Shown here piece by piece: positions 1-64,000 of a DNA stretch of 64,000 bases; within the stretch, counting starts at the first letter, position 1, and each line of letters starts with the position of its first letter. The position numbers and the translations under genes are program-made. The DNA is from a virus. The stretch spans positions 26,792-90,791 of IMG/VR virus record IMGVR_UViG_3300041405_000166. One strand, written 5' to 3'. The notes below the pieces were generated by a model. That model had not been told where the DNA came from, searched no databases, and saw nothing but the letters and a program-made list of their open reading frames with translations.

Positions 1-1
1 C

Positions 2-136
2 GGGCGCCGGCTCCCGGAGTACTTCTGCTACCAGGATTTCCCCCAGGACCGCGCCCACCATTCCGGCGCACGTCTCCCGCGCAAAGTGGTGCTGCGTAAG
101 TTTGACCTGTTGGGGCGGGTAGAGAACGGGGCCTAG
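2..136 (+). CDS. 3' end of a probable neck/head-tail protein (partial)
   Basis: Open frame ...EYFCYQDFPQDRAHHSGARLPRKVVLRKFDLLGRVENGA* ending at TAG 134-136; its stop overlaps the convergent gene's stop in CTAG; position in the neck region. Confidence 0.5.
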   Translation, partial: GRRLPEYFCYQDFPQDRAHHSGARLPRKVVLRKFDLLGRVENGA

Positions 137-981
137 CCCCCGAAATCCAGTTTCACGGCTTCGCGGAACACTTCCTCTGCCAGTGGCGTCATGCGCTCGG
201 CGACTTGCTTGGCCAAGAACAGGCCAGGCTTCGCCGGGATGATCCAGCCGCTTGAGCCTTCCATCATCACCCTGAACGTCATGTACGAGCTGCGGCTTTC
301 GACGCCAGAACTCGACTCCATGCGCACCATGCCCGCGTACTTGTTCTGTACGTCCTTGCCATGTTTGGCCAGGTCGCCAGACTTGAGTGCGCCTGCCCAG
401 CGGTAATCGCGAGATGGCACGACGGAGCGGCCTTTGGTGTTCGGGTCCGAGGCAAACTGCGGTTGCTTGCGGGCGATCACCATGCCGGCCCCAGGGATCA
501 GGTGCACGGTCTGCCCGGCCAGGCGCTCGCCTTTGCCGACAATCAGGGATTTGGCTAGGTCGCGGGCCTGCTGGTAAACACCGAAGGGCATGGCGCTCTT
601 GCCATTGCCTGGTGTGTTGTGGCGAAACGGGATGATCAGAAAGCGTTTACCACTGGCGGTCCGGCGCACCTTGAGGCTCGTGTCGAGCATCTTCTTCAGG
701 TCACGCTCGGCGCGTCCGGTTTCGATCGCCTCGGCGTTCTTGTAGGTGGCGACCACTTCAGCCGAGAACGCGCCTTTGTAGTCCCAGGTGATCGACCTGG
801 CGTAGTCCTGGCGTTCCTTGGACCAGAGAGGGGCATTCATCACCGCTGACGTCCAGTCCCGGTGCGCCGCTGCGGCCACGGCGCCGACCGCTTCATGCAG
901 GCGCGGGAAAATCTCCTTGCTGAGGTTCGGCGCAAGGTTCATCAGTTCGGACAAATCGACGTTAATGCTGAAGTAGGCCAT
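133..981 (-). CDS. virion morphogenesis (neck/tail completion) protein, putative
   Basis: 282-aa ORF in the structural region, preceded by the TCGTGAC motif. Confidence 0.55.
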   Translation of the reverse strand: MAYFSINVDLSELMNLAPNLSKEIFPRLHEAVGAVAAAAHRDWTSAVMNAPLWSKERQDYARSITWDYKGAFSAEVVATYKNAEAIETGRAERDLKKMLDTSLKVRRTASGKRFLIIPFRHNTPGNGKSAMPFGVYQQARDLAKSLIVGKGERLAGQTVHLIPGAGMVIARKQPQFASDPNTKGRSVVPSRDYRWAGALKSGDLAKHGKDVQNKYAGMVRMESSSGVESRSSYMTFRVMMEGSSGWIIPAKPGLFLAKQVAERMTPLAEEVFREAVKLDFGG

Positions 982-1029
982 GGGTCTATGTTCACGTCAC
1001 GATCAGGTCGTGACCGCATCATCCTGCCC
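982..1029. promoter_or_regulatory. back-to-back pair of TCGTGAC-N3-A-N3-T putative late promoters
   Basis: GTCACGA at 996-1002 and TCGTGAC at 1008-1014; divergent ATGs lie 14 and 15 nt from the motifs. Confidence 0.75.
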
Positions 1030-1857
1030 ATGATCTCATTCGCGCAATCCCTCGCCATTGGCAATGCTGTTCGCATTGTCCTCTCGCCACCAGCTGGTGC
1101 TACGCGTTGGCGCCTGCTGCGCAAAGCGACTGACACTTTCACCGGGCAGGATGATCCGGCGGCGCTGGTGGTGCTGGACAGCAAGCAGACCATCAGTGCA
1201 GTGGATCGCCAGTCGCTGACCAATACCAGTACCTATTTCTATCGCCTCTACTCCCTGACCGGTTCGACCTGGGCGCCTTCGGCGACGGTGCCGGTCACGG
1301 TGACTGCCGATTACCAGGAAGTAACCGATGACGTCCTTACGATGGTGCTCGATCGCCTGAACCAGGGCCTGTTTGTCGAGCTCCAGCGCGGCAAGCTCAA
1401 ACACCCGAATAACCGTATTCCAGTGCTGTCCGCGTTCCCTTTCACGAAGGAAATTGCCTGGCCTGTCGTGACAGTACATTTGTCGTCGGATGGATCGGAT
1501 GGTCGTGGCATCGGTGAAACGCTGGCGCCAGATGAGTTTGATGGAGACGACTGGGAGGTCGGTGAAGGCTGGTTGTCCCGTGTACGCCTGGACATCATCG
1601 GCTGGTCGCAGAACGCGATCGAGCGTCAGTCACTGCGGCAAGCCATTCGCCGCGTGATCATCGCCAACCTTCCTGTCTTCGACAGCGCTGGGATGATCCA
1701 GATCGACCTGAGTCAGTCGGACACCGAAGAGCCGAACGGCGACAAGAACACCGTAATTTACAAAAGCGTGGGCAGTTTCTCCTGTGTTGCACCGGTGCAG
1801 ATCGTCAGCAAGCAGGATGAAATCATCGACGTTGAATTGACTGTAACCATGCCGTAG
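1030..1857 (+). CDS. tail completion/terminator-like structural protein
   Basis: Starts MISFAQSL; lies just upstream of the sheath; VVTVHL...IIGWS motif typical of tail-completion proteins. Confidence 0.55.
   Translation: MISFAQSLAIGNAVRIVLSPPAGATRWRLLRKATDTFTGQDDPAALVVLDSKQTISAVDRQSLTNTSTYFYRLYSLTGSTWAPSATVPVTVTADYQEVTDDVLTMVLDRLNQGLFVELQRGKLKHPNNRIPVLSAFPFTKEIAWPVVTVHLSSDGSDGRGIGETLAPDEFDGDDWEVGEGWLSRVRLDIIGWSQNAIERQSLRQAIRRVIIANLPVFDSAGMIQIDLSQSDTEEPNGDKNTVIYKSVGSFSCVAPVQIVSKQDEIIDVELTVTMP
1466..1480 (+). promoter_or_regulatory. internal putative late promoter upstream of the sheath operon
   Basis: TCGTGAC-AG-TACATT. Confidence 0.5.
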
Positions 1858-1887
1858 AGCGGCAAAACCCACCTAAAGGTGATCGCT

Positions 1888-2157
1888 ATGAGCAAGACCG
1901 AAGGAAAAGCCGCTCCGGCCCAACCCGCTGAAACAGCGGGCACTGGTGAGAGCGTAACTGCTGTGGCTCCGACCCAACCCAATGATGGCGACTTTCCGTT
2001 GACCCTCACTGAGTTCTGCACGCAGCTGTCGAGCAAAGATAAACGCGTGGCCCTGATCGGTGGTTTTCATCACACCGAAACTGCGGCTGGCACCATCAAG
2101 GACACCGTAGCCGCGTTCACCACGCGCTATGAGGCCTTCATCAACCAACCTGCGTGA
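1888..2157 (+). CDS. small protein preceding the sheath gene
   Basis: About 89-aa ORF, AAGGTG RBS, operon context. Confidence 0.6.
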   Translation: MSKTEGKAAPAQPAETAGTGESVTAVAPTQPNDGDFPLTLTEFCTQLSSKDKRVALIGGFHHTETAAGTIKDTVAAFTTRYEAFINQPA

Positions 2158-2168
2158 GGGCCTGACAA

Positions 2169-3887
2169 ATGCCTGTTTTCTTTAATGGCCGGTTGTGGAT
2201 CTCTCCGGCAACCATGAGTGTGGTGGATGATTCCGCCATGTTCAACCGCGGCCTATCGGTCGCCAACGTGCAAGCCATCATCGGTCGATCGGTGGCCGGT
2301 AAACCGAATACCGCTCTGCGGTTTGGCAGCCCATCCGAGGCCCGTGCCGCTCTTCAGGGTGGCGAAGGCTTGAAGGCCATCGAAAAGGCGTTTGATCCGT
2401 CGTCCCAGACTGGTGCGGCATCGACGATCATTTTTGTTCGGGTCAACCCGGCTGTCCAAGCGACCTTGGACCTCAGCGACCTGACGCCGGTGACCGTGGT
2501 CAATCTCAAGTCGACCGACTATGGCCTGGTGGCAAACCAGGTGAAGTTCAAGATCGAGACGGCCACCAACCGCGGCATGAAGGTGTCGACTCAGCGCGGC
2601 GACGATTACTACACTCAGGACGACGTTCACCGCGACGCCTTCCAAGTGCAGTACATCGGTGCGGCAGCTACTGGCGTCATGTCCATCACCGGAACCTCGG
2701 TGGTGTTGCAAGCGCCAACTGGCACTACCGTCGCGACCATCGACCTGAACACCTACAAATCGGTTCAGGAGCTTGTTGATCGCATCAATGCGGTTACCGG
2801 CTTCAGTGCTTCGGTGCTAGATGGCAACGCCAACAAGCCAGCGCTGAATGGTCTGGATTACATCAGTGTCCAGGACATCAAAACTGCGGCCTACACTGCC
2901 CGTGCCGACCTCCAGGCCTTCGTTGATTACATCAACGGCACCGCTGAAGGGTTTGTCGATGCGGTCCGGGTAGCTGGTGTGGGTAGTCCGCCCGCGAACA
3001 TCAACTGGACCTACCTGTCCGGTGGTTCCGACGGTACCGTCACCAACCAGAACTGGTCGGATGCCTATGACGAAGTGCTGCAGGCTGAAGACGTGCAGTG
3101 GGTAACTCCGCTGAGCAGTGACCCAGCCATCCATGCGATGAACGACTCGCACTGCGCCTACATGTCGAACATCGCACGCATGGAGCGTCGCGGTACAGTC
3201 GGCACCGCTTTGGCCACCACGGATGATCTGGCGATTGCAGCGGCTAAGGCCCTGAATAGCGATCGCACCTCGCTGGTCCACCTCGGGTTCTACGATTACG
3301 ACGACGCCGGCACGCTGACGCTGTTCGAACCGTACATCCTGGCAGCCCAGATTGCTGGTGCGTTCTGCGGCAGCAACCCTGGCACCGCCATGACCAACAA
3401 GGCGCTGAAGGTTCGCGGCCTGGAACGCAAGTTGCGCAACCCAACCGACACTGATCGCCTGATCACCGGCGGCGTGTTGTGCGTCGAGGATGTCCCGACC
3501 GGCTTCAAGGTTGTGCAGTCGATCAGCACCTGGTTGATCAACGACAACTACAACCGAGTCGAGCAATCGGTCGGTGTGGCGCTGGACTTCACCGCTCGCA
3601 ACGTGCGTCAGGCGCTGGACGTGTTGCGCGGTGAGAAAGCCAACCCGATCACCATGGCTCGCGCCCGGACGATCGTGGAAAGCACGCTGCGCCAACTGGC
3701 CATGTCGGAGCCTCAAGGTCCGGGTGTGCTGGCCGGTGACGCCGAAAACCCGGCTTACAAAAACATCAAGGTGTCCATCGAGGGCGACGTCCTGCGCGTT
3801 GAGTTCCAGTGCAGCCCAGTCATTCCGGTGAACTACATTCCTGTCACCATCTTCGCGGTGCCGTTCAGCGGCAGCGCATCCGCGTAA
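2169..3887 (+). CDS. contractile tail sheath protein
   Basis: 572 aa; LSGGSDG motif; C-terminal ...PVIPVNYIPVT; followed by the tube gene. Confidence 0.9.
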   Translation: MPVFFNGRLWISPATMSVVDDSAMFNRGLSVANVQAIIGRSVAGKPNTALRFGSPSEARAALQGGEGLKAIEKAFDPSSQTGAASTIIFVRVNPAVQATLDLSDLTPVTVVNLKSTDYGLVANQVKFKIETATNRGMKVSTQRGDDYYTQDDVHRDAFQVQYIGAAATGVMSITGTSVVLQAPTGTTVATIDLNTYKSVQELVDRINAVTGFSASVLDGNANKPALNGLDYISVQDIKTAAYTARADLQAFVDYINGTAEGFVDAVRVAGVGSPPANINWTYLSGGSDGTVTNQNWSDAYDEVLQAEDVQWVTPLSSDPAIHAMNDSHCAYMSNIARMERRGTVGTALATTDDLAIAAAKALNSDRTSLVHLGFYDYDDAGTLTLFEPYILAAQIAGAFCGSNPGTAMTNKALKVRGLERKLRNPTDTDRLITGGVLCVEDVPTGFKVVQSISTWLINDNYNRVEQSVGVALDFTARNVRQALDVLRGEKANPITMARARTIVESTLRQLAMSEPQGPGVLAGDAENPAYKNIKVSIEGDVLRVEFQCSPVIPVNYIPVTIFAVPFSGSASA

Positions 3888-3899
3888 GGGGCGTAGAAA

Positions 3900-4325
3900 A
3901 TGTCCAGAGAGAATCTACAAACGCGCACCGGTAACCGGATTGTCGTGCTGTTCGACGGCAAACAGGTTGGTCTGGTGCAGAGCGTGGGCATGAGTGATGA
4001 CTATGCCCCTGAGCCAGCCAGCGGTATCGGTGACATCCATGTCGCCGAATACGTACCGACCATGGCCCGTCACTCGCTTAACGTGTCGGCCATGGTGTTG
4101 AACCGTGGTTCGCTGCGTGATGCGGGTATCAATGCCGAGAACGGTGACGATATGCTGCGCGGCCTGGTGTTCGACATCGTGGCATTGTCCAAGGATGACG
4201 GCACTCAGCTGCGTAAATACATCAGCTGCTCCTACGCTTCCGGTTCGATGGAAGTGTCGAAGCATGCGATCGTGATGGCCAACGCGACGTTCAACGCACT
4301 TGATGTAACGGGTTCCGGCGGTTAA
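3900..4325 (+). CDS. tail tube protein
   Basis: 141 aa directly after the sheath; TGNRIVVLFDGKQVG...GIGDIH motif. Confidence 0.85.
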   Translation: MSRENLQTRTGNRIVVLFDGKQVGLVQSVGMSDDYAPEPASGIGDIHVAEYVPTMARHSLNVSAMVLNRGSLRDAGINAENGDDMLRGLVFDIVALSKDDGTQLRKYISCSYASGSMEVSKHAIVMANATFNALDVTGSGG

Positions 4326-4347
4326 TCGCTGGCCCGACTGATCTGAC

Positions 4348-4369
4348 GCGGCCCTACGGGGCCGTTTTT
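4348..4369 (+). terminator. intrinsic terminator
   Basis: CGGCCC-TACG-GGGCCG-TTTTT. Confidence 0.7.
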
Positions 4370-4371
4370 CC

Positions 4372-4794
4372 ATGAGTGATAAAAAGGATTACTCCATGCG
4401 TATCGAAAGCAGCAACGATTTCCCAGTAGCCGTCGAAGGTATCGGCACGTTCATGTTTGGCTATCGCAAGCTGGCCGATGAATTGCGGATCCAGGTCGAG
4501 TACGCCCGTATTACCGAAGGAGTTCAGGCCACTGTTTGGCTGTTCAATCTGGCCACCTACCTGTCCGCGCTGCGGGTACTGATGGTCAAGGCGCCTAATG
4601 GCTGGGACCTTGAAGAGCTGGATCCGCTGGATGAAGACACCTTCATTCAAATCGAGCGAGTATTTACGGAGCTCCGCGCCAAGGAGGACTCTTTTCGTCC
4701 GAAACGCCGAAAAGCAGGCGAAGCGCCTGGCAAAGCAGATGTACCAGACGATGGGCTTTTGGTTCCGGAGAAAGTACAACCTGCCGCCGAATGA
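4372..4794 (+). CDS. tail assembly chaperone (G-like)
   Basis: Acidic 140-aa ORF between tube and tape measure. Confidence 0.75.
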   Translation: MSDKKDYSMRIESSNDFPVAVEGIGTFMFGYRKLADELRIQVEYARITEGVQATVWLFNLATYLSALRVLMVKAPNGWDLEELDPLDEDTFIQIERVFTELRAKEDSFRPKRRKAGEAPGKADVPDDGLLVPEKVQPAAE

Positions 4795-4996
4795 TCCTCG
4801 TTACCTTGAGCTGACGGCCGATCAAATCATGGCCGAATATTGGGCGCATCAGTACGCGGAGAAAGGCATTCAGGACGAAGTCGAGGATGAAGATTTCGAC
4901 ATGGCTGCTGAAGTGGCGCGCATCAACGCTGAAGCTGAGGCTGAAGTGGCAAACATTCCGCCTGACCAATGGGAGCTTATAGACCTTGAGCAATGA
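4694..4996 (+). CDS. tail assembly chaperone T-like segment (probably reached by frameshift)
   Basis: Overlapping +1 frame, WFRRKYNLPPNDPRY motif, ends at the tape measure start. Confidence 0.6.
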   Translation, partial: FVRNAEKQAKRLAKQMYQTMGFWFRRKYNLPPNDPRYLELTADQIMAEYWAHQYAEKGIQDEVEDEDFDMAAEVARINAEAEAEVANIPPDQWELIDLEQ

Positions 4997-7736
4997 CATT
5001 CGCATTGGCGTAAACGCCGACACCAGCAACACCACGTCTGGACTCTCGAGCGTCGAAACCGGTGCGAAAAAAGTCGTCGACAGGGTCAAGCAAATCGAGG
5101 AGGCGTCGACCAAGGCCGGCGTCAGCCTCAAACGGCTTGAGGCGATCGCGGCAACCTTGTCCAAGGAAATGGGCCGGGCGATCAATCCCAAGCAGGCCGA
5201 AGAGTTCCTGCGTAACTTCGAAAAGATCCGCACGAATAGGAACATCAGTGGTGGGTCGAAGATCCGACAGTTCGGCAGCTTTGAGGACTGGCATGCGCAG
5301 AATCACACGCTGTTCCTGAATCGTCGCGATGCAGAAAACTACAAGCGGCGAGTGTTCAACTTTGCCGGTGGTGGTTTGCCCCTGGGCGCTGGTGCTGCAC
5401 CGCCCCATTCCGCGAATCCGCATGTGGCGGCTAATACGCCTGGTTATGGTCGATCGCCTGCGTTTGGTGCTGCTGCCTCCTCAGGCATGAGCGGGTTGAA
5501 GATGGCTGCGGGTGCTGGCCTGGCCCTGGCCGGTATCACCAGCGTGATGGCGATGGCGGGGCGCGCGGTGGATCTGGCTCGCCAGGAGTCCACCAGCACG
5601 GACCAGTTGCTGCGCAGTGTCGGCGACTTGGATAAGACTTTCGATGATCTGCGCTCGCGGGTGCGCTCCTCGGGTGAGGGCCTTGGCGTCCTCTATACCG
5701 AGTCGGCGGCGCTGGCCAAGCAATACGCGAAAATCAACAATGGCGACGGCGGCGATATCGGCGGCAACGTCCGCACCGGCCTTGGGCTTGCGCGTGGTTA
5801 TGGTCTTGAGCTCGGCGAGGGTGTTGGGTTCATGGCCCAGGCGCGGCACTTCGGCCAGGTGGGATCGGATGACAAGGACGGTCGCAAGTTCGCCTTGATG
5901 ATCGCTGAGAGTATCGAGAAAGGCGGCAACACGGCCAAGGCCGGTGAAGTTCTGACGGCTGTCACCAACTTCAGCTCCCAGGTCGCCCGGTTAGCGCTGA
6001 CGGCTCCGAACGCGTCCGGGTTTGCCGGTGCGCTGGCTGGGCTTACATCGACGCATACGCCTGGCCTGGATCCGAACAACGCCGCTTCGATGCTGATGCA
6101 GGTGGATGGTGCGATTCGCCAGGGTGGCGGTATGGGTGAAGCCGGCTTGAACTTCACCTACGGCGCACTCTCCCGGGCAATGCCTGGGATTGATCCGATT
6201 ATGGCCAAGGCGGTCATGGAGCAAGGTGCTTTCGGCTCCGGGATCTCGCCTCAGGTCGCCGAGTACGCCAAGCGCAACGGCATCAAAACACCGAACTTCA
6301 GCGGTCAGGATAACCTGTCGTTGGTGATGGGTGAGATGGACAAGCAATACGGCAACAGCATGGCCAAGCTGGACGCGACCAAAAACTATTTTGGTTTGAA
6401 CAGCCTGTCGCAAGCCGCGGCAATTTCCAACATGGACCGCAAAAAACTCGGCGGCCTGCAGGGTCTGATCGGCAACGACATCAGCAAGCTGAGCGCGTCG
6501 GGCATCCAGAACGTGGCGCGGATCGGTTCGGCTGACGATGGCGAACTAAAATCGATTGCCGCGAAGTTGCTGAAGGACGATCGCCTGACCGACACCGAGA
6601 AAGGTTCGATCTCCAAGAACCTCGAAAGCGGCAACATGGACGACCTGCGCTCGACTATGGCCAAGGCTGTCGCCGTGCGCGAACAGGAAAAGAACATAGG
6701 CACCGAGACGCGTGACGCTGTCGCCGAGCTCAACAACACGCTGACCAAGATTGGCGGCCAGATTCTACCGGTCATCAGCGGGATTCAGGAAGGTGTGGTG
6801 GCGATGGCGATGGCGCTGTCGCCGACTTCTGATTACGCCAAAAAGATGAAATTGGAACAAGGCCTCGGCGTGTACCAGGCGCAGAAAGTCGACTTGGTGG
6901 CGGGGCATGGCCGGCAGATGGACCGGCTCGAGCAGAGTTTATCGGAGCGTGGGATTACTGGTCCGCGCCGTGAGCAGGCCATGAAAAACCTGAAGGACCT
7001 GCAGGCTGAAGAGCTCTACAAGTTCACGCGGGAAAACGGCGACTACGAAAAACTGATGCAGCAACAGTCAGCGTCTCCGGCCTCAGGTGGTGCAGCCTCT
7101 GACGCCAATGGCGCGATCGATCTTGGTCCTCTGGATGAAAGTGCTTCGGCGGATGGTGGGGCGCAAGTCGGCAAGGTGAAGTTCACTGCTGACGAACTGA
7201 AGACCTTGGAAAAGGCCGCTGGTGGTGATCCGCGCAAACTGAGCATGATGAAGCGTCTACTGGCCATCGAAAACCGCGGCTTCGGCAAGCTGAACTATTC
7301 AGCGAACAGTCCTAAAGGGGCGGCCGGTCCGTTCCAGATCATGCCGGATACTGGCGCGGCCTACGGGGTGAAGGATCCGAACAACCTGGAGGACGCGGCG
7401 GGTGGTATGTCGAAGTTTATCGACGATCTCGGCAAGCAGTACAACTGGAACGAACAAGCCATGATGGCCCACTACAACGGCGGCACCAAAGCCGGTAAAG
7501 CAGTGGCGGACGGTGGTCCAGCGCCTTACGCGGAAACACGGGATTACCTGGCCACCGCCGATGGCTTGACCGGGAATGTTCCCGCGGGTGGTTCTGCTGG
7601 TGGTGCCGAACCAGTGCGCGTTGAGCTGAGCTTAAATGGTACGCTGCACGGCAATGGTGGTCAGGACAAGGTCGGTGATATCGAACCTCAACAGACCACC
7701 TTCTCCTTACCGATGGCTGCCGGGGCGCGAAGATGA
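4986..7736 (+). CDS. tape measure protein with C-terminal SLT lytic transglycosylase domain
   Basis: 916 aa, Ala/Gly-rich helical; AIEN...GPFQIMP...AHYNGG...ETRDY SLT motifs. Confidence 0.9.
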   Translation: MSNDIRIGVNADTSNTTSGLSSVETGAKKVVDRVKQIEEASTKAGVSLKRLEAIAATLSKEMGRAINPKQAEEFLRNFEKIRTNRNISGGSKIRQFGSFEDWHAQNHTLFLNRRDAENYKRRVFNFAGGGLPLGAGAAPPHSANPHVAANTPGYGRSPAFGAAASSGMSGLKMAAGAGLALAGITSVMAMAGRAVDLARQESTSTDQLLRSVGDLDKTFDDLRSRVRSSGEGLGVLYTESAALAKQYAKINNGDGGDIGGNVRTGLGLARGYGLELGEGVGFMAQARHFGQVGSDDKDGRKFALMIAESIEKGGNTAKAGEVLTAVTNFSSQVARLALTAPNASGFAGALAGLTSTHTPGLDPNNAASMLMQVDGAIRQGGGMGEAGLNFTYGALSRAMPGIDPIMAKAVMEQGAFGSGISPQVAEYAKRNGIKTPNFSGQDNLSLVMGEMDKQYGNSMAKLDATKNYFGLNSLSQAAAISNMDRKKLGGLQGLIGNDISKLSASGIQNVARIGSADDGELKSIAAKLLKDDRLTDTEKGSISKNLESGNMDDLRSTMAKAVAVREQEKNIGTETRDAVAELNNTLTKIGGQILPVISGIQEGVVAMAMALSPTSDYAKKMKLEQGLGVYQAQKVDLVAGHGRQMDRLEQSLSERGITGPRREQAMKNLKDLQAEELYKFTRENGDYEKLMQQQSASPASGGAASDANGAIDLGPLDESASADGGAQVGKVKFTADELKTLEKAAGGDPRKLSMMKRLLAIENRGFGKLNYSANSPKGAAGPFQIMPDTGAAYGVKDPNNLEDAAGGMSKFIDDLGKQYNWNEQAMMAHYNGGTKAGKAVADGGPAPYAETRDYLATADGLTGNVPAGGSAGGAEPVRVELSLNGTLHGNGGQDKVGDIEPQQTTFSLPMAAGARR

Positions 7737-9337
7737 AAAATACCAGGACACCAATTCCGGTTCACGAACCACAAATCAGCGTGCTGCTGCTGAAGAACGT
7801 GGCGCGTGATTATGTCGCCGGTGGTGACGGGCTTGGCACTGAGGCGCCGGCTTCTGGTCGTTTCCAGGGCGTACAGAACCGAATCGATCTGACGCCATAC
7901 CTGGGCGAAGGTGGTGGTGTCCGGACGGCCAAGGGTGTCCGTGAGCCGGCGGGAAGCTTCACGGTGACGCTGGCGGACAAGATGTTCAATGGCGACAGCG
8001 CGCAGATGGAATCGTTGTACGGGCTCATTGAACCGATGGATGTCATTGAGATCCGTATGGCCCATGCGCCGACGAGCCCTGGAGTGGTCGTTGAATACCA
8101 GGGTCTGGCGGAACAGTTGCCAATCATCATGCGCGGCTTCGTCACGTCACCGCGCCGGGTCGAAAGCATAGATCCTAGTGGACGGCCTCAGCGCTCGATC
8201 ACTATCACGGGGATGGATTACGGCAAGCTGTGGCAGATTATTCAGATTCGCTACCTGGCCAACTACGTGTTGGGTCAGGAGCTGCTGACCACGCTGAAGT
8301 TTGCGCAGAACTACGGGGTCAACTCGAACGTCGATTTCACGCCCAATCAGTTCATTTATGAGGTGGTGCAGAGCGTGTTGAATTCGTTCACCACGAACAT
8401 GCGCACCAACTCGGGCATGGGCTTCGACGAGATGGGCGACAGCAATAGCCCGGTGCGTGACATCGAGGTTTTCGACCTGACGGTGCCGGATGCGCGCGTG
8501 TCGGCCTTCGGGGCGAACAGCTTCTCTGGCGGCACGCTGTACCAGATGCTCTGCCACTATGGCGACGTGGGTCCGTGGAACGAGTTGTACATGGAAGACC
8601 GTGAGGATGGCGTGGCGATCGTCTACCGCCCCAACCCGTTTTTCACGCCAGGCAATGACCTGGTGAATCCGCCGGCGGATCCCTACGAGCCGCCGGATGG
8701 CGAAGGCTTCGTGCAGGGCCTGGGCATCGTCACCATCGAGATCACCGATATCGACGTGATCAGTCTGAACACCGGGCGATCGGACGCGAATCTGGCCAAC
8801 TACTACTGGGTGGATAACCCGTCGTTCTCGCTGATCCAGGGCGAGACGCTGCGCCTGCAAGCAGCTGGGCTCAACCCTGAAACCTATTTCATCGAAAACT
8901 ACCGCAACAGTGCCCCCTGGCTGTATGGCTTGCGCATGATGCAGGTGCAGACCAATCAGGGTGGCCGCTTCGACTCGCAGAAAGAGCAGGAGCTGCTGGC
9001 CGGAAAAGGCGCATTGCAGTCCTGGTTAGATGAGCGCCGGGCGATCCTGGTGGCCAACAACCGGGACAACGTCGTGTTCGAGAACGGCCAGATGGTGCTC
9101 AAGGGTAACGAGCAGATCAAGGCCGGCATGTACCTGCGCCTGTGGCGGGGCAACATGTACGCTGATTACTACCTGACCCGGGTCGAGCATTCGTTTATGC
9201 CGTTCCGATCATTCATCACCACGGTGACGTTCGAGCGCGGTACCGGGTTCATCGAGCGGGCCAAACGTGGCAATGGGTTGCAGTCGCCGTATCTGGCGGA
9301 ACTGAATGGTGACGGTGTCTACAGGAGCGTCGAATGA
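7733..9337 (+). CDS. baseplate hub protein
   Basis: 534 aa after the tape measure; C-terminal YYLTRVEHSF...TTVTFERG typical of hub proteins. Confidence 0.7.
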   Translation: MKNTRTPIPVHEPQISVLLLKNVARDYVAGGDGLGTEAPASGRFQGVQNRIDLTPYLGEGGGVRTAKGVREPAGSFTVTLADKMFNGDSAQMESLYGLIEPMDVIEIRMAHAPTSPGVVVEYQGLAEQLPIIMRGFVTSPRRVESIDPSGRPQRSITITGMDYGKLWQIIQIRYLANYVLGQELLTTLKFAQNYGVNSNVDFTPNQFIYEVVQSVLNSFTTNMRTNSGMGFDEMGDSNSPVRDIEVFDLTVPDARVSAFGANSFSGGTLYQMLCHYGDVGPWNELYMEDREDGVAIVYRPNPFFTPGNDLVNPPADPYEPPDGEGFVQGLGIVTIEITDIDVISLNTGRSDANLANYYWVDNPSFSLIQGETLRLQAAGLNPETYFIENYRNSAPWLYGLRMMQVQTNQGGRFDSQKEQELLAGKGALQSWLDERRAILVANNRDNVVFENGQMVLKGNEQIKAGMYLRLWRGNMYADYYLTRVEHSFMPFRSFITTVTFERGTGFIERAKRGNGLQSPYLAELNGDGVYRSVE

Positions 9338-10113
9338 ACGGCAGCGGAATCAGTCTTGCGAAGGTCACTCGCGTGGTCCCTGGTGGCCATGCTGTCGACT
9401 TGCTGTTCATGGACACTGGCGATCGCGTACCAGCCGTGCAGGTGATGACCGGATATGCCAGTGGTGATACAGGTCTGGTTGACCTGGTGCAGCCAGACCA
9501 AGGCGAGGACCAGTGGGACCCGAGCCGTATTGGCGAGCGTGAGGTAATCGCCTGCGTCAGCTATTACAAAAACATCCCGGTGGTGATCGGCTTCCTGTTT
9601 CCTCAGGTCTGCCAAATGCTCTTCGATCGGCAGAACTTCAAGGTGGACCGGCACGCATCGGACGTTTACACGACGACCGATAATGACGGCAATCACGAGC
9701 TGTTCCATCCGTCCGGCACCTATCTGCGCATCGGCACGGCGCCAGCGCATGAGGACCTGACCGGGTTGGACTTCGACAAGAAGTGGGCGATCACTAAGAA
9801 CACCGACAAGGCCGTGCATGTGCATTTGTCGGTGCGCAATGCAGGCGCTGAGGTGGCCAGTCTGGATATCGATCCGGCGGGCAATGTCACCCTTGGGCAT
9901 TCCGGCAACTACACGCAGAACGTCGGTGGTGATTACGCGCTGATCGTGGCTGGAAACTCGTCCAAGAACGTGACCGGCTCGGAAACGCTCACGGCCGATA
10001 CAGTGCAGATCAACAGCACCACGCTCAAGCACAACACCAAAAACATCGGCGATACGCACACCCATGGTAGCGGTGCAGTGATCACGGGTATCACGCCGGT
10101 TCCAAACGCTTAG
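9334..10113 (+). CDS. baseplate spike (gpV-like)
   Basis: OB-fold-like N-terminus, beta-helix repeats, C-terminal HTH metal-binding motif (THTHG). Confidence 0.8.
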   Translation: MNGSGISLAKVTRVVPGGHAVDLLFMDTGDRVPAVQVMTGYASGDTGLVDLVQPDQGEDQWDPSRIGEREVIACVSYYKNIPVVIGFLFPQVCQMLFDRQNFKVDRHASDVYTTTDNDGNHELFHPSGTYLRIGTAPAHEDLTGLDFDKKWAITKNTDKAVHVHLSVRNAGAEVASLDIDPAGNVTLGHSGNYTQNVGGDYALIVAGNSSKNVTGSETLTADTVQINSTTLKHNTKNIGDTHTHGSGAVITGITPVPNA

Positions 10114-10790
10114 CGTATCTGCGCCTGCGGGATAAACCCCGGAACCACCTGGCCGCCCACCGGAGCCTCGACGGCATAAACCCTGTCGTTCGGCTCCCCC
10201 GTCACGGTGATCATGTCGCCGGCGAATACCGGAGCACAGCCATTCTCCTGGATCAACATCTTGGCCCCCAGCGAATCACCGGCATCAAGGCGCGACTGAT
10301 ACAGCTCGGCGGCGATCGCCTGGCGGCACATGAACACCGTTTTCGTCAGCACCGTGGCCGCCTGAGCAGGCATCAGGTCAGGTGCTGGGGTCAACATCGG
10401 GGTCATGAAGTAGCCATCAATAACCTGGTCGTTGACGTTGCGCATCAGGCCGCGGGTGGTGTCGCCTTGGACGTCGGTCACCACCACCACAAACCCTTTG
10501 GGTGCCTTGCCGCAATTGCCAGCTCGAACCGTGGATAGATAGCCAGGGTAATCCTCGGCCATGATGCGCGCCTTGGCGGCCATGGTGATCTGCGCATCAG
10601 GGCAGTAGAAGGTATCGCGGGCAACACGATACGCCTCGACATCATCTGCGGCCTGGGCCGGGGTGATCATGCTCACCAGGGCGAAGGCGAACAGCAACGC
10701 GCCAGCGATGGCGAAGGGCGTTGTGAGAATCGTCCAGGCCCGCTGACGGCGAGCTTCGAGGACAGTGTTGCGAGTGGCCTGGGATTTCAT
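10110..10790 (-). CDS. exported/membrane-anchored protein with two Cys-pair repeats
   Basis: Hydrophobic segment ending in AQA-A; FYC..GNC and FMC..NGC repeats. Confidence 0.65.
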   Translation of the reverse strand: MKSQATRNTVLEARRQRAWTILTTPFAIAGALLFAFALVSMITPAQAADDVEAYRVARDTFYCPDAQITMAAKARIMAEDYPGYLSTVRAGNCGKAPKGFVVVVTDVQGDTTRGLMRNVNDQVIDGYFMTPMLTPAPDLMPAQAATVLTKTVFMCRQAIAAELYQSRLDAGDSLGAKMLIQENGCAPVFAGDMITVTGEPNDRVYAVEAPVGGQVVPGFIPQAQIR

Positions 10791-10850
10791 GATGCGTTAC
10801 CTCTTCAGGTGTGTGGTCTTCGTGGTGGACGGGTTAGATTTTCAAGCAGC

Positions 10851-11696
10851 CTATGCTGGTACTGCCGAGTCTGCAGATTCCTCGTCATCAGTCGTGCCAG
10901 ACAGAAACCCCATGATGATCGGGGCGACCGTGGTGGCCTTGGTCACCAGGAACAAATGCCCGTCGTCGATGACGTGCAAGGTGGCGTCAGGGATCAGTGC
11001 GGCGATCAGGCGCATATTGACCAGTGGGATGATCGGATCATCATTGCCAGCCAGCACCAGTGTTGGCTGCTTGATCCGGCGCAGCCAATGCAGACTGGTC
11101 CAGAACCAAACGGCCATTCCTTGGTAGGCATAACCGCGGCCACCAGTGGATTGCATCTTGGCGGCGTGGCTAGCGGCCAGCGCCTTGTCGTGGCGGAAAA
11201 CTCCACCGTAGATTTCCGGTGCGATTTTGGCGCCGTACTCGGGGTCGGTATAACGTCGCGGGCTGGACATCAGCGCCAAGACTTTCGGGGACGGCATGAC
11301 GCTCAGGATTCCAGTCGAAGTCGCCGCGAGAATCAGTTTTGTGCAGCGCTGCGGGTAATCATTGGCGAATTGCTGAGCCAGGAAACCGCCCCACGAAACA
11401 CCAATGACATTGACTTGGTCGTATGCCAGGCAATCCAGCATCTTGGCCACGGTCTTGGCCAGGCCGCTGAACGTGTAAGGCAGGCGTGGCGTGGATGAGC
11501 CACCTACGCCTGGCACGTCGAAGGCAATCACTTCCTGATCATGATCCAGGGCCTGCACGAACGGGATCACCAGCTCAAGGCTGGCACCGATGCCGTTGAG
11601 CACCAGCAGCGGGGTGAGGTTTGGATTGCCTGGGCGCACCGCTGTTCTGATGGACTGGCCATCGACCATGACAGTGCGGAAAACAAATTCTTTCAT
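10851..11696 (-). CDS. phaZ: poly(3-hydroxyalkanoate) depolymerase, Pseudomonas intracellular mcl-PHA type
   Basis: FRTV..DGQSIRTAVRPG, NGIGA oxyanion motif, FDVPGVGGS, GVSWG lipase box, GNDDP and DGHLF triad residues; colinear with Pseudomonas PhaZ. Confidence 0.93.
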   Translation of the reverse strand: MKEFVFRTVMVDGQSIRTAVRPGNPNLTPLLVLNGIGASLELVIPFVQALDHDQEVIAFDVPGVGGSSTPRLPYTFSGLAKTVAKMLDCLAYDQVNVIGVSWGGFLAQQFANDYPQRCTKLILAATSTGILSVMPSPKVLALMSSPRRYTDPEYGAKIAPEIYGGVFRHDKALAASHAAKMQSTGGRGYAYQGMAVWFWTSLHWLRRIKQPTLVLAGNDDPIIPLVNMRLIAALIPDATLHVIDDGHLFLVTKATTVAPIIMGFLSGTTDDEESADSAVPA

Positions 11697-11742
11697 CTCT
11701 GTTGCTCCATGCTGCTCGGCGTGCCGGGCGTTTCGGGTTTTT

Positions 11743-11772
11743 GTGCTGGCGAAGCCCGCACTGGGCGGGCTT
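11743..11772 (-). repeat. hairpin + TTCGCCAGYAC leader element, copy 1
   Basis: On - strand AAGCCCGC-CCAGT-GCGGGCTT-CGCCAGCAC upstream of phaZ. Confidence 0.6.
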
Positions 11773-11776
11773 GCTG

Positions 11777-11932
11777 TTATTGATCGCTGCGGCGGCGACC
11801 TTTGTTTTGGCGTTTCAGTTGAGCGCCATCAAGGTCATCGGCGCTGGAATACCAGACCAATAGTCCAGTCCCGACAATAGCGAGGATGATGACGAGCGCC
11901 AAAATAAGCAGCGGGATTATTTGGTCAAGCAT
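11777..11932 (-). CDS. 51-aa single-pass membrane protein (not in ORF track)
   Basis: MLDQIIPLLILALVIILAIVGTGLLVWYSS...RRRSDQ*, AAGGAG RBS. Confidence 0.7.
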   Translation of the reverse strand: MLDQIIPLLILALVIILAIVGTGLLVWYSSADDLDGAQLKRQNKGRRRSDQ

Positions 11933-11959
11933 GGCGACTCCTTGGGTTGGGCTTCCTTG

Positions 11960-11988
11960 GTACTGGCGAAGCCCCGATTAAGGGGCTT
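11960..11988 (-). repeat. hairpin + TTCGCCAGYAC leader element, copy 2
   Basis: On - strand AAGCCCC-TTAATC-GGGGCTT-CGCCAGTAC. Confidence 0.6.
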
Positions 11989-12005
11989 AAGGTGGTCGGG
12001 GTTGG

Positions 12006-12260
12006 TTATGCCGGGAAAAAGGCGGTGCCGCGTGTGATCGTGTAATGAACCTCGAAGGTGCCGTCTGAGTGCAGCGCTACAAGGCGATGCGGCGCACCGT
12101 TCTTATAAAGGTTCGCTTGCTCTTCCAAAGCGGCCAAGCCTTGCACACGGTTACGCGGTTTGATGTCGTCTTTTTGCAGCCATTCGGCGTGCTTGCTGGC
12201 CTCTTCAATGTTGGACCAGTTGCCGCCAAAAACTTGTTGAATCTGGATGCGGTATTTCAT
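12006..12260 (-). CDS. hypothetical protein
   Basis: 84 aa, GGAG RBS. Confidence 0.65.
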   Translation of the reverse strand: MKYRIQIQQVFGGNWSNIEEASKHAEWLQKDDIKPRNRVQGLAALEEQANLYKNGAPHRLVALHSDGTFEVHYTITRGTAFFPA

Positions 12261-12274
12261 CGCGTCTTGCTCCG

Positions 12275-12502
12275 TTACTTTGTGCGTTTGTTGAACAGTG
12301 CGGTCGCCGCTTCGAGCGTCATTTGCTGCTCGACGTAGCGCCAGGTTTTCACGTCACGGCCTGCGACGTAGTTGACGCAGAGCTTCCACACGCCATAACC
12401 AGCATCCTCGCCCCAATGGTTGGTCGACTTCATCAGTGCGAAAGTCGATTTGCCAGACTTGTTGGCCTTGACGGAGATCTTGGTGTGGGCGGCTTTGGTC
12501 AT
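12275..12502 (-). CDS. hypothetical protein
   Basis: Starts MTKAAH after a GGAG RBS; first gene behind the sigma70 promoter. Confidence 0.65.
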   Translation of the reverse strand: MTKAAHTKISVKANKSGKSTFALMKSTNHWGEDAGYGVWKLCVNYVAGRDVKTWRYVEQQMTLEAATALFNKRTK

Positions 12503-12540
12503 GGCGGTGGCTCCGTGTTGTTCGTCTTGGCTACAACTTA

Positions 12541-12569
12541 AATATATCCATAGCTGCACATCTTTGCAA
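12541..12569 (-). promoter_or_regulatory. sigma70-type promoter of the phaZ cassette
   Basis: TTGCAA-17 nt-TATATT on the - strand. Confidence 0.7.
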
Positions 12570-12598
12570 CTACAGATACAAAGTAATTTCACCGCTTG

Positions 12599-12619
12599 TC
12601 GTGACAGCACCATCCTGTC
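12599..12619 (+). promoter_or_regulatory. putative late promoter, leaderless
   Basis: TCGTGAC-AGCACCAT-CCTGTC-ATG(12620). Confidence 0.75.
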
Positions 12620-13783
12620 ATGAGCACACCATCGTCCCAGAAATCAGACGTCCGCCCGATCAGCTTCCTGCTCCAGGACCTGAGCAACGGCAACGACCTG
12701 ACCAGCGTCCCACTGAACATCCGCCCAGCTGATCTGACGCGGGTCGAGCCGTCGCGCGCCTCGGTGCAGCAGACCCTCGGCGGGGCCTGGCTGGATAACT
12801 GGGGGCCCGGCATTCGCCAGGTGAACATCAACGGGCATACCGGCTGGCGTGGCAGCAACTATGAGGACGGCATGGAGCTGTTCCGGACGCTGAACAACAC
12901 CGTATTCAAGAGCTGGCACGAGAAACGGCGCCTGGCGATCAGTGCCGGCCGGGATCCTGAGTTGATTCAGCTGATCTTCGCCGACCTGCTCGATGACTTC
13001 GTGTACGTGGTTGCCCCGATGAACTTCACGCTGCGCCGGAGCAAGCAGAGCCCGCTGCTGATGCAATACCAGATCAGCATGCTGGTGCTGTCTGAGGACT
13101 TGGTCGACCTGAAGAACAAGCTACGTCCGCCAGCGATCTTGCCGGGTGACATCGCGGTACCTGAGGCGCTGAAAACCCTGAGGGAGATCCTTGGACGAAT
13201 CCGCAACTTTGCCACCAGCGTGGGTAACTTCATCAACGGCACCATTGGTGCAGCCGTCCGATCGTTCATGAACCTGACGGCCGATGTCCTGGCGGTGACG
13301 GTCGAGACGATCAGTTCGCTCAAAGGTTCGTTTGATGAGGTTGCCGGTCCGCTGCTGTCGGTAGCCACCGACCTGGCCCAGGCCGGGCGCAACATCATGT
13401 GCACCGTCGCCACCGTGCAATCGCTGGGGACCTTCGTCAAATCCAGGATCATGGAAATCAGCGGGGCCTTCACCTACGCCTTGTGCCTGCTGAAAAACGC
13501 TTTTGGTGGCGGCAAGAAATACCCGGACTATTCCGACTGGTACGGCGCGAGCAACTGTTCGTCCATCTCAGGTGGTCGTCCGCTGTCGCCGCTGCGCTTC
13601 GAAAACCCGTTCTACAAACTGACGCCGAGTCCGAGCACGCCGATCACCCAGACACCAGAAGCGCGCAATTCCATGAAGCTGCTGGTAGGCATGGATGTGT
13701 TATCGACCACGCCGACCATGGACATGGAGTCGAATATCCGCTCGGTGAATGACGGCACGGCTGTCGTTGAGGCTATCGCATGA
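12620..13783 (+). CDS. tail tube initiator/baseplate-associated protein
   Basis: 387 aa; VQQTLGGAWLDNWG...INGHTGW motif; position in operon. Confidence 0.6.
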   Translation: MSTPSSQKSDVRPISFLLQDLSNGNDLTSVPLNIRPADLTRVEPSRASVQQTLGGAWLDNWGPGIRQVNINGHTGWRGSNYEDGMELFRTLNNTVFKSWHEKRRLAISAGRDPELIQLIFADLLDDFVYVVAPMNFTLRRSKQSPLLMQYQISMLVLSEDLVDLKNKLRPPAILPGDIAVPEALKTLREILGRIRNFATSVGNFINGTIGAAVRSFMNLTADVLAVTVETISSLKGSFDEVAGPLLSVATDLAQAGRNIMCTVATVQSLGTFVKSRIMEISGAFTYALCLLKNAFGGGKKYPDYSDWYGASNCSSISGGRPLSPLRFENPFYKLTPSPSTPITQTPEARNSMKLLVGMDVLSTTPTMDMESNIRSVNDGTAVVEAIA

Positions 13784-14403
13784 GTGAGTTTGACCGCCCC
13801 CTGATCGGTTACCGCCTGGTTGACACCTTGTACGGCGACACCTTGCAGAAGGTGGCTGCGCGTGAGCTGGGCAACGCGGACCGTTGGCCTGACCTGGCCA
13901 ACATTAATAACCTGATGCCGCCGTACATCACTGATGACGCCTCGATCGCGTCTGATCGGGTGCTGCTGTCTGGCAGCACGCTGATCGTCCCCGCGCAAAG
14001 CAAGCTGTCGGAGGCGTCCGACTCGACGGATCCGGACAAGATCTATCAGATGGACATGGGCCTAATCGATGGCGATATGTCCGCTGATGAAAATGGCGAC
14101 TTTCTGGTGTTCAACGGTCGCGACAACCTCAAGCAGGCTTTGGAGCACCGTGTCGATGTCGAGCGCGGGGAGCTGATGTGGCATCCGGAATACGGCTCGC
14201 TGCACCGGGCGTTGATCGGCACGGTGAATGGGCCGACGGCGAGCACGCTGGCGGCCAAGTATGTAGACGCGACGCTGAAGGCCGATCCTCGCGTCCAATC
14301 GGTCAATAGCGTGGTCGCCACCGTCGTCGGCGATCAAATCAATGTGGTGGCGGACGTAATGCCCATCGTTGGCCGATCCATGAAAATCGAGGTAGGTATC
14401 TAA
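13780..14403 (+). CDS. LysM-like + gp25/gpW-like baseplate protein
   Basis: GDTLQKVAARELG..RW..LA..N (LysM-like) and HPEYGS...DPRV (gp25-like). Confidence 0.8.
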   Translation: MSEFDRPLIGYRLVDTLYGDTLQKVAARELGNADRWPDLANINNLMPPYITDDASIASDRVLLSGSTLIVPAQSKLSEASDSTDPDKIYQMDMGLIDGDMSADENGDFLVFNGRDNLKQALEHRVDVERGELMWHPEYGSLHRALIGTVNGPTASTLAAKYVDATLKADPRVQSVNSVVATVVGDQINVVADVMPIVGRSMKIEVGI

Positions 14404-15530
14404 TGTTTCAAATCAAGGACTTCGTCTCGATTACGGCATCGATGATCAACCTCATGCGTGCCAGCACGAAGAAGATCACCGACTTCAACGTCGGCTCGGT
14501 AGCGCGGACGCTGATCGAAGCGCCGGCATCCGAGCTTGATCAGCTGTACCAGGAAATGTTCCACGGCCTGAAGGAAGCGATTCCGGTCGCCACCTACAAC
14601 ACGTTTGAATTTCCACTGCTCCCGGCGTCGGCCGCGACTGGTGTGCTGACGTTCTACGCCACGGGTGGTCATTCTGAAGACATCCTGATCGCCACTGGGA
14701 CACTGGTGAAGAACCCGACCACGAACAAGGTCTACCGGACCATCCGTGACGTCTTCCTTGAGGTTGGCGATCCTCAGGTGTCCGTGGCGGGCGTGGCCGA
14801 TACGGTTGGCGCTGATACCAACTGCGACGCCAACACCATTCTGGTGTTGATCGGTTCCATCACGGGTATCGCCGGGGTTTCCAACCTGACCGCTTTTTCC
14901 GGTGGGCGCGACATCGAAACGGATGACGAGCGCAAACTGCGATTCCAGGGCTTCATCAGTACGCTGCAGCGCGGCACCTTGGCGGCGATTCGCTACGGGG
15001 CCAGCACTGCGGTGGTGACCGACGTCAACGGAATCATCATTGAGCGAGTGGTGTTTATCGGGATCGTCGAGCCCTACGAAGTCGATCCGATCGCCAATGA
15101 CCCGGGGTACGTCGAGGTCTACGTGCACAACGGCGTGGGCGGTACCTCGCCGACGCTGGTGGACAACGTCCAGCTGATCATCGACGGCTATTACGATGAG
15201 GATGGTGTTCCAGTTCCTGGCTGGAAAGCCGCCGGAGTGGTGGTGGACTGTTTCGCTGCGACCGAAGTGCTCCAGGCCGTGACCGGATCTGTATATTTTT
15301 TACCTGGGTATCAGAGCGCTACCGTGTTGGCTGAATGCACGACGGTGGTCCGTGCGTATCTTCTCTCGCTGAAGGTCGGCGAGAAGTCGGTGAAGAACGA
15401 AATCGTCGAACGGATCATGGCCGTGCCTGGCGTGTACAACCTGGTGCTGGCCGCACCGACGGCGGACCTGGCGCCGATCGCCTCCGAGAAAATCATGCCG
15501 GGCGTCGTCACGCTGACAGCTGGGGTGTAA
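14403..15530 (+). CDS. baseplate J-like wedge protein
   Basis: DFNVGSVARTLIEA; GGRDIETDDERKLR; RGT..AI. Confidence 0.9.
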   Translation: MFQIKDFVSITASMINLMRASTKKITDFNVGSVARTLIEAPASELDQLYQEMFHGLKEAIPVATYNTFEFPLLPASAATGVLTFYATGGHSEDILIATGTLVKNPTTNKVYRTIRDVFLEVGDPQVSVAGVADTVGADTNCDANTILVLIGSITGIAGVSNLTAFSGGRDIETDDERKLRFQGFISTLQRGTLAAIRYGASTAVVTDVNGIIIERVVFIGIVEPYEVDPIANDPGYVEVYVHNGVGGTSPTLVDNVQLIIDGYYDEDGVPVPGWKAAGVVVDCFAATEVLQAVTGSVYFLPGYQSATVLAECTTVVRAYLLSLKVGEKSVKNEIVERIMAVPGVYNLVLAAPTADLAPIASEKIMPGVVTLTAGV

Positions 15531-15534
15531 CCGT

Positions 15535-16650
15535 ATGAAGCTCACGCAAAAGCTCCTTGGCTACCTCAATCGGGCCTTCAGTCGCGATCCTGTCCAATTC
15601 ATGGCGCTGCGTATCAGCTATGACGGCGCCATGGTCTGGACGATCGAGGACGCGGTGCTGACTACCACCGTCACTGGCGGCACGGGCACGAGCCATGTGG
15701 TGCAGCTCAGCGACTACAACCTGGCGCAGCTGGCAAACTACTTCGCTGCACTGCCAGGGTACTCGGTGCCATTCCAGATCTCCGGAACGGCATCAACGCT
15801 GAGCGCTCGCGTACTGATGGATGGCACTGGCGACCAGGTGTTATCGAACGGCGATCACCTGTACGCCTATACCTCGCTGACCTGGGCTTTCCTTGAGGCG
15901 AGCGCCTACGAGCTCAAGCACGCTCGCGAACAGATTTACCAGATGCTGCGGCAAATGGTGGTGCCAACAGCAGAAGACGAGTGGCTGGATGAGATCGGTG
16001 GCTATTACAACGTCAGGCGCCAGGATGGCGAGATCGATTCGACCTATGGTCCTCGAATCATTTATGAGGTGATTCGCCCGCGGAACAACAACAAGGCGAT
16101 TGAACTGGCAATCAGTCAGGCCACTGGCGGCCTACCATCGAAGGTCACGGACGTGACAATCCCGGGTGATATCTCTCCGCTTTACAATGGGGATATCGAC
16201 CATGATGGGTCTAGGCTGTATAACGCGACAGGTAAATATCGGCGAAACCTCTTCGATGTCGAGTATGCGTTTGACCTCGAAGGCGCTGAAGATATTGCCC
16301 CATTCCAAGCGCGTGTGCTTGGCATCATTGACCAATTCCGCTCGGCCGGCACGCACCTTCGGCAGATTTTGCTTCAGTCTGGTCAGCTGGTTGATACCGC
16401 CACTTACAACTTCACAGACAGTCTGGATTTCGTCGGCACCGTGACGATGGAAGATTCGGTGGATGCCCAGACCGATGACATGGAACTCTCCGGAATTCTT
16501 GGTTTGACTGATACGGCTGTCATGCCTGCCGACGGTGATCTGGTCATTGAGTCGCTGAGCGTTCACACCTACAACGGCGTCCATTTCTATGGCGGTTCTG
16601 GCCGTGTGGTGAATTACGACAGCGGCGAAACCGTGATCGAGACGCTGTAG
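15535..16650 (+). CDS. baseplate wedge protein (gpI-like)
   Basis: TAEDEWLDEIG.YY.V.R..GE.D..Y..RI motif after the J-like gene. Confidence 0.7.
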   Translation: MKLTQKLLGYLNRAFSRDPVQFMALRISYDGAMVWTIEDAVLTTTVTGGTGTSHVVQLSDYNLAQLANYFAALPGYSVPFQISGTASTLSARVLMDGTGDQVLSNGDHLYAYTSLTWAFLEASAYELKHAREQIYQMLRQMVVPTAEDEWLDEIGGYYNVRRQDGEIDSTYGPRIIYEVIRPRNNNKAIELAISQATGGLPSKVTDVTIPGDISPLYNGDIDHDGSRLYNATGKYRRNLFDVEYAFDLEGAEDIAPFQARVLGIIDQFRSAGTHLRQILLQSGQLVDTATYNFTDSLDFVGTVTMEDSVDAQTDDMELSGILGLTDTAVMPADGDLVIESLSVHTYNGVHFYGGSGRVVNYDSGETVIETL

Positions 16651-16654
16651 TCGG

Positions 16655-16687
16655 TCGTGACATTACCCTCCTCTCATTAAAGGAGGG
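16655..16687 (+). promoter_or_regulatory. putative late promoter overlapping an RBS-sequestering hairpin
   Basis: TCGTGAC-ATTACCCT; CCCTCCT (16666-72) pairs with AGGAGGG (16681-87). Confidence 0.7.
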
Positions 16688-16696
16688 CATCCCCCC

Positions 16697-17161
16697 ATGA
16701 TCCAACTCATTGACGACGTGAATTACGGTGACCCCGAGTATCGGCCTACCGGTATTTTTACGCTGAATATTTACCGTAAAGGCGTGTTGGTCGAAGTCTA
16801 TGAAGACGCCAATCTGGTGGTTGATCTATCGAAGCAACAGCTCGCTCGATTGATCGGTGGCGACGTCACCAACCGATCGTTGACCAAGATTGGTTTCGGT
16901 ACGTCCGGCACTGCGCCGGCCGCTGGGAACACGTCATTGACTGGTGCCTATGTGAATGCCCTTGGCGCTGTTACCTATCCCGCCACGAACTCCGTTCAAT
17001 ACGCCTTCACCCTCGGCACCTCTGAGGCCAACGGCCTGTCGATCATGGAATTCGGTCTGTTCACTGCCGGCGATGTTCTCTTCGCTCGAAAAACGCGCGC
17101 CGGCGTCATTGTGAAAGACTCCGACCTTTCGCTCGCTGGCACCTGGCGCATCAACTTTTAA
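16697..17161 (+). CDS. tail fibre attachment/baseplate protein
   Basis: IGFGT, EANG..I.EFGL...LFARK, K.SD..L...W.I motifs. Confidence 0.7.
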   Translation: MIQLIDDVNYGDPEYRPTGIFTLNIYRKGVLVEVYEDANLVVDLSKQQLARLIGGDVTNRSLTKIGFGTSGTAPAAGNTSLTGAYVNALGAVTYPATNSVQYAFTLGTSEANGLSIMEFGLFTAGDVLFARKTRAGVIVKDSDLSLAGTWRINF

Positions 17162-17172
17162 GGGGCTGGTAA

Positions 17173-18126
17173 ATGTCTAACGTTCCAGAATCCGCCGTTT
17201 ATGATGCCGGTATTTACCAGATCGAAATCGTCGATGCTGTAATCGGCGGCGTCAACGGTATTTCCAACCTGCAGGCCAAAGGGTTGGCAAACCGGACCAC
17301 TTGGCTTAAGCAGCAGGTCGATGCGCTCAATTTGCTGAAAGGTACTGGTGTCGCCATCTTCAGTGCGGCGAACAGCTACACGGGTGGTCAGCAGGTGATC
17401 TACCAGAAGAACATCTGGCAGGCCAACACCGCGATTAGCCCTGGCGCCTTCAACCCAGCTAACTGGACTCGACAGCTCGGCGTGGCCGCTGAAAGTGCGC
17501 TGGCCGACGCTGTTCCTCAGCAGGACGGAGTGGCCGCCGTCGGCACCTCGACTGATGTGGCTCGCGAAGATCACGTTCATCCAGTCGACACGAGTCGGGT
17601 CGCTGTAAGTGACCTTGCTTCTCAAGCAGAAGGTGAGGCGGGCACAAACAACACAAAATGGATGAGCTCGCTTAGGGTGGCTCAATTTGTCGCCGCAAAA
17701 ATAGTACAGGCTACCGAGAGTCTCTTTGGTTGGGCGAAGGTGGCAACTCAAACACAGACTAATGCGGGCACTGACGATACAACAATCGTAACCCCTAAGA
17801 AGTTGAGAGCAGGGTTTTCAATTTCTCTGTCGGTAAACGGATGGATTGCGTTTCCAACATGGATGAGTGGCCTGATTATTCAGTGGGGGAAAACAGGTCC
17901 AGGCGTTGTCCCAGCCGGCGGTCAGAGCGTAAATCCTTCGTGGCCAATGGCGTTCCCTACCGCGGTCATTTATGCAGGCGCATCCTGCGATGCGACTGGT
18001 TCTACTGCCAACGTTTTGGGGACAACCGTTTATAACGTTGGACTGACAACCGTCGGGGTGACCGTGACGAACACCGGTGCTGGTCAGAACACCAACGGAA
18101 CCTACTACTTGGGTATCGGTTACTAA
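17173..18126 (+). CDS. tail fibre protein
   Basis: GG.NGISNLQAK.LANRT.WLK N-terminus; AREDHVHP, VTPKKL and GLIIQWG fibre motifs. Confidence 0.85.
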   Translation: MSNVPESAVYDAGIYQIEIVDAVIGGVNGISNLQAKGLANRTTWLKQQVDALNLLKGTGVAIFSAANSYTGGQQVIYQKNIWQANTAISPGAFNPANWTRQLGVAAESALADAVPQQDGVAAVGTSTDVAREDHVHPVDTSRVAVSDLASQAEGEAGTNNTKWMSSLRVAQFVAAKIVQATESLFGWAKVATQTQTNAGTDDTTIVTPKKLRAGFSISLSVNGWIAFPTWMSGLIIQWGKTGPGVVPAGGQSVNPSWPMAFPTAVIYAGASCDATGSTANVLGTTVYNVGLTTVGVTVTNTGAGQNTNGTYYLGIGY

Positions 18127-18137
18127 GGAGAAAATCC

Positions 18138-18665
18138 ATGTTCGCGTCCAGGTCTACTCGTGGTTTCTACTATCCGGGGGTCAATGTTTCCATGCCGGCC
18201 GATGTGGTAACTCTCCCAGAAGGCCTGTATGCCGAAATAATGGCCGGTCAATCTGAAGGCAAGATTATCGAATGGGCCGAGAATGGGTTTCCATTTTTGA
18301 GTGACGCCCCGCCGCCGACGACCGACCAGATGTGGAATAAAATAAAGTTCGAGCGTGACCGTCGTAAAGATCTCGGTGTGCTGGCTGCCGGGCATTGGTT
18401 TCACTCCGATTCGGCGAGCCGGATCCAGCAATTGGCTCTCGTAATCATGGGTGCCAACATGCCCGCCGGCATCCAGTGGAAAACCATGGGTGATGAATAT
18501 GTCCTGATGACACCGACGCTGGCCGGGCAGATCTTTAATGCGACGGCAACGCTCGATCAGGTCCTGTTCAGTAATGCCACCGCCCACCGTACCGCCATGC
18601 TGGCCGCTGCCGTTCCCAGCGAATACGACTTCTCTACCGGCTGGCCTGATTTCTACCAGGAGTAA
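18138..18665 (+). CDS. tail fibre assembly protein (DUF4376-like)
   Basis: GFY...P.D, IK.ERDRR, WFHSD..SRIQQ, WKTM, YDFSTGWP. Confidence 0.8.
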   Translation: MFASRSTRGFYYPGVNVSMPADVVTLPEGLYAEIMAGQSEGKIIEWAENGFPFLSDAPPPTTDQMWNKIKFERDRRKDLGVLAAGHWFHSDSASRIQQLALVIMGANMPAGIQWKTMGDEYVLMTPTLAGQIFNATATLDQVLFSNATAHRTAMLAAAVPSEYDFSTGWPDFYQE

Positions 18666-18671
18666 CCTGTC

Positions 18672-19109
18672 ATGCAGCTCGCTTTCTATCGAGGTAAGAC
18701 CAGGCTGTTCAACATCCTCACCGCCTGGTGGACCCGTGGGCCTTTCTCACACTGCGAGCTGATCGTTGGGTATGACGACAAAGGCTTTGCCGAGTGCTGG
18801 TCGGCGTCGTTTATGGATGGCGGCGTGCGCCGTAAAATGATCGAGCTGGATCCAGCGCACTGGGTCATCGTGCCGACCACGTTATCACCGGAAGATGAGG
18901 CCGCTGCGGTGGCCTGGTTCGCCGAGCACAACGGTAAAAAATACGACACGCTGGGTCTGGTGGGATTCTTGTGGCGCCCGTTCTCCGGCAGTGGATCGAA
19001 GTGGTTTTGCTCTGAGGCTCTGGCCGCGGCCCTGGGCTTCCAGGACTCGTGGCGGTTCTGCCCGAACACCCTGCACGCCTCGGTAACGCGCAAGGCGACT
19101 TTCGAATGA
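18672..19109 (+). CDS. permuted papain-like (NlpC/P60, YiiX-like) hydrolase
   Basis: SHCEL (His) before KYD and WFCSE (Cys). Confidence 0.7.
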   Translation: MQLAFYRGKTRLFNILTAWWTRGPFSHCELIVGYDDKGFAECWSASFMDGGVRRKMIELDPAHWVIVPTTLSPEDEAAAVAWFAEHNGKKYDTLGLVGFLWRPFSGSGSKWFCSEALAAALGFQDSWRFCPNTLHASVTRKATFE

Positions 19110-19597
19110 TCACCTTCGAGCGCATGCGCACCGCCATGGTGTTGTGCCTGATGCTGGCCTTGGCCGTGCTGTGCAACCTGGCGCCAGATGAATCAAAGCC
19201 TTGGCATATCGCTCAGCTGCTCATGGTCGGCGGCGTGTACATCGCTCGCGACTACCTGCAAACGCTGATCGGTGATTACCTGGTGCTGATCCCCATGGGG
19301 TTGCTGGTGCTGATCATCTGGTCGGCCTCGGAAAACCCTTATGCCTCCTCGAGCGGCTTCCTTATCGGGTTGACGTTTGGCTGGGCCATATTCTCGCAGT
19401 CGCATCAAACGTCTGTGCTTAAACGGATGCTTTCATCCGTGCTGGTGGCTTGTGCGGTCGATAGCGGGATCTACCTATCCGCAATCGGGCGAATGGATGG
19501 ATTCGTTTCTGATACGGCCATGAAGGTCGTGCCATTAGCATTGTTGTATACCGTAGTGAGGACACGACAGTGCCTGAAGACCAACAAGAGACTGTAG
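19106..19597 (+). CDS. multi-pass membrane protein
   Basis: About 6 hydrophobic segments; ATGA overlap with the upstream gene. Confidence 0.6.
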   Translation: MITFERMRTAMVLCLMLALAVLCNLAPDESKPWHIAQLLMVGGVYIARDYLQTLIGDYLVLIPMGLLVLIIWSASENPYASSSGFLIGLTFGWAIFSQSHQTSVLKRMLSSVLVACAVDSGIYLSAIGRMDGFVSDTAMKVVPLALLYTVVRTRQCLKTNKRL

Positions 19598-19944
19598 GAC
19601 ATCCCGAGAGCGACATTGAGTCGTTACGTCGTGAAGTCGTCAACAACTCAAACCTGATCAAGGAAGTGGTACATCTTCATCGCCGTTTGACGGACAACTT
19701 TCAGGAAATGGTGAGGCTGGATACCAAGGTATCCGACGTTACTGAGTCGATCGTCGAGATGCAGCAGTTGCTGAGTCGTCAGCAGACGATGCTCGACATC
19801 CTGATGACCTGGCACAACAACCAGAAAGCCGTGCGCAGCGCGCTGGGCTGGCTGATCGACAAAGCCCCAACGCTGGCCGCGGTCGCGGTCTTTATGTTCT
19901 GGGTGCTTGACCAATGGCAGAACAAAAAGGGCGGTGGCAGCTGA
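19570..19944 (+). CDS. coiled-coil protein with C-terminal TM (holin/antiholin-associated)
   Basis: Located in the lysis cassette. Confidence 0.55.
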   Translation: MPEDQQETVGHPESDIESLRREVVNNSNLIKEVVHLHRRLTDNFQEMVRLDTKVSDVTESIVEMQQLLSRQQTMLDILMTWHNNQKAVRSALGWLIDKAPTLAAVAVFMFWVLDQWQNKKGGGS

Positions 19945-20180
19945 TGAAAATTATCCCCGAGTGGCGTGAAGCCTGGCGCTTTACCAGTGTGCAGGCGCTG
20001 TTGTTGTTGCAGTTTTTGCCGGAGCTGATCAGCACCTTTATCGACTATGCGCCGGAGACCATGGACCTGACGATTTACCGTGTGGCCCTGGCCATTGCGT
20101 TGATCGCCAGGTTCATCTATCAGCCAAAAGCCCGCGAAGCCACTGCGAGTGATGATGATGCCGCCAATCAAGAAGGGTAA
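19944..20180 (+). CDS. putative holin
   Basis: MKIIPEWREAWRFTSVQ..., two TM segments ending ARFIYQP; immediately before the endolysin. Confidence 0.7.
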   Translation: MKIIPEWREAWRFTSVQALLLLQFLPELISTFIDYAPETMDLTIYRVALAIALIARFIYQPKAREATASDDDAANQEG

Positions 20181-20697
20181 CCGTAAGTCGTGGCTCAGCG
20201 GTGCGGTGCTAGCGCTGGTGGCCGCGGGTGCCAGTGCTCCGGCGATCCTCGATCAGCTGACCATGGAGCGTGAAAGCGGTGGCCGGTATGAGCTCAAGGC
20301 GTATCAGGATGGCGCCAGGGTCTGGACCGTATGCGACGGCAAAACCGCTGGCGTCACGGCCACCACCACCATGACCAAAGAACAGTGCGACGCCTGGCGC
20401 GAATCTGAGATCGGACGGCGTCTGACGTTCGCGCACAACACCATCAGAGTACCGATGAGTGAGCCGGCCTGGGCCGCGTTTGGGCGGTTCTGCTACAACA
20501 TCGGTAACACCGGCTGCGCTGGTTCGAACACCGCCAAGCTAATCAACCAGGGCCGTCATGCTGAGGGCTGCAAGGCCATGCTCAACTGGCGCTACATCAC
20601 GCGCGATGGCAAGAAGGTTGATTGCTCGACTGAGCAGCCATGGTGCAAAGGCTTGTGGGAAGACCGCCAGGCCACCGCCGAGCTGTGCTTGCTGTGA
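20152..20697 (+). CDS. SAR endolysin (GH24 lysozyme)
   Basis: Gly/Ala-rich N-terminal SAR segment; E...AYQD...WTVC.G.T triad; YNIG. Confidence 0.9.
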   Translation: MMMPPIKKGNRKSWLSGAVLALVAAGASAPAILDQLTMERESGGRYELKAYQDGARVWTVCDGKTAGVTATTTMTKEQCDAWRESEIGRRLTFAHNTIRVPMSEPAWAAFGRFCYNIGNTGCAGSNTAKLINQGRHAEGCKAMLNWRYITRDGKKVDCSTEQPWCKGLWEDRQATAELCLL

Positions 20698-21203
20698 GCG
20701 CCTTGTTCAAGCTGGTGCCAATCTGGGTGTGGGTTGCCGTCGCCGCTGCGGTTGGCTTGTTCGTGCAGCACTCGATGCTAAGTGCTGTCCAGGCTGAACG
20801 TGATCGGTTTGAGGACCAGGCGAGCCAGGCACAGGCTCGAGTGACCTCGTTGCAGTCCACGGCCAAGTTGCAACGCCAGCTCACTGCCGATACGGAAAAG
20901 CGGGCCAACGATTACGATGGGGAATTGAAGAATGCCAATGCCGAACGCGACACACTGGTTGCTGGCCTCGATGCTGCTACTCACAGCCTGCAAGTCAGGG
21001 CCCATTGGGTGCCTGCCGCCAGAAAGTCAGGCGCCAATGTCAGCGCCACCGACGAACCTGATGGCGGATCCTGCCGACTTGATGCCTCTGCTGAACAAGC
21101 TTATCCAAGTCTCGAAGCCGGAATCAAAACCCAGCGGGCCCAAATAATCGGCCTGCAGGGTTACGTGCGCGATCTGCTCAAAGCCTGCAAAATCGGTCCG
21201 TGA
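20694..21203 (+). CDS. Rz-like inner spanin
   Basis: N-terminal TM plus coiled coil; QIIGLQGYVR...C ending. Confidence 0.85.
   Translation: MSALFKLVPIWVWVAVAAAVGLFVQHSMLSAVQAERDRFEDQASQAQARVTSLQSTAKLQRQLTADTEKRANDYDGELKNANAERDTLVAGLDAATHSLQVRAHWVPAARKSGANVSATDEPDGGSCRLDASAEQAYPSLEAGIKTQRAQIIGLQGYVRDLLKACKIGP
20932..21147 (+). CDS. Rz1-like outer spanin lipoprotein (embedded)
   Basis: Lipobox LLTAC, Pro-rich, nested in the +1 frame of Rz. Confidence 0.8.
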   Translation: MPMPNATHWLLASMLLLTACKSGPIGCLPPESQAPMSAPPTNLMADPADLMPLLNKLIQVSKPESKPSGPK

Positions 21204-21271
21204 TGCTATAGTCCAGGTTCCTTGTGAGTGATCCGCAACGAACCCTGAGGGCATCATCATGTGAACCACAA

Positions 21272-21297
21272 CAAAAAAGGCCCCGCGGGGCCTTTTT
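21272..21297. terminator. bidirectional intrinsic terminator
   Basis: AAAAAAAGGCCCC-GC-GGGGCCTTTTT between convergent operons. Confidence 0.85.
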
Positions 21298-21313
21298 CAA
21301 TATGTGAGTGGTA

Positions 21314-21601
21314 TCAATTCAAGGCGCTGCGGATCTGCTTGGCCGGGATGAACTTCACGGCGACGGTTTCCGGGATCTCGCCCATAGTCCCCTGCTGAAT
21401 GTCATACCCCTTGCGGGCTTTTCGGTTGTATTTCTTCAAGGTGCCGACGCCGGGCAATACGGCCTTGCCGTCGGCGAGCAGGGTGTGGGCCAGGTCATTC
21501 ATCATCTCGGTGAAAATGCTGTTGGCGGCCTTTTGCGTGTAACCGCGCGAGGTCAGGCTGTAAATGCACCGGTCTCTCAAATCATTCGACATCTGCTGCA
21601 T
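21314..21601 (-). CDS. HU/IHF-family DNA-binding protein
   Basis: LPGVGTLK...RKARKGY....G....IP....VKF.P.K. Confidence 0.85.
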   Translation of the reverse strand: MQQMSNDLRDRCIYSLTSRGYTQKAANSIFTEMMNDLAHTLLADGKAVLPGVGTLKKYNRKARKGYDIQQGTMGEIPETVAVKFIPAKQIRSALN

Positions 21602-21620
21602 CCTTTGTGCGGGTGGGTGG

Positions 21621-21962
21621 CTAGAACGGCACGTCATCATCTTTGTTCGGTGGTCGCTGTTGTGGTGGCTGTTGCGGGCGCGGTTGTTGTGGTGTTGGTC
21701 GCTGGGCTGGTGCTCGTTGTGCTTGCGGGGCTGTTGCTGGTGCCCGCATATCCTTCGGATCGAACATCGACACCAGCAACGAAGCTCGGCCATCAGGGTT
21801 AGGCACGCCGGCCGGATTGAAATAGCGATCCAGCATCAGGTATTGACCGCCCTTCCCATCATCCATCAGCGCCCCGACGTTGTGCCACCTGCTCTTTTTT
21901 TCACCCTGTGATTCATATTCTCCGACCTTGACGGCCAGGTCCTTTAATTTTGTGTGAGCCAC
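21621..21962 (-). CDS. putative single-stranded DNA-binding protein
   Basis: OB-like N-terminus, Gln/Pro linker, C-terminal DDDVPF. Confidence 0.65.
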   Translation of the reverse strand: MAHTKLKDLAVKVGEYESQGEKKSRWHNVGALMDDGKGGQYLMLDRYFNPAGVPNPDGRASLLVSMFDPKDMRAPATAPQAQRAPAQRPTPQQPRPQQPPQQRPPNKDDDVPF

Positions 21963-22069
21963 GGATTTCCCCTTGCTCTATCGAGATACCCAATTCTGCT
22001 GGCACGACTACCTGGGTACTCTTTCCATTGGCATAACGGGCGCCGACGTCCTGGCGCCCGACAACAATG

Positions 22070-23773
22070 CTACGCAGCTACCGCGGTGGAACGCTCGACG
22101 ACCTCGCCGTCCTCGATCCAGTAAGAGTTGCCCTTGCCCGTTTTGCCAAGGTCTGGGAGATCCGCGACGGATGCCAGCGACATGAACAGCAGGGTATCAA
22201 TGCCGGACTTCATCAGCATCTTGACCAGGCTGTTGCGGCCGGTGCGCATCAGGATGTCGGCCGCATCGATCACCATCACCGTGTCGCCGAGCTTCATCGC
22301 CATGGCTGTCTGGAGTACCACGCGGACAATGTATTTTTCCGCCTCTGACAGCATCAGGTAGACGCGATCGCCCAAGGTCAGTGACAGCTCGCGGTCGATC
22401 GCCACGGACGGGAAGCCTGAAGCCTTGATCAATGGCTTGACCCACTCATCGCAGAACTGGCGCACGGCGGCGTACAGGACGGTGAGGCGCAGACCATTCG
22501 GGGCCAGGATATCGACCGCCAGCTGGTTTTTCTCGATCGCGGCGTGGATCCGGTCGGCATCGTGTTTCTTCTTGAATGAGGTAAAGCGCGCCTCGGCTCC
22601 GGCCAGGTTGGCGCGAGCGCCTTCGACGTCTACCTCGTTTTTGTCTTCACCTTGAGCTTCGGCAGCGTCGTCGATATCGGAGACTTGTTTTTGCGCGGCT
22701 TTAGCCTCGTTGAGTTTCGACTGCGCGACGCTGTGCTCGCCGCCGATGGTTTGCGACAACTCGCGGGCGGTGGCGGCAGCGTTGCGGGCGTCCATGTGGG
22801 CCGTCTGCATCTCGGCGAATTTCTCCGGCGACAAGGTGTCCTCGACCTTGTGCAACTGGCCACCGCGAACGATGACCGGTTTCGCGCAGTGCGGGCAGTC
22901 CACGGTGGTCGGACGGGCCGACGGCATCGGGTTGTCGGTCACCGCCTGGTTGGCGAGGTCTTCGGCTTCGCGGGCGGCCTTCAAGCGACCGGCGATTTCA
23001 TCCAGTGCATCATGCAGCGTCGTTTCGGTGGCGGCCAGCTCTTGCAGGCGGGTGTACTCCGCAAAGTCGACGGCACTGGCGGCGATCGCCGACTCCAGCT
23101 CGGCCTTGTAGTTGTCGACGTCAGCTTGCAGCTGTTCGAGGCTGGTGCCGTCCTTGTCGAGCTCGTAATCCCAGTCGGCCGGAACATAGCTTTCGCCTTT
23201 TTTGCTGCCCCAGTTTTCACCGGTGATGTTCTTCCACTGGAATTTGTAATCCTTGCCTTTATCGCGGGCCTTGCGCTCGGATTCCTCCCAGCCAAACTCG
23301 GTGATCATGGCCCACAACTGTTCGGTGGCCTTCTCGGAAATTTCCGCCTTCTTCAGTTCGACGGCCAGGTCAGCTTTGCTCGGTACCGCTTGCAGGAAAT
23401 CGGTCAGTGCGACGCTGCGCTCGGTTGGCTCCATGTGCGCCAGGCTGATCAGGCCGGCCGCCCACTCAGTAGCGGTCGGTGGTCGCGGGCCTTCAGTGGA
23501 CACTTCGGCTTTCGGCCAGTTGATCCGCACCATGCTTTCGTTGTCGTCGGTGGCGATTTCAACAAACGCCTTGGTAGCGCCACTGCGCACCAGCAAGCCG
23601 GCCATGGCCTTGGTCATGCCTTTGAGTGGTAGCGGTCGCCCGGTCAATGCTGCGCCCACGGCCTGGGCCAGTGACGATTTACCGGCGTAGTTGTCAGCGC
23701 CGATCAGCGTCAAGCCTTTGATCTGGAAGTCGCCCCGGCGAATCCCACGGAAATTTTCGATTCTGGCTAGCAT
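22070..23773 (-). CDS. Rad50/SbcC-like ABC ATPase
   Basis: IENFRGI, Walker A G.N.AGKSS, coiled coils with central CPHC hook, LS..EK, MVIDAAD. Confidence 0.8.
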   Translation of the reverse strand: MLARIENFRGIRRGDFQIKGLTLIGADNYAGKSSLAQAVGAALTGRPLPLKGMTKAMAGLLVRSGATKAFVEIATDDNESMVRINWPKAEVSTEGPRPPTATEWAAGLISLAHMEPTERSVALTDFLQAVPSKADLAVELKKAEISEKATEQLWAMITEFGWEESERKARDKGKDYKFQWKNITGENWGSKKGESYVPADWDYELDKDGTSLEQLQADVDNYKAELESAIAASAVDFAEYTRLQELAATETTLHDALDEIAGRLKAAREAEDLANQAVTDNPMPSARPTTVDCPHCAKPVIVRGGQLHKVEDTLSPEKFAEMQTAHMDARNAAATARELSQTIGGEHSVAQSKLNEAKAAQKQVSDIDDAAEAQGEDKNEVDVEGARANLAGAEARFTSFKKKHDADRIHAAIEKNQLAVDILAPNGLRLTVLYAAVRQFCDEWVKPLIKASGFPSVAIDRELSLTLGDRVYLMLSEAEKYIVRVVLQTAMAMKLGDTVMVIDAADILMRTGRNSLVKMLMKSGIDTLLFMSLASVADLPDLGKTGKGNSYWIEDGEVVERSTAVAA

Positions 23774-23835
23774 TCAGGTGTTCCCCCGCGCCAGCCGGGC
23801 GTCATGCCCGGCGGTGCTGATGATGGATGGTGGTG

Positions 23836-24975
23836 TTAGAACGGTGAATCGTCGTCGCCTTCCGGTGCGTCTGGATCAGTGTTGGGTGTGTCGTCACCGC
23901 CGAACATCTCACCGAGTTCGTCCACTGGATCTTTCGGCGCTTGATCGCCGGTATCATCCTGCTGTTGTTCAAGGACTGGCTCAATGACCAAGGCCTCGTT
24001 TTTCTCCAGCTCTGGTTCCGGGTCCGCTGGCTTGTCGGCGGGTTTGGTTTGACGCGGTCTCCGGCCGCTGGGCGGTGCCGGATCCTTGATCGCGCCGCCA
24101 GTCGTTGCCCCAGCACTGTCAGTGCTGGTGGTTTCAGGTTTCGACTGTGTCGGTTCCTTAACCAGTGGCTGTTCGGTTTTCGCTTCGAACGCCTCGGAGG
24201 CTGAGACGTTACCGTCCTTGACCGAGTTGTAGATGCCGATCAGCAGGACGATATCGTCCGGCATGATGTCGACCAGCTTTTTGCCCAGGCGCGTTTCGAT
24301 GTGCTTTTGGGTGACGCCATACGGGGCGAACTTGGTCAGCATGCCTTTAACGCGTTCGCTGAGCGGGATACCGGCGCCGCCCTGCAGGGTCAGACGGCAA
24401 CGCTCTTCGGCAGCCTTGACGATATCGGCCGGCAGCACCGCCAAGATACGGGCACGCATACGCCGCGCGCCCATGTTGGCCCCCAGCTCGTAGATGTCAC
24501 GCTGATCAGTCAGGGCATAACCGCCAGCCTTGGTATCACGCTTGTGGTGCACGGTGAATCGCTGGGTGGTCAGGGTGTTGGTTTCCAGATCCCAGGCATA
24601 CGCCTCGAGTTCGGTCACGCCGTCCTTGTTCGACAGCTCACGCATGCCGTAGTCGATGTTGCCCCAGGCGCTGGCCAAGGCTTCCGCCAGGCGGATCGAC
24701 GGGCCGGTGACTTCTTGCCCGCCACGCTTGTAGGAGTAGAACGCCGCTTCGGCCATCCCCGGCAAGGAACACGCCTTCATGACTTTTTCCCAGGCAGCAA
24801 CCGGATCACGCGGCATGGATTTGGCGATCATCAGCTTGGCCTGGACTTCGGCGATCGCACGTTGCACCTCGATCGTCACGGTACCGGCGTTCACGCCATC
24901 AGGCAGACGGTTACCACCCGCTTGAACAGCGTAGGGGTTGACCATCTGGTTAGTTGTTGCCACGTCTTTGCTCAT
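23836..24975 (-). CDS. putative ssDNA-annealing recombinase
   Basis: GPSIRLAE.LA..WGN, AWDLETN motifs; adjacent to an exonuclease; acidic DDDSPF tail. Confidence 0.65.
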   Translation of the reverse strand: MSKDVATTNQMVNPYAVQAGGNRLPDGVNAGTVTIEVQRAIAEVQAKLMIAKSMPRDPVAAWEKVMKACSLPGMAEAAFYSYKRGGQEVTGPSIRLAEALASAWGNIDYGMRELSNKDGVTELEAYAWDLETNTLTTQRFTVHHKRDTKAGGYALTDQRDIYELGANMGARRMRARILAVLPADIVKAAEERCRLTLQGGAGIPLSERVKGMLTKFAPYGVTQKHIETRLGKKLVDIMPDDIVLLIGIYNSVKDGNVSASEAFEAKTEQPLVKEPTQSKPETTSTDSAGATTGGAIKDPAPPSGRRPRQTKPADKPADPEPELEKNEALVIEPVLEQQQDDTGDQAPKDPVDELGEMFGGDDTPNTDPDAPEGDDDSPF

Positions 24976-25832
24976 ACAGGGAAATCCTCATCTTTAGGTT
25001 TGGCGGCCTGATATTTCCAGGCGTTACAGAACTCGGTGCCGTGCGCCGGGCAATACTTGTCCGAACACAGCATGCTCATCGGGTTAGCCGGGAAGGACTG
25101 ATACAAGCGGTCGGGGTCCTGGCGAAACAGCCCAACGTCCATTTTAATGCGCTGAATCACCTGATAGGCGTCTGTCTGCGCTTGTTGCAGGGGATAGGTG
25201 GTGGTGGTTACTGGTGGTTGGTGCTTCGTTTTGCCGACTCGCGGGATCCAGTCGACATTAAGGCTGTTCACTTCGTGGCCGGCCGAGACTGCCAGTAAGG
25301 CGTATCCGCCCAGTTGCAGCCAGAACTGGCCTTCCCGTGCGCCGTACTTCTCGTCACGGATCGCGCCGTTGTGTTCCAGGATGTCGATGTGGCCGGCCAG
25401 TGTAAACCCATCGCCGATATCGGCGGATAGGGAAATCTCCACGGCCTTAGGGTCCAGCATCGCGGCCATCGGCATATAAGCCTGTACCTGGCGGCGCAGC
25501 TGAATGATGGCGGCGTTCAGGCTTGGGGTGGTGTCGTCCCAGATCACACCGTCGGTGATTTCCTCGCTGAATTTATCAACGGCGGCGTTGCAGGCGTCTT
25601 CAACGCTGCCCAGCTGACCGTTATAGATTTTGTTGGTCAGCACGACCTCAATGCCGTAGTGCGCTGACGTGCCCAAGGCCGAACCGACCGAGGCGGCGAG
25701 CTGACGCAGTTCATAGCCCGCGGCTTCGACTTCGGACTGAAACAGCTTGGCCGCTGCCCGGCGGTTGCAGTCCATATAAGCAGGTAACCCGCTGCACCTG
25801 ATGATCGTTTCTTCTCTGGCCACGTTTTGCAC
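24972..25832 (-). CDS. PD-(D/E)XK Cas4/RecB-like exonuclease
   Basis: CNRR, GT..H, LAGHID, D.K.G, QL.GY, C..KYCP....C. Confidence 0.8.
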   Translation of the reverse strand: MQNVAREETIIRCSGLPAYMDCNRRAAAKLFQSEVEAAGYELRQLAASVGSALGTSAHYGIEVVLTNKIYNGQLGSVEDACNAAVDKFSEEITDGVIWDDTTPSLNAAIIQLRRQVQAYMPMAAMLDPKAVEISLSADIGDGFTLAGHIDILEHNGAIRDEKYGAREGQFWLQLGGYALLAVSAGHEVNSLNVDWIPRVGKTKHQPPVTTTTYPLQQAQTDAYQVIQRIKMDVGLFRQDPDRLYQSFPANPMSMLCSDKYCPAHGTEFCNAWKYQAAKPKDEDFPV

Positions 25833-25862
25833 CCATAATTCAAATTAGTCCCGACTGGCGCA

Positions 25863-25945
25863 GATTATGGCGAACAGCTTTACACCTTGCAAGCTAGTTT
25901 TTTGATGTTAGCGTTTGCAAATTGTAAATCTGTTGGCCCATAATC
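25863..25945. promoter_or_regulatory. twin divergent sigma70-type promoters
   Basis: Leftward TTGCAA-17-CATAAT and rightward TTGCAA-18-CATAAT with near-identical spacers. Confidence 0.75.
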
Positions 25946-25994
25946 GTTAAACCATGGTGCCACCGGCATCAGGGTAAATACTGGAAAAGACAAG

Positions 25995-26309
25995 GTGAAA
26001 ATCATGAACTTGGCATCTGATCTACTGCAAAAGGTGGACAGCGCAGGATTCCCTGTAAAGGAAGTTTGTGTGCTGGCCGGTGTATCTCCGTCGACGATCG
26101 CTGTATTGCGTCGGCAAAAAACTGGGTGCAGTCAACGCACCTATGACCTGATGATCGGCGCGCTGATCAAAATGGTGCAACAACGTAACCAGAACATGAT
26201 CGAAGCGCATCTGGTGCAGTTGGACCTGATCAACTCCGCTGATACGGAGGAATCGCTTGCTCGCAATAAAGAGCGTGATGCTGAGGGGGAACAGGGGCAC
26301 CACGCATGA
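25995..26309 (+). CDS. Cro-like HTH regulator
   Basis: VKEVCVLAGVSPSTIAVLR helix-turn-helix; first gene after the divergent promoters. Confidence 0.65.
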   Translation: MKIMNLASDLLQKVDSAGFPVKEVCVLAGVSPSTIAVLRRQKTGCSQRTYDLMIGALIKMVQQRNQNMIEAHLVQLDLINSADTEESLARNKERDAEGEQGHHA

Positions 26310-27778
26310 GTTCGATTCAGCTCAGGCCGTACCAGGCTGCCGGGGTTGAAGCGATCCGCGCTTCGTTCAAGGCAAAAAATCGGGCAGTGCTGTATGTGTT
26401 GCCCACCGGCGGCGGGAAAACTTTCACGTTCAGTTACGTGGCAGATGGAGCGACCAAGAAGCAAAACAAGGTTCTGATCCTGGTCCACCGTAAAGAGCTG
26501 TTGATGCAGGCATCGATGTCGTTGGCGAAGATGGGGCTCAAACATTGCCTGATCGCCCAGACCGAGCATATCCGCGAGATCCAGCACCAGCAGCTCAGTG
26601 AGCTGGGTCGGTTGTACTTGAGCGAGACGGCGAAAATCGCGATCGCCAGCGTAGGGACTTTGGTCAATCGGCTGTCGACCACCTGGTCGCCTGATCTGAT
26701 CATCCCGGACGAAGCGCACCACTGTCAGAAGGATAACACCTGGGGCAAGATCCTCGGCTTCTATGATCAGGCGCGCATCCTTGGCGTGACCGCGACACCA
26801 ATCCGCTCTGATGGTAAGGGTATGGGCGTCGACTTCGGTGGCCTGTTCAATGACCTGGTGGTTGGGCCGTCCATGAGCGAGTTGATCGCGCTGGGCTATC
26901 TGTTGCCGTCGACCGTGTACGCACCGCCGACCGCCTTGGATCTGACCGGAGTGCGTTACGGCAGCGGCGGCAAGGACTTCATTCAAAAGGAGTTGGTAGA
27001 AGCGGTGGACAAGCCCGTGATCACCGGCTCTGCGGTCAAGCACTATGGCAAGTTGTGCCCGGGCCTTCAGGCGCTGGCGTTCTGCGTCTCGGTCTCGCAC
27101 GCCGAGCACGTCGCGGCCGACTTCCGTGCCGCCGGCTGGAAATTCCAGTCGATCGACGGGACCATGCACAGTGCCCAGCGCCGCTCGTTGATTCACGGTC
27201 TGACCACTGGGCGCCTGGATGGCTTGAGCAGCTGCGACATCGTTTCCGAAGGTACGGACATTCCGGTAGTGGGTTGCGGGATTCTGCTGCGGCCAACACA
27301 GAGTACTGGTCTGCATATGCAGCAAGTTGGGCGGATCCTTCGACCGTTTGAAGGTCAGGACCGGGCGATCGTGCTGGACCACGTTGGCAACTGCGCCAAG
27401 CATGGCTTGCCCGAAGAGGACCGCGAGTGGTCCTTGAGCGGTGAAGTGAAACGCGGCGGCAAGAAAAACGAAGTGAATATCCGTGTGCTGCAATGCGATA
27501 CCTGCTGGGTTACCTTTGCCCCCGCACCGCAATGCCCGAACTGCGGAACGGCGGTAGAATTCAAGGGTCGTGTGGTCGATGAGGTTGACGGTGAGCTGCA
27601 GCGGGTCGAGGCCGAGCAGGCGATGCAGATGAAGCGCAATCGGGCCTTTGAGCAGAGTCAGGCCAAAACACTCGAGGAGCTGGTCGAGCTGGCCAAGTCG
27701 AAACGCTACAAGAATCCGCACGCGTGGGCCCGGCACATTCTTCACGGGCGCAAAGCAAAACAGGGTGCTAGGGCATGA
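26306..27778 (+). CDS. superfamily 2 (DEAH) helicase with C-terminal Zn ribbon
   Basis: LRPYQ, PTGGGKT, DEAHH, TATP, QQVGRILR, CxxC..CPNC. Confidence 0.92.
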   Translation: MSSIQLRPYQAAGVEAIRASFKAKNRAVLYVLPTGGGKTFTFSYVADGATKKQNKVLILVHRKELLMQASMSLAKMGLKHCLIAQTEHIREIQHQQLSELGRLYLSETAKIAIASVGTLVNRLSTTWSPDLIIPDEAHHCQKDNTWGKILGFYDQARILGVTATPIRSDGKGMGVDFGGLFNDLVVGPSMSELIALGYLLPSTVYAPPTALDLTGVRYGSGGKDFIQKELVEAVDKPVITGSAVKHYGKLCPGLQALAFCVSVSHAEHVAADFRAAGWKFQSIDGTMHSAQRRSLIHGLTTGRLDGLSSCDIVSEGTDIPVVGCGILLRPTQSTGLHMQQVGRILRPFEGQDRAIVLDHVGNCAKHGLPEEDREWSLSGEVKRGGKKNEVNIRVLQCDTCWVTFAPAPQCPNCGTAVEFKGRVVDEVDGELQRVEAEQAMQMKRNRAFEQSQAKTLEELVELAKSKRYKNPHAWARHILHGRKAKQGARA

Positions 27779-28215
27779 GTGAAATTAACGTCGTAAAAGC
27801 CATCATGCTGCACTGCTCGCAGGGGGCGTCGAGGCTGTTCAAGTTGACCACCGGCCAGGGCTGGGTCGGCAATTTCAAACGGGTGAAAGGCATGTTGGTG
27901 GCGACGGACTTCCGTCCGCTGCGTGCGGGCCTGGTGAAGTCGGACAACGAGCTGGTGGATGGCGCCAGCGACCTGAATGGCTGGACCACCATCACCATGA
28001 CGCCGGAGTGGGCCGAACGGCTGATGGGCAAGAAGATCGCCATTTACACGGTGATCGAAGTGAAGGACCTGAAGGGCTCTGCGCAGAAGAACCAGAAGTC
28101 ATTCGTGGCCCGGTTGCGCTTGTTCGGTGCCATTGCCGGTTTCGCCAAAACTCCCGAGCAGGCTCAGGCCGTCATTGACGCCTGGCCATACGACGACCAA
28201 CAACAAGGGAAGTAG
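27775..28215 (+). CDS. VRR-NUC-like nuclease
   Basis: GASDL.G...IEVK...G....Q..F. Confidence 0.75.
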   Translation: MSEINVVKAIMLHCSQGASRLFKLTTGQGWVGNFKRVKGMLVATDFRPLRAGLVKSDNELVDGASDLNGWTTITMTPEWAERLMGKKIAIYTVIEVKDLKGSAQKNQKSFVARLRLFGAIAGFAKTPEQAQAVIDAWPYDDQQQGK

Positions 28216-28219
28216 CGTC

Positions 28220-31009
28220 ATGGCACGAAAAGAGCTACCCCGCATTGACCGGGACAAAATCCTGGCCGCGGTCGATATCGTTGAAGTGATCACCGGCTAC
28301 GGCGTGGGTCTGAAGAAGTCCGGCAAAGAGTGGGAGGCCTGCTGCCCGTTCCACAAAGAGCGCACGCCGAGCTTCAAGGTCGTTCCGGACAAACAAATTT
28401 ATTACTGCCACGGCTGCGGCGCGGGCGGTGACGCGATTCGGTTTGTCACTGACTTCGAGCAGATGAGTTTCGTCGACGCCTGCAAGGTGCTGTCGGGCGG
28501 CGATCTGCGCCAGGTGAACAATCTGACGCCAGTGCAGCGCGACTCGGTAAAGGTGAATGCCCAGCCGGAATGGGAGCCGATTATTCCTGTGCCTGAAGGC
28601 GTGCCGGATGCGACCTTCATTTACCGCCGGATGATCGATGGCGAGTGGCAGGAATTCCCGATCCAAACGATTTACCCATACCGCGACATGGGCAGTCAGC
28701 TGATCGGCTATGTCGTGCGCTTCCTGCATCCAGTCACTGGAAAAAAGGAACTGATGCCGCTGGTGTGGGCCCGCAACACCGAGGACAACCGCGAGGCCTG
28801 GCGTTGGCTGTCGTTCCCGAAACCACGCCCGCTGTACGGCCTTGATCGGCTGGTGCAGTTCGACAGCAAGGTTCCCGTGCTGCTGGTCGAGGGCGAGAAG
28901 TGCGTCGACGTAGGCGCCAGTGTCGTCCATCAGATCCCAATCGTGTCCTGGCCGGGCGGCGGTAAAGCGATTCGTTATGTCGATTTCAGTCCGCTGGCGG
29001 GGCGCAAGGTCATTCTGTGGCGGGATGCCGACATCCCGGGCTACCAGACCACCTACGGCTGGTTTAGCGAAGACGGCGAGCTGAACAAAGGCCTGGTGCA
29101 GCTGCTGCAAGAAGCCGGCGTGGCCGGGATCATGTGTGTCGAACCGCCTGATGGTTCGCCAGATGGCTGGGATATCGCCGACGCGATCGAGGTCGACGGC
29201 TGGGACAATGCGCACACGCTGGCCTATATCAAGGCGCATGCGGGAAAACCACTCGAGCCGCTGCCGCACTATGACGGTAACGATGAAGAAATCCCGGACC
29301 TGTACGAAGGTGAGGCCGAAGGCGCCAGCGTCGATGAAGAGGAAGAATTCAAGGACCCGGTCAGCGACGAATACATTGAAGTGTTCGACGACGAAGATGA
29401 TCCGTACCGCCCATTGGGTTATGACCATGGTTCGTTCTTCTACTTGGCCAAGGGTTCGCGCCAGGTGCATGAACTGACCGCGTCGGGCCACTCGAAACAG
29501 GCGCTACTGGCCATGGCTCCGTTGTCACACTGGGAAGCGCGCTACCCAGGCGCTACCAGCCGCGTATCCTGGGACATGGCGATCAATGCCCTGATGCGAA
29601 TGTGTGAGGCCGAGGGCATCTATGACCCTGACCGCATTCGCGGGCGTGGCGCCTGGTGGGACAGTGGGCGCTCGGTGTTGCACCTCGGTTCGCACCTGAT
29701 CGTGGACGGCACCGTTTGCCAGCTGCGCGACGTGGACGGCTGGCACATTTACGAGCATTCGCGCGCCATGCTGGTGGACATCGACCATCCATTGAGCGCC
29801 CGCGAAGCGTACAAGGTGATCGAGATCTGCAAGATGATGCAGTGGGAAAAACCGATCGATGCTTACCTGTTCGCCGGCTTCATCATGCTGGCGGCGATTT
29901 GCGGCTCGCTGGACTGGCGCCCGCATATCTGGCTCACGGGCGGTGGCGGTACCGGTAAATCCTGGGCGATCACTAACATCCTGTCGCGGTGCCTGGATGG
30001 GTTCGCGCTGAATGCGCTGTCATCGACCACCGAAGCGGGTATCCGTCAGGCCCTGGGACACGACGCGCGCCCGGTGATCTTCGACGAAGCCGAAGGCGAG
30101 GACGCTGGAGCTCAGCAGCGGATCCAGAACATCATGCAGCTGATGCGTCAGGCTTCCAGTGAATCCGGCGGCGAGATCCTGAAAGGCAGCGCCGGGGGTA
30201 AACACCAGTCGTTCCGCATCCGTTCGATGTTCGCGTTCTCCTCGATCGGCGTCGCGGTGCACCAGTACTCCGACAAAACCCGGGTATCGGTCCTGCAGCT
30301 GCGCGTAGATCAATCCCAAAGCCAGGAAGCCCGTGCGGAGCAGTTCTCCAAACTGGAAGAGCTGACCTTTGGCACGCTGACCGATGAGTTCGTGCAAAGC
30401 CTGCATGCTCGTTCGATTCGCATGATCGGGATCATTCGCGAAAACGCGAAGACCTTCGCCAAGGCCGGTGCCCGTGTTTTGGGTCAGCAACGGCTGGGCG
30501 ACCAGATTGGGGCCTTGCTCGCCGGTGCCTATGCGTTGCACTCGAACAACGTGGTCACCATTGAAGAAGCGCAGAAGTGGATTGAAGGCCAGGAGTGGGA
30601 AGAAGAAAACAGCCTGAACGAGCAGCGCGACGAGTTCTCGCTGATGGCCAGGCTGATGAGCCAGCAAGTGAAAGTGCTCGGCGCGCAAGGCAGCAACCTG
30701 GATCGAACCTTGGGCGAGTTGGTCGGCCTGGCGTCTGGGATGGAAACCGATCCTGAGGTCTATGTGCAGACGGCGAAAGAGTCGTTGATGCGCTACGGCG
30801 TCAAGCTGTCGGACGACCGCTCCGGCGTGATCATCTCCAACCAGCATGATGCGATCGGCAAGATTCTGCGCGACAGTCCATGGCCTAACAACTGGGGCAA
30901 GATCATCAAGCGGATACCGGGCGCAGTTCCTACGACCAAGACCGAATATTTCGGCGTTGGCGCTGTCTCACGAGCGGTAATGGTGCCAATTACGGCGCTG
31001 ATGGGATGA
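28220..31009 (+). CDS. DNA primase-helicase (CHC2 zinc finger + TOPRIM + P-loop)
   Basis: CPFH.E.TPSF..YYC.GC; LLVEGEK, DAD; GGGGTGKS and IFDEAE. Confidence 0.9.
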   Translation: MARKELPRIDRDKILAAVDIVEVITGYGVGLKKSGKEWEACCPFHKERTPSFKVVPDKQIYYCHGCGAGGDAIRFVTDFEQMSFVDACKVLSGGDLRQVNNLTPVQRDSVKVNAQPEWEPIIPVPEGVPDATFIYRRMIDGEWQEFPIQTIYPYRDMGSQLIGYVVRFLHPVTGKKELMPLVWARNTEDNREAWRWLSFPKPRPLYGLDRLVQFDSKVPVLLVEGEKCVDVGASVVHQIPIVSWPGGGKAIRYVDFSPLAGRKVILWRDADIPGYQTTYGWFSEDGELNKGLVQLLQEAGVAGIMCVEPPDGSPDGWDIADAIEVDGWDNAHTLAYIKAHAGKPLEPLPHYDGNDEEIPDLYEGEAEGASVDEEEEFKDPVSDEYIEVFDDEDDPYRPLGYDHGSFFYLAKGSRQVHELTASGHSKQALLAMAPLSHWEARYPGATSRVSWDMAINALMRMCEAEGIYDPDRIRGRGAWWDSGRSVLHLGSHLIVDGTVCQLRDVDGWHIYEHSRAMLVDIDHPLSAREAYKVIEICKMMQWEKPIDAYLFAGFIMLAAICGSLDWRPHIWLTGGGGTGKSWAITNILSRCLDGFALNALSSTTEAGIRQALGHDARPVIFDEAEGEDAGAQQRIQNIMQLMRQASSESGGEILKGSAGGKHQSFRIRSMFAFSSIGVAVHQYSDKTRVSVLQLRVDQSQSQEARAEQFSKLEELTFGTLTDEFVQSLHARSIRMIGIIRENAKTFAKAGARVLGQQRLGDQIGALLAGAYALHSNNVVTIEEAQKWIEGQEWEEENSLNEQRDEFSLMARLMSQQVKVLGAQGSNLDRTLGELVGLASGMETDPEVYVQTAKESLMRYGVKLSDDRSGVIISNQHDAIGKILRDSPWPNNWGKIIKRIPGAVPTTKTEYFGVGAVSRAVMVPITALMG

Positions 31010-31046
31010 TTTACCTGTTGCATATCTTTGCACTTGCGATAGCATA

Positions 31047-31682
31047 ATGAAAACGGAGCGCGTTATGTCAGAGGTTACGATGCGGATCTATTCGGGCGAC
31101 AATGAGGACCGCGCGTTCCTGAAGGGGGACATCATCCAGCACACGCACGGTCATGTGCTAATGGTGAATGTCGTCCGCTGTGGCTCGCACCTGCTTAAAT
31201 GCTCAAAGCTGAATATCGAGGAACGCTGTGCTATCTCGCGCAGCACAACGGACGATCCTTGGCTGCCGGCCGATCAGTGCTGGTTGCTGATGCGCCCGAG
31301 CGATTTGTCGATTGGTTCGGCTGAGTTCATTGCTGCGCACGGTGAGTTTTTCCCGGATAACAGCGGAAAACCGACGCGCTACAAAAGCTGGCTCGAAGTC
31401 TATCGCGATGAAGAAACGGGCGAAGTCTGTGCCGATCTGATGGGCCGACACTTCGATAAGCTGCTCGATGCGGTCGTATTCCTTGAGCAAATGTCGGATG
31501 AGGCCAGGGCCGCGTTGGCGCTGATCGCCAACAATTCCGACAAGCCAGGTACCACCAAGTTTTGTGGCGAGTGCGGCTGTTTGCAGCTGGTGATGCTCAG
31601 TTCTCAAAACGAAAAGCACTGTTCATCCTGCGGGCACGTCATGACGTGGGAATTAGCAGCTGGCCAGAAACCGGCCATTTAA
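31047..31682 (+). CDS. hypothetical protein with C-terminal Zn ribbon
   Basis: CGEC...CSSC. Confidence 0.6.
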   Translation: MKTERVMSEVTMRIYSGDNEDRAFLKGDIIQHTHGHVLMVNVVRCGSHLLKCSKLNIEERCAISRSTTDDPWLPADQCWLLMRPSDLSIGSAEFIAAHGEFFPDNSGKPTRYKSWLEVYRDEETGEVCADLMGRHFDKLLDAVVFLEQMSDEARAALALIANNSDKPGTTKFCGECGCLQLVMLSSQNEKHCSSCGHVMTWELAAGQKPAI

Positions 31683-31715
31683 CGGGCAAAGCCCATATAA
31701 AACGGAGCACTACCT

Positions 31716-32150
31716 ATGTCGAAGTACTGGAAGTTCACGAACCGGATTTTATTCACCCTGGCGCTGGTCGCGCTGCCGGCGATTAACTTCTTTACCGGTT
31801 CCGAGCTGGCGGGGAATCTGGCCAATTTCGTGTTGGCCCTGTTGATTGTGCTGCTGTGTATGGGCATTGGCACAACCTTGGATGAAAGCACCAAGGCGGC
31901 CAGTGGTTCGCTGAGCGAAGAGAAATTGGTCAAGTTTGTGGAGACCTTCAGGCCGCTCGATGACATTGAACAAACCCTGTTCAAGTTGTCCAGAGCGGCC
32001 TGGGTTGTTGGTCTGCTCGTGATGGCTGCCTGCGGTTACGAGTGGTTCGCCGGTTTCATCCTGGTGACATGGCTGTTCTGGGTGACATCGATGTCGATTG
32101 CTCGTGACCGTGCCGACGCTCTTCGTTCTAACGTTTCGAAGGCGGCCTGA
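31716..32150 (+). CDS. membrane protein
   Basis: Four hydrophobic segments, GGAG RBS. Confidence 0.65.
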   Translation: MSKYWKFTNRILFTLALVALPAINFFTGSELAGNLANFVLALLIVLLCMGIGTTLDESTKAASGSLSEEKLVKFVETFRPLDDIEQTLFKLSRAAWVVGLLVMAACGYEWFAGFILVTWLFWVTSMSIARDRADALRSNVSKAA

Positions 32151-32152
32151 TC

Positions 32153-33085
32153 ATGAACTTCACTCATCTGAAAAACGCGATCGTCTTCAAAGCGGAACTG
32201 CCGAACGCCAAGGACCTGGAAACGCACCTGCTCGAGCGCCCGTTCGATGAGCTGCCGGAAAACATGCTGTCGCGCTCGGGCTTCGTGCCGAACAGCTTTA
32301 CCGGTGAGTTGGTGACCACGTTCGAGGGCGGTTACGCCTTCACCCTGCGCGAAGACAGCAAGGTCTTGCCGATGAACCTGGTCAAGGCCGAGGCCACCAG
32401 GATCGTCAAGGAAGCCGAAAAGAGCAGTGGCGTCCGGCTGAAGAAGGTTGAGCGCGACGCGATCGCCGAGCAGACCCTGGCCTTGATGTGCAAAAAGGCC
32501 CTGGTCGAATCCCAGTACACGACGTGCTTCTATCACATTGGCGAAAAGCTGCTGATCGTACCCACGGCCGGCAAGGCGATGGCCCGCATGATCGTCGGTG
32601 TGCTGGTACATGTGGTGGGGTCGGTGAAGACCACCACCATCCATATCAGCGACATCAAAAACGGCCTGACCACGCGCCTGAAAAACCACCTGGAAGGCCA
32701 GCCGCAAGCGTTCGGCGAACTGCTGCTGGGTAACCTGGTTGAGCTGAAGAAGAAGGGCCAAAAAAGCCAGAAGGTCAGCTACCAGCTCGACGACCTGGCG
32801 GCGGGTAAAACCGGCCTGATCGAGGCGCTGGAAAACAAACTTGAGGTCCATTCGATCCGCTTCGAGCACGGCGAGATCGAGTTCAAGTTGAATGATGAGT
32901 TCCAGTTCAGCAGCATCAATTTCGCCAGCGATCCGGAGTACGACAGCAGCGAGCTGGAAGACACCGCGCACGTCTGGAGACATGAGGCATCGATTCAGCT
33001 GCTGGAGCTGGTCGGCGCGATCACTCACATCTGCGACCTGCTGGGCTACAAACCGCCAGTGGACGAAGAGGACGAAGCGGCATGA
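32153..33085 (+). CDS. rdgC: recombination-associated protein RdgC-like
   Basis: KNAIVF, GFVP, R...KVLP, 310 aa; typical phage RdgC layout. Confidence 0.75.
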   Translation: MNFTHLKNAIVFKAELPNAKDLETHLLERPFDELPENMLSRSGFVPNSFTGELVTTFEGGYAFTLREDSKVLPMNLVKAEATRIVKEAEKSSGVRLKKVERDAIAEQTLALMCKKALVESQYTTCFYHIGEKLLIVPTAGKAMARMIVGVLVHVVGSVKTTTIHISDIKNGLTTRLKNHLEGQPQAFGELLLGNLVELKKKGQKSQKVSYQLDDLAAGKTGLIEALENKLEVHSIRFEHGEIEFKLNDEFQFSSINFASDPEYDSSELEDTAHVWRHEASIQLLELVGAITHICDLLGYKPPVDEEDEAA

Positions 33086-33399
33086 GGATCGATCATAAGA
33101 ACAGGTTTGCTGGGATCCTGTTGAGTAATGGCCGGGTGATGAAGCCAGAAGATATTCATGCTCGACTCGACGACGAACTGCATAAGCTGATCATCCGTGA
33201 CGGTGTTGGCCCTGTCGCGACCGCCATCATTGATCTGCTGTGCGATCACAACCGCATGCAAAAAACCCTCAGCGATTTATCATCCGCTGCGGCTACAATG
33301 GCTGCCGCATCCGAACTGGTTCACGACGTTATCGAGAGCCGAACCCACCGCGCCCACCTTCCGGCTGGCGTGACCGAAGACAAGGAAATTTTATCTTGA
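33082..33399 (+). CDS. hypothetical protein
   Basis: ATGA-coupled ORF. Confidence 0.55.
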   Translation: MRIDHKNRFAGILLSNGRVMKPEDIHARLDDELHKLIIRDGVGPVATAIIDLLCDHNRMQKTLSDLSSAAATMAAASELVHDVIESRTHRAHLPAGVTEDKEILS

Positions 33400-33860
33400 G
33401 CGAACATCTCTACTACATCCCGTACACCGCGATTCGCCCAGGCACTGCCGCGGTAGCAGCCGTTGAAGCCACCGATGAGCAGGAAGGTTCACCGGCTATC
33501 CCGGCCATGGCCACCCATCGCATCTTCAGCGCGATCAATATTGCGTTGGACGAAGCTATCAGCGACGGCATGCAACTGGTGCAGATCGCCGCCATGATCA
33601 ACGAGCAGGACGGCGTTCTCGATGCCACGCCGCAAGGCTTCTTCCTGTTGCGCGGTGCTGAGCAGGCCTTGGCCCTGGAAGCGCTGGCCGGTGATGTTCG
33701 CCAGCTGATCATCGACGGTTACATGGGCGGCCTGGCCGCGGCCAAGTCGGAGTTCGCCGGTCCTAAGACGGCTGAGGTCTGGGCCGACAAGGCACTGTCT
33801 GGCTTCAGCAAGCAAGCACCGGCTGAAGAAGTCCAGGAAGTTGAACATCAGCCGGTATAA
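33396..33860 (+). CDS. hypothetical protein
   Basis: TTG start overlapping the upstream stop; ends before a terminator. Confidence 0.55.
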   Translation: MSEHLYYIPYTAIRPGTAAVAAVEATDEQEGSPAIPAMATHRIFSAINIALDEAISDGMQLVQIAAMINEQDGVLDATPQGFFLLRGAEQALALEALAGDVRQLIIDGYMGGLAAAKSEFAGPKTAEVWADKALSGFSKQAPAEEVQEVEHQPV

Positions 33861-33876
33861 ATACCGACAGCAGGAC

Positions 33877-33905
33877 AAAAAACCCGGTTAATCGCCGGGT
33901 TTTTT
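33877..33905. terminator. intrinsic terminator
   Basis: AAAAAACCCGG-TTAATCG-CCGGGTTTTTT. Confidence 0.8.
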
Positions 33906-33976
33906 CATGTCTGTGTGTTTGCTTTTTGATGTTATGGCTGTAAGCTTCCACAACGGCACAATGAAAAGGCGTCAGC

Positions 33977-34129
33977 ATGTCCCGCATGATCATCGACAGA
34001 AGAGGCCGCAAGGCCGTGTCAGCGTTGCAGCGCATGCGGGTGACGTACTGCCCTGTTTGCCAGACGAACTATGCGCAGCTGCACCACGCAAGCTGCCCAA
34101 CCTGTAAGGAGAAAGCCAAAGATGAATGA
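33977..34129 (+). CDS. 50-aa zinc-ribbon protein (not in ORF track)
   Basis: MSRMIIDRRG...YCPVC...SCPTCKEKAKDE*. Confidence 0.6.
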   Translation: MSRMIIDRRGRKAVSALQRMRVTYCPVCQTNYAQLHHASCPTCKEKAKDE

Positions 34130-34790
34130 GAAACCGATTTTGTTCAGTGGGGCGATGGTGCGGGCCATTATGGAAGGCCGGAAGACAGTGACGCGCCGTC
34201 CTCATGGGCTTGATGAGTTGAACCTGAATATGCCTGACATCTACAGGCTTGAAGGGGTTGGCAAAAAATCTGGTACCGCTGAGTTTTCTCACGGTGAAGA
34301 ATTTGAGCATCGCTTTGATGTTCGTTGCCCGTTTGGTGAGGTGGGCGATCGCCTGTGGGTCCGCGAGTCGTATCAGGTCAGCAAAAAATACGATGACGTG
34401 CCGCCTCGCGATATCCCTTGGGATCGCGGTGTCAGCACCTACTTTGCCGCCGGTGGTTCCCGTGCACATGACGATACCGGGGCCTATGTGAATGAGGACA
34501 CCATCTGTTTTCCGGACTGGGTAGGCAAGATGCGGCCTTCTATTCATATGCCGCGCTTGGCGTGCCGGACCGTGCTCGAAGTGGTGAGTGTCAAGGTCGA
34601 GCGCCTGCAGGACATCAGCAACGAACAGGCCGAGGCCGAAGGTGTCGACTTTCTGCGTGCCGCGCCTGACTGCGATGAAACGCTGACGGCCGCTCAGCTG
34701 TTCGATTGTCTCTGGTCATCCATCAACGGCGATGAAAGTTGGGCCGCTAATCCATGGGTGTGGGTCGTCGAATTCAAGGTGGTCGCATGA
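34122..34790 (+). CDS. ASCH/PUA-like phage protein
   Basis: PILFSGAMVRAI.EGRKT.TRR, GDRLWVRE, PSIHMPR, W..NPWVWV.EF. Confidence 0.8.
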   Translation: MNEKPILFSGAMVRAIMEGRKTVTRRPHGLDELNLNMPDIYRLEGVGKKSGTAEFSHGEEFEHRFDVRCPFGEVGDRLWVRESYQVSKKYDDVPPRDIPWDRGVSTYFAAGGSRAHDDTGAYVNEDTICFPDWVGKMRPSIHMPRLACRTVLEVVSVKVERLQDISNEQAEAEGVDFLRAAPDCDETLTAAQLFDCLWSSINGDESWAANPWVWVVEFKVVA

Positions 34791-35593
34791 GCGAGCTATT
34801 TCCTTGGAAGGCGGACGACGTCTGCGCAGCCTTGCGCCTGCGGTACCCGACCACCGAATATGCGATCGCCTTCGAGGTTCCTCACGAAGTCGGCGGCGGT
34901 AATCGTCGGGCCGATTGCGTGGTGATGAACCTGTGGCGTTCCCGCGGGTTGGAAATCATCGGCTTCGAGGTCAAGGTCAGTCGCAGCGATTGGCTGAGCG
35001 AACTGAAGAAGCCGGAAAAGGCCGATTCCCTGGCGCGCTACTGCGATCGCTGGTACCTGGTGATCAGCGACATGAAGATTATCAAGGACGGCGAGCTGCC
35101 ACCGGCCTGGGGATTGTTGTGCCGCAAGGGCGATCGCCTGGTGGAAGTGGTGAAGGCGCCGAAACAGAAACCGGTATCGCTTGATCGCCCGTTTCTCGCG
35201 TCCATGCTGCGGGCCAACGGTGGTGCTTCAGCCGAAGAGATAAAGGCCCTGGTCAATGCGCAGCTGAAGGAAGCGGTTGACCGCCAGACCGGCTACCAGG
35301 AAGGCATGACCAAGCGCGTGCAGCAGGAACTGGACGAGTTGCGCAACGTCGTCAAAGAGTTCGAGCAGCACAGTGGGCTCACCATTCACGGCAAATACCG
35401 ATGGAACAATTCCGCCGAGAAGACCGGCGCAGCGGTGAAGTTTCTGGTCGAGGGCGGCATGGACAGGGTGCCCGCCAGCCTGGCCCAGGTCGAAAGCACC
35501 GTTCAATCCTTGTTGGCCAGCATTCAATCGGCACGCGCAGCGGTCGAGATCACCACCGAACAAACAGGAGCACCATCCGATGGCACAAATTGA
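34787..35593 (+). CDS. PD-(D/E)XK nuclease-like (MmcB-like) protein
   Basis: RRAD...GFEVKVSRSDW..EL..PEK...ELP..WGL. Confidence 0.7.
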   Translation: MSELFPWKADDVCAALRLRYPTTEYAIAFEVPHEVGGGNRRADCVVMNLWRSRGLEIIGFEVKVSRSDWLSELKKPEKADSLARYCDRWYLVISDMKIIKDGELPPAWGLLCRKGDRLVEVVKAPKQKPVSLDRPFLASMLRANGGASAEEIKALVNAQLKEAVDRQTGYQEGMTKRVQQELDELRNVVKEFEQHSGLTIHGKYRWNNSAEKTGAAVKFLVEGGMDRVPASLAQVESTVQSLLASIQSARAAVEITTEQTGAPSDGTN

Positions 35594-36512
35594 GCGCAGC
35601 GGGAAGATCACCAAAAGCGAAGCCAGCCTGCATATCCTCGAGGAAGGTCGTCCTAGTGATTTCAGGGAAGGCGAGGCCTGGGAGCACATATATAAAAATC
35701 AGGTATTCAAGCGCGTCGTGTGGATGTTGAATCAGCTTGGCTGGACATTGACCATGCCGGAGGTAGAGCCGTATGCGAAGAAGGCCTATGGTAAGTACGC
35801 GATCGAATCCGCTAGGCGCAAGCGTTTCTGCCAGAAAGGCGACCTGAAAGCCGATCTTGAAATGTCGCACCAATCGATCGAGCTGAAGTTCTTTCAAAGC
35901 CTAAACACGCCGGACCGGGCTGACCATGAAGGCCGGTACCAGAATGACAAAGAGCTGCACATGACCTACATGATGCGCCTGGAGATGGAGCGCACGCGCA
36001 ATCGGATCACCACCTACCTGTGCAATGTGTTCACTGGTTACCAGGTTGAACAGGAGTACCGGCCGAAGGTCGGGCCGAAGGGAATCACCGCGCTCGAATG
36101 GAAAGACATGGAAATCCGGCGCAGTGGGCACTTTGTCGAGGCGCTCGGCCACGCGCGCATCCACTGCAAGCGCAGCGAGACCGGTCGAGACGGCGGTACC
36201 ATTGTTCACGGGGCGACCGTCTGGTTCAGGGACTGGCGGACCAAGCGGGTTTTCCGTGGGACCGCGTTCTATAGCCTGAATGATTCGTGGAAGATCATTT
36301 ACGGGAAATACGCGTACACCGTGTGCCAGATCCAGGACATCTATACCAAGCCGCCGGAGACCTTACGGATTCGCTGCGAGCGTGCGCGGGCTTCTCGGCT
36401 CAAGAGTGAAATCAGCACTGCGGTCAAGGCCATGAATTATGAGCGGGCGGCGAAGCTGCGCGACATCCTGTATCCGGATGGCGTGCCAGTCAAAGAAGGA
36501 GACGCGGCATGA
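35580..36512 (+). CDS. hypothetical protein with C-terminal UvrB/C motif
   Basis: AVKAMNYERAAKLRD. Confidence 0.7.
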   Translation: MAQIERSGKITKSEASLHILEEGRPSDFREGEAWEHIYKNQVFKRVVWMLNQLGWTLTMPEVEPYAKKAYGKYAIESARRKRFCQKGDLKADLEMSHQSIELKFFQSLNTPDRADHEGRYQNDKELHMTYMMRLEMERTRNRITTYLCNVFTGYQVEQEYRPKVGPKGITALEWKDMEIRRSGHFVEALGHARIHCKRSETGRDGGTIVHGATVWFRDWRTKRVFRGTAFYSLNDSWKIIYGKYAYTVCQIQDIYTKPPETLRIRCERARASRLKSEISTAVKAMNYERAAKLRDILYPDGVPVKEGDAA

Positions 36513-37042
36513 TGACCATCGAGGAGCGTAAAGCGTTCGCCAAACTGATCAGGCCGGCAGTAAAGGGCCAGTCGGACAAATTCAGTTGGCGGCTATTTCA
36601 GCGCGAGTCGATCCGCGGTAAAGAGCGGGTGTATATCATGGCCTACCACCTGGTCACTGGGATGCCGCGCACTCCTGACCTGGAGGCCTTGAAGGTCGGC
36701 GACGGTTCGCAGATGAGCCTGCTGATGGTTGGCGAAAAAATCGAAGAGTCCGGTTGGTTCCATGGCTCGCAGCTGCAGCATGTTGTTCGAAAGGGAATGC
36801 AGAAGGTCGACCAGTCGTGGGCCTATGGCCCGATGTTCAACACGAAGAACTGGCTCGATATCACCGATTGGTTTTGGACGCAGTACATGCTGCGCGGACG
36901 GTGCATCTTTATGCACGACGTCCATGCTCACTCGTGGATCAAAATCAATAAGAATGCCCGCAAGTGCGAATGGTGCAGTCAGCACCAGCGCCGCACCGTG
37001 GTCACCGAAAAAACAATCACTCGAAAGGAACGTTGGTCATGA
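36509..37042 (+). CDS. hypothetical protein
   Basis: Coupled ORF with C-terminal C..H...CEWC. Confidence 0.6.
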   Translation: MMTIEERKAFAKLIRPAVKGQSDKFSWRLFQRESIRGKERVYIMAYHLVTGMPRTPDLEALKVGDGSQMSLLMVGEKIEESGWFHGSQLQHVVRKGMQKVDQSWAYGPMFNTKNWLDITDWFWTQYMLRGRCIFMHDVHAHSWIKINKNARKCEWCSQHQRRTVVTEKTITRKERWS

Positions 37043-37527
37043 GCGAGAAAGCAGTAGTAATTGATCTGGATGCGATCGAGAAGGCGGCGAAGGCGGCACT
37101 GCAAGAGCCGGTGTCTACGGCGTTCCTGGTGAAGACGAACGATGAACTGAATGCCTGGATGGGTTCGTTCTACGCGGACGATGCCGAGACTGATGCTTAC
37201 CGGCTCCATTCCTTGTGGGCCTGGCAGGAACAGGAGCGGCGCCGTGCGCCCGTGGTGCTTGAGCTGATCCGCCGGCTGCGCGCTGCCGAAGCACTCGCCG
37301 CATCACGGATCGAGCAGATTCCGGTCGATACTCGCGTACTGGCCATCTTCGCCGACATAAAACCGGAGCACATCGCCTACGCTGAGGAATTCACCCGGCT
37401 GATCCAGCGGCGCACCAGTAGCTGGACTCTGGTTGCCTATTTCAATACTGACGCCCATATCGAAGCGCTGGATATCGAAACCATGCGTACCCGTGGGTGG
37501 ATCCGTGCACCGAGGACTGATGAATGA
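37039..37527 (+). CDS. hypothetical protein (Ea22-like motifs)
   Basis: IDLDAIE..AKAA...PVVLELI.RL. Confidence 0.55.
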   Translation: MSEKAVVIDLDAIEKAAKAALQEPVSTAFLVKTNDELNAWMGSFYADDAETDAYRLHSLWAWQEQERRRAPVVLELIRRLRAAEALAASRIEQIPVDTRVLAIFADIKPEHIAYAEEFTRLIQRRTSSWTLVAYFNTDAHIEALDIETMRTRGWIRAPRTDE

Positions 37528-37955
37528 ACGACTTCCTGCCGATCGAACAATGGTTTTCGACCTGGCCCACCGCCCGGGCCGACATTGAGCCACTGGTGCC
37601 TGATCGCCCCGTGTTCATCCGGTCGTCCAGCGTTCGCAATATGATCGAACTGGATCAGACCTGGGCACTTCAGATGCTGGCCTTGGCTCCTGATGAGGAG
37701 TCGTTCGGTATTCTGCAGGCGCGGATCCTCTGGCTGGGCACTGTTAATGCCGCCGTGTTGCATGCCTGTCGTCTGGATCAATACCATGGGCAGCCGCTCA
37801 ATGACTGCACGCTGGCCATGATCAATGACAGCGTCCAGCGCCAGGACGCATTCCGTCAATCGGCGCGGATGCCAACCTTTAAAGAACTGGCGCTCGAAGC
37901 ACTCGGTTTGTGCCCGTCCGTCAAAACCTTCGATTTTGTCTACACGGTGCAATAG
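37524..37955 (+). CDS. hypothetical protein
   Basis: ATGA-coupled, GAGG RBS. Confidence 0.55.
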   Translation: MNDFLPIEQWFSTWPTARADIEPLVPDRPVFIRSSSVRNMIELDQTWALQMLALAPDEESFGILQARILWLGTVNAAVLHACRLDQYHGQPLNDCTLAMINDSVQRQDAFRQSARMPTFKELALEALGLCPSVKTFDFVYTVQ

Positions 37956-37957
37956 CG

Positions 37958-38365
37958 ATGACCCTCTCTAATGATGCAATCAAACGGATCGCCCTCTGGG
38001 CACTGAGCGGTACCACTGGCGTGTCGGCATCGACGATCGCCTGTGTGGCAATGGGGGTTAAGGAAAACAATCGTGTTTCCTTCGACTGCCCGCATGACGC
38101 GGATGACTTCGGCCGCTGCCACCGCCTGTTGGGTCTGGTGCCGGAGCTGTTGGAGTATCTCCCTGCGGTGATCGAGGCCTGTCCTCAGTGGGCGCCGCTG
38201 GTGCCGATCTGGCATGAGCTGACCGCTCTCTATATAGAGGATCCTGCGCGATGTAATTACCGCATGCGTGACGTGCGTGACAACTGCCGCAAGGCCGGTG
38301 GCTGGCATAAAATAGGGTCCGGTGTTTGGGTACGCACTCGTCCACTCCCGCCAGGTGCAGAATGA
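37958..38365 (+). CDS. conserved phage hypothetical protein
   Basis: TGVSA.TI...P.DADDFGRC.RLL..VPE. Confidence 0.65.
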   Translation: MTLSNDAIKRIALWALSGTTGVSASTIACVAMGVKENNRVSFDCPHDADDFGRCHRLLGLVPELLEYLPAVIEACPQWAPLVPIWHELTALYIEDPARCNYRMRDVRDNCRKAGGWHKIGSGVWVRTRPLPPGAE

Positions 38366-38607
38366 GCATTATCACCAACCTGAACCATATTCGCCGCGAC
38401 CTGAAAGCCCGCGGCATCACCGAACAGCACGTCTATGCCATTCCACTGGCCGAGGTCGACGCTGCGGCACTGGAGATCTACAAATGCCTGTCAACCAATC
38501 CAAAGCAGGTCAGGTTTTCTCAATCCCAGATTCGCCAGGGAATCATGAATGGAAGCCTAACCCTTTTGGGCTCCCGGATTACCGTTGCCCAGATCATGCA
38601 CGACTGA
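38362..38607 (+). CDS. hypothetical protein
   Basis: Coupled ORF. Confidence 0.5.
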   Translation: MSIITNLNHIRRDLKARGITEQHVYAIPLAEVDAAALEIYKCLSTNPKQVRFSQSQIRQGIMNGSLTLLGSRITVAQIMHD

Positions 38608-38857
38608 CCACCTACTTCGTGCAGCGCGATCGCTACCAGAATTATTGGGTGTGCGGCCTGTATCGCAAAGGTGATGAGCGCCGCGCCGAGTCCTACGTGG
38701 TATCGCTACAAGAAATCGCCACTGCGAACTATCCGCGCCATCTGGTGGAGCATGCCATCAAGGCAGTGGACGACGCCCTGGCGCGCTGGATCAATCAGCC
38801 GCTGTACCTCTGATACGAAAGCCCGGGTGACACCGGGCGATTTTTGAGAATGGACCC

Positions 38858-39580
38858 ATGGAATCAGTGAAGAAAAAACGCGACATGGATTATTGCTCGT
38901 ATGACCTGGGCGGGTTTGTTGGGACCCTTCCTGAGCACGCGGCGCGTCAGGGCTTGTCCGCTTCGACCGTGCGTTCGCGCAAAAAACGCGGGTGGAAACT
39001 GTCGGAAGCACTCGGCTATGTGAAACGCACCGGGCCGGACAATCCATCGATTCTGGTCGCGCCACGTCGCCTGGCCATCGAGATGAAATACGAAAAGCTG
39101 TTCGACGAAGTCCTGGCGGACCTGCAGGCCGAAGGCTTGTCGATCTGCGCAGCGGCGAAACGGCTCGACTATGATGAGCGCGCCCTGTATCGCTACCTGG
39201 CCAAGCGGCCAACCGATAACCCATGGTCGGAGACCACCTATTCGCCGGTGGCGGTGCGCTTCAAGAAAGCCAGCGGCATGACCATTGCTCAGTGGCTGGA
39301 GCTGCACGCGGCGAAGTACTCGCTGACGCAGGCGGCTTCCTTCCTTGGGTATTCGTCGATCACCACAATGCGCTCCTACCTGGTGGCCAATGGGTTGAAA
39401 CCGACGTTCCGCAAGCAGGGCAAGCACGCCGAGCACCGCGGCGCTATGCGCAACCTGACCGACCATGCAGCAGCAGCGGGCATCCCGATCGGGACCATCA
39501 GCGCCAGGATGCACCGCGGCATGACGTTGCACCAAGCATTGACCACTCCCGTTGCCAGGCCCAGGAGGAAAGCCCAATGA
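38858..39580 (+). CDS. multi-HTH DNA-binding protein
   Basis: Repeated TL.EHA...G....TV.SR..RGW.L..AL units plus two internal HTH-like segments. Confidence 0.7.
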   Translation: MESVKKKRDMDYCSYDLGGFVGTLPEHAARQGLSASTVRSRKKRGWKLSEALGYVKRTGPDNPSILVAPRRLAIEMKYEKLFDEVLADLQAEGLSICAAAKRLDYDERALYRYLAKRPTDNPWSETTYSPVAVRFKKASGMTIAQWLELHAAKYSLTQAASFLGYSSITTMRSYLVANGLKPTFRKQGKHAEHRGAMRNLTDHAAAAGIPIGTISARMHRGMTLHQALTTPVARPRRKAQ

Positions 39581-39957
39581 CCGTATCTGAAGACATCGCA
39601 GCGGCGCGAGCCCAGTACGAAGTCGCCCGCGCAGCCAAGACCGGTGAAGCCACCAACTGTCCGACCTGCAAGGTGCTGCTGATCAAGTCCAACTATCAGC
39701 AGGTGTTCTGTTCGAACTCGGGGGCGGGTAACTGCAAGGATCATTACTGGAACCTGTTGGCGCAGCGCAACCCACTGGTGCCGAAGGCGAAGCGGACCGC
39801 CCACGAGCATATGACGCGACAGCTGATCAAGCTGCGGCCTTTGGTGGTGGCGGCGATGACTGAGGATTCAACCAACGATGAGCAGGTCGATGGCCGTTGG
39901 GCGCAACTGCAAAAGCTGCTCGAGCGCGTCGAGGAGGTGATCAATGATCCTCGCTGA
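39577..39957 (+). CDS. zinc-finger protein
   Basis: CPTC...QVFC......CKD.YWN; GGAGG RBS. Confidence 0.65.
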   Translation: MTVSEDIAAARAQYEVARAAKTGEATNCPTCKVLLIKSNYQQVFCSNSGAGNCKDHYWNLLAQRNPLVPKAKRTAHEHMTRQLIKLRPLVVAAMTEDSTNDEQVDGRWAQLQKLLERVEEVINDPR

Positions 39958-40291
39958 TCCGATGAAGGTCGCCGATGAGTGCTGGGCCGGGCGGTTGCCG
40001 GTCCGTGACTTCCCGCCGGAGTGCAAGCGTGCGGCCTGGCGCCTGGTCGCCGACAAGGTTTGGCGGGCCGCGCGGGACATCCTGAAGAATGAGAAGGTGT
40101 TCCGGTTGCGGGCGCTGCGGGAGGGATACCACGAAGAGTTTCACGAGCTGATCAAAGCGGAGATGAAAATGCTGCACAGTTCGGGGTGGCAGTGGGAGAG
40201 GGATGAAAACAATCGCAAGCACTGGATACAGAAGGGTTTGGACCTGGCCTGCTCCCCCCCGCCCCCCGGGCCGGCTCCCGATCCATCGTGA
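39944..40291 (+). CDS. hypothetical protein
   Basis: GAGGAGG RBS, 115 aa. Confidence 0.6.
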   Translation: MILADPMKVADECWAGRLPVRDFPPECKRAAWRLVADKVWRAARDILKNEKVFRLRALREGYHEEFHELIKAEMKMLHSSGWQWERDENNRKHWIQKGLDLACSPPPPGPAPDPS

Positions 40292-40306
40292 CGCTATGCT
40301 GTCACC

Positions 40307-40368
40307 ACGTTGGCTGGAACGCCTCGACCCGCAACACCTTAACCGCCTTCCCCAGGGCGGTTTTTTTT
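40307..40368 (+). ncRNA. candidate ~60-nt small RNA
   Basis: TCGTGAC-GC-TATGCT promoter motif at 40286-40300, no ORF, CCGCC/GGCGG-T8 terminator. Confidence 0.45.
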
Positions 40369-40371
40369 GGC

Positions 40372-41301
40372 CTATGAAACGCGGGTGACCGTCGCGTCGT
40401 TGCCGGCGGCGACAACCTTGAACTTCTTCCCGTTGCGGATCCCGTAGCTGTAAATGATGCTGCGCAACAGGGACATAGAGGTAAAATCGGCTTTCGGGAT
40501 CAGCACGGACTGGTCGACGTCGATCAGGTGATAAGCCTTCGGAGCCAGCTTGCCAGGCTCATTATCCGCGCTGTTCTTCTTTTTGGTGATGGTCTGTTTT
40601 GCCAGTAACTTGGACAGCTCGCCGGCTTCACGGGGGTTGAGCTGGGTTGGCTTGAGCGCGCGCAGCGTGAGTTTCAACCCCTCATAAGTGGCAGTCACCC
40701 GTGCGATGGTGGCCCGCTCCTTCTGCCACTCTTTGGCGAAGTGGAACACGTTCTGGATGGCGTCGACGTCGCGCAGCTTGAAGAAGTACACCTTGCCCGA
40801 TTCCATGGCGTCGAGCTGCTCATAGGTCCAGGCTTTCATATGGTCGTAATAGGTGCCGAGCGGGACCTTGTACATCATCTGGAACGTGCCGTGGTGGTCC
40901 CTTTCGGTACGGGCCACCACTTCACCGCCGAAGGCTACCGGGTCCTTCCAGCAGGATTTTCTGAGCATGTCGGCCACCTGGAAGTCACCCATCACCCTGA
41001 CTTTTGTCCATGGTTTGATCGATCGTGGATCGGTCGTGCCACCCATTTCGACAGATGGTTGATCCTCGAACGGGCCCTGGTCGAAAACTGAATGGGGACA
41101 TTCGAAGACCTTTTCGGGCTTTTCGGCGTTTGGATTTTGCGGTCTGAACATGAGTGCGGCCTTTTTTGGCGAAGTCGACGTATACATTTTCGTGCTCCAA
41201 AATTGTAGATGAGGATGCTGGGCCTGTATATGCTCCTTGGCCTTTTTCGCCCCGCGGACCCCGAAAATCGATGGAAAACCCGGTAGATTTTGGTCTGTCA
41301 T
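40372..41301 (-). CDS. hypothetical basic protein next to the origin-like region
   Basis: 309-aa solitary - strand ORF. Confidence 0.65.
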   Translation of the reverse strand: MTDQNLPGFPSIFGVRGAKKAKEHIQAQHPHLQFWSTKMYTSTSPKKAALMFRPQNPNAEKPEKVFECPHSVFDQGPFEDQPSVEMGGTTDPRSIKPWTKVRVMGDFQVADMLRKSCWKDPVAFGGEVVARTERDHHGTFQMMYKVPLGTYYDHMKAWTYEQLDAMESGKVYFFKLRDVDAIQNVFHFAKEWQKERATIARVTATYEGLKLTLRALKPTQLNPREAGELSKLLAKQTITKKKNSADNEPGKLAPKAYHLIDVDQSVLIPKADFTSMSLLRSIIYSYGIRNGKKFKVVAAGNDATVTRVS

Positions 41302-41315
41302 TTTCGGATGGCGCG

Positions 41316-41560
41316 TAAGTGATTGATTTTACTGCATAACAAAATGACGCAACAACGCTCCAAAGAGAGAGGCACCCCTAGAGAGATATAGGGTTAGCTA
41401 CTGTATACCCTATATAGACATATACGGTTATAGAGAGAACCATAGGGGTATATAATAATAAATAAATGTTTAAATAGTTATATTATATATATAAGACCCT
41501 GATTTCATTGGACTTTTCCCTATAACATTTCAACAAACAATCGACTGTCAGACCTATTTC
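41316..41560. other. AT-rich non-coding region, candidate replication origin
   Basis: Long AT tract at about 41447-41494 in a GC-rich genome; CCCTAT/ATAGGG short repeats; IHF consensus at 41316-41328 and a near-match at 41492-41504. Confidence 0.55.
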
Positions 41561-41662
41561 ACGTTACAGGGCCATTTTTCGCTACCAATCAGGTTCAACC
41601 CACTGGTTTTTGTGTACGGATCCTTTACACTTCGTCTGGCGGATCCAATCACGACGAGTGCC

Positions 41663-42223
41663 ATGAACCAGACCATCGAGCTGATCGAGTACACCGAATT
41701 CCCCGGAGCACCGGGTAAGTACTTCGTCTGCCCTCGAATGCCAGGCAACGCCACGCTGTCCACAACCGCCTGTGCCAGCCAGTTCACCGTCGCCCGATAC
41801 GCCAGGCAGGATGAGGAACGGGATACCCGCCACTACTGCCGCAACTGCCCCACCGGTGCCAAACACGCCGGGATCGATGACTTCGTGCCCAGGACCCAAT
41901 TCCAGGAGTCCACCGAATGCGTCCGATGCGGCAACACCGGCAGACGACTCATTCGAGGCTGTGTCTGCGTCAGCTGCTACAACCGTGAACTCGAAGTACT
42001 CAAGGGTTCCAACGCCAAAGGCACCAAGCCCATTCGATGCGCCATCGTCTACCCCATGCAAGCCATGGTTCGAGACGGCAAACGCAAAGCCAAAATCCAA
42101 CTCTTCGTCGCCACCGGCATGCTTGAAGTAATTCTAGCCGCTGCCAAGCGATCCAAGGATCGAGCCGTCGTCGGATTTCGAGGCAAAGTCCGCCCCTACG
42201 CCATCCAGCTGAGTCTGTTCTGA
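41663..42223 (+). CDS. Cys-rich multi zinc-finger protein
   Basis: C..C/CRNC/CVRC/CVSC. Confidence 0.7.
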   Translation: MNQTIELIEYTEFPGAPGKYFVCPRMPGNATLSTTACASQFTVARYARQDEERDTRHYCRNCPTGAKHAGIDDFVPRTQFQESTECVRCGNTGRRLIRGCVCVSCYNRELEVLKGSNAKGTKPIRCAIVYPMQAMVRDGKRKAKIQLFVATGMLEVILAAAKRSKDRAVVGFRGKVRPYAIQLSLF

Positions 42224-42462
42224 TGACCGAACCGAAGTACGCGCTGACCAACCACTGCTGCAAACTCTGCTTAGGTCGAATCCTCTTCGACGGCACGCTA
42301 CACCGCTGCTCAAACTGCGGTGTGGAGTCGTCAGTGGGTCATGAGGGGATCTGCGCCTGTGGGGCAACGATGAAGTCAGGAAGGAACGCCAGGCTTCGTT
42401 GTGCGCTGAACAACAAGCGTGATACCAGCTTCCCTGGCGAAGTCGTGGTGGAACAAGTATGA
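42223..42462 (+). CDS. small zinc-finger protein
   Basis: HCCKLC.GR...CSNC...CAC. Confidence 0.65.
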   Translation: MTEPKYALTNHCCKLCLGRILFDGTLHRCSNCGVESSVGHEGICACGATMKSGRNARLRCALNNKRDTSFPGEVVVEQV

Positions 42463-42989
42463 GTGGAATCGGCATGTACAAGCGTCCCGAGGCTGGCGAT
42501 GACCAACCGTTGGCCATCTTCAAACGGCTCATCGTCGAGTGCGAAGAGCTGCATTTCCTCCAGACATGGGAAGTCGACGTTGAGTTCCTGCTACGGACGG
42601 ATGCGTTGGTGATGGGCGGACGAACGGTGGAAGGGCAATGTCATATGCCGAAGGTCCAAGGCATGCTGAAGAACTTCTTCCTGTGGATGCTCGAGGAAAT
42701 GTTCGGTCGGGTTCCTGACTTCCTGGTCACGCTGGATGCAGAGCTGTGGGAAGCGTACACGCCGAAGGAGAGAGAGATTCTCATCTACCACGAAACCTGT
42801 CACATGCAGCTGAAAACCAACGCTGAAGACGAACCGATGATCGATGACGAAACGGGAAAAGCGCGCTGGTCCCTCCGTGGACACGACGTCGAAGAATTTA
42901 TCGCGACGGTGCATAGGTACGGTGCCTATCGGTCAGATATCCAGGCTTTTGTCGACGCAGCCTCTGGACATAACAACGAAAAAGCCTGA
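42459..42989 (+). CDS. phage putative metallopeptidase
   Basis: HETCH (HExxH) and HDVEEF...V.RYG. Confidence 0.8.
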   Translation: MSGIGMYKRPEAGDDQPLAIFKRLIVECEELHFLQTWEVDVEFLLRTDALVMGGRTVEGQCHMPKVQGMLKNFFLWMLEEMFGRVPDFLVTLDAELWEAYTPKEREILIYHETCHMQLKTNAEDEPMIDDETGKARWSLRGHDVEEFIATVHRYGAYRSDIQAFVDAASGHNNEKA

Positions 42990-43033
42990 TAGTTGCAGCT
43001 GAGAATGTATATTTAAATGACCGGGATGCGATA

Positions 43034-43633
43034 ATGGCTGTTATGAACAGGGCTCAAGTCCGACAGCAGGCTTTCGTGGAAATCTCCAAGCTTCTGGCGG
43101 CTGGAGATGAGGATGGTCTCAAAAAACTGAGAGAGAATTATCACGGAGTCCCAATTGCTTCGTGGTATCGCTGGATCCACTCGGTCAAAGAGTTGATCGG
43201 CCACGTCGATCAGAAGACCCAGCGGCTTACTGAGTCCGCTGCCATCGCACTGGAAGTCGGCGAGCACCTGCCGGCCGCCCCATCGCCCGATTACGTGGGC
43301 AAGCCTGGCGCCGCGGGCAACATGGATTTCATGCAGCGCCTCGAATCTCTGTACCAGGACGCCGAGACGCTGCGCAAGTTCTCGATGGACGACAAAACCG
43401 GCCGCATCAAACTCCCGAAATACCTCACGCAGTCCGTATCGCTGCGCCAGAAGCTGCTGGAAACCGCGCTGAAGGCCATGCAGGAAGTCTGGGACCTGCG
43501 CCGCATGCAAGCGTTCTACGACAGCGTACTCGAGGAAATCGCCAAGGAATCCCCCGAGGTCGCCATGCGCATCATGGAGCGGCTGAAGAAACTGAATTCT
43601 GAAATCGGCATGACGTTCGAAGCGAGGATGTGA
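43034..43633 (+). CDS. terminase small subunit candidate
   Basis: N-terminal HTH-like segment plus helical oligomerisation-like C-terminus; first plausible candidate upstream of terL. Confidence 0.4.
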   Translation: MAVMNRAQVRQQAFVEISKLLAAGDEDGLKKLRENYHGVPIASWYRWIHSVKELIGHVDQKTQRLTESAAIALEVGEHLPAAPSPDYVGKPGAAGNMDFMQRLESLYQDAETLRKFSMDDKTGRIKLPKYLTQSVSLRQKLLETALKAMQEVWDLRRMQAFYDSVLEEIAKESPEVAMRIMERLKKLNSEIGMTFEARM

Positions 43634-43854
43634 TGGGAAAAATCGTGGATTTCTTTGGTGCGCTCTGCGCTCGACGCCAGGCGGATGAAAAACAAACACT
43701 GAGCCACGAGCGCATCGAGTACGTGCGCCAGCTGGTCGGCTGCGAGTTGTACAACCGTGCCGAGGGGATGCCGGTTAGCGACGTGTTGGCCGCTCTGGAT
43801 CTGATCCGCGCCGATGTACAACGCCATGCAATCACCGGTGGCCGTATCGTATGA
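43630..43854 (+). CDS. hypothetical protein
   Basis: Coupled ORF. Confidence 0.5.
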   Translation: MMGKIVDFFGALCARRQADEKQTLSHERIEYVRQLVGCELYNRAEGMPVSDVLAALDLIRADVQRHAITGGRIV

Positions 43855-44048
43855 GCCGCGCCAGCGAGTCACGCCGTCAGGCCATCCGTCTGGTCAACGC
43901 ACTCAAGAACGAAGGCCACGAGTGCAGCTTAGAAATCAACGAGCAGGGTATGCCGCAAATCAACATCATCGAGCACGTAGAGCGGCCCGTTGAGTTCATC
44001 ACGTTCGAAATTAGGCTCGGCGACGTCGCCGGCCGCCTGGGGGAATAA
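43851..44048 (+). CDS. hypothetical protein
   Basis: Coupled ORF. Confidence 0.5.
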   Translation: MSRASESRRQAIRLVNALKNEGHECSLEINEQGMPQINIIEHVERPVEFITFEIRLGDVAGRLGE

Positions 44049-44052
44049 ATCT

Positions 44053-44616
44053 GTGAACAACTACCCGAAGTACAAGTGCCACAAGGTCGTCTCAGCGTTC
44101 AAGATCCTGCGCGTTGGCGATGGCCAGCTGTCGTTCAGCGAGGGCAATCACCCAATCTGGAACCTTTGGCCGGTTGATCATGACCTTGATCCGGTCGAAG
44201 TGTCAGCCGCCTGGATGGAGAAAAACAAAGTGGATGCTGGCGGCTACTACGTGCTGTACGAAGACGGCTATGCGAGCTTCTCGCCGGCAAAGGCTTTCGA
44301 GGACGGTTACACGAAGGTCAAACAGGACTCGAAGTTCGACAAAATAATGCGCCGCGTCGCCCTGGGCCTAATCTACGCCGCGATCGCCGCCGGTGTCGGC
44401 CTGCTGTTCGGAAACGTCTACGATCGATTCAAGGAGCCAGGCAGCTATTCGTTCGTTAACGAAGTCACCGGCGCAACCTGCATCGTCCTGGTCGACAAAG
44501 GTCAGCGCGTCATGAGCTGCATGCCGGCTTCGCCGAAACCAGCCGTCCCCGAAACCACCCACACCACCATCACCATCAAGGGCGACGACCTGCTGTTTCC
44601 GGAGAGCCGGACATGA
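44053..44616 (+). CDS. phage protein with GYYV.YEDGY.SFSP domain fused to a TM anchor
   Basis: YKCHKVV.A.KI...GGYYVLYEDGYASFSPAKAFEDGY followed by a hydrophobic helix. Confidence 0.65.
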   Translation: MNNYPKYKCHKVVSAFKILRVGDGQLSFSEGNHPIWNLWPVDHDLDPVEVSAAWMEKNKVDAGGYYVLYEDGYASFSPAKAFEDGYTKVKQDSKFDKIMRRVALGLIYAAIAAGVGLLFGNVYDRFKEPGSYSFVNEVTGATCIVLVDKGQRVMSCMPASPKPAVPETTHTTITIKGDDLLFPESRT

Positions 44617-45014
44617 ACACCTGGAACTCTCCCGAGGAGATGCTTCGAATGCTGCCGCTGGTGATTTTTGCCATGGCGATGATGTGGGATAACTGGCGCC
44701 TGCGGAAAAGGAACAACACTCAAAGCGAATCAATCTGCCGGCTGCTGAGCCAGGTTAAAACCCTGCAGGCCCATCCAGACAGCTGGCAATCGGGATATGA
44801 CGCCGGGCGCAAGATGGGGAGTAAGACCGAAGTCGCCAAGGCCTACCAACTCGATCGCGTGTACAAGGGCGCCGAGGAGGATCGCGCCAGACTCGACAGC
44901 GGCATGATCATCATCACCGGGCGCGACGAGTTCGGCGAGACAACCAGAACCCACGCCCGCGGCCTGAACCTGCGCCAGCTGATCGATGAAGCGATCGAGG
45001 AGCACAAGTTGTGA
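44613..45014 (+). CDS. hypothetical protein with N-terminal TM
   Basis: Coupled ORF. Confidence 0.55.
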   Translation: MNTWNSPEEMLRMLPLVIFAMAMMWDNWRLRKRNNTQSESICRLLSQVKTLQAHPDSWQSGYDAGRKMGSKTEVAKAYQLDRVYKGAEEDRARLDSGMIIITGRDEFGETTRTHARGLNLRQLIDEAIEEHKL

Positions 45015-45910
45015 CTGGATCAATCCATATCCACGCGCCAGGCGGTGTGTACATCGCCCAGGTGCGCCGTTTGTTCGAACGCAAATGGACCCAGGTCGGC
45101 GGTAACTTCGCAGAAAAGGGCCGAGCTCAAAGCACTGCCGCGGGCAACATGATCGGAGACTTCAAGCGCGCTCGCGTGCTGTTCTGCGCCGAGTGGTATG
45201 ACCCGATCGTCGTCATGGAGGCTTCGCTATGAACCGTGCTAACCCAAAAGACCTGCGCGTGGCGATCGAAGTCGCGCAGACCTACCTGAAGGCCGGCATT
45301 CTGTTCGTGGCCGTGCCTGTGCTGCACGCTGCCGACCATAAAGCGCTGATAATGCAATCTGCTGAGCGCCTGGAAAAGATTGCAACAGCTGTTGAAGCTC
45401 AGGAGCAACGCCCATGAGTATTGCCCCATTCAGCCAGGTACGTCACAACCTGATGACACGCCCGGGTTATACGCCGTACTGCGGTGGTGAGCGCTGCTCG
45501 ACCATGCCACGCACCAGCTGGACTGGCACGCAGTTCCGCTGTGGCCGCTGCGGTTGGGTGTCCGCCTTCCCGGCCGACTTCATCGCCGAGTACAAAACCC
45601 ATTGGGGGAAGCCATGAACAACGACGCCACGAAGCAAGTCATGGCCGAGATATCCGCACGGGTCTTTGAGGCTATCGGGCCGAACATGGTCGATACGCCT
45701 GAAGCACGCGAGGCGATTATCAAAGCCGTCAACAAGATGATTGACGCCTACGAACACACGCCGTTCGACTACAAGGTCGAGTGCAGCGCGGATCTCGACA
45801 GCCACACGCTGCATCTGTCCTTTCGCATGCCGCCGGGCTTCTACACGAAAGAGCAGATCGACGAGCTCCGTGATGCTGGCGCAATCATTGAGGAGGTGGT
45901 TGGTGAATAA
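45011..45910 (+). other. run of four small coupled hypothetical genes (45011-45232, 45229-45417, 45414-45617, 45614-45910)
   Basis: Successive ATGA/GTGA overlaps; the third gene has a Zn ribbon. Confidence 0.55.
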
Positions 45911-46289
45911 CCTGACGGAACTGAAAACATCCGAGCTAGACGGCGCCGCCCTGGACTGGGCTGTCGGCCGGGCCGCTGGTGTCGACTTCGGGCCCGACTC
46001 GCTGCAGTCGCCGCGTGGAGTGATCACCGGCGGTTACCAAGGTCGGCCGCGCATGCACTGGTCGCCAAGGCAGTATTGGGCGCAGCTTGGGCCGCTGTTG
46101 AAGGCGCACTGCATCAGCTTGTTGGATGCTGGTGCAGTGGGGATCGGCCAGAACTACGCAGCCAGGGCAAGCGATTCGATGGGCGTGTACCAGCACCCGA
46201 CCGATCCGATGTTGGCAGCCTGCCGCGCCATCGCCGGCCGCCACTTCGGCGACACCGTCGGAATCCCCACCTACCTGCTCGAGGCCTGA
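45903..46289 (+). CDS. NinX/DUF2591-like protein
   Basis: KTSELDGAALDWAV...WSP...WAQ.GPL...AACRAI. Confidence 0.7.
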   Translation: MNNLTELKTSELDGAALDWAVGRAAGVDFGPDSLQSPRGVITGGYQGRPRMHWSPRQYWAQLGPLLKAHCISLLDAGAVGIGQNYAARASDSMGVYQHPTDPMLAACRAIAGRHFGDTVGIPTYLLEA

Positions 46290-46292
46290 CCG

Positions 46293-46697
46293 ATGTCCGC
46301 TGAAATGGTCGCTGTGAAAATCTCAAGGCTGGAAGGCAAGGCGCTGGACTATGCGACGGCCCAAGCTGCCGGTGAAGAATACTCGCGGATCTGTAGCGAT
46401 TATGGCGACGTGAACTCTGTTTACACTGAGCTCTTTGAGCCATCTACCGATTGGGCAGTGTGCGGCCCACTGATCATCGAACTGCGCATGACCTTCGCCA
46501 CCTTCGGCACCGGGCCGATCATCAACGGCAAGGAGCACATCTACCCGATCATCGCCATCCCTGGGATCCGCGGAAAATACCACGCCTCCGAAGGCTCCAC
46601 CCACCTGATAGCCGCCTGCCGCTGTTACGTCCTGGCGAAAATGTCGATGGACGCCGACGGCGAAGTCATGGTCCCCGTTTCACTCGTGACTCAATGA
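46293..46697 (+). CDS. NinX/DUF2591-like protein (tandem paralogue)
   Basis: LEGKALDYA...PSTDWA.CGPLI...LIAACRC.V. Confidence 0.7.
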   Translation: MSAEMVAVKISRLEGKALDYATAQAAGEEYSRICSDYGDVNSVYTELFEPSTDWAVCGPLIIELRMTFATFGTGPIINGKEHIYPIIAIPGIRGKYHASEGSTHLIAACRCYVLAKMSMDADGEVMVPVSLVTQ

Positions 46698-46736
46698 TCA
46701 GACCTCACTGGCGCAACACCCTTCGAGGTCGTCAAT

Positions 46737-46793
46737 ATGCTGCTCGCATTTGCTTGGTTCGGTTACACCTACGTCTACCGCTTCGGTCGCTGA
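46737..46793 (+). CDS. 18-aa hydrophobic peptide (not in ORF track)
   Basis: MLLAFAWFGYTYVYRFGR*, GAGGT RBS, downstream of the TCGTGAC motif at 46684. Confidence 0.4.
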   Translation: MLLAFAWFGYTYVYRFGR

Positions 46794-46804
46794 GGGATCA
46801 CACC

Positions 46805-47164
46805 ATGACCGCTTTGAATAACGCGCTCGCCAATGTTCCATCGTCTGGCTACGTCTATCCTGAGCAGCGCCCGCTGCAAACCATGAAGCATTGGCCTGGG
46901 CTCGAAGGGCTGAGCGTCGCCGGTGATTCGATCCTGGCCGCGGCCGTGCTGGAAGGTGGCACCATTTTCTGGTGTGCCAAACCGTGTCGACACCATCACG
47001 TCATCGCCGCCAAGTGGCGCACCGATGAAGCCGGTTTCGGTGCCAATGCCGTGCAAGGCTTCCTGACCAAAAATGGCCGCTTCCTGGATCGATCAGAAGC
47101 GTACAAACTCGCCAGCGGTAGCGAATCAGCTGCAGGCGAGCTGACCACCGAGCAACTCTGGTAA
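46805..47164 (+). CDS. conserved phage hypothetical protein
   Basis: RHH...QGFLT..GRF.DR.EA...L.TE.LW. Confidence 0.65.
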   Translation: MTALNNALANVPSSGYVYPEQRPLQTMKHWPGLEGLSVAGDSILAAAVLEGGTIFWCAKPCRHHHVIAAKWRTDEAGFGANAVQGFLTKNGRFLDRSEAYKLASGSESAAGELTTEQLW

Positions 47165-47213
47165 CCAACACGCTGCACCGCGCAATCACGCGCACATAAC
47201 AGGGGAAACACCG

Positions 47214-47522
47214 ATGAATCTTTCGCTCAAACCAGGCGACAGCATGCACAGCGGCACCGACGTCGTTGAAAAGCCGTACTCCGAGATCCGTGATTACGTC
47301 GCGCAGCTGGAGCGGCAGACCGATCGCATGAACGCCATCATGCAGAATCTGTACTCGCTCTTGGAGCCAGTGCTAATGCCGAGTCCGCCAACCGACGGAT
47401 CCAAAGCAGGTCTTTCTGTGGCCCCGTCGACCAAGCTCGGTAAAGAGCTGGCCAATATCCTGCACGCCAATGACGCCACCGCGGCGCAATTGAGCGAACT
47501 GCTCGACCGCATCCACTGCTGA
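47214..47522 (+). CDS. hypothetical coiled-coil protein
   Basis: AGGGG RBS. Confidence 0.55.
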   Translation: MNLSLKPGDSMHSGTDVVEKPYSEIRDYVAQLERQTDRMNAIMQNLYSLLEPVLMPSPPTDGSKAGLSVAPSTKLGKELANILHANDATAAQLSELLDRIHC

Positions 47523-47557
47523 CCACTCCGCGCCAGGGACGGCGCCACCTATTCGAG
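47523..47557 (+). promoter_or_regulatory. GGA-loop hairpin leader, copy 1
   Basis: CCACTC..GCGCC-AGGGAC-GGCGC..ACCTATTCGAG. Confidence 0.55.
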
Positions 47558-47566
47558 GCAATACCG

Positions 47567-48145
47567 ATGTCGATCAATGAAACCAATGTGAATCAAGCCA
47601 ATTCGTTAGCGCATGCAGCCGCTAGCCTGTCGCAGACTTTCGGCTTACTGAGCAGCTCGGCGAGCACGAAGCTTGCTGTCGAGGTGCTGATCAGCCGGCT
47701 GTCCGCTGTCGCCACTGGCCTGCTGGCTGAGCCAGTCAAGGAAACGGTGGCCGGTCCGTTCCACACCTTGGACGAAGACTTTGACCACTTCGTGGCCTAC
47801 AGCGGATTCCACAACGAGTCGGCCGATGTCCTGGCCAAGATCAAAATCGCCTACGCGGAAAACTGGAAGCCGCACAGCAAACTGCCGGTGAGCACGGCGC
47901 CGGCCGGCGATGAGGTGATCGTCAACATCGAAACAACGCCAGGTCTGACGGTGGACAAACTCGAAGACCTGTCGACGCTCGAAGCCTACTTCGTCCGCGC
48001 GGCCGCACAGAACATCATCGACTTCACGCTCCGCTGCACCCACCACCAAGAAGGTGAAGGTGCACATTTTTACATCCATCCTGCCAATATCAGCGGCGAG
48101 ACGTTACAATTCGTCGTGCGCGAAAACCTGCTGCGCAACGTCTGA
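47567..48145 (+). CDS. hypothetical protein
   Basis: 192 aa, GAGG RBS. Confidence 0.6.
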   Translation: MSINETNVNQANSLAHAAASLSQTFGLLSSSASTKLAVEVLISRLSAVATGLLAEPVKETVAGPFHTLDEDFDHFVAYSGFHNESADVLAKIKIAYAENWKPHSKLPVSTAPAGDEVIVNIETTPGLTVDKLEDLSTLEAYFVRAAAQNIIDFTLRCTHHQEGEGAHFYIHPANISGETLQFVVRENLLRNV

Positions 48146-48146
48146 C

Positions 48147-48176
48147 CCACTCGCCAAGGACGGCGACCTATTCGAG
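48147..48176 (+). promoter_or_regulatory. GGA-loop hairpin leader, copy 2
   Basis: CCAC-TCGCC-AAGGAC-GGCGA-CCTATTCGAG. Confidence 0.55.
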
Positions 48177-48183
48177 AACGGCC

Positions 48184-48396
48184 ATGGCCCTATATTCACT
48201 GCTGGACATGGCCGGTTGCGGTGAGGTGGCGTTGTATTACGCCGCCGTCGCTGTCGCGGGTCAACCTCTTGACCTGTCGAAGACCTACGACATTCACGGC
48301 AACTATGCCGGGCACTCGCATTGCACATCGTGCGGCCGAGCGCTTTCCCCGCCTGACCTTCGCGTCGATTGGTTTTTCCCTGAGGTCGTCCACTGA
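48184..48396 (+). CDS. small Zn-ribbon protein coupled to terL
   Basis: CTSC; TGATG overlap with the terminase start. Confidence 0.55.
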   Translation: MALYSLLDMAGCGEVALYYAAVAVAGQPLDLSKTYDIHGNYAGHSHCTSCGRALSPPDLRVDWFFPEVVH

Positions 48397-50453
48397 TGGG
48401 GATGCCGGTTGACTACCGCCGTGGCCTGGATGCCATGATCGCCAAGCTGGAGCAGAAGACGGGCTTCAAGCTGGAAAACAAGATCATCGCCGACGGGCAG
48501 ACGTTCCGCGAATGGTGTGAAGAGCTGGGGCGCAATGGGCTGAAGGTGGACGGGCATCCGTTCACCCTGCACGACCGGCCGGCGATGGCCTGGATCTACG
48601 ACCAGATCCCCAGCACCCAGGACGAAGCGTTCCGGACCATCCTGGTGATCATGAAGTGCGCCCAGGTTGGGTTCACGGTGATGGAGATGCTCGCCACCAT
48701 CTACCTCGGTCTCAAGTTCGGTCCGTGCACCGTCGGCATGTTCCTCCCGGATATGAACCTGGCCGGGTTGAAGTCCTCCGAGCGCTTCATGCCGATCGTG
48801 CGCACCGTGCCGGAAGTGCATAAGCTGATGGTGATGGACGCGGGCGACGGCAGCGGGCATAAGGTCGGTGAAGGCAACGTGCGAACGCGACGCATCGGCG
48901 ACGCCATGTTCGTGTTCAGCTGGACGTCCGGTCGCGCCACCACCGAATCCATCCCCATGGATATCCTGTCCTTCGACGAAGTGCAGGAAATGACCCTCGA
49001 GCAGATCGAAAAGACTTACGAGCGTCTGTCGGCCAGTCCGATCAAGTTCATGCAGATGGGCAGCACGGCCAACTGGCCGGACGCCGATATCCATCACTGG
49101 TACAAGCTCGGCACGCAGCACCGCTTCCATACCCGGTGCCCTGAGTGCGGCTCGATGAAGCCCCTGGACGACTATTTCCCCCAGTGCATCCAATACGACA
49201 AAGAGCGCGATATTTACCGCTACGTCTGTCCGAACGGGCATTACCTGAGCGAAACCCAGGACGGCGAATGGATCCCCGACAACCCGGACGCTGACCGCGG
49301 GGTTGAATACGGCGTGCCCTGGAAGGAACGCCGCAAGCGCATCAGGTCGCTGCACTTTCCTCAGTTCCTGTCGCCGACGATATCGGCCGATGAAATCATC
49401 AGCGCCTACAACGGCGCGACGGACATGAAGAACTTCTACAACCGGAAGCTGGGCAAGCCGTATCTCGATCCGAGTCAGATCCCGGTCACCCTCGAGCACA
49501 TGGCCAACTGCGTCGCCGCCGGTACCGCTGCGGGCATCATGTGGAAAACCCGCGCCAGCGGCTGTTACATGGGCATCGACCAGATGGGCCAGTTCAACGT
49601 GGTGGTGATCAAGGAGCGATTGCCCGATGGTCGCCAGGCCTACGTGCACATCGAGGAGATCTACGACGAAGACCCGTTCGCCCGCTGCGACGAGCTGATG
49701 CGCAACTATGGCGTGGCCGTCTGCGTGGTGGAAATCAACCCGAACTACAACGACGCCAAACGCTTTGCCGGCCGCTTCCCGGGTCGCGTGTTCATCTGCA
49801 ACAGCTTCGGCTCGGTGCAAGAAGGCATGATTCAGTGGGGCGACGCGCCCAAGCTGGACACGTCCGATCGTCGCACCGACGAAGAGGAACGCGACCGCTT
49901 CACCCTGCGCATGGACCAGTACAAGTGCATGCAGGTGTCGATGGCCAGGTTCACCGCGGACGAGCCGCATTGCCTGGTACCAGATCCGCAAGCGCTGGTG
50001 CAGGAAGTGCTGGAAAAGGGCAAACGCCACCTGGTGCCCGTCGCGCCGCGGATGTTCCACCACTTCACCAAAACCGCCCTGGTCGCCGAGCGCGACGACG
50101 AAACCAACGCCTACAAGCGCTCGGTGAAGAAGGTAGGCATTGACCCACACTTCAGCTACGCCAACATGCTGTGCGACGTGGCCTGGGCTCGCTCCCATGG
50201 CACCACCAGCTTCATCCTGCCGCAAGAGAAGAAGGCCACGCCAGGCCAGGAGTCGGTTATGGAAGCAATGCCAGGTTTGCCGGAGCACATTGTCGCGATG
50301 GTCGATCCGTTGCCACAAGGCGTGTGCGGTCGGTGCTCGGCATTCGATCCGGACGCGGGGCGCTGCACCATGCGCAACTTCCTGGTCCAGAAGAAGGATC
50401 CCGGTTGCGATATGTTCATGGTCAGGGAATACGACGAAGATCTGTCGGAGTGA
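48396..50453 (+). CDS. terL: terminase large subunit (gpA-like)
   Basis: IMKCAQVGFT Walker A variant, SFDEV Walker B, STAN, Zn ribbon, FYN.KLG.PY, MGIDQ nuclease, DPHF. Confidence 0.9.
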   Translation: MGMPVDYRRGLDAMIAKLEQKTGFKLENKIIADGQTFREWCEELGRNGLKVDGHPFTLHDRPAMAWIYDQIPSTQDEAFRTILVIMKCAQVGFTVMEMLATIYLGLKFGPCTVGMFLPDMNLAGLKSSERFMPIVRTVPEVHKLMVMDAGDGSGHKVGEGNVRTRRIGDAMFVFSWTSGRATTESIPMDILSFDEVQEMTLEQIEKTYERLSASPIKFMQMGSTANWPDADIHHWYKLGTQHRFHTRCPECGSMKPLDDYFPQCIQYDKERDIYRYVCPNGHYLSETQDGEWIPDNPDADRGVEYGVPWKERRKRIRSLHFPQFLSPTISADEIISAYNGATDMKNFYNRKLGKPYLDPSQIPVTLEHMANCVAAGTAAGIMWKTRASGCYMGIDQMGQFNVVVIKERLPDGRQAYVHIEEIYDEDPFARCDELMRNYGVAVCVVEINPNYNDAKRFAGRFPGRVFICNSFGSVQEGMIQWGDAPKLDTSDRRTDEEERDRFTLRMDQYKCMQVSMARFTADEPHCLVPDPQALVQEVLEKGKRHLVPVAPRMFHHFTKTALVAERDDETNAYKRSVKKVGIDPHFSYANMLCDVAWARSHGTTSFILPQEKKATPGQESVMEAMPGLPEHIVAMVDPLPQGVCGRCSAFDPDAGRCTMRNFLVQKKDPGCDMFMVREYDEDLSE

Positions 50454-50490
50454 GACGGGCGCCGTTGGCCGACGCCCAGTGACGCGGGGT

Positions 50491-50856
50491 TTACAGTTCG
50501 GGGAACTCGACGGTGACGGGCTCGACCTTGACCGACGTGAACTTCCCGCGGACTTCGGCAGCAATGACCTTTCCAGCACTGTCGGCCCGCTGGATGTTGC
50601 GCCAGATTTCCACCGGTACATCGCTGTAAAGGTAGACGCCGCCATTGGCGAACTCGACCTGCAGCTTCTTGTCCGGGAAGTTGTAGGTCACACAGAACAC
50701 GTTGGTGCTGTCGGGGAATTTCTTCGACTGCTTGCCGTCGACGGGAATGCCCATCTCCGGCACTTCAATCGGGTCCATCAGGTTGCCAATCACGCTCGAC
50801 AGGTCGCCGACTTCGGATGGTTTGATGCTCTGCGGGTCTTTAGGATCGTAGTTCAT
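50491..50856 (-). CDS. KTSC-domain protein
   Basis: Y.....LQVEF.NG.VY.Y.DVP...W......S.GK. Confidence 0.85.
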   Translation of the reverse strand: MNYDPKDPQSIKPSEVGDLSSVIGNLMDPIEVPEMGIPVDGKQSKKFPDSTNVFCVTYNFPDKKLQVEFANGGVYLYSDVPVEIWRNIQRADSAGKVIAAEVRGKFTSVKVEPVTVEFPEL

Positions 50857-51317
50857 TGGATCTCCTTTGCCAGGCTGGGCCCGGCGGGTTGGGTGATGTC
50901 GGTGACAGGGATGCGCGGGTATTCCGTGCACAGCGGGTGATATTCAGGGACCACGTTACGCTCGGCGAAGATCTTCGCCAAGTCGTCATACTTGGACCCG
51001 TACAACGGGAAATCGCTGCACACGCGCGGCCGGCTGTCATAGACCGAACAGCCGGCGTCGGTGACCTTAGTGCACTGCCAGTATTGGGAACGCCACTTCT
51101 GGCCTGTCTTGCTCCGGTCGTAGTTGAGCACCTGGTGCGGGTTCTTCTTCTTGGCAATGCGCCGTTTCATCGGCTTCCAGTTCGCCAGGACAAAACCCAT
51201 ATCGCCACCGACAATGCGGCTACCAGATTTGGCTGCCAGGTTGCGGCGCGAATACCGCAAGGTGATCGCCCTGCAGCACGCCGTGCACTGCTTTCCATCG
51301 ATCTGGCAGGCGCTCAA
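50853..51317 (-). CDS. YkgJ-family Cys-cluster (Zn/Fe-chelating) protein
   Basis: CTACC...C......CSVY.SRP.VC.DFP. Confidence 0.8.
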   Translation of the reverse strand: MSACQIDGKQCTACCRAITLRYSRRNLAAKSGSRIVGGDMGFVLANWKPMKRRIAKKKNPHQVLNYDRSKTGQKWRSQYWQCTKVTDAGCSVYDSRPRVCSDFPLYGSKYDDLAKIFAERNVVPEYHPLCTEYPRIPVTDITQPAGPSLAKEIQ

Positions 51318-51634
51318 AATGGCTTGTCCGCGTAGGTGCCCGCGACAATCTTGGCGATCGCCTCGCGCTCTGCCGTGATTCGATTGAGGTAGATGTCCAG
51401 CTTGCCCACGGCAACATCCAGCGCGGTGATCGGCCCAGTGCTGTAGGCGCTGAACGTCGGACCTACCTGGATGAATGCCTGGTAGTCGCTGGAGTTTTCG
51501 TTGAAGGTCACAGTGACCGGACCATTCTTCACCTGGCACCGCCAACCGTGCGTATCCTTCAGGTCCATCACCCAACCAGCGCCAAGCGTGCGGATCATCG
51601 CGCTGGCCTGGTTTTCGGCTTCTTCGAATTTCAT
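51314..51634 (-). CDS. hypothetical protein
   Basis: Coupled ORF, GGAG RBS. Confidence 0.55.
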   Translation of the reverse strand: MKFEEAENQASAMIRTLGAGWVMDLKDTHGWRCQVKNGPVTVTFNENSSDYQAFIQVGPTFSAYSTGPITALDVAVGKLDIYLNRITAEREAIAKIVAGTYADKPF

Positions 51635-51906
51635 GCCTTCACTCCAATAAACAGCGGCTCGGTGTGCCACTCGGTGATGCTCCGGCGCACGCGCAGGGAC
51701 GGCAGCGCGCCAGAGCGGAAATCCTTGGCCTCGCCCGGGCGGACGAAGCCGAAGATGCTGACGTCCGCCGGGGCTGCGGCCAACGCACGAGCCAGGCGGT
51801 CAAGCAGCGATTGCAACTCAGGGATCCGGACCATGGTCGCCTTCAACCCCTCTTTCTGCGCCATCGCTAGTTCCGCCTGCAGGTAGGTGATGTCCGCGGG
51901 CGTCAT
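51631..51906 (-). CDS. hypothetical protein, paralogue of 61202-61801
   Basis: DITYLQAEL...ELQSLLDRL...FGF. Confidence 0.6.
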   Translation of the reverse strand: MTPADITYLQAELAMAQKEGLKATMVRIPELQSLLDRLARALAAAPADVSIFGFVRPGEAKDFRSGALPSLRVRRSITEWHTEPLFIGVKA

Positions 51907-53331
51907 GTTTTCACCTGTCTGGCTTTGATGGCTTCAGCGCGACTGATGATATCTGCCAGGGCTTTGGGAAACTGCATGCCGGTGCTGATGCAGGTGAATT
52001 TGGTTACACGATCGCCGAGGGCGGCCAGGGCTTCAGCCGGGTTTGCCAAGTTGAACGAATCGCCGCGGCGCCAAATAACACGACTCCAGCTTTCTGTCGC
52101 TTTGTCGTACTGACGCGCTTCAAGATACCAATCAGGGCCAAAACGATATTGGAACTCATAGACGGTGTGTTCAAGGTCGCATTCGATTTTGTCGCGCTCG
52201 AACCAGTCGAGCACGTAGCGGTGGCGTTCGACGATGGCAATTTTTTGTTCTGTCTTCGCGCTCACACGTCACCTACCTTGATCGCCGTCTCGGCGATATG
52301 GCGCAAGGTGGATTTCAGGCGATCGCGCTCGGCCGTCATCGCCGCAAACTCATCCAGGAAGTCTTTCAGGATGGCCGCTGCGCGCTGGTTGGCAATGCCG
52401 CCGATTTCTGCCCAGCGCTGTTGAGGTAAGAACGTATTATGGGGCTCGTTCTGATGTTCTTGGCGAATCTCGATGCGATCCTGATACAGCGCCTGAGCCA
52501 GGTGGCGCACGTCTTCGATCACGCTGGGTGCTACGGGCTTCTGGTTCATGGCATTTTTCTCCGTGCGGCGCTCATGATGCCACCGCCACAACGAACGGGA
52601 AGTTTGCGCAGGTGGCCCAAACTAGCAGGCCCGCGATGACGGCGAAGAACAAAGATTCAACGCCGGCCTTGCCGCTCCAGCCAATGCTGCCGAAGAACAC
52701 TACGCCCGTTGCGACGCACGCAGCGATGGTAATGATCAGGAGAACAAACCAGCCGAAGATGATCATGACTTCACCGTCCCGCCGACTGCCTCGATGGCGG
52801 CCTTGCAAGCCTCTACACCGATGTCGAAGTAATAACCATCGCCGCTCATGTCGCCTTCCTTCGGCAACTCCACCACCATCCGCTCACGCGACAAGCCCCA
52901 CGCCCACCAGGCGATCGCCACCTGAGGGTCATCGTAGCTGTCGCCGCACCGCGTCAGGCACTCGACGCGGATCTCGACCTCGAGGAAGCCCGACTCCTTG
53001 AAGCGCTCGATGATCGCCGCTTCGAAGCCTGGGCGCAGTTGTTCGCGCTGTTCTGGTGTCATGATGGATCTCCCAGGCCGGCAGGAATGGTTTTCAGGAT
53101 TTCGCGAACGATGCTCTCTGCCTGGTTGTGGTCGATTAGCGCGAACGCCTTCTCAGCTTTGTCCCACTCGGTGCCGTCGGCGTTCTTATTGAACGTGAAG
53201 GCAGTCGAACAAACGCCAAGGCCTTCAGGCTTGAAGTACAGGCGGACTTCAGGACCATCGTCCTCATCGTCCAGCTTGACCAGCACCTGACCAAGGTCGT
53301 CGAAGGTGAATAGCTTGGCAAAATCGCTCAT
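51903..53331 (-). other. run of five small hypothetical genes (51903-52265, 52262-52549, 52572-52766 membrane, 52763-53062, 53059-53331)
   Basis: Coupled ORFs with RBSs. Confidence 0.55.
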
Positions 53332-53717
53332 GACCGTTTCCCCATGCGAATATCGCCAGACATCGACTTCACGTTGCCGGCCACGTCGCCACACGTCACA
53401 TCGCCCGACATCGTGGTCACGCCACCGGTGACGGCGCCGCAATCGACGTCGCCGCTCATGGTCTTGACGTCGCCGACGGTGCCATTCACCTCGACCTTGC
53501 CGACGGTGCAGTCCAGGCGATCGACGTCGCCCGTGATGCTGATGCTGATCGGCCCGACCAGCTTGCCGTCCTGCAGGACACCATCGACGAATACCTGGTC
53601 GCCGTTGATGGTGACCGACGTCCCGGAGAACGATCGGCCGTCGATGGTGATCGACGAGCCGGCCTTGAGTAGAGCGCGGAATATGTCTTTCAAAAGTAAC
53701 TCCCCTTCGGTTCCCAC
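53328..53717 (-). CDS. beta-solenoid repeat protein (DUF4097-like)
   Basis: Repeated G.V.TMSGDV.CG.V. Confidence 0.7.
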   Translation of the reverse strand: MGTEGELLLKDIFRALLKAGSSITIDGRSFSGTSVTINGDQVFVDGVLQDGKLVGPISISITGDVDRLDCTVGKVEVNGTVGDVKTMSGDVDCGAVTGGVTTMSGDVTCGDVAGNVKSMSGDIRMGKRS

Positions 53718-54781
53718 TTATCAGCCTTCTTGATCAGAGCGCGGAACGAATCGCGACCAGATCGACTCAGGTGCTTGCGGTTGGTCTTGTACCAGTCCTC
53801 AAGAATGTCGGCCGGCGTCTGCGCCTTGACTGGTGCGTTGCGCGCCCGGTAGCTGCTCGAACTGGACAATGCCCCGTGATAACCGGAACTCATGTAGACC
53901 CCACGGTGTGCGTGGCCTTGAGTCTTGAGTGTATCAGCTTCTGTCTGTGACTTTACAGCTATACCATCAGGATATTTGGCGGTGAAACGTGAAAATAACA
54001 GTTCGGCCAGGGGTTCTGGCGTGTCGTAGTTGGCGTATTCCAGATCCGGTGCGCCGTCCTCGATCAGCTTGGCGACGAGATCCTGGTCCTCGATGGTGAA
54101 CCAGGCGTCTTTCACGCGGAACTTGAGGGTCACGTCACTGACGGTCTGGCGATCGCGCTCGAGCTGCATGTGCTCGGGTAGGAAGTCGTAGCCGTAGTTC
54201 ATGTTGGTTTTGCACACGAACAACCCGCCGACATACAGCTTGCCCGGGCGACTCGGCAGAATGCTGCACGTCTCAGTGCCGATCACGTCCTTCATGGGCG
54301 GCTGCATGCGCAGGCAGGAATCACGGATAGCCTCTTGCTCATCCTCGGCCAGGTTGTTGACCATGAAACAGATGCCGGTGTCGGGAAACGGATTCTCCGA
54401 TTCGACGATGGTCAGCAGCTCGGTGTCGAACTGCTCGCTGTGCTCGAACACTGGCGTCCACAACTTATCGCCGTTGTAGATGCTTGGCTGTTTGCCTTCG
54501 CGCTCAAGCACCAGCAGCGCCAGTTTGTAGCCTTCGCCGAAGCAACCAATCTTGCTGGCCTGGTCGGCTTTGCTGGATGAGCCGAGGATCAGCGTGCGCG
54601 CGTCGAGGGTGTCGTAGCGGCTGGTGATGCTAAACTGATCACCCTCGAACGAGTACTCGAACGGCGAATCGCTGTCCAAGGCGTTCTGGATGAATTCGCG
54701 CACCGCTTCGAGCACGCCCCAGTTGCTGACGTAGTTGCGGGACATCGACAGCTGATAGCGGGTATCTGGCATCAGGTCCAT
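53690..54781 (-). CDS. GHKL-type ATPase domain protein
   Basis: AVREFIQNALD, LG.SSK, IG.FGEGYKLA. Confidence 0.8.
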   Translation of the reverse strand: MDLMPDTRYQLSMSRNYVSNWGVLEAVREFIQNALDSDSPFEYSFEGDQFSITSRYDTLDARTLILGSSSKADQASKIGCFGEGYKLALLVLEREGKQPSIYNGDKLWTPVFEHSEQFDTELLTIVESENPFPDTGICFMVNNLAEDEQEAIRDSCLRMQPPMKDVIGTETCSILPSRPGKLYVGGLFVCKTNMNYGYDFLPEHMQLERDRQTVSDVTLKFRVKDAWFTIEDQDLVAKLIEDGAPDLEYANYDTPEPLAELLFSRFTAKYPDGIAVKSQTEADTLKTQGHAHRGVYMSSGYHGALSSSSSYRARNAPVKAQTPADILEDWYKTNRKHLSRSGRDSFRALIKKADKWEPKGSYF

Positions 54782-55293
54782 TACCGTGACTCCTGTTCGT
54801 CGCGGATGAACACAACGCGCTCGTGGCGATCGGCAACGACCTGAAGCGCTGAAAAGGTGGTTCCGGATTGAATCAGGTAAACGCACGGGATGCTGGCGAG
54901 ATCGGATCTGGGCGCAGAATTAAGAAGCGATTGCAGGCCGGGCATGATGGCCTTGATGAACGTTGTTTTCCCGGCTCCTGTTCCTCCGCGGACTACGACC
55001 TCGAGCGCGTTACGCGGCAGGCCACGGCCAGTCATGAAGTCTTTAACTGCCCATTTGTAATCCTGGTCGCGGCGCTCCTGGGTGCGCTCGCCGAGTTCCA
55101 GTTCCACCAGGGTGATCAAGGCAGTGGCCGAGTCACAGAGGGATGCGCCACCATTCAGCTGGTTGCGCATCATCATGACCATTTCAGCGTTCATGCTGCG
55201 GCCATTAGTCTTGGCGCGGGCAGCGATTTCATCGCGCATCCCATCGGGCATGCGAAGGACGAATTTGTCAGCGGTGCGGGAATCGTAGGACAT
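54781..55293 (-). CDS. Arc/AmrZ-like ribbon-helix-helix protein with a P-loop-like C-terminus
   Basis: Y.SRTADKFVLRMPDGMR..IA..A....RSMNAE; GGTGAGKT. Confidence 0.8.
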   Translation of the reverse strand: MSYDSRTADKFVLRMPDGMRDEIAARAKTNGRSMNAEMVMMMRNQLNGGASLCDSATALITLVELELGERTQERRDQDYKWAVKDFMTGRGLPRNALEVVVRGGTGAGKTTFIKAIMPGLQSLLNSAPRSDLASIPCVYLIQSGTTFSALQVVADRHERVVFIRDEQESR

Positions 55294-55308
55294 GGGTGAT
55301 TACTCGGG

Positions 55309-55818
55309 TTAGGCGTTTTTGACAGAGCCGCAATGCGGGCAGTAGGGCAGATCGATAGAGCGGGCCAGGAGACAGTTGTCGCACTGAACGATTCCGGCTT
55401 TCTTCCGATCACGGTCCGCCTTGGCGGTGTCCTTCAGCATCTTTGCCTGGGCCTTGGCATGCACCTTGTCGATCCGGCGGCGCGCGACTTCAATCTGGTT
55501 GGCGGCGTGGCGCGGCTCGTCAATCTCCCACGGCGGACGGCGGTCGATCGGCAGCTTCTCGCCGGTTTCCACCAGGCGGCGAATCTCGGCGACCAGTTCC
55601 TCGCTGTCGGCTAGGCGTTCGAACTTGCGGCCAAGCGCCGGCGTAGCCTGGGCGGTCAGGTCCTCGGCATGCTCGAACAACGTCCAGCCGATAGAATCGC
55701 GGCCAATGCAGAAGAAGTGACGACCTTCTACCGTGATGGCCCGCTCTCTGCTGCTGAGTCGGGTGAAGACCATTCCGGCCATCTTGACCGGTCGGTATTT
55801 GGATTCGGTGTCGGTCAT
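55309..55818 (-). CDS. hypothetical protein with C-terminal Zn ribbon
   Basis: CDNC...CPHC. Confidence 0.6.
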   Translation of the reverse strand: MTDTESKYRPVKMAGMVFTRLSSRERAITVEGRHFFCIGRDSIGWTLFEHAEDLTAQATPALGRKFERLADSEELVAEIRRLVETGEKLPIDRRPPWEIDEPRHAANQIEVARRRIDKVHAKAQAKMLKDTAKADRDRKKAGIVQCDNCLLARSIDLPYCPHCGSVKNA

Positions 55819-56021
55819 TGACCTGGCTCCTGCAGGGTGGTTGGTATAGCGGCACGGAAGCGCGACGGGCTCCAGTCGCACACTTCATCTTCTGGGATGT
55901 GACCGAACATCATGGTGCAGCGACGGCAGTGCACGCAGTCGGCGCACGTATTTCCTTCGGGCAGGTTCATGCGGTCGGTGTCGTTAGGCGCGCGGCGCAT
56001 CGGTTCTCGTTGGCCGCTCAT
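55815..56021 (-). CDS. Cys-rich small protein
   Basis: LPEG.TC.DC.H..RC...FG.....E.CDWSPSRF. Confidence 0.65.
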   Translation of the reverse strand: MSGQREPMRRAPNDTDRMNLPEGNTCADCVHCRRCTMMFGHIPEDEVCDWSPSRFRAAIPTTLQEPGQ

Positions 56022-56866
56022 TCAGCACCGCCCAGGATTTCCAGTTTCATTGCTTCGGCCATTTCCAGCACGGTCGCATTCGGCACGGTGACAGCGCGAA
56101 CCTCAAGATCATGCGGCGTTGTTGATTCGCCGTGCGCGATCGCCGTTGCGCAGCGGTATGGGTTGTGGATGCCCAGACAGATTTTCGGCTCCAGCTTGAT
56201 CGGCAAGGATGGCAAAAGGAAGGTGTCTACCAGCTTGACCAGCAGGCGCTGAGACAGGCCAAGCTTGGTTTTTCCGTACTTGTCCCAGACTTCGCCAAGG
56301 TCGATGTCATAACCATTGTCCTCGAGCAGATCGTCGAGCAGGTCGCCATCGTTGAATCCGAACTTGCTGAACAGGCAGTCGGCGGCCAGACGCACGTCCT
56401 GAGGAGGCGGCACGAGATACCCCTGTTTGATCAGGTCGGCCATGCTCGGGCCTTGGATCTTGGCGTCGAAGTCAGGACCGGCGCCGGTTGGCATGGTGCG
56501 CGTGATGCGACCTACTTGCTGTAAGTGCAGCGCCAGCGATGGTCCGCCAGGTGGCGGCAGGGTGTAAACGACGCCAGGATCGTCAATGCCTGCTGCGAAT
56601 ACATGGCGGCGGATCGTTTGTGGTTGTGGCCCGCGGGACTCGAGCGACCAATCGCGTTCGATCTGGCTGTGGATCCTGGTACCGTATGCAGCGGCATCAT
56701 CACCATGCTCAATGATGAGCGACGAACCATTTTCCAGTGCGATCCTTTTCATGATCACTGTTTTTCCGCCTTCGGTGTCTACGCCGAAGGTAAACGGTAG
56801 CGCGCCCTTCTTGTGGCCCTTGATCGCCTTCTTCAGCATCTTGCGTTGCATGTTCCGGAGTTTCAT
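56018..56866 (-). CDS. hypothetical protein
   Basis: First gene of the - strand block, AGGA RBS. Confidence 0.6.
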   Translation of the reverse strand: MKLRNMQRKMLKKAIKGHKKGALPFTFGVDTEGGKTVIMKRIALENGSSLIIEHGDDAAAYGTRIHSQIERDWSLESRGPQPQTIRRHVFAAGIDDPGVVYTLPPPGGPSLALHLQQVGRITRTMPTGAGPDFDAKIQGPSMADLIKQGYLVPPPQDVRLAADCLFSKFGFNDGDLLDDLLEDNGYDIDLGEVWDKYGKTKLGLSQRLLVKLVDTFLLPSLPIKLEPKICLGIHNPYRCATAIAHGESTTPHDLEVRAVTVPNATVLEMAEAMKLEILGGAE

Positions 56867-56897
56867 GGCTGTGTCCTGTTTGGTGACTCGATAACTG

Positions 56898-56926
56898 AAC
56901 ATTACACGTCCTGATGCAATGGCGCA
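56898..56926 (-). promoter_or_regulatory. sigma70-type promoter of the leftward accessory block
   Basis: TTGCGC-17 nt-TAATGT. Confidence 0.5.
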
Positions 56927-56974
56927 AGCATGGCGTTGCGCCTTTCATTCGCCACCATCATAGGGCCCGACCTG

Positions 56975-56995
56975 TCGTGACGCTAACGTCGCGTC
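56975..56995 (+). promoter_or_regulatory. putative late promoter of the portal operon
   Basis: TCGTGAC-GC-TAACGT. Confidence 0.7.
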
Positions 56996-57015
56996 AAACT
57001 TCCCAGGTCACGACT

Positions 57016-58800
57016 ATGTCCTCCAAACGCCGCGACACCGCATCTCAGATTGCTTTCGATCTTGGCGCCCCGCCAGATGAGCGGCGCGACGCGAACACGC
57101 AGATGCACAAGGCCCATGCGCCGACTTTGCGGTCTGAGTTGATCCCGGCCGAGGATTTGCAGCCGGTTTTCGATCACATCCTGCGGGACATCGAAGACCA
57201 GCAGATGCAGAAGGCCACGCGCACGCTGATCCCGTTCCCGGGCAAACATCGCCCAGGCCGCGGCATGACGTCGGTGGACATCGACGACTTCCAGGTGCAG
57301 ATCAATGGCGACTGGATGGACAAGCCTGGCGCGATCGACCACCAGATGCTGCGGGCCATGGTTGACCAGACGCCGATCCTGAACGCGGTGATCATGACCC
57401 GGTGCCGCCAGGTGCAGCGCTTCTGCCAGGTTCCGGAGGATGGCCGGGGCCCGGGCTTCGTCGTCCGCCACAAGGACAAGAACCACAAACCGAACAAGCA
57501 GGAACAGGACAGCATCAACCTGTTGCAGGACTTCTTCATCAACTGCGGCTGGGAGTTCGACCCGCGCAAGCGCAAGCAGTTGAAGCGCGACACCTTCCCC
57601 CAGTTCATGCACAAACTCGTGCGCGACAGCCTGACCCTGGACGCCGCTTCGATCGAGACGGAGATGAAGAAGGATCGCAAGCTGGGCATCGACGGCATGT
57701 ACGCGATCGACGGCGGCACGGTCAAGCTGTGCACTGAGAATGGGTATGAAGGCGACGACGAGATCTACGCGGTGCAGCTGGTCAACGGCGCAGTCCGGAC
57801 CCTGTACAGCTACGACGACCTGATCTACGAACCGCGCAACCCACGCTCCGACATCATGGCGGCCGGCTATGGCCTGGCGGAAACCGAGCTGCTGATCAAG
57901 GTGGTGACCGGCTACCTCAACGCCATGACCCACAACACCAAGTACTTCGACAGCAACGCGATCCCGCGGGGCTTGCTGCACCTGTCCGGTAACTACACGG
58001 CGCAGGACCTGGATTCGTTCAAGCGTATGTGGAACGCCATGGTCAAGGGTGTGAACAACACCTGGGCACTGCCGGTGATGGTCTCCAGGGATCAGGAATC
58101 GCAGGCGTCGTTCGAGAAGTTCAACGTCGACGTCGACGAGATGATGTTCTCCAAGTGGATGACATTCCTCACGTCGATCATCTGCGCGCTGTACGGCATG
58201 TCGCCGGATGAAATCAACTTCGAGTCATTCAGCGCCGGGACATCCAGCCTGTCTGGCAACGACACTGAGGAGAAAATTGAGCACTCCAAGGACAAAGGCC
58301 TACGTCCGCTGCTCAGCCACTTTCAGCAGCTGCTCAGCGATTACGTGGTGCGCGACTTCAGCGACAAGTACGTGTTTCGCTTCACCGGCCTTGACGAAGA
58401 GAGCGACGAACGCCGTTGGGAATCGATCAAGCTGTCGAGCACCTGGAACGAACTGCGCGCATCCAATGGACAGGATCCAGACAAAACCCCACTCGGCGAC
58501 GCGCCGGTCAACCCATCCCTGATCGGCCCATGGCTGCAACTGAACCAGCCAGCACCTGAGGCCCAACCAGGCGCCGAAGGTGGTGATGAGGAGGACTTCG
58601 GCCAGGTTCCCGCCGACGAACAAGAGCAGGCCGATAAGCAGGCTGAAAATCAGCCCCCCGCTGAAGACCAGGCAGAACAAGGCCCTGAAAAAGCCCAACC
58701 AGGTGCGAAACCCGATTTCGGCAATCCCCAGGCCGGCGACTTCGGCAAGGCCTTCGACCCGAACCAAACCGGCGCGATCGTCTTCGAGGTGGAAGCGTGA
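57016..58800 (+). CDS. portal protein
   Basis: LVRDSLTLD, PRNPRSD...GYGL.E.E, F.SNAIPRGLL, ICALYG.SPDEINF, SKDKGLRPLL, NELR. Confidence 0.9.
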   Translation: MSSKRRDTASQIAFDLGAPPDERRDANTQMHKAHAPTLRSELIPAEDLQPVFDHILRDIEDQQMQKATRTLIPFPGKHRPGRGMTSVDIDDFQVQINGDWMDKPGAIDHQMLRAMVDQTPILNAVIMTRCRQVQRFCQVPEDGRGPGFVVRHKDKNHKPNKQEQDSINLLQDFFINCGWEFDPRKRKQLKRDTFPQFMHKLVRDSLTLDAASIETEMKKDRKLGIDGMYAIDGGTVKLCTENGYEGDDEIYAVQLVNGAVRTLYSYDDLIYEPRNPRSDIMAAGYGLAETELLIKVVTGYLNAMTHNTKYFDSNAIPRGLLHLSGNYTAQDLDSFKRMWNAMVKGVNNTWALPVMVSRDQESQASFEKFNVDVDEMMFSKWMTFLTSIICALYGMSPDEINFESFSAGTSSLSGNDTEEKIEHSKDKGLRPLLSHFQQLLSDYVVRDFSDKYVFRFTGLDEESDERRWESIKLSSTWNELRASNGQDPDKTPLGDAPVNPSLIGPWLQLNQPAPEAQPGAEGGDEEDFGQVPADEQEQADKQAENQPPAEDQAEQGPEKAQPGAKPDFGNPQAGDFGKAFDPNQTGAIVFEVEA

Positions 58801-60494
58801 ACCAGAAACCACAAGCCAAAGCCAAACCGATTGAACCTACCGATGGCCCACGGGCGCATCCGGGTGACTCCGTTTACTTCAGCCATGCCGAGCACGGCGC
58901 CATGTCGGGCAAGGTGCTGGCCGCCGGTGCCCACGGCTGCACGGTGAAGTGCGACAAAGGTCAGCACCACAAAGTGCGCTGGGCAGAACTGCACGGCCAC
59001 AAACAACGTGTCGAGCGCAAGGCGTCGATCATCGACCAGGGCGAAGACGGTTCGATCTGCGAAACCGAGGACGGCAAGCGCTTCTACCTGCAGGGCAACG
59101 TCGAGCAGGACGACGACGCCACCACCAAGATGACCAAGGCGCTCGGGGCGATCGTGGCTGATCTGCGCGGCCTGGCCCCGGTCGAAGAGCTGCTGGCGAA
59201 AACCATCATCCTGGTCGGTGCCAGCTCGCGTGAGGAACTGTTGGCCAAGGCCATCAAGGGGCAACCCGGCGTCGCCTTGCAAACCACCACCGACAAAACC
59301 GGCCACGCCATCAAGCGCTGGAAGAAAACCGGTATTGAGCAGAAGGCGCCGGACAAGACAACTGATCCGGATCCGCACGACCAGCGCGGCAGCGCGAAGG
59401 GTTACGGTACTCACGACATCCAGCCAGGCCACAAGGTCAAGTTCAAGGCCGGTGAACACGCCGGTGAAGGCGAAGTGGCCGCCGTCGGCAAAGACGGCAT
59501 GACCGTGACGGATGCCAGCGGTCGCGAGCACCAGGTGCACCACCACGAAGTCACGCACTCCATGCCTGGTGATGACGCGCCGAAAACTGACGTGAAAAAC
59601 GAAGTGAAGGGCGATCAGGCCAAAGTCGAGCCGGACAAATTCAGCGCCGACGACTATGCCGCCGAGCATGATGATCCGGACGTGAGCGCCGATTCGATCC
59701 TCGAGCACTTCCCGGCCGACACCAAGGACCGCATCGCCGCGGCACAGGACCGGCTGAAATCGATCGAGCAGACCATCGACACGCAGAAGAAGGACGGCAA
59801 GTGGTCCGCCCAGCGCACGGTGCTGCACCACAAGATCATCGGCGAGATGTTGTCGCCTGAAGCGGTCAAGCGCGCCACGCCGGCCGAAGGGCAGAAACCC
59901 AAGTTCATCATCCTCGGCGGTCGCGGCGGCTCCGGTAAGTCGTCGTTCGACGGCACGGTCTACGACTCGAAACAGGCGATCGTCCTGGATGCCGACCATA
60001 TCAAAGGCATGATCCCTGAATACGAAGGCTGGAACGCGGCTCAGGTGCACGAAGAGTCTGGAGAGATCTTCGACAAGGTCACCGAGCTGGCGCGCGCTTT
60101 GGGCTTGAACGTAGTGCTGGATAAGACGATGAAAACCGCCAAATCGGCGATTGGAGACGTCAACGCCTTCAAGGAAGCCGGTTACCAGACCGAGGCCCAC
60201 TACATGCACCTACCGCGTCAGGAGGCCGCCAAGCGGGCCGTTGGCAGGTTCCTCAACGGTGGTGAGAAAGGCCGCTACGTGCCGGTCGATGTCGTGCTCT
60301 CCAATACCACCAACGAGAAAGCGTTTGACCAGGTCAAGCACCTGGTGGACGATTGGTCTTTCCGTGACAACAACGTGCCGAAGGGATCCCCGCCCATCCT
60401 GATTTCGCAGAAGGGCAAAGGTGGTGATGAGCCAGCGGCGCCGATGCAGAAATCAGATGGCCAGGCCCGTCAGCTGATTTGGAGCAAACCATGA
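58797..60494 (+). CDS. multidomain protein with C-terminal zeta-toxin-like P-loop kinase
   Basis: ILGGRGGSGKS, LDAD.IK, VHEES, NVVLD.T, RA..R....GRYVP; N-terminal SH3/KOW-like repeats. Confidence 0.8.
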   Translation: MNQKPQAKAKPIEPTDGPRAHPGDSVYFSHAEHGAMSGKVLAAGAHGCTVKCDKGQHHKVRWAELHGHKQRVERKASIIDQGEDGSICETEDGKRFYLQGNVEQDDDATTKMTKALGAIVADLRGLAPVEELLAKTIILVGASSREELLAKAIKGQPGVALQTTTDKTGHAIKRWKKTGIEQKAPDKTTDPDPHDQRGSAKGYGTHDIQPGHKVKFKAGEHAGEGEVAAVGKDGMTVTDASGREHQVHHHEVTHSMPGDDAPKTDVKNEVKGDQAKVEPDKFSADDYAAEHDDPDVSADSILEHFPADTKDRIAAAQDRLKSIEQTIDTQKKDGKWSAQRTVLHHKIIGEMLSPEAVKRATPAEGQKPKFIILGGRGGSGKSSFDGTVYDSKQAIVLDADHIKGMIPEYEGWNAAQVHEESGEIFDKVTELARALGLNVVLDKTMKTAKSAIGDVNAFKEAGYQTEAHYMHLPRQEAAKRAVGRFLNGGEKGRYVPVDVVLSNTTNEKAFDQVKHLVDDWSFRDNNVPKGSPPILISQKGKGGDEPAAPMQKSDGQARQLIWSKP

Positions 60495-60673
60495 GTATTC
60501 CCAGCGTGAAGGAACGGCCGGACCTGTACGACGAAGGTTATGACGGTCGGCCTGAAGGTAGCGAAACCTCGATCGAGACGCCGCCGGACATTCAGAAGCT
60601 GATCGACGAGCGCACCGGTGGTGGTAAGCCGGAGCCAGGGACTGAAATCCAAGACGAAGAAAACCCCGCCTAG
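60491..60673 (+). CDS. 60-aa acidic protein coupled to the zeta-like gene
   Basis: ATGA overlap, GGAG RBS. Confidence 0.65.
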   Translation: MSIPSVKERPDLYDEGYDGRPEGSETSIETPPDIQKLIDERTGGGKPEPGTEIQDEENPA

Positions 60674-60684
60674 TGCGGGGTTTT
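60660..60684. terminator. bidirectional terminator
   Basis: AAAACCCCGC-CTAGT-GCGGGGTTTT. Confidence 0.75.
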
Positions 60685-60697
60685 CATTTACAGCTGA

Positions 60698-61165
60698 TCA
60701 GGCCCGAAGGCTGATGCGCTCGAAGCGCTCGACGGTCAAGGTGATGGCGGCAACGGCCTTGCGGATCTTGCGCAGCTCGGCCAGGACGTCAACGACCGGC
60801 GTGGTTTGGCGCTCCTCGGGCGGTGCTGGCGGCGGCGTGGCAACCGCGTGGAACGGCACAATCTTCTTCACGGTCGGACGCACCGGCTCCGGCTCAGCCT
60901 GGTCCAACTCCACCGGATCGAACTGTTTCGCCCGCACCGAACCTTCCCGCGGCAGACCAAGCGACGGTGCCGAGATGACGTGTTTGTTCTTCGGGGTGGC
61001 GCCGCGGGTCTTCTTCTCGGGCTCGAGCTCGAGGATACGTTCCTGGCTCAAGTCGATATCGCGGTGCTCGCCGACGGCATTGCCAGCGTAATCCAGGACA
61101 GTGACTGCGTTCCCCTTGGCGAGGAATGCAGCCATCTGTGCGGTGAGGTCTATGGTTTCAGACAT
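60698..61165 (-). CDS. hypothetical protein
   Basis: L.AQMAAFLAKG..V..L N-terminus, GGAG RBS. Confidence 0.6.
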   Translation of the reverse strand: MSETIDLTAQMAAFLAKGNAVTVLDYAGNAVGEHRDIDLSQERILELEPEKKTRGATPKNKHVISAPSLGLPREGSVRAKQFDPVELDQAEPEPVRPTVKKIVPFHAVATPPPAPPEERQTTPVVDVLAELRKIRKAVAAITLTVERFERISLRA

Positions 61166-61201
61166 GATGGTCAGCTCCGTGTTGGTCTGACCATCTTGGC
61201 G

Positions 61202-61801
61202 TCACGTCTTTTCGGGAGGGATAGATAATCCGAGGGATGCAGCACGGCGTCTGGCCTTACTGCCGTATCCAGGACTGAAGAAATCATCATCCTCCGTAGC
61301 CGTTAATCCAGAGTAGTGCGTCAGCGGTGGCGCACTCAGGTCCGGCATGCAGTCCTCAAGATCTTCCAGGCCATGGCGCTCCAAATCGGTCATGCGCCGC
61401 TGGGGAAAGTCATCCCGGCGCCGGCGCCAGGTCTGCCAGAAGGCACCGCCCATGCCTGAGCCGGTGAGCTCACTGTAAAAATTGCCATCCTCGGCGTTGT
61501 AGTAGACGTCTTCCGGCACCGGGTGATCGGCCTTCGGCATGTCCAGGTAGTAGATCGGGCAATCGAAGCGGCCAGAGTTTTTGCGCTTCACCTTGGCGAA
61601 CATGTGCGTGCCCTGGCGCATGTTGCGCAGGTCGGCGGAGATGATGAAGCCGAACAGCTTCGGCACCTGGTCGCCATGCTCCTGGAAACGGTGCAGACGG
61701 TCGATTACCGATTGCAGCTCGGCCCGATCGACCAGCACTGTTTTCTGGTTTTCCTGGTAGGCCTTGGACAGTTCGGCGCGCAGGTAAGTAAGGTCGATCA
61801 T
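61202..61801 (-). CDS. hypothetical protein, paralogue of 51631-51906
   Basis: DLTYLRAEL...ELQSVIDRL...FGF. Confidence 0.6.
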   Translation of the reverse strand: MIDLTYLRAELSKAYQENQKTVLVDRAELQSVIDRLHRFQEHGDQVPKLFGFIISADLRNMRQGTHMFAKVKRKNSGRFDCPIYYLDMPKADHPVPEDVYYNAEDGNFYSELTGSGMGGAFWQTWRRRRDDFPQRRMTDLERHGLEDLEDCMPDLSAPPLTHYSGLTATEDDDFFSPGYGSKARRRAASLGLSIPPEKT

Positions 61802-62832
61802 TCTTCTTGTTTCCGGGTGGTGGCCATGACGATCGCTTGCACGACGGAAATGGCATTGTCTTCTGTTGGGTCGGCGCTGAAGTCCTGAAGCATGTCATGG
61901 ACGTGCGGCAGGTCTGAAATCTCCTGAGCGCCTTCCCAGTCCGGCTCGGCATGGCGGGCCGACTCTTCGATCAGCAAGCGCTCGAGTTCCTGGTCGATGC
62001 AGGTCAGGCAGACATAACCGCCCATTGGGTCAACGCGCAATGGCGTATGCTTGTGCTTGCCGCATCCGGCACAGTTGGTGGACTGGCTGGAAAAGTAAGT
62101 GAGTTGTTGCGGGGAACGTTCGAGGAAGCGGACCGCCTCGCCTACGTCTGAGTTCAAATGCTCGTGATACCAACGATCCAATGGCGTTTGGTCGATCTTC
62201 TTGAGCAGCATCAGAAGCCGTTTGCGCTCGGCCTGCAAGCCAGCCACGTAGGCGTCCAGTTCTACGCGTAGCGGAACAGGCTCGACTGGAACGGCCTGGC
62301 TCGCCGCACACGGACCGTCGTGGCCTTTTGCGCGTGAACAGGTCCAACCTGGCGGTGGAACGTCGCATTCGCCCGTGTTGGCCTCGCTCAATCCTCGCAG
62401 ATACCCGCGCTGTTCCGTCGCATCTAGGTCGACCGGCTGCAGGTAGATTTCAGCGCTACCGTCCTCGGCACACATGTCGTTGGCCTCAGGGCAGGCGAAC
62501 AGGACCAGGCCGGCCACTTCCAGCGCAGCAATGCCGCCCTCGAGCGTCCATTCGATGTAGATCCCGTCTTCGCCTTCGCGGGTAACTCCAACCGCTTCGA
62601 TGGTGATCGGCTCCTCGACTTCCGGCTCCGCACAGGCATCCTCGCGCCATTTGAGGATTTCAGCGTGGCTGAAATACATGCCTTCAATGAGGACAAAGTC
62701 TTTGCCATGTTTCGCATAACCCGCATCAAGCACAGCCTCGGCCAACGAATACAGCGAGCTGCACGGCACGGCCTGCATGATGTCATGCAGTGGTTTTACT
62801 GCTGCATGACGTCTTTCTGTTTTGTCGCTCAT
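61798..62832 (-). CDS. mosaic hypothetical protein with Cys motifs
   Basis: PPPGW.CSR..GH.GPCAA; CAGC..KHTPLR...GGYVCLTC. Confidence 0.6.
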   Translation of the reverse strand: MSDKTERRHAAVKPLHDIMQAVPCSSLYSLAEAVLDAGYAKHGKDFVLIEGMYFSHAEILKWREDACAEPEVEEPITIEAVGVTREGEDGIYIEWTLEGGIAALEVAGLVLFACPEANDMCAEDGSAEIYLQPVDLDATEQRGYLRGLSEANTGECDVPPPGWTCSRAKGHDGPCAASQAVPVEPVPLRVELDAYVAGLQAERKRLLMLLKKIDQTPLDRWYHEHLNSDVGEAVRFLERSPQQLTYFSSQSTNCAGCGKHKHTPLRVDPMGGYVCLTCIDQELERLLIEESARHAEPDWEGAQEISDLPHVHDMLQDFSADPTEDNAISVVQAIVMATTRKQEE

Positions 62833-63623
62833 TGATTCAGCTCCTTGACCTTGTCGAGGCAGGCGTTCCACTGCTTATTGCTGTGTGATTCAAGGCCTGC
62901 TGGAATTGACACGCGATACGGTGGCAGAACCACCGATACCGGCGCGGGCTGCGAGGTGTAGAGCGCGTGCACTTCGGCCTCCATAGGGTGACCACTGAGA
63001 GCTGTACGCAAGTGAACCTCGGCGTTGTGCTTAGTTGGAAACAACCAGCTCCCGTAGCGCCCTTCTCGGAAGGTCCCGAATCCTACCGGCTCACCCTGCT
63101 CACCCTGCCCACCCTTCAGCCGCGAAACCGTATCGTTCAACTCGTTGTTCTTGTTGCGCATCGTTTCTACGTCAGCCGTCAGCCGTGCAATGGTGGCTTG
63201 CAGTTCCTCACTCTCGTCGTAGAGCTTTGTCAGGGCGTCTTCAACATCAGACACCGACTTGGCGTAAACCTCGTGGCCGTCACCGTCACCCGGCACAACG
63301 TCCAGCATGATGTTCGTGACGCTGAGGGCTTGCAGTTCGGCGAGTTCGGGCGGGGCGGTGTAGAGGGGTTCCTCCGGCACATCGTCCAGCAAGTCTTTCA
63401 AATAGCTGGCTACTCGCGAGCACTCTTCCCTGCTGCTGAAATCGACATAGCCGAAGCCATACCACATATGCCCGCGAGCATGCTCTGGTAGTTGATACGC
63501 CACCGGCTGGCGCTCGACGACAGGGGCGGCGATCCCGTTACATGCGGTGCAAGTATGACCAGTGCCGTCGTATTCGATGCCTGTGCCATTGCAGGTCTTG
63601 CACGCTTCAATTTTACTGCTCAT
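62829..63623 (-). CDS. mosaic phage protein (DUF551/Eaa-like modules)
   Basis: CKTCNGTG, PVVERQPVA, PLYTAPP, WNACLD. Confidence 0.6.
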   Translation of the reverse strand: MSSKIEACKTCNGTGIEYDGTGHTCTACNGIAAPVVERQPVAYQLPEHARGHMWYGFGYVDFSSREECSRVASYLKDLLDDVPEEPLYTAPPELAELQALSVTNIMLDVVPGDGDGHEVYAKSVSDVEDALTKLYDESEELQATIARLTADVETMRNKNNELNDTVSRLKGGQGEQGEPVGFGTFREGRYGSWLFPTKHNAEVHLRTALSGHPMEAEVHALYTSQPAPVSVVLPPYRVSIPAGLESHSNKQWNACLDKVKELNQ

Positions 63624-63870
63624 TCGCTTGCTCCTTAAATCGTGCAACTCTCTTGGAAAGCAGCAGGTCGTTTTCATCGCAAACTTTAACGTCACCCCAC
63701 CGCAGGCCGTCCATGATCGCCAATGCTTCTGCCGATGCTAGACCGCCGCGCTCAGCAAGGCGTTTCAGGCTTTGTCCGTGGTTCCTCATGGCCTGCGCGT
63801 CATTGAGCATTGCCATCGGCATGCTGCTCAGATACTTACTTTTCATGATCGGCATTGACTCGCGGCTCAT
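63613..63870 (-). CDS. hypothetical protein flanked by 17-bp direct repeats
   Basis: QA..NHGQSL.RLAERGGL...EA.AI. Confidence 0.65.
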   Translation of the reverse strand: MSRESMPIMKSKYLSSMPMAMLNDAQAMRNHGQSLKRLAERGGLASAEALAIMDGLRWGDVKVCDENDLLLSKRVARFKEQANEQ

Positions 63871-64000
63871 TCGCTTGCTCCCGATTCGGTGGGTTTGTTC
63901 TTCTCGATAGACTCTGCTAGCCAGCGCTGTAGCGATTCCTCGTAAATGGTTTCGCCCTCGCAGTGATCCAGCAGGTAGCCAACGAATTGATCGAACACCT

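Follow-up and report, generated by a model that had tools for sequence, protein, structure and literature searches.

A probable intracellular mcl-PHA depolymerase gene of an old phage lineage, placed in the tail/baseplate operon of a complete myovirus genome

In Pseudomonas putida KT2440/KT2442, the intracellular mcl-PHA depolymerase PhaZKT has a Ser102/Asp221/His248 triad, a lid formed by residues 133-192 and an essential Asn35, and it has been reported to be highly substrate-specific (PMC12504323). All designed lid changes in PhaZKT killed activity, deletion of its hinge YYWQLF abolished activity, and the hinge variant S184F gained esterase activity and lost PHA activity (PMC12504323). Bdellovibrio bacteriovorus HD100 degrades the mcl-PHA of its prey with its own depolymerase, PhaZBd (PMC4834554). 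A PHB depolymerase in a Gloeobacter prophage has been proposed as an auxiliary metabolic gene (preprint PMC13317609).

The window analyzed here is a 64,000-nucleotide stretch of an uncultured virus (positions 26,792 to 90,791 of IMG/VR record IMGVR_UViG_3300041405_000166). The source genome (90.8 kb, direct terminal repeats, CheckV completeness of 100%) is a complete tailed-phage (myovirus) genome, whose closest relatives in culture are phages of Bordetella and P. putida. It carries phaZ with tail genes on both sides, in synteny with Bordetella phage PHB04, P. putida phage Dolphis and the sister contig G800; no tRNAs were found in the window. In our reading, to which we give a probability of roughly 0.6, this gene encodes an intracellular mcl-PHA depolymerase from an old phaZ lineage circulating among phages. 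The features of the locus are as follows.

9334..10113, plus strand: spike-like baseplate gene (upstream flank), 259 aa, C-terminal motif THTHG; identity to sister phages 83%
10110..10790, minus strand: 226-aa ORF with an N-terminal signal/anchor and a cleavage-like ...PAQA/ADD; conserved cassette member
10791..11777, no strand assigned: segment of phaZ plus spacers, 987 bp, specific to this phage and in place of 237 bp in G800
10851..11696, minus strand: phaZ, 281 aa, alpha/beta-hydrolase of the intracellular mcl-PHA depolymerase family, lid at about 125-211
11752..11772, no strand assigned: GC-rich hairpin, AAGCCCGC...GCGGGCTT, within the phaZ segment, immediately next to its upstream edge
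11777..11932, minus strand: 51-aa ORF, predicted single-pass membrane protein, conserved in G800
12006..12260, minus strand: 84-aa ORF with coding-like ribosome-binding site and GC3
12275..12502, minus strand: first cassette ORF, 75 aa from Met38, preceded by GGAG; a 112-aa form would start at 12613
12541..12569, minus strand: promoter-like site TTGCAA-17-TATATT, sigma-70-like consensus match at 9/12 bases, in a divergent intergenic region common with G800
12620..13783, plus strand: tail-tube initiator/baseplate gene (downstream flank), 387 aa; PF23980, phrog_1011

The phaZ product scored 424.4 bits against TIGR02240 (PHA_depoly_arom) over profile positions 2-264 of 276, the cut-off of this NCBIfam equivalog model for poly(3-hydroxyalkanoate) depolymerase being 250.6 bits, and it also matches Pfam Abhydrolase_1. 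Its triad, read from the translation, consists of Ser101 in GVSWG, Asp220 in GNDDP (Asp219/220) and His247 in DGHLF, and these three columns are 100% conserved across 195 unique sequences (45 viral and 150 chromosomal). Equally invariant in that set is Asn34, the counterpart of Asn35 in PhaZKT; the surrounding LNGIG at 33-37, compared with FNGIG at 34-38 in PhaZKT, keeps the invariant Asn and Gly and exchanges Phe for Leu. No signal peptide was found in the phage protein, whose N-terminus (MKEFVFRTV...) is without a hydrophobic leader and aligns with that of cytoplasmic P. putida PhaZ from residue 2. The two enzymes are 67% identical, gap-free across 265 residues, with a numbering offset of -1. 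GGAG lies 8 nt upstream of the phaZ ATG. A sequence-only reading had described a full-length PhaZ with an intact Ser/Asp/His triad and no signal peptide, and the profile match and translation bear this out.

The same reading had placed phaZ on the opposite strand between a spike gene and the next baseplate gene, in agreement with the spike-like gene at 9334-10113 and the tail-tube initiator at 12620-13783. The 259-aa spike-like protein had no match in Pfam or PHROG, and its protein-atlas features resemble those of Phage_base_V, Gp5_C and Phage_spike/Apex clusters (0.94-0.95, a lead only). The 387-aa protein is 45% identical to PHB04 gp005 and 40% identical to Dolphis gp25, and in both of these phages the tail-tube initiator homologue comes directly after the preceding gene. 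Here, 10110-12613 is taken up by five ORFs on the minus strand (226 aa, PhaZ, 51 aa, 84 aa and 112 aa), all with a GGAG-like ribosome-binding site and GC3 greater than GC2; the four other than phaZ matched nothing in Pfam, NCBIfam or PHROGs. The 226-aa protein has just 10 homologues among 5.8 billion proteins, none of them named, and a candidate relationship to Sap1 (atlas 0.90, 164 shared features) fell within the chance range. The 84-aa ORF had no family match and no homologue in G800. The promoter proposed for the cassette was located at 12569-12541 on the minus strand; its motif occurs once in the window, and a promoter scan returned three such sites in the region against 1.2 expected from shuffles, which is weakly above expectation. 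The 112-aa form of the first ORF would begin upstream of this promoter-like site and Met38 lies downstream of it; from the sequence, translation most likely starts at Met38 (12502), making 75 rather than 112 aa. On the minus strand no T-run follows the hairpin at 11752..11772, and a terminator role for it is therefore doubtful.

Comparison with sister phages indicates that phaZ is a single-gene segment put into an older, variable opposite-strand cassette of the tail/baseplate operon. Blastn homology to G800 stops exactly at 10791 and restarts at 11778, which marks phaZ as a 987-bp insert. Three sister contigs (G800 and L255/L256) have a cassette with the 226-aa gene at this site, 77% identical, and are without phaZ there. 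G800 also keeps the 51-aa gene (155 bp at 68% DNA identity, the homologue being 52 aa), and the region 12496-12700 is 84% identical between the two phages. Thus, the earlier proposal of a self-contained five-gene cassette stands as regards the five minus-strand ORFs and fails as regards a single inserted unit, given that the sister phages have the cassette without phaZ. G800, whose sheath is 89% identical, has a phaZ of its own, 74% identical and approximately 25 kb away at another locus. An AU test did not reject the window and G800 PhaZ as sisters (p = 0.138), and either relocation or independent acquisition may account for the two positions, both being compatible with the data.

Relatives of this gene are widespread in viruses. 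A metagenome scan gave no matches with a single-protein query and gave matches with an alignment query, and the phage database survey that had been suggested as a check yielded 49 IMG/VR contigs encoding PhaZ relatives and one homologue in 50,697 deposited phage records. Ten representative viral PhaZ proteins, including that of cultured Ralstonia phage RP12, exceed the TIGR02240 cut-off. Viral phaZ was found in 11 distinct genomic contexts, next to phage genes and in jumbo phages too. Among the matches listed, phaC lies beside phaZ at all 158 cellular or metagenomic loci and at none of about 54 viral loci; as had been noted for this stretch, no phaC is present, and this holds across the whole 90.8-kb genome.

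In a phylogeny against chromosomal PhaZ, also run as a check on the sequence-only reading, the viral copies separated from those of Pseudomonas chromosomes in 100% of bootstrap trees. In a quick tree the outgroup L219 (42% identity) fell inside the viral clade on a branch of length 5.3, treated as long-branch noise, and the careful tree excludes L219 and RP12. The closest cellular relatives among the matches listed are Pseudomonas PhaZ proteins (65-71% identity), other cellular homologues reaching only 42-50%, and the highest identity to any other sequence found is 76%. Of 401 Pseudomonadaceae genomes, 226 have exactly one phaZ copy, which is at most 71% identical to the window copy, and none has a second, phage-type copy. 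No named organism appeared among the matches at 70-76% identity, and together with the genome survey this supports, for the genomes and matches sampled, an absence of cellular members from the phage clade. Tree rooting was weak (86/31): phages may have taken phaZ from early Pseudomonas, or the reverse, and both fit such a root. The GC content of viral phaZ correlates with that of its locus (r = 0.95), and in this phage the GC and GC3 of phaZ equal those of neighboring phage genes. The median dN/dS of viral pairs is 0.091 and that of chromosomal pairs 0.077; phaZ is kept under purifying selection. The phaZ gene here belongs to an old, fast-evolving PhaZ clade found only in phages, and the loci, trees, composition and selection, along with a lid hinge unlike that of the host enzyme, show that it is not a recent host capture. 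The long phage residence that had been suspected gains support from this clade, the ceiling of 76% identity elsewhere, the phage-like composition and the purifying selection.

These data also bear on whether misassembly or misbinning put host DNA into a viral contig. The genome is a metagenome assembly of an uncultured virus, but phage genes tightly flank phaZ on both sides, three sister contigs have conserved counterparts of its cassette partners, its composition equals that of the phage with no phaC alongside, its identity to any cellular PhaZ among the matches listed is at most 71%, and about 50 further viral contigs carry this type of gene, so that we regard an artefact as hardly credible. 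Very improbable too, in our view, is that phaZ serves a resident prophage as a moron whose extra depolymerase helps the lysogen survive starvation. The opposite-strand position and own promoter-like site form a moron-typical layout, the phaZ of a siphovirus group (21 loci) likewise lies between head and neck genes on the opposite strand, and another viral group adjoins Erf/exonuclease recombination genes. However, no tyrosine integrase was found in this genome, which has terminal repeats, and the Pseudomonadaceae survey produced no genome with a second, phage-type copy.

Substitutions relative to the chromosomal enzymes are concentrated in the lid. The AlphaFold2 model (pLDDT 78) predicts a lid-bearing alpha/beta-hydrolase with lid helices at 137-205, between strands 118-124 and 212-217. 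Residues 181-200 match the chromosomal consensus at 8 of 20 positions, and the hinge sequence is YAYQGM, against YYWQLF (190-195) in PhaZKT, equal in length with 4 of 6 residues changed; lid-region substitutions had been claimed from the sequence and are present. Near-fixed differences between the viral and chromosomal clades are N39S, A105F, G135P, K136S and V181M, of which A105F adjoins the nucleophile, G135P and K136S lie at the lid entry and V181M is near the hinge. Given that a hinge mutation moves PhaZKT activity from PHA to soluble esters, the substrate of the phage enzyme may differ. An esterase that kept the PhaZ fold and triad and acts through a remodeled lid and acyl pocket on another ester (acyl-homoserine lactones, lipids, or acylated envelope or storage compounds), with a benefit unrelated to PHA, is an unlikely alternative. 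It draws on the altered hinge and the positions of the clade differences, on the S184F precedent (PMC12504323), on the solved folds nearest the model, which are generic esterases and an AHL-degrading esterase, and on the presence of a family member in a Ralstonia phage. Conversely, every viral representative tested passes an equivalog model built on PHA depolymerases, high substrate specificity is reported for PhaZKT (PMC12504323), no group is closer to Pseudomonas PhaZ than this clade, other cellular homologues being at 42-50%, and the viral lid is not decaying, selection on it being strong.

The function of the phage enzyme is most likely, as far as sequence can tell, the mobilization of host mcl-PHA, which suggests that phages may tap the host PHA store during infection. 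The gene is part of a genuine phage genome, phage genes lie on either side of it, and it is a host-gene homologue under selection (viral dN/dS 0.09), as looked for in an auxiliary metabolic gene. After injection, host RNA polymerase would transcribe the cassette leftwards, starting at the promoter-like site (12569-12541), and the cytoplasmic enzyme would bind host mcl-PHA granules via its helical lid, where Ser101-Asp220-His247 would cut the polyester into (R)-3-hydroxyalkanoic acids for the host to activate and burn by beta-oxidation. As the phage copy would be outside host pha regulation and uncoupled from PhaC, the cycle of synthesis and degradation would tip to net breakdown, and phages replicating in nutrient-limited cells would gain carbon, reducing power and ATP. 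For Pseudomonas and its relatives, PHA is the main reserve under nutrient limitation, when phage replication is most energy-starved. No acyl-CoA synthetase or other PHA genes were found in the phage genome. Points against an mcl-PHA role are the changed hinge, the clade-specific substitutions, the lack of monomer-use genes, the 9/12 promoter match and the host of RP12, Ralstonia, a producer of short-chain PHB that is not known to make mcl-PHA.

PHA granules can occupy much of a Pseudomonas cell, and the phasin PhaF binds DNA. The benefit might accordingly lie not in energy but in removing bulky granules or freeing granule-bound proteins such as PhaF, easing assembly, replication or lysis. Retention of phaZ by very different phages, jumbo phages included, the lack of genes for monomer use, granule bulk and PhaF DNA binding would all suit granule clearing, yet it requires the same enzyme activity as the mobilization of mcl-PHA and is compatible with it; we consider it improbable.

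A broader proposal, which we rate somewhat short of an even chance, is that storage-polyester breakdown is a general, old phage strategy, in which a single-gene PhaZ module with a remodeled lid hinge moves among at least 11 unrelated backbones of myo-, sipho- and jumbo phages, changes place or is gained anew even between sister phages, and supplies a deregulated depolymerase overriding the host PhaC/PhaZ cycle. On that view, mcl-PHA breakdown inside cells would not be specific to Pseudomonas, contrary to its current description. In Pseudomonas and relatives from soil, rhizosphere and wastewater, PHA can be a large share of dry mass. A widespread phage depolymerase lineage would add a storage-polymer route to phage reprogramming of host metabolism and would affect carbon turnover in PHA-rich communities, and product of industrial PHA fermentations could be lost to phage infection. 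As a natural library of lid variants of a hard-to-engineer enzyme, the phage enzymes are also relevant to bioplastic recycling.

Among described systems, the Gloeobacter prophage case is alike in that a phage-associated PHA-degrading gene was read as a carbon-utilization auxiliary metabolic gene, and differs in being a short-chain PHB depolymerase, cyanobacterial, and a single case without clade analysis (PMC13317609). Bdellovibrio follows the logic proposed for the present phage, in that an intracellular parasite brings its own depolymerase against the Pseudomonas PHA store (PMC4834554); PhaZBd, however, is extracellular-type, lidless and of another family, and its owner is a bacterial predator, not a virus. 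The sole homologue in deposited phage records, ORF269 of Ralstonia jumbo phages RP12/RP31 (annotated as esterase/lipase), likewise passes TIGR02240, at 291 bits, and stands alone among phage genes, but it is 49% identical, branches outside the Pseudomonas and main viral clades and belongs to a 280-kb jumbo phage with a Ralstonia host. PhaZKT is alike in TIGR02240 family, triad, NGIG loop with its essential Asn, lid architecture and cytoplasmic location. In contrast to PhaZKT, the phage copy falls in a separate phage clade and has the YAYQGM hinge, Leu in place of F34, the clade substitutions and an unrelated C-terminal tail, and it is without phaC1, phaC2 or phaD neighbors. Pseudomonas phaZ normally lies between phaC1 and phaC2 and the phage phaZ does not, a difference of genomic context and not of enzyme family.

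The 281-amino-acid ORF at 10851-11696 (- strand) matches Pfam Abhydrolase_1 and, at 424.4 bits, exceeds the 250.6-bit cut-off of NCBIfam TIGR02240, an equivalog model for poly(3-hydroxyalkanoate) depolymerase. It aligns without gaps to a Pseudomonas putida PhaZ (67% identity, numbering offset of one), so that its Ser101, Asp220 and His247 correspond to the catalytic triad Ser102/Asp221/His248 of PhaZKT, the intracellular medium-chain-length polyhydroxyalkanoate (mcl-PHA) depolymerase of P. putida KT2440/KT2442 (PMC12504323). The sequence-only reading had reported intact Ser, Asp and His motifs and no signal peptide; GVSWG, GNDDP and DGHLF are all present in the ORF, and a signal peptide is indeed absent. 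On the strength of family membership the protein is probably a PHA depolymerase, and with a probability of roughly 0.6 we propose that the phage makes a cytoplasmic enzyme that would mobilize the host's mcl-PHA granules during infection, the freed 3-hydroxy acids passing into host beta-oxidation. As the phage copy escapes host pha regulation, the outcome would be net PHA breakdown. A weak promoter match and an opposite-strand layout within a late operon hint at the timing of expression, while a benefit to the phage is suggested by retention of the gene in many phages and by a Bdellovibrio precedent (PMC4834554). Granule clearing is a less likely role for the phage PhaZ.

The window spans bases 26792-90791 of an IMG/VR virus record. 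This source record (90,791 bp) has direct terminal repeats and a completeness of 100% (CheckV). The gene lies among five minus-strand ORFs that interrupt a plus-strand myovirus tail module:

2169-3887, + strand: sheath
+ strand: tube
4986-7736, + strand: tape-measure-like protein, 916 aa, with a lytic transglycosylase domain
+ strand: 534-aa protein
9334-10113, + strand: 259-aa protein
between the 259-aa and 387-aa genes, - strand: cassette ORFs of 226, 281, 51, 84 and 112 aa (from translation)
12620-13783, + strand: tail-tube initiator, 387 aa
beyond the tail-tube initiator, + strand: baseplate genes

The 259-aa protein had no match in Pfam or PHROGs. Its C-terminus (...GDTHTHGSG) is similar to the metal-binding His-x-His apex found in central spike proteins, and its protein-atlas features point to gpV/gp5/Phage_spike-Apex clusters. 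The 226-aa protein (10110-10790, - strand) has a signal-peptide-like N-terminus (...ITPAQA/ADD), is kept at 77% in three sister contigs and has only 10 homologues among 5.8 billion proteins; no family or fold lead was found for it. The protein may be secreted or periplasmic.

The tail genes that flank the cassette adjoin each other in two cultured relatives, Bordetella phage PHB04 and P. putida phage Dolphis. The cassette had been read as a single five-gene insertion with its own promoter, and the first part of this does not hold. A sister phage, G800 (complete, 85,776 bp, terminal repeats; sheath 89% and most structural proteins 75-97% identical to those of the window phage), has, at the same site and on the opposite strand, a cassette in which both the 226-aa gene (77%) and the 51-aa membrane ORF have homologues, but holds just 237 bp with a 59-aa ORF where the window phage has phaZ. 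DNA homology between the two stops exactly at 10791 and 11778, indicating that phaZ came as a 987-bp single-gene segment into an older, variable cassette. A perfect 8-bp GC-rich hairpin at 11752-11772, 6 bp inside the upstream edge of this segment, may be what is left of a terminator, or a landmark of recombination. As for the promoter, the TTGCAA-17-TATATT site does exist (12569-12541, - strand) and is unique in the window, but it matches just 9 of 12 consensus bases; its position points to Met38 (12502), preceded by a GGAG of its own, as the start of the first cassette ORF.

In two sister contigs that are closer still (83-96% identity to the window phage in tail proteins), the 226-aa gene is accompanied by just ~750 bp, and phaZ is missing from that site, though both contigs are fragments and phaZ could sit elsewhere in those genomes. 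G800 itself has a phaZ (G800 39132-40043; 74% identical), which lies ~25 kb from the baseplate site and shares the strand of its neighbors; in the corresponding region (window ~37500-40400) the window phage holds unrelated small ORFs. Both phaZ sites are variable islands. That the window phaZ is an assembly artefact is unlikely. A sister relation of the two copies was not rejected (AU test, p = 0.138), and relocation of phaZ and separate acquisition in the two phages are both possible.

The top database matches of the window PhaZ are unnamed metagenome proteins (70-76% identity), with named Pseudomonas PhaZ proteins beginning at ~69%. The cellular set comprised at least 78 metagenome loci and at least 80 loci from species-representative genomes, the latter all Pseudomonas or Metapseudomonas (64-71% identity), and phaC adjoined phaZ in 158 of 158 cellular loci among the matches listed. 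A scan of IMG/VR with alignment of the top matches found PhaZ relatives (55-75% identity) on 49 viral contigs of 5 kb to 307 kb, several of them complete with terminal repeats. None of ~54 viral loci had phaC within 10 kb of phaZ, and the window phage's other cassette genes or tail genes were common to none of them. Grouped by shared neighbors, the viral loci fell into 11 contexts, including siphovirus head and tail genes, Erf/exonuclease recombination genes beside a DGR accessory gene, RIIA, tail fibers, a DNA repair exonuclease, and jumbo-phage virion proteins. The phage group whose PhaZ is nearest (75%; L006/L167:4969-5903) has a DGR Avd-like gene, an HNH/RT-like gene and two Lcl_C-type variable-protein candidates immediately upstream of phaZ, and a DNA methyltransferase gene after it. 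Three viral contigs (L196, L197 and L199; 307, 228 and 283 kb) are of jumbo-phage size, and several samples have proteins of their PhaZ subclade on 223-229-kb contigs, suggestive of complete genomes from a single type of jumbo phage. Ten viral representatives scored above the TIGR02240 cut-off, among them ORF269 of Ralstonia jumbo phage RP12 (L166:3971-4786; 291 bits), deposited as "hypothetical protein" or "esterase/lipase"; ORF269 of this cultured phage is a ready experimental handle.

The sequence-only reading had also stated that phaC is absent, and none was found in the whole 90,791-bp genome, nor was an AMP-binding acyl-CoA synthetase or a tyrosine integrase. Exactly one phaZ copy, at most 71% identical to the window's, was present in 226 of 401 sampled Pseudomonadaceae genomes, and a second, phage-type copy in 0 of the 401; among 400 other Gammaproteobacteria just three further genomes had homologues (42-50% identity). 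That phaZ is a moron benefiting the lysogen is less likely than the granule-mobilizing role.

In both a quick tree (117 rows) and a careful one (47 rows), one branch parted chromosomal PhaZ from all viral and unnamed metagenome sequences in 100% of bootstrap trees, and terminal branches of viral PhaZ were several-fold longer. The root was poorly supported (86/31), so the trees give neither direction nor date of transfer. Viral phaZ GC (41-62%; chromosomal phaZ, 56-71%) follows that of the phage locus in which it lies (r = 0.95, mean difference 0.008), and GC3 is 0.70 in the window phaZ vs 0.71-0.80 in neighboring genes. The split and the GC tracking agree with the long residence in the phage proposed earlier. 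Median pairwise Nei-Gojobori dN/dS was 0.091 for 274 viral pairs vs 0.077 for chromosomal pairs, and 45 unique viral and 150 unique chromosomal sequences shared, without exception, the triad, Trp102 and the Asn-Gly of the oxyanion loop. Together, dN/dS, invariant residues and GC match are evidence for a functional, long-resident phage gene.

An AlphaFold2 model (mean pLDDT 78, pTM 0.82) predicts a standard alpha/beta-hydrolase core, with strands 118-124 and 212-217 bracketing a helical lid; a structure search with this model found generic esterases as the nearest solved folds (6eb3, TM 0.79) and no deposited structure of the PhaZ family. The lid substitutions noted previously are real: the protein strays most from the chromosomal consensus at 121-160, 181-200 and the C-terminal tail, with 8 of 20 consensus residues matched at 181-200 (a stretch 95% conserved in chromosomes), and the hydrophobic hinge is YAYQGM in place of YYWQLF in PhaZKT. 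Across the protein, five near-fixed differences set the two clades apart (N39S, A105F, G135P, K136S, V181M). In PhaZKT, deletion of the hinge kills activity, and S184F, near the hinge, moves activity from PHA towards soluble esters (PMC12504323). The main rival reading, that a remodeled lid and pocket have retargeted PhaZ to another ester, is unlikely in our view. Between non-independent pairs, dN/dS in the phage clade was 0.04 for the lid (window residues 125-211) vs 0.11 for the core, indicating a lid that is different yet constrained, not decaying; chromosomal PhaZ showed the reverse (0.12 vs 0.075, pairs likewise not independent).

No description of phage-encoded mcl-PHA depolymerases was found in the searchable literature. 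The window adds a sister-phage comparison, the exact insertion boundaries of phaZ, and close phage relatives that keep the gene at different loci or are without it at the baseplate site. A PHB depolymerase of a Gloeobacter prophage has been proposed as an AMG in one 2026 preprint (PMC13317609), and intracellular mcl-PHA degradation was described in 2025 as a trait that seems confined to the genus Pseudomonas (PMC12504323).
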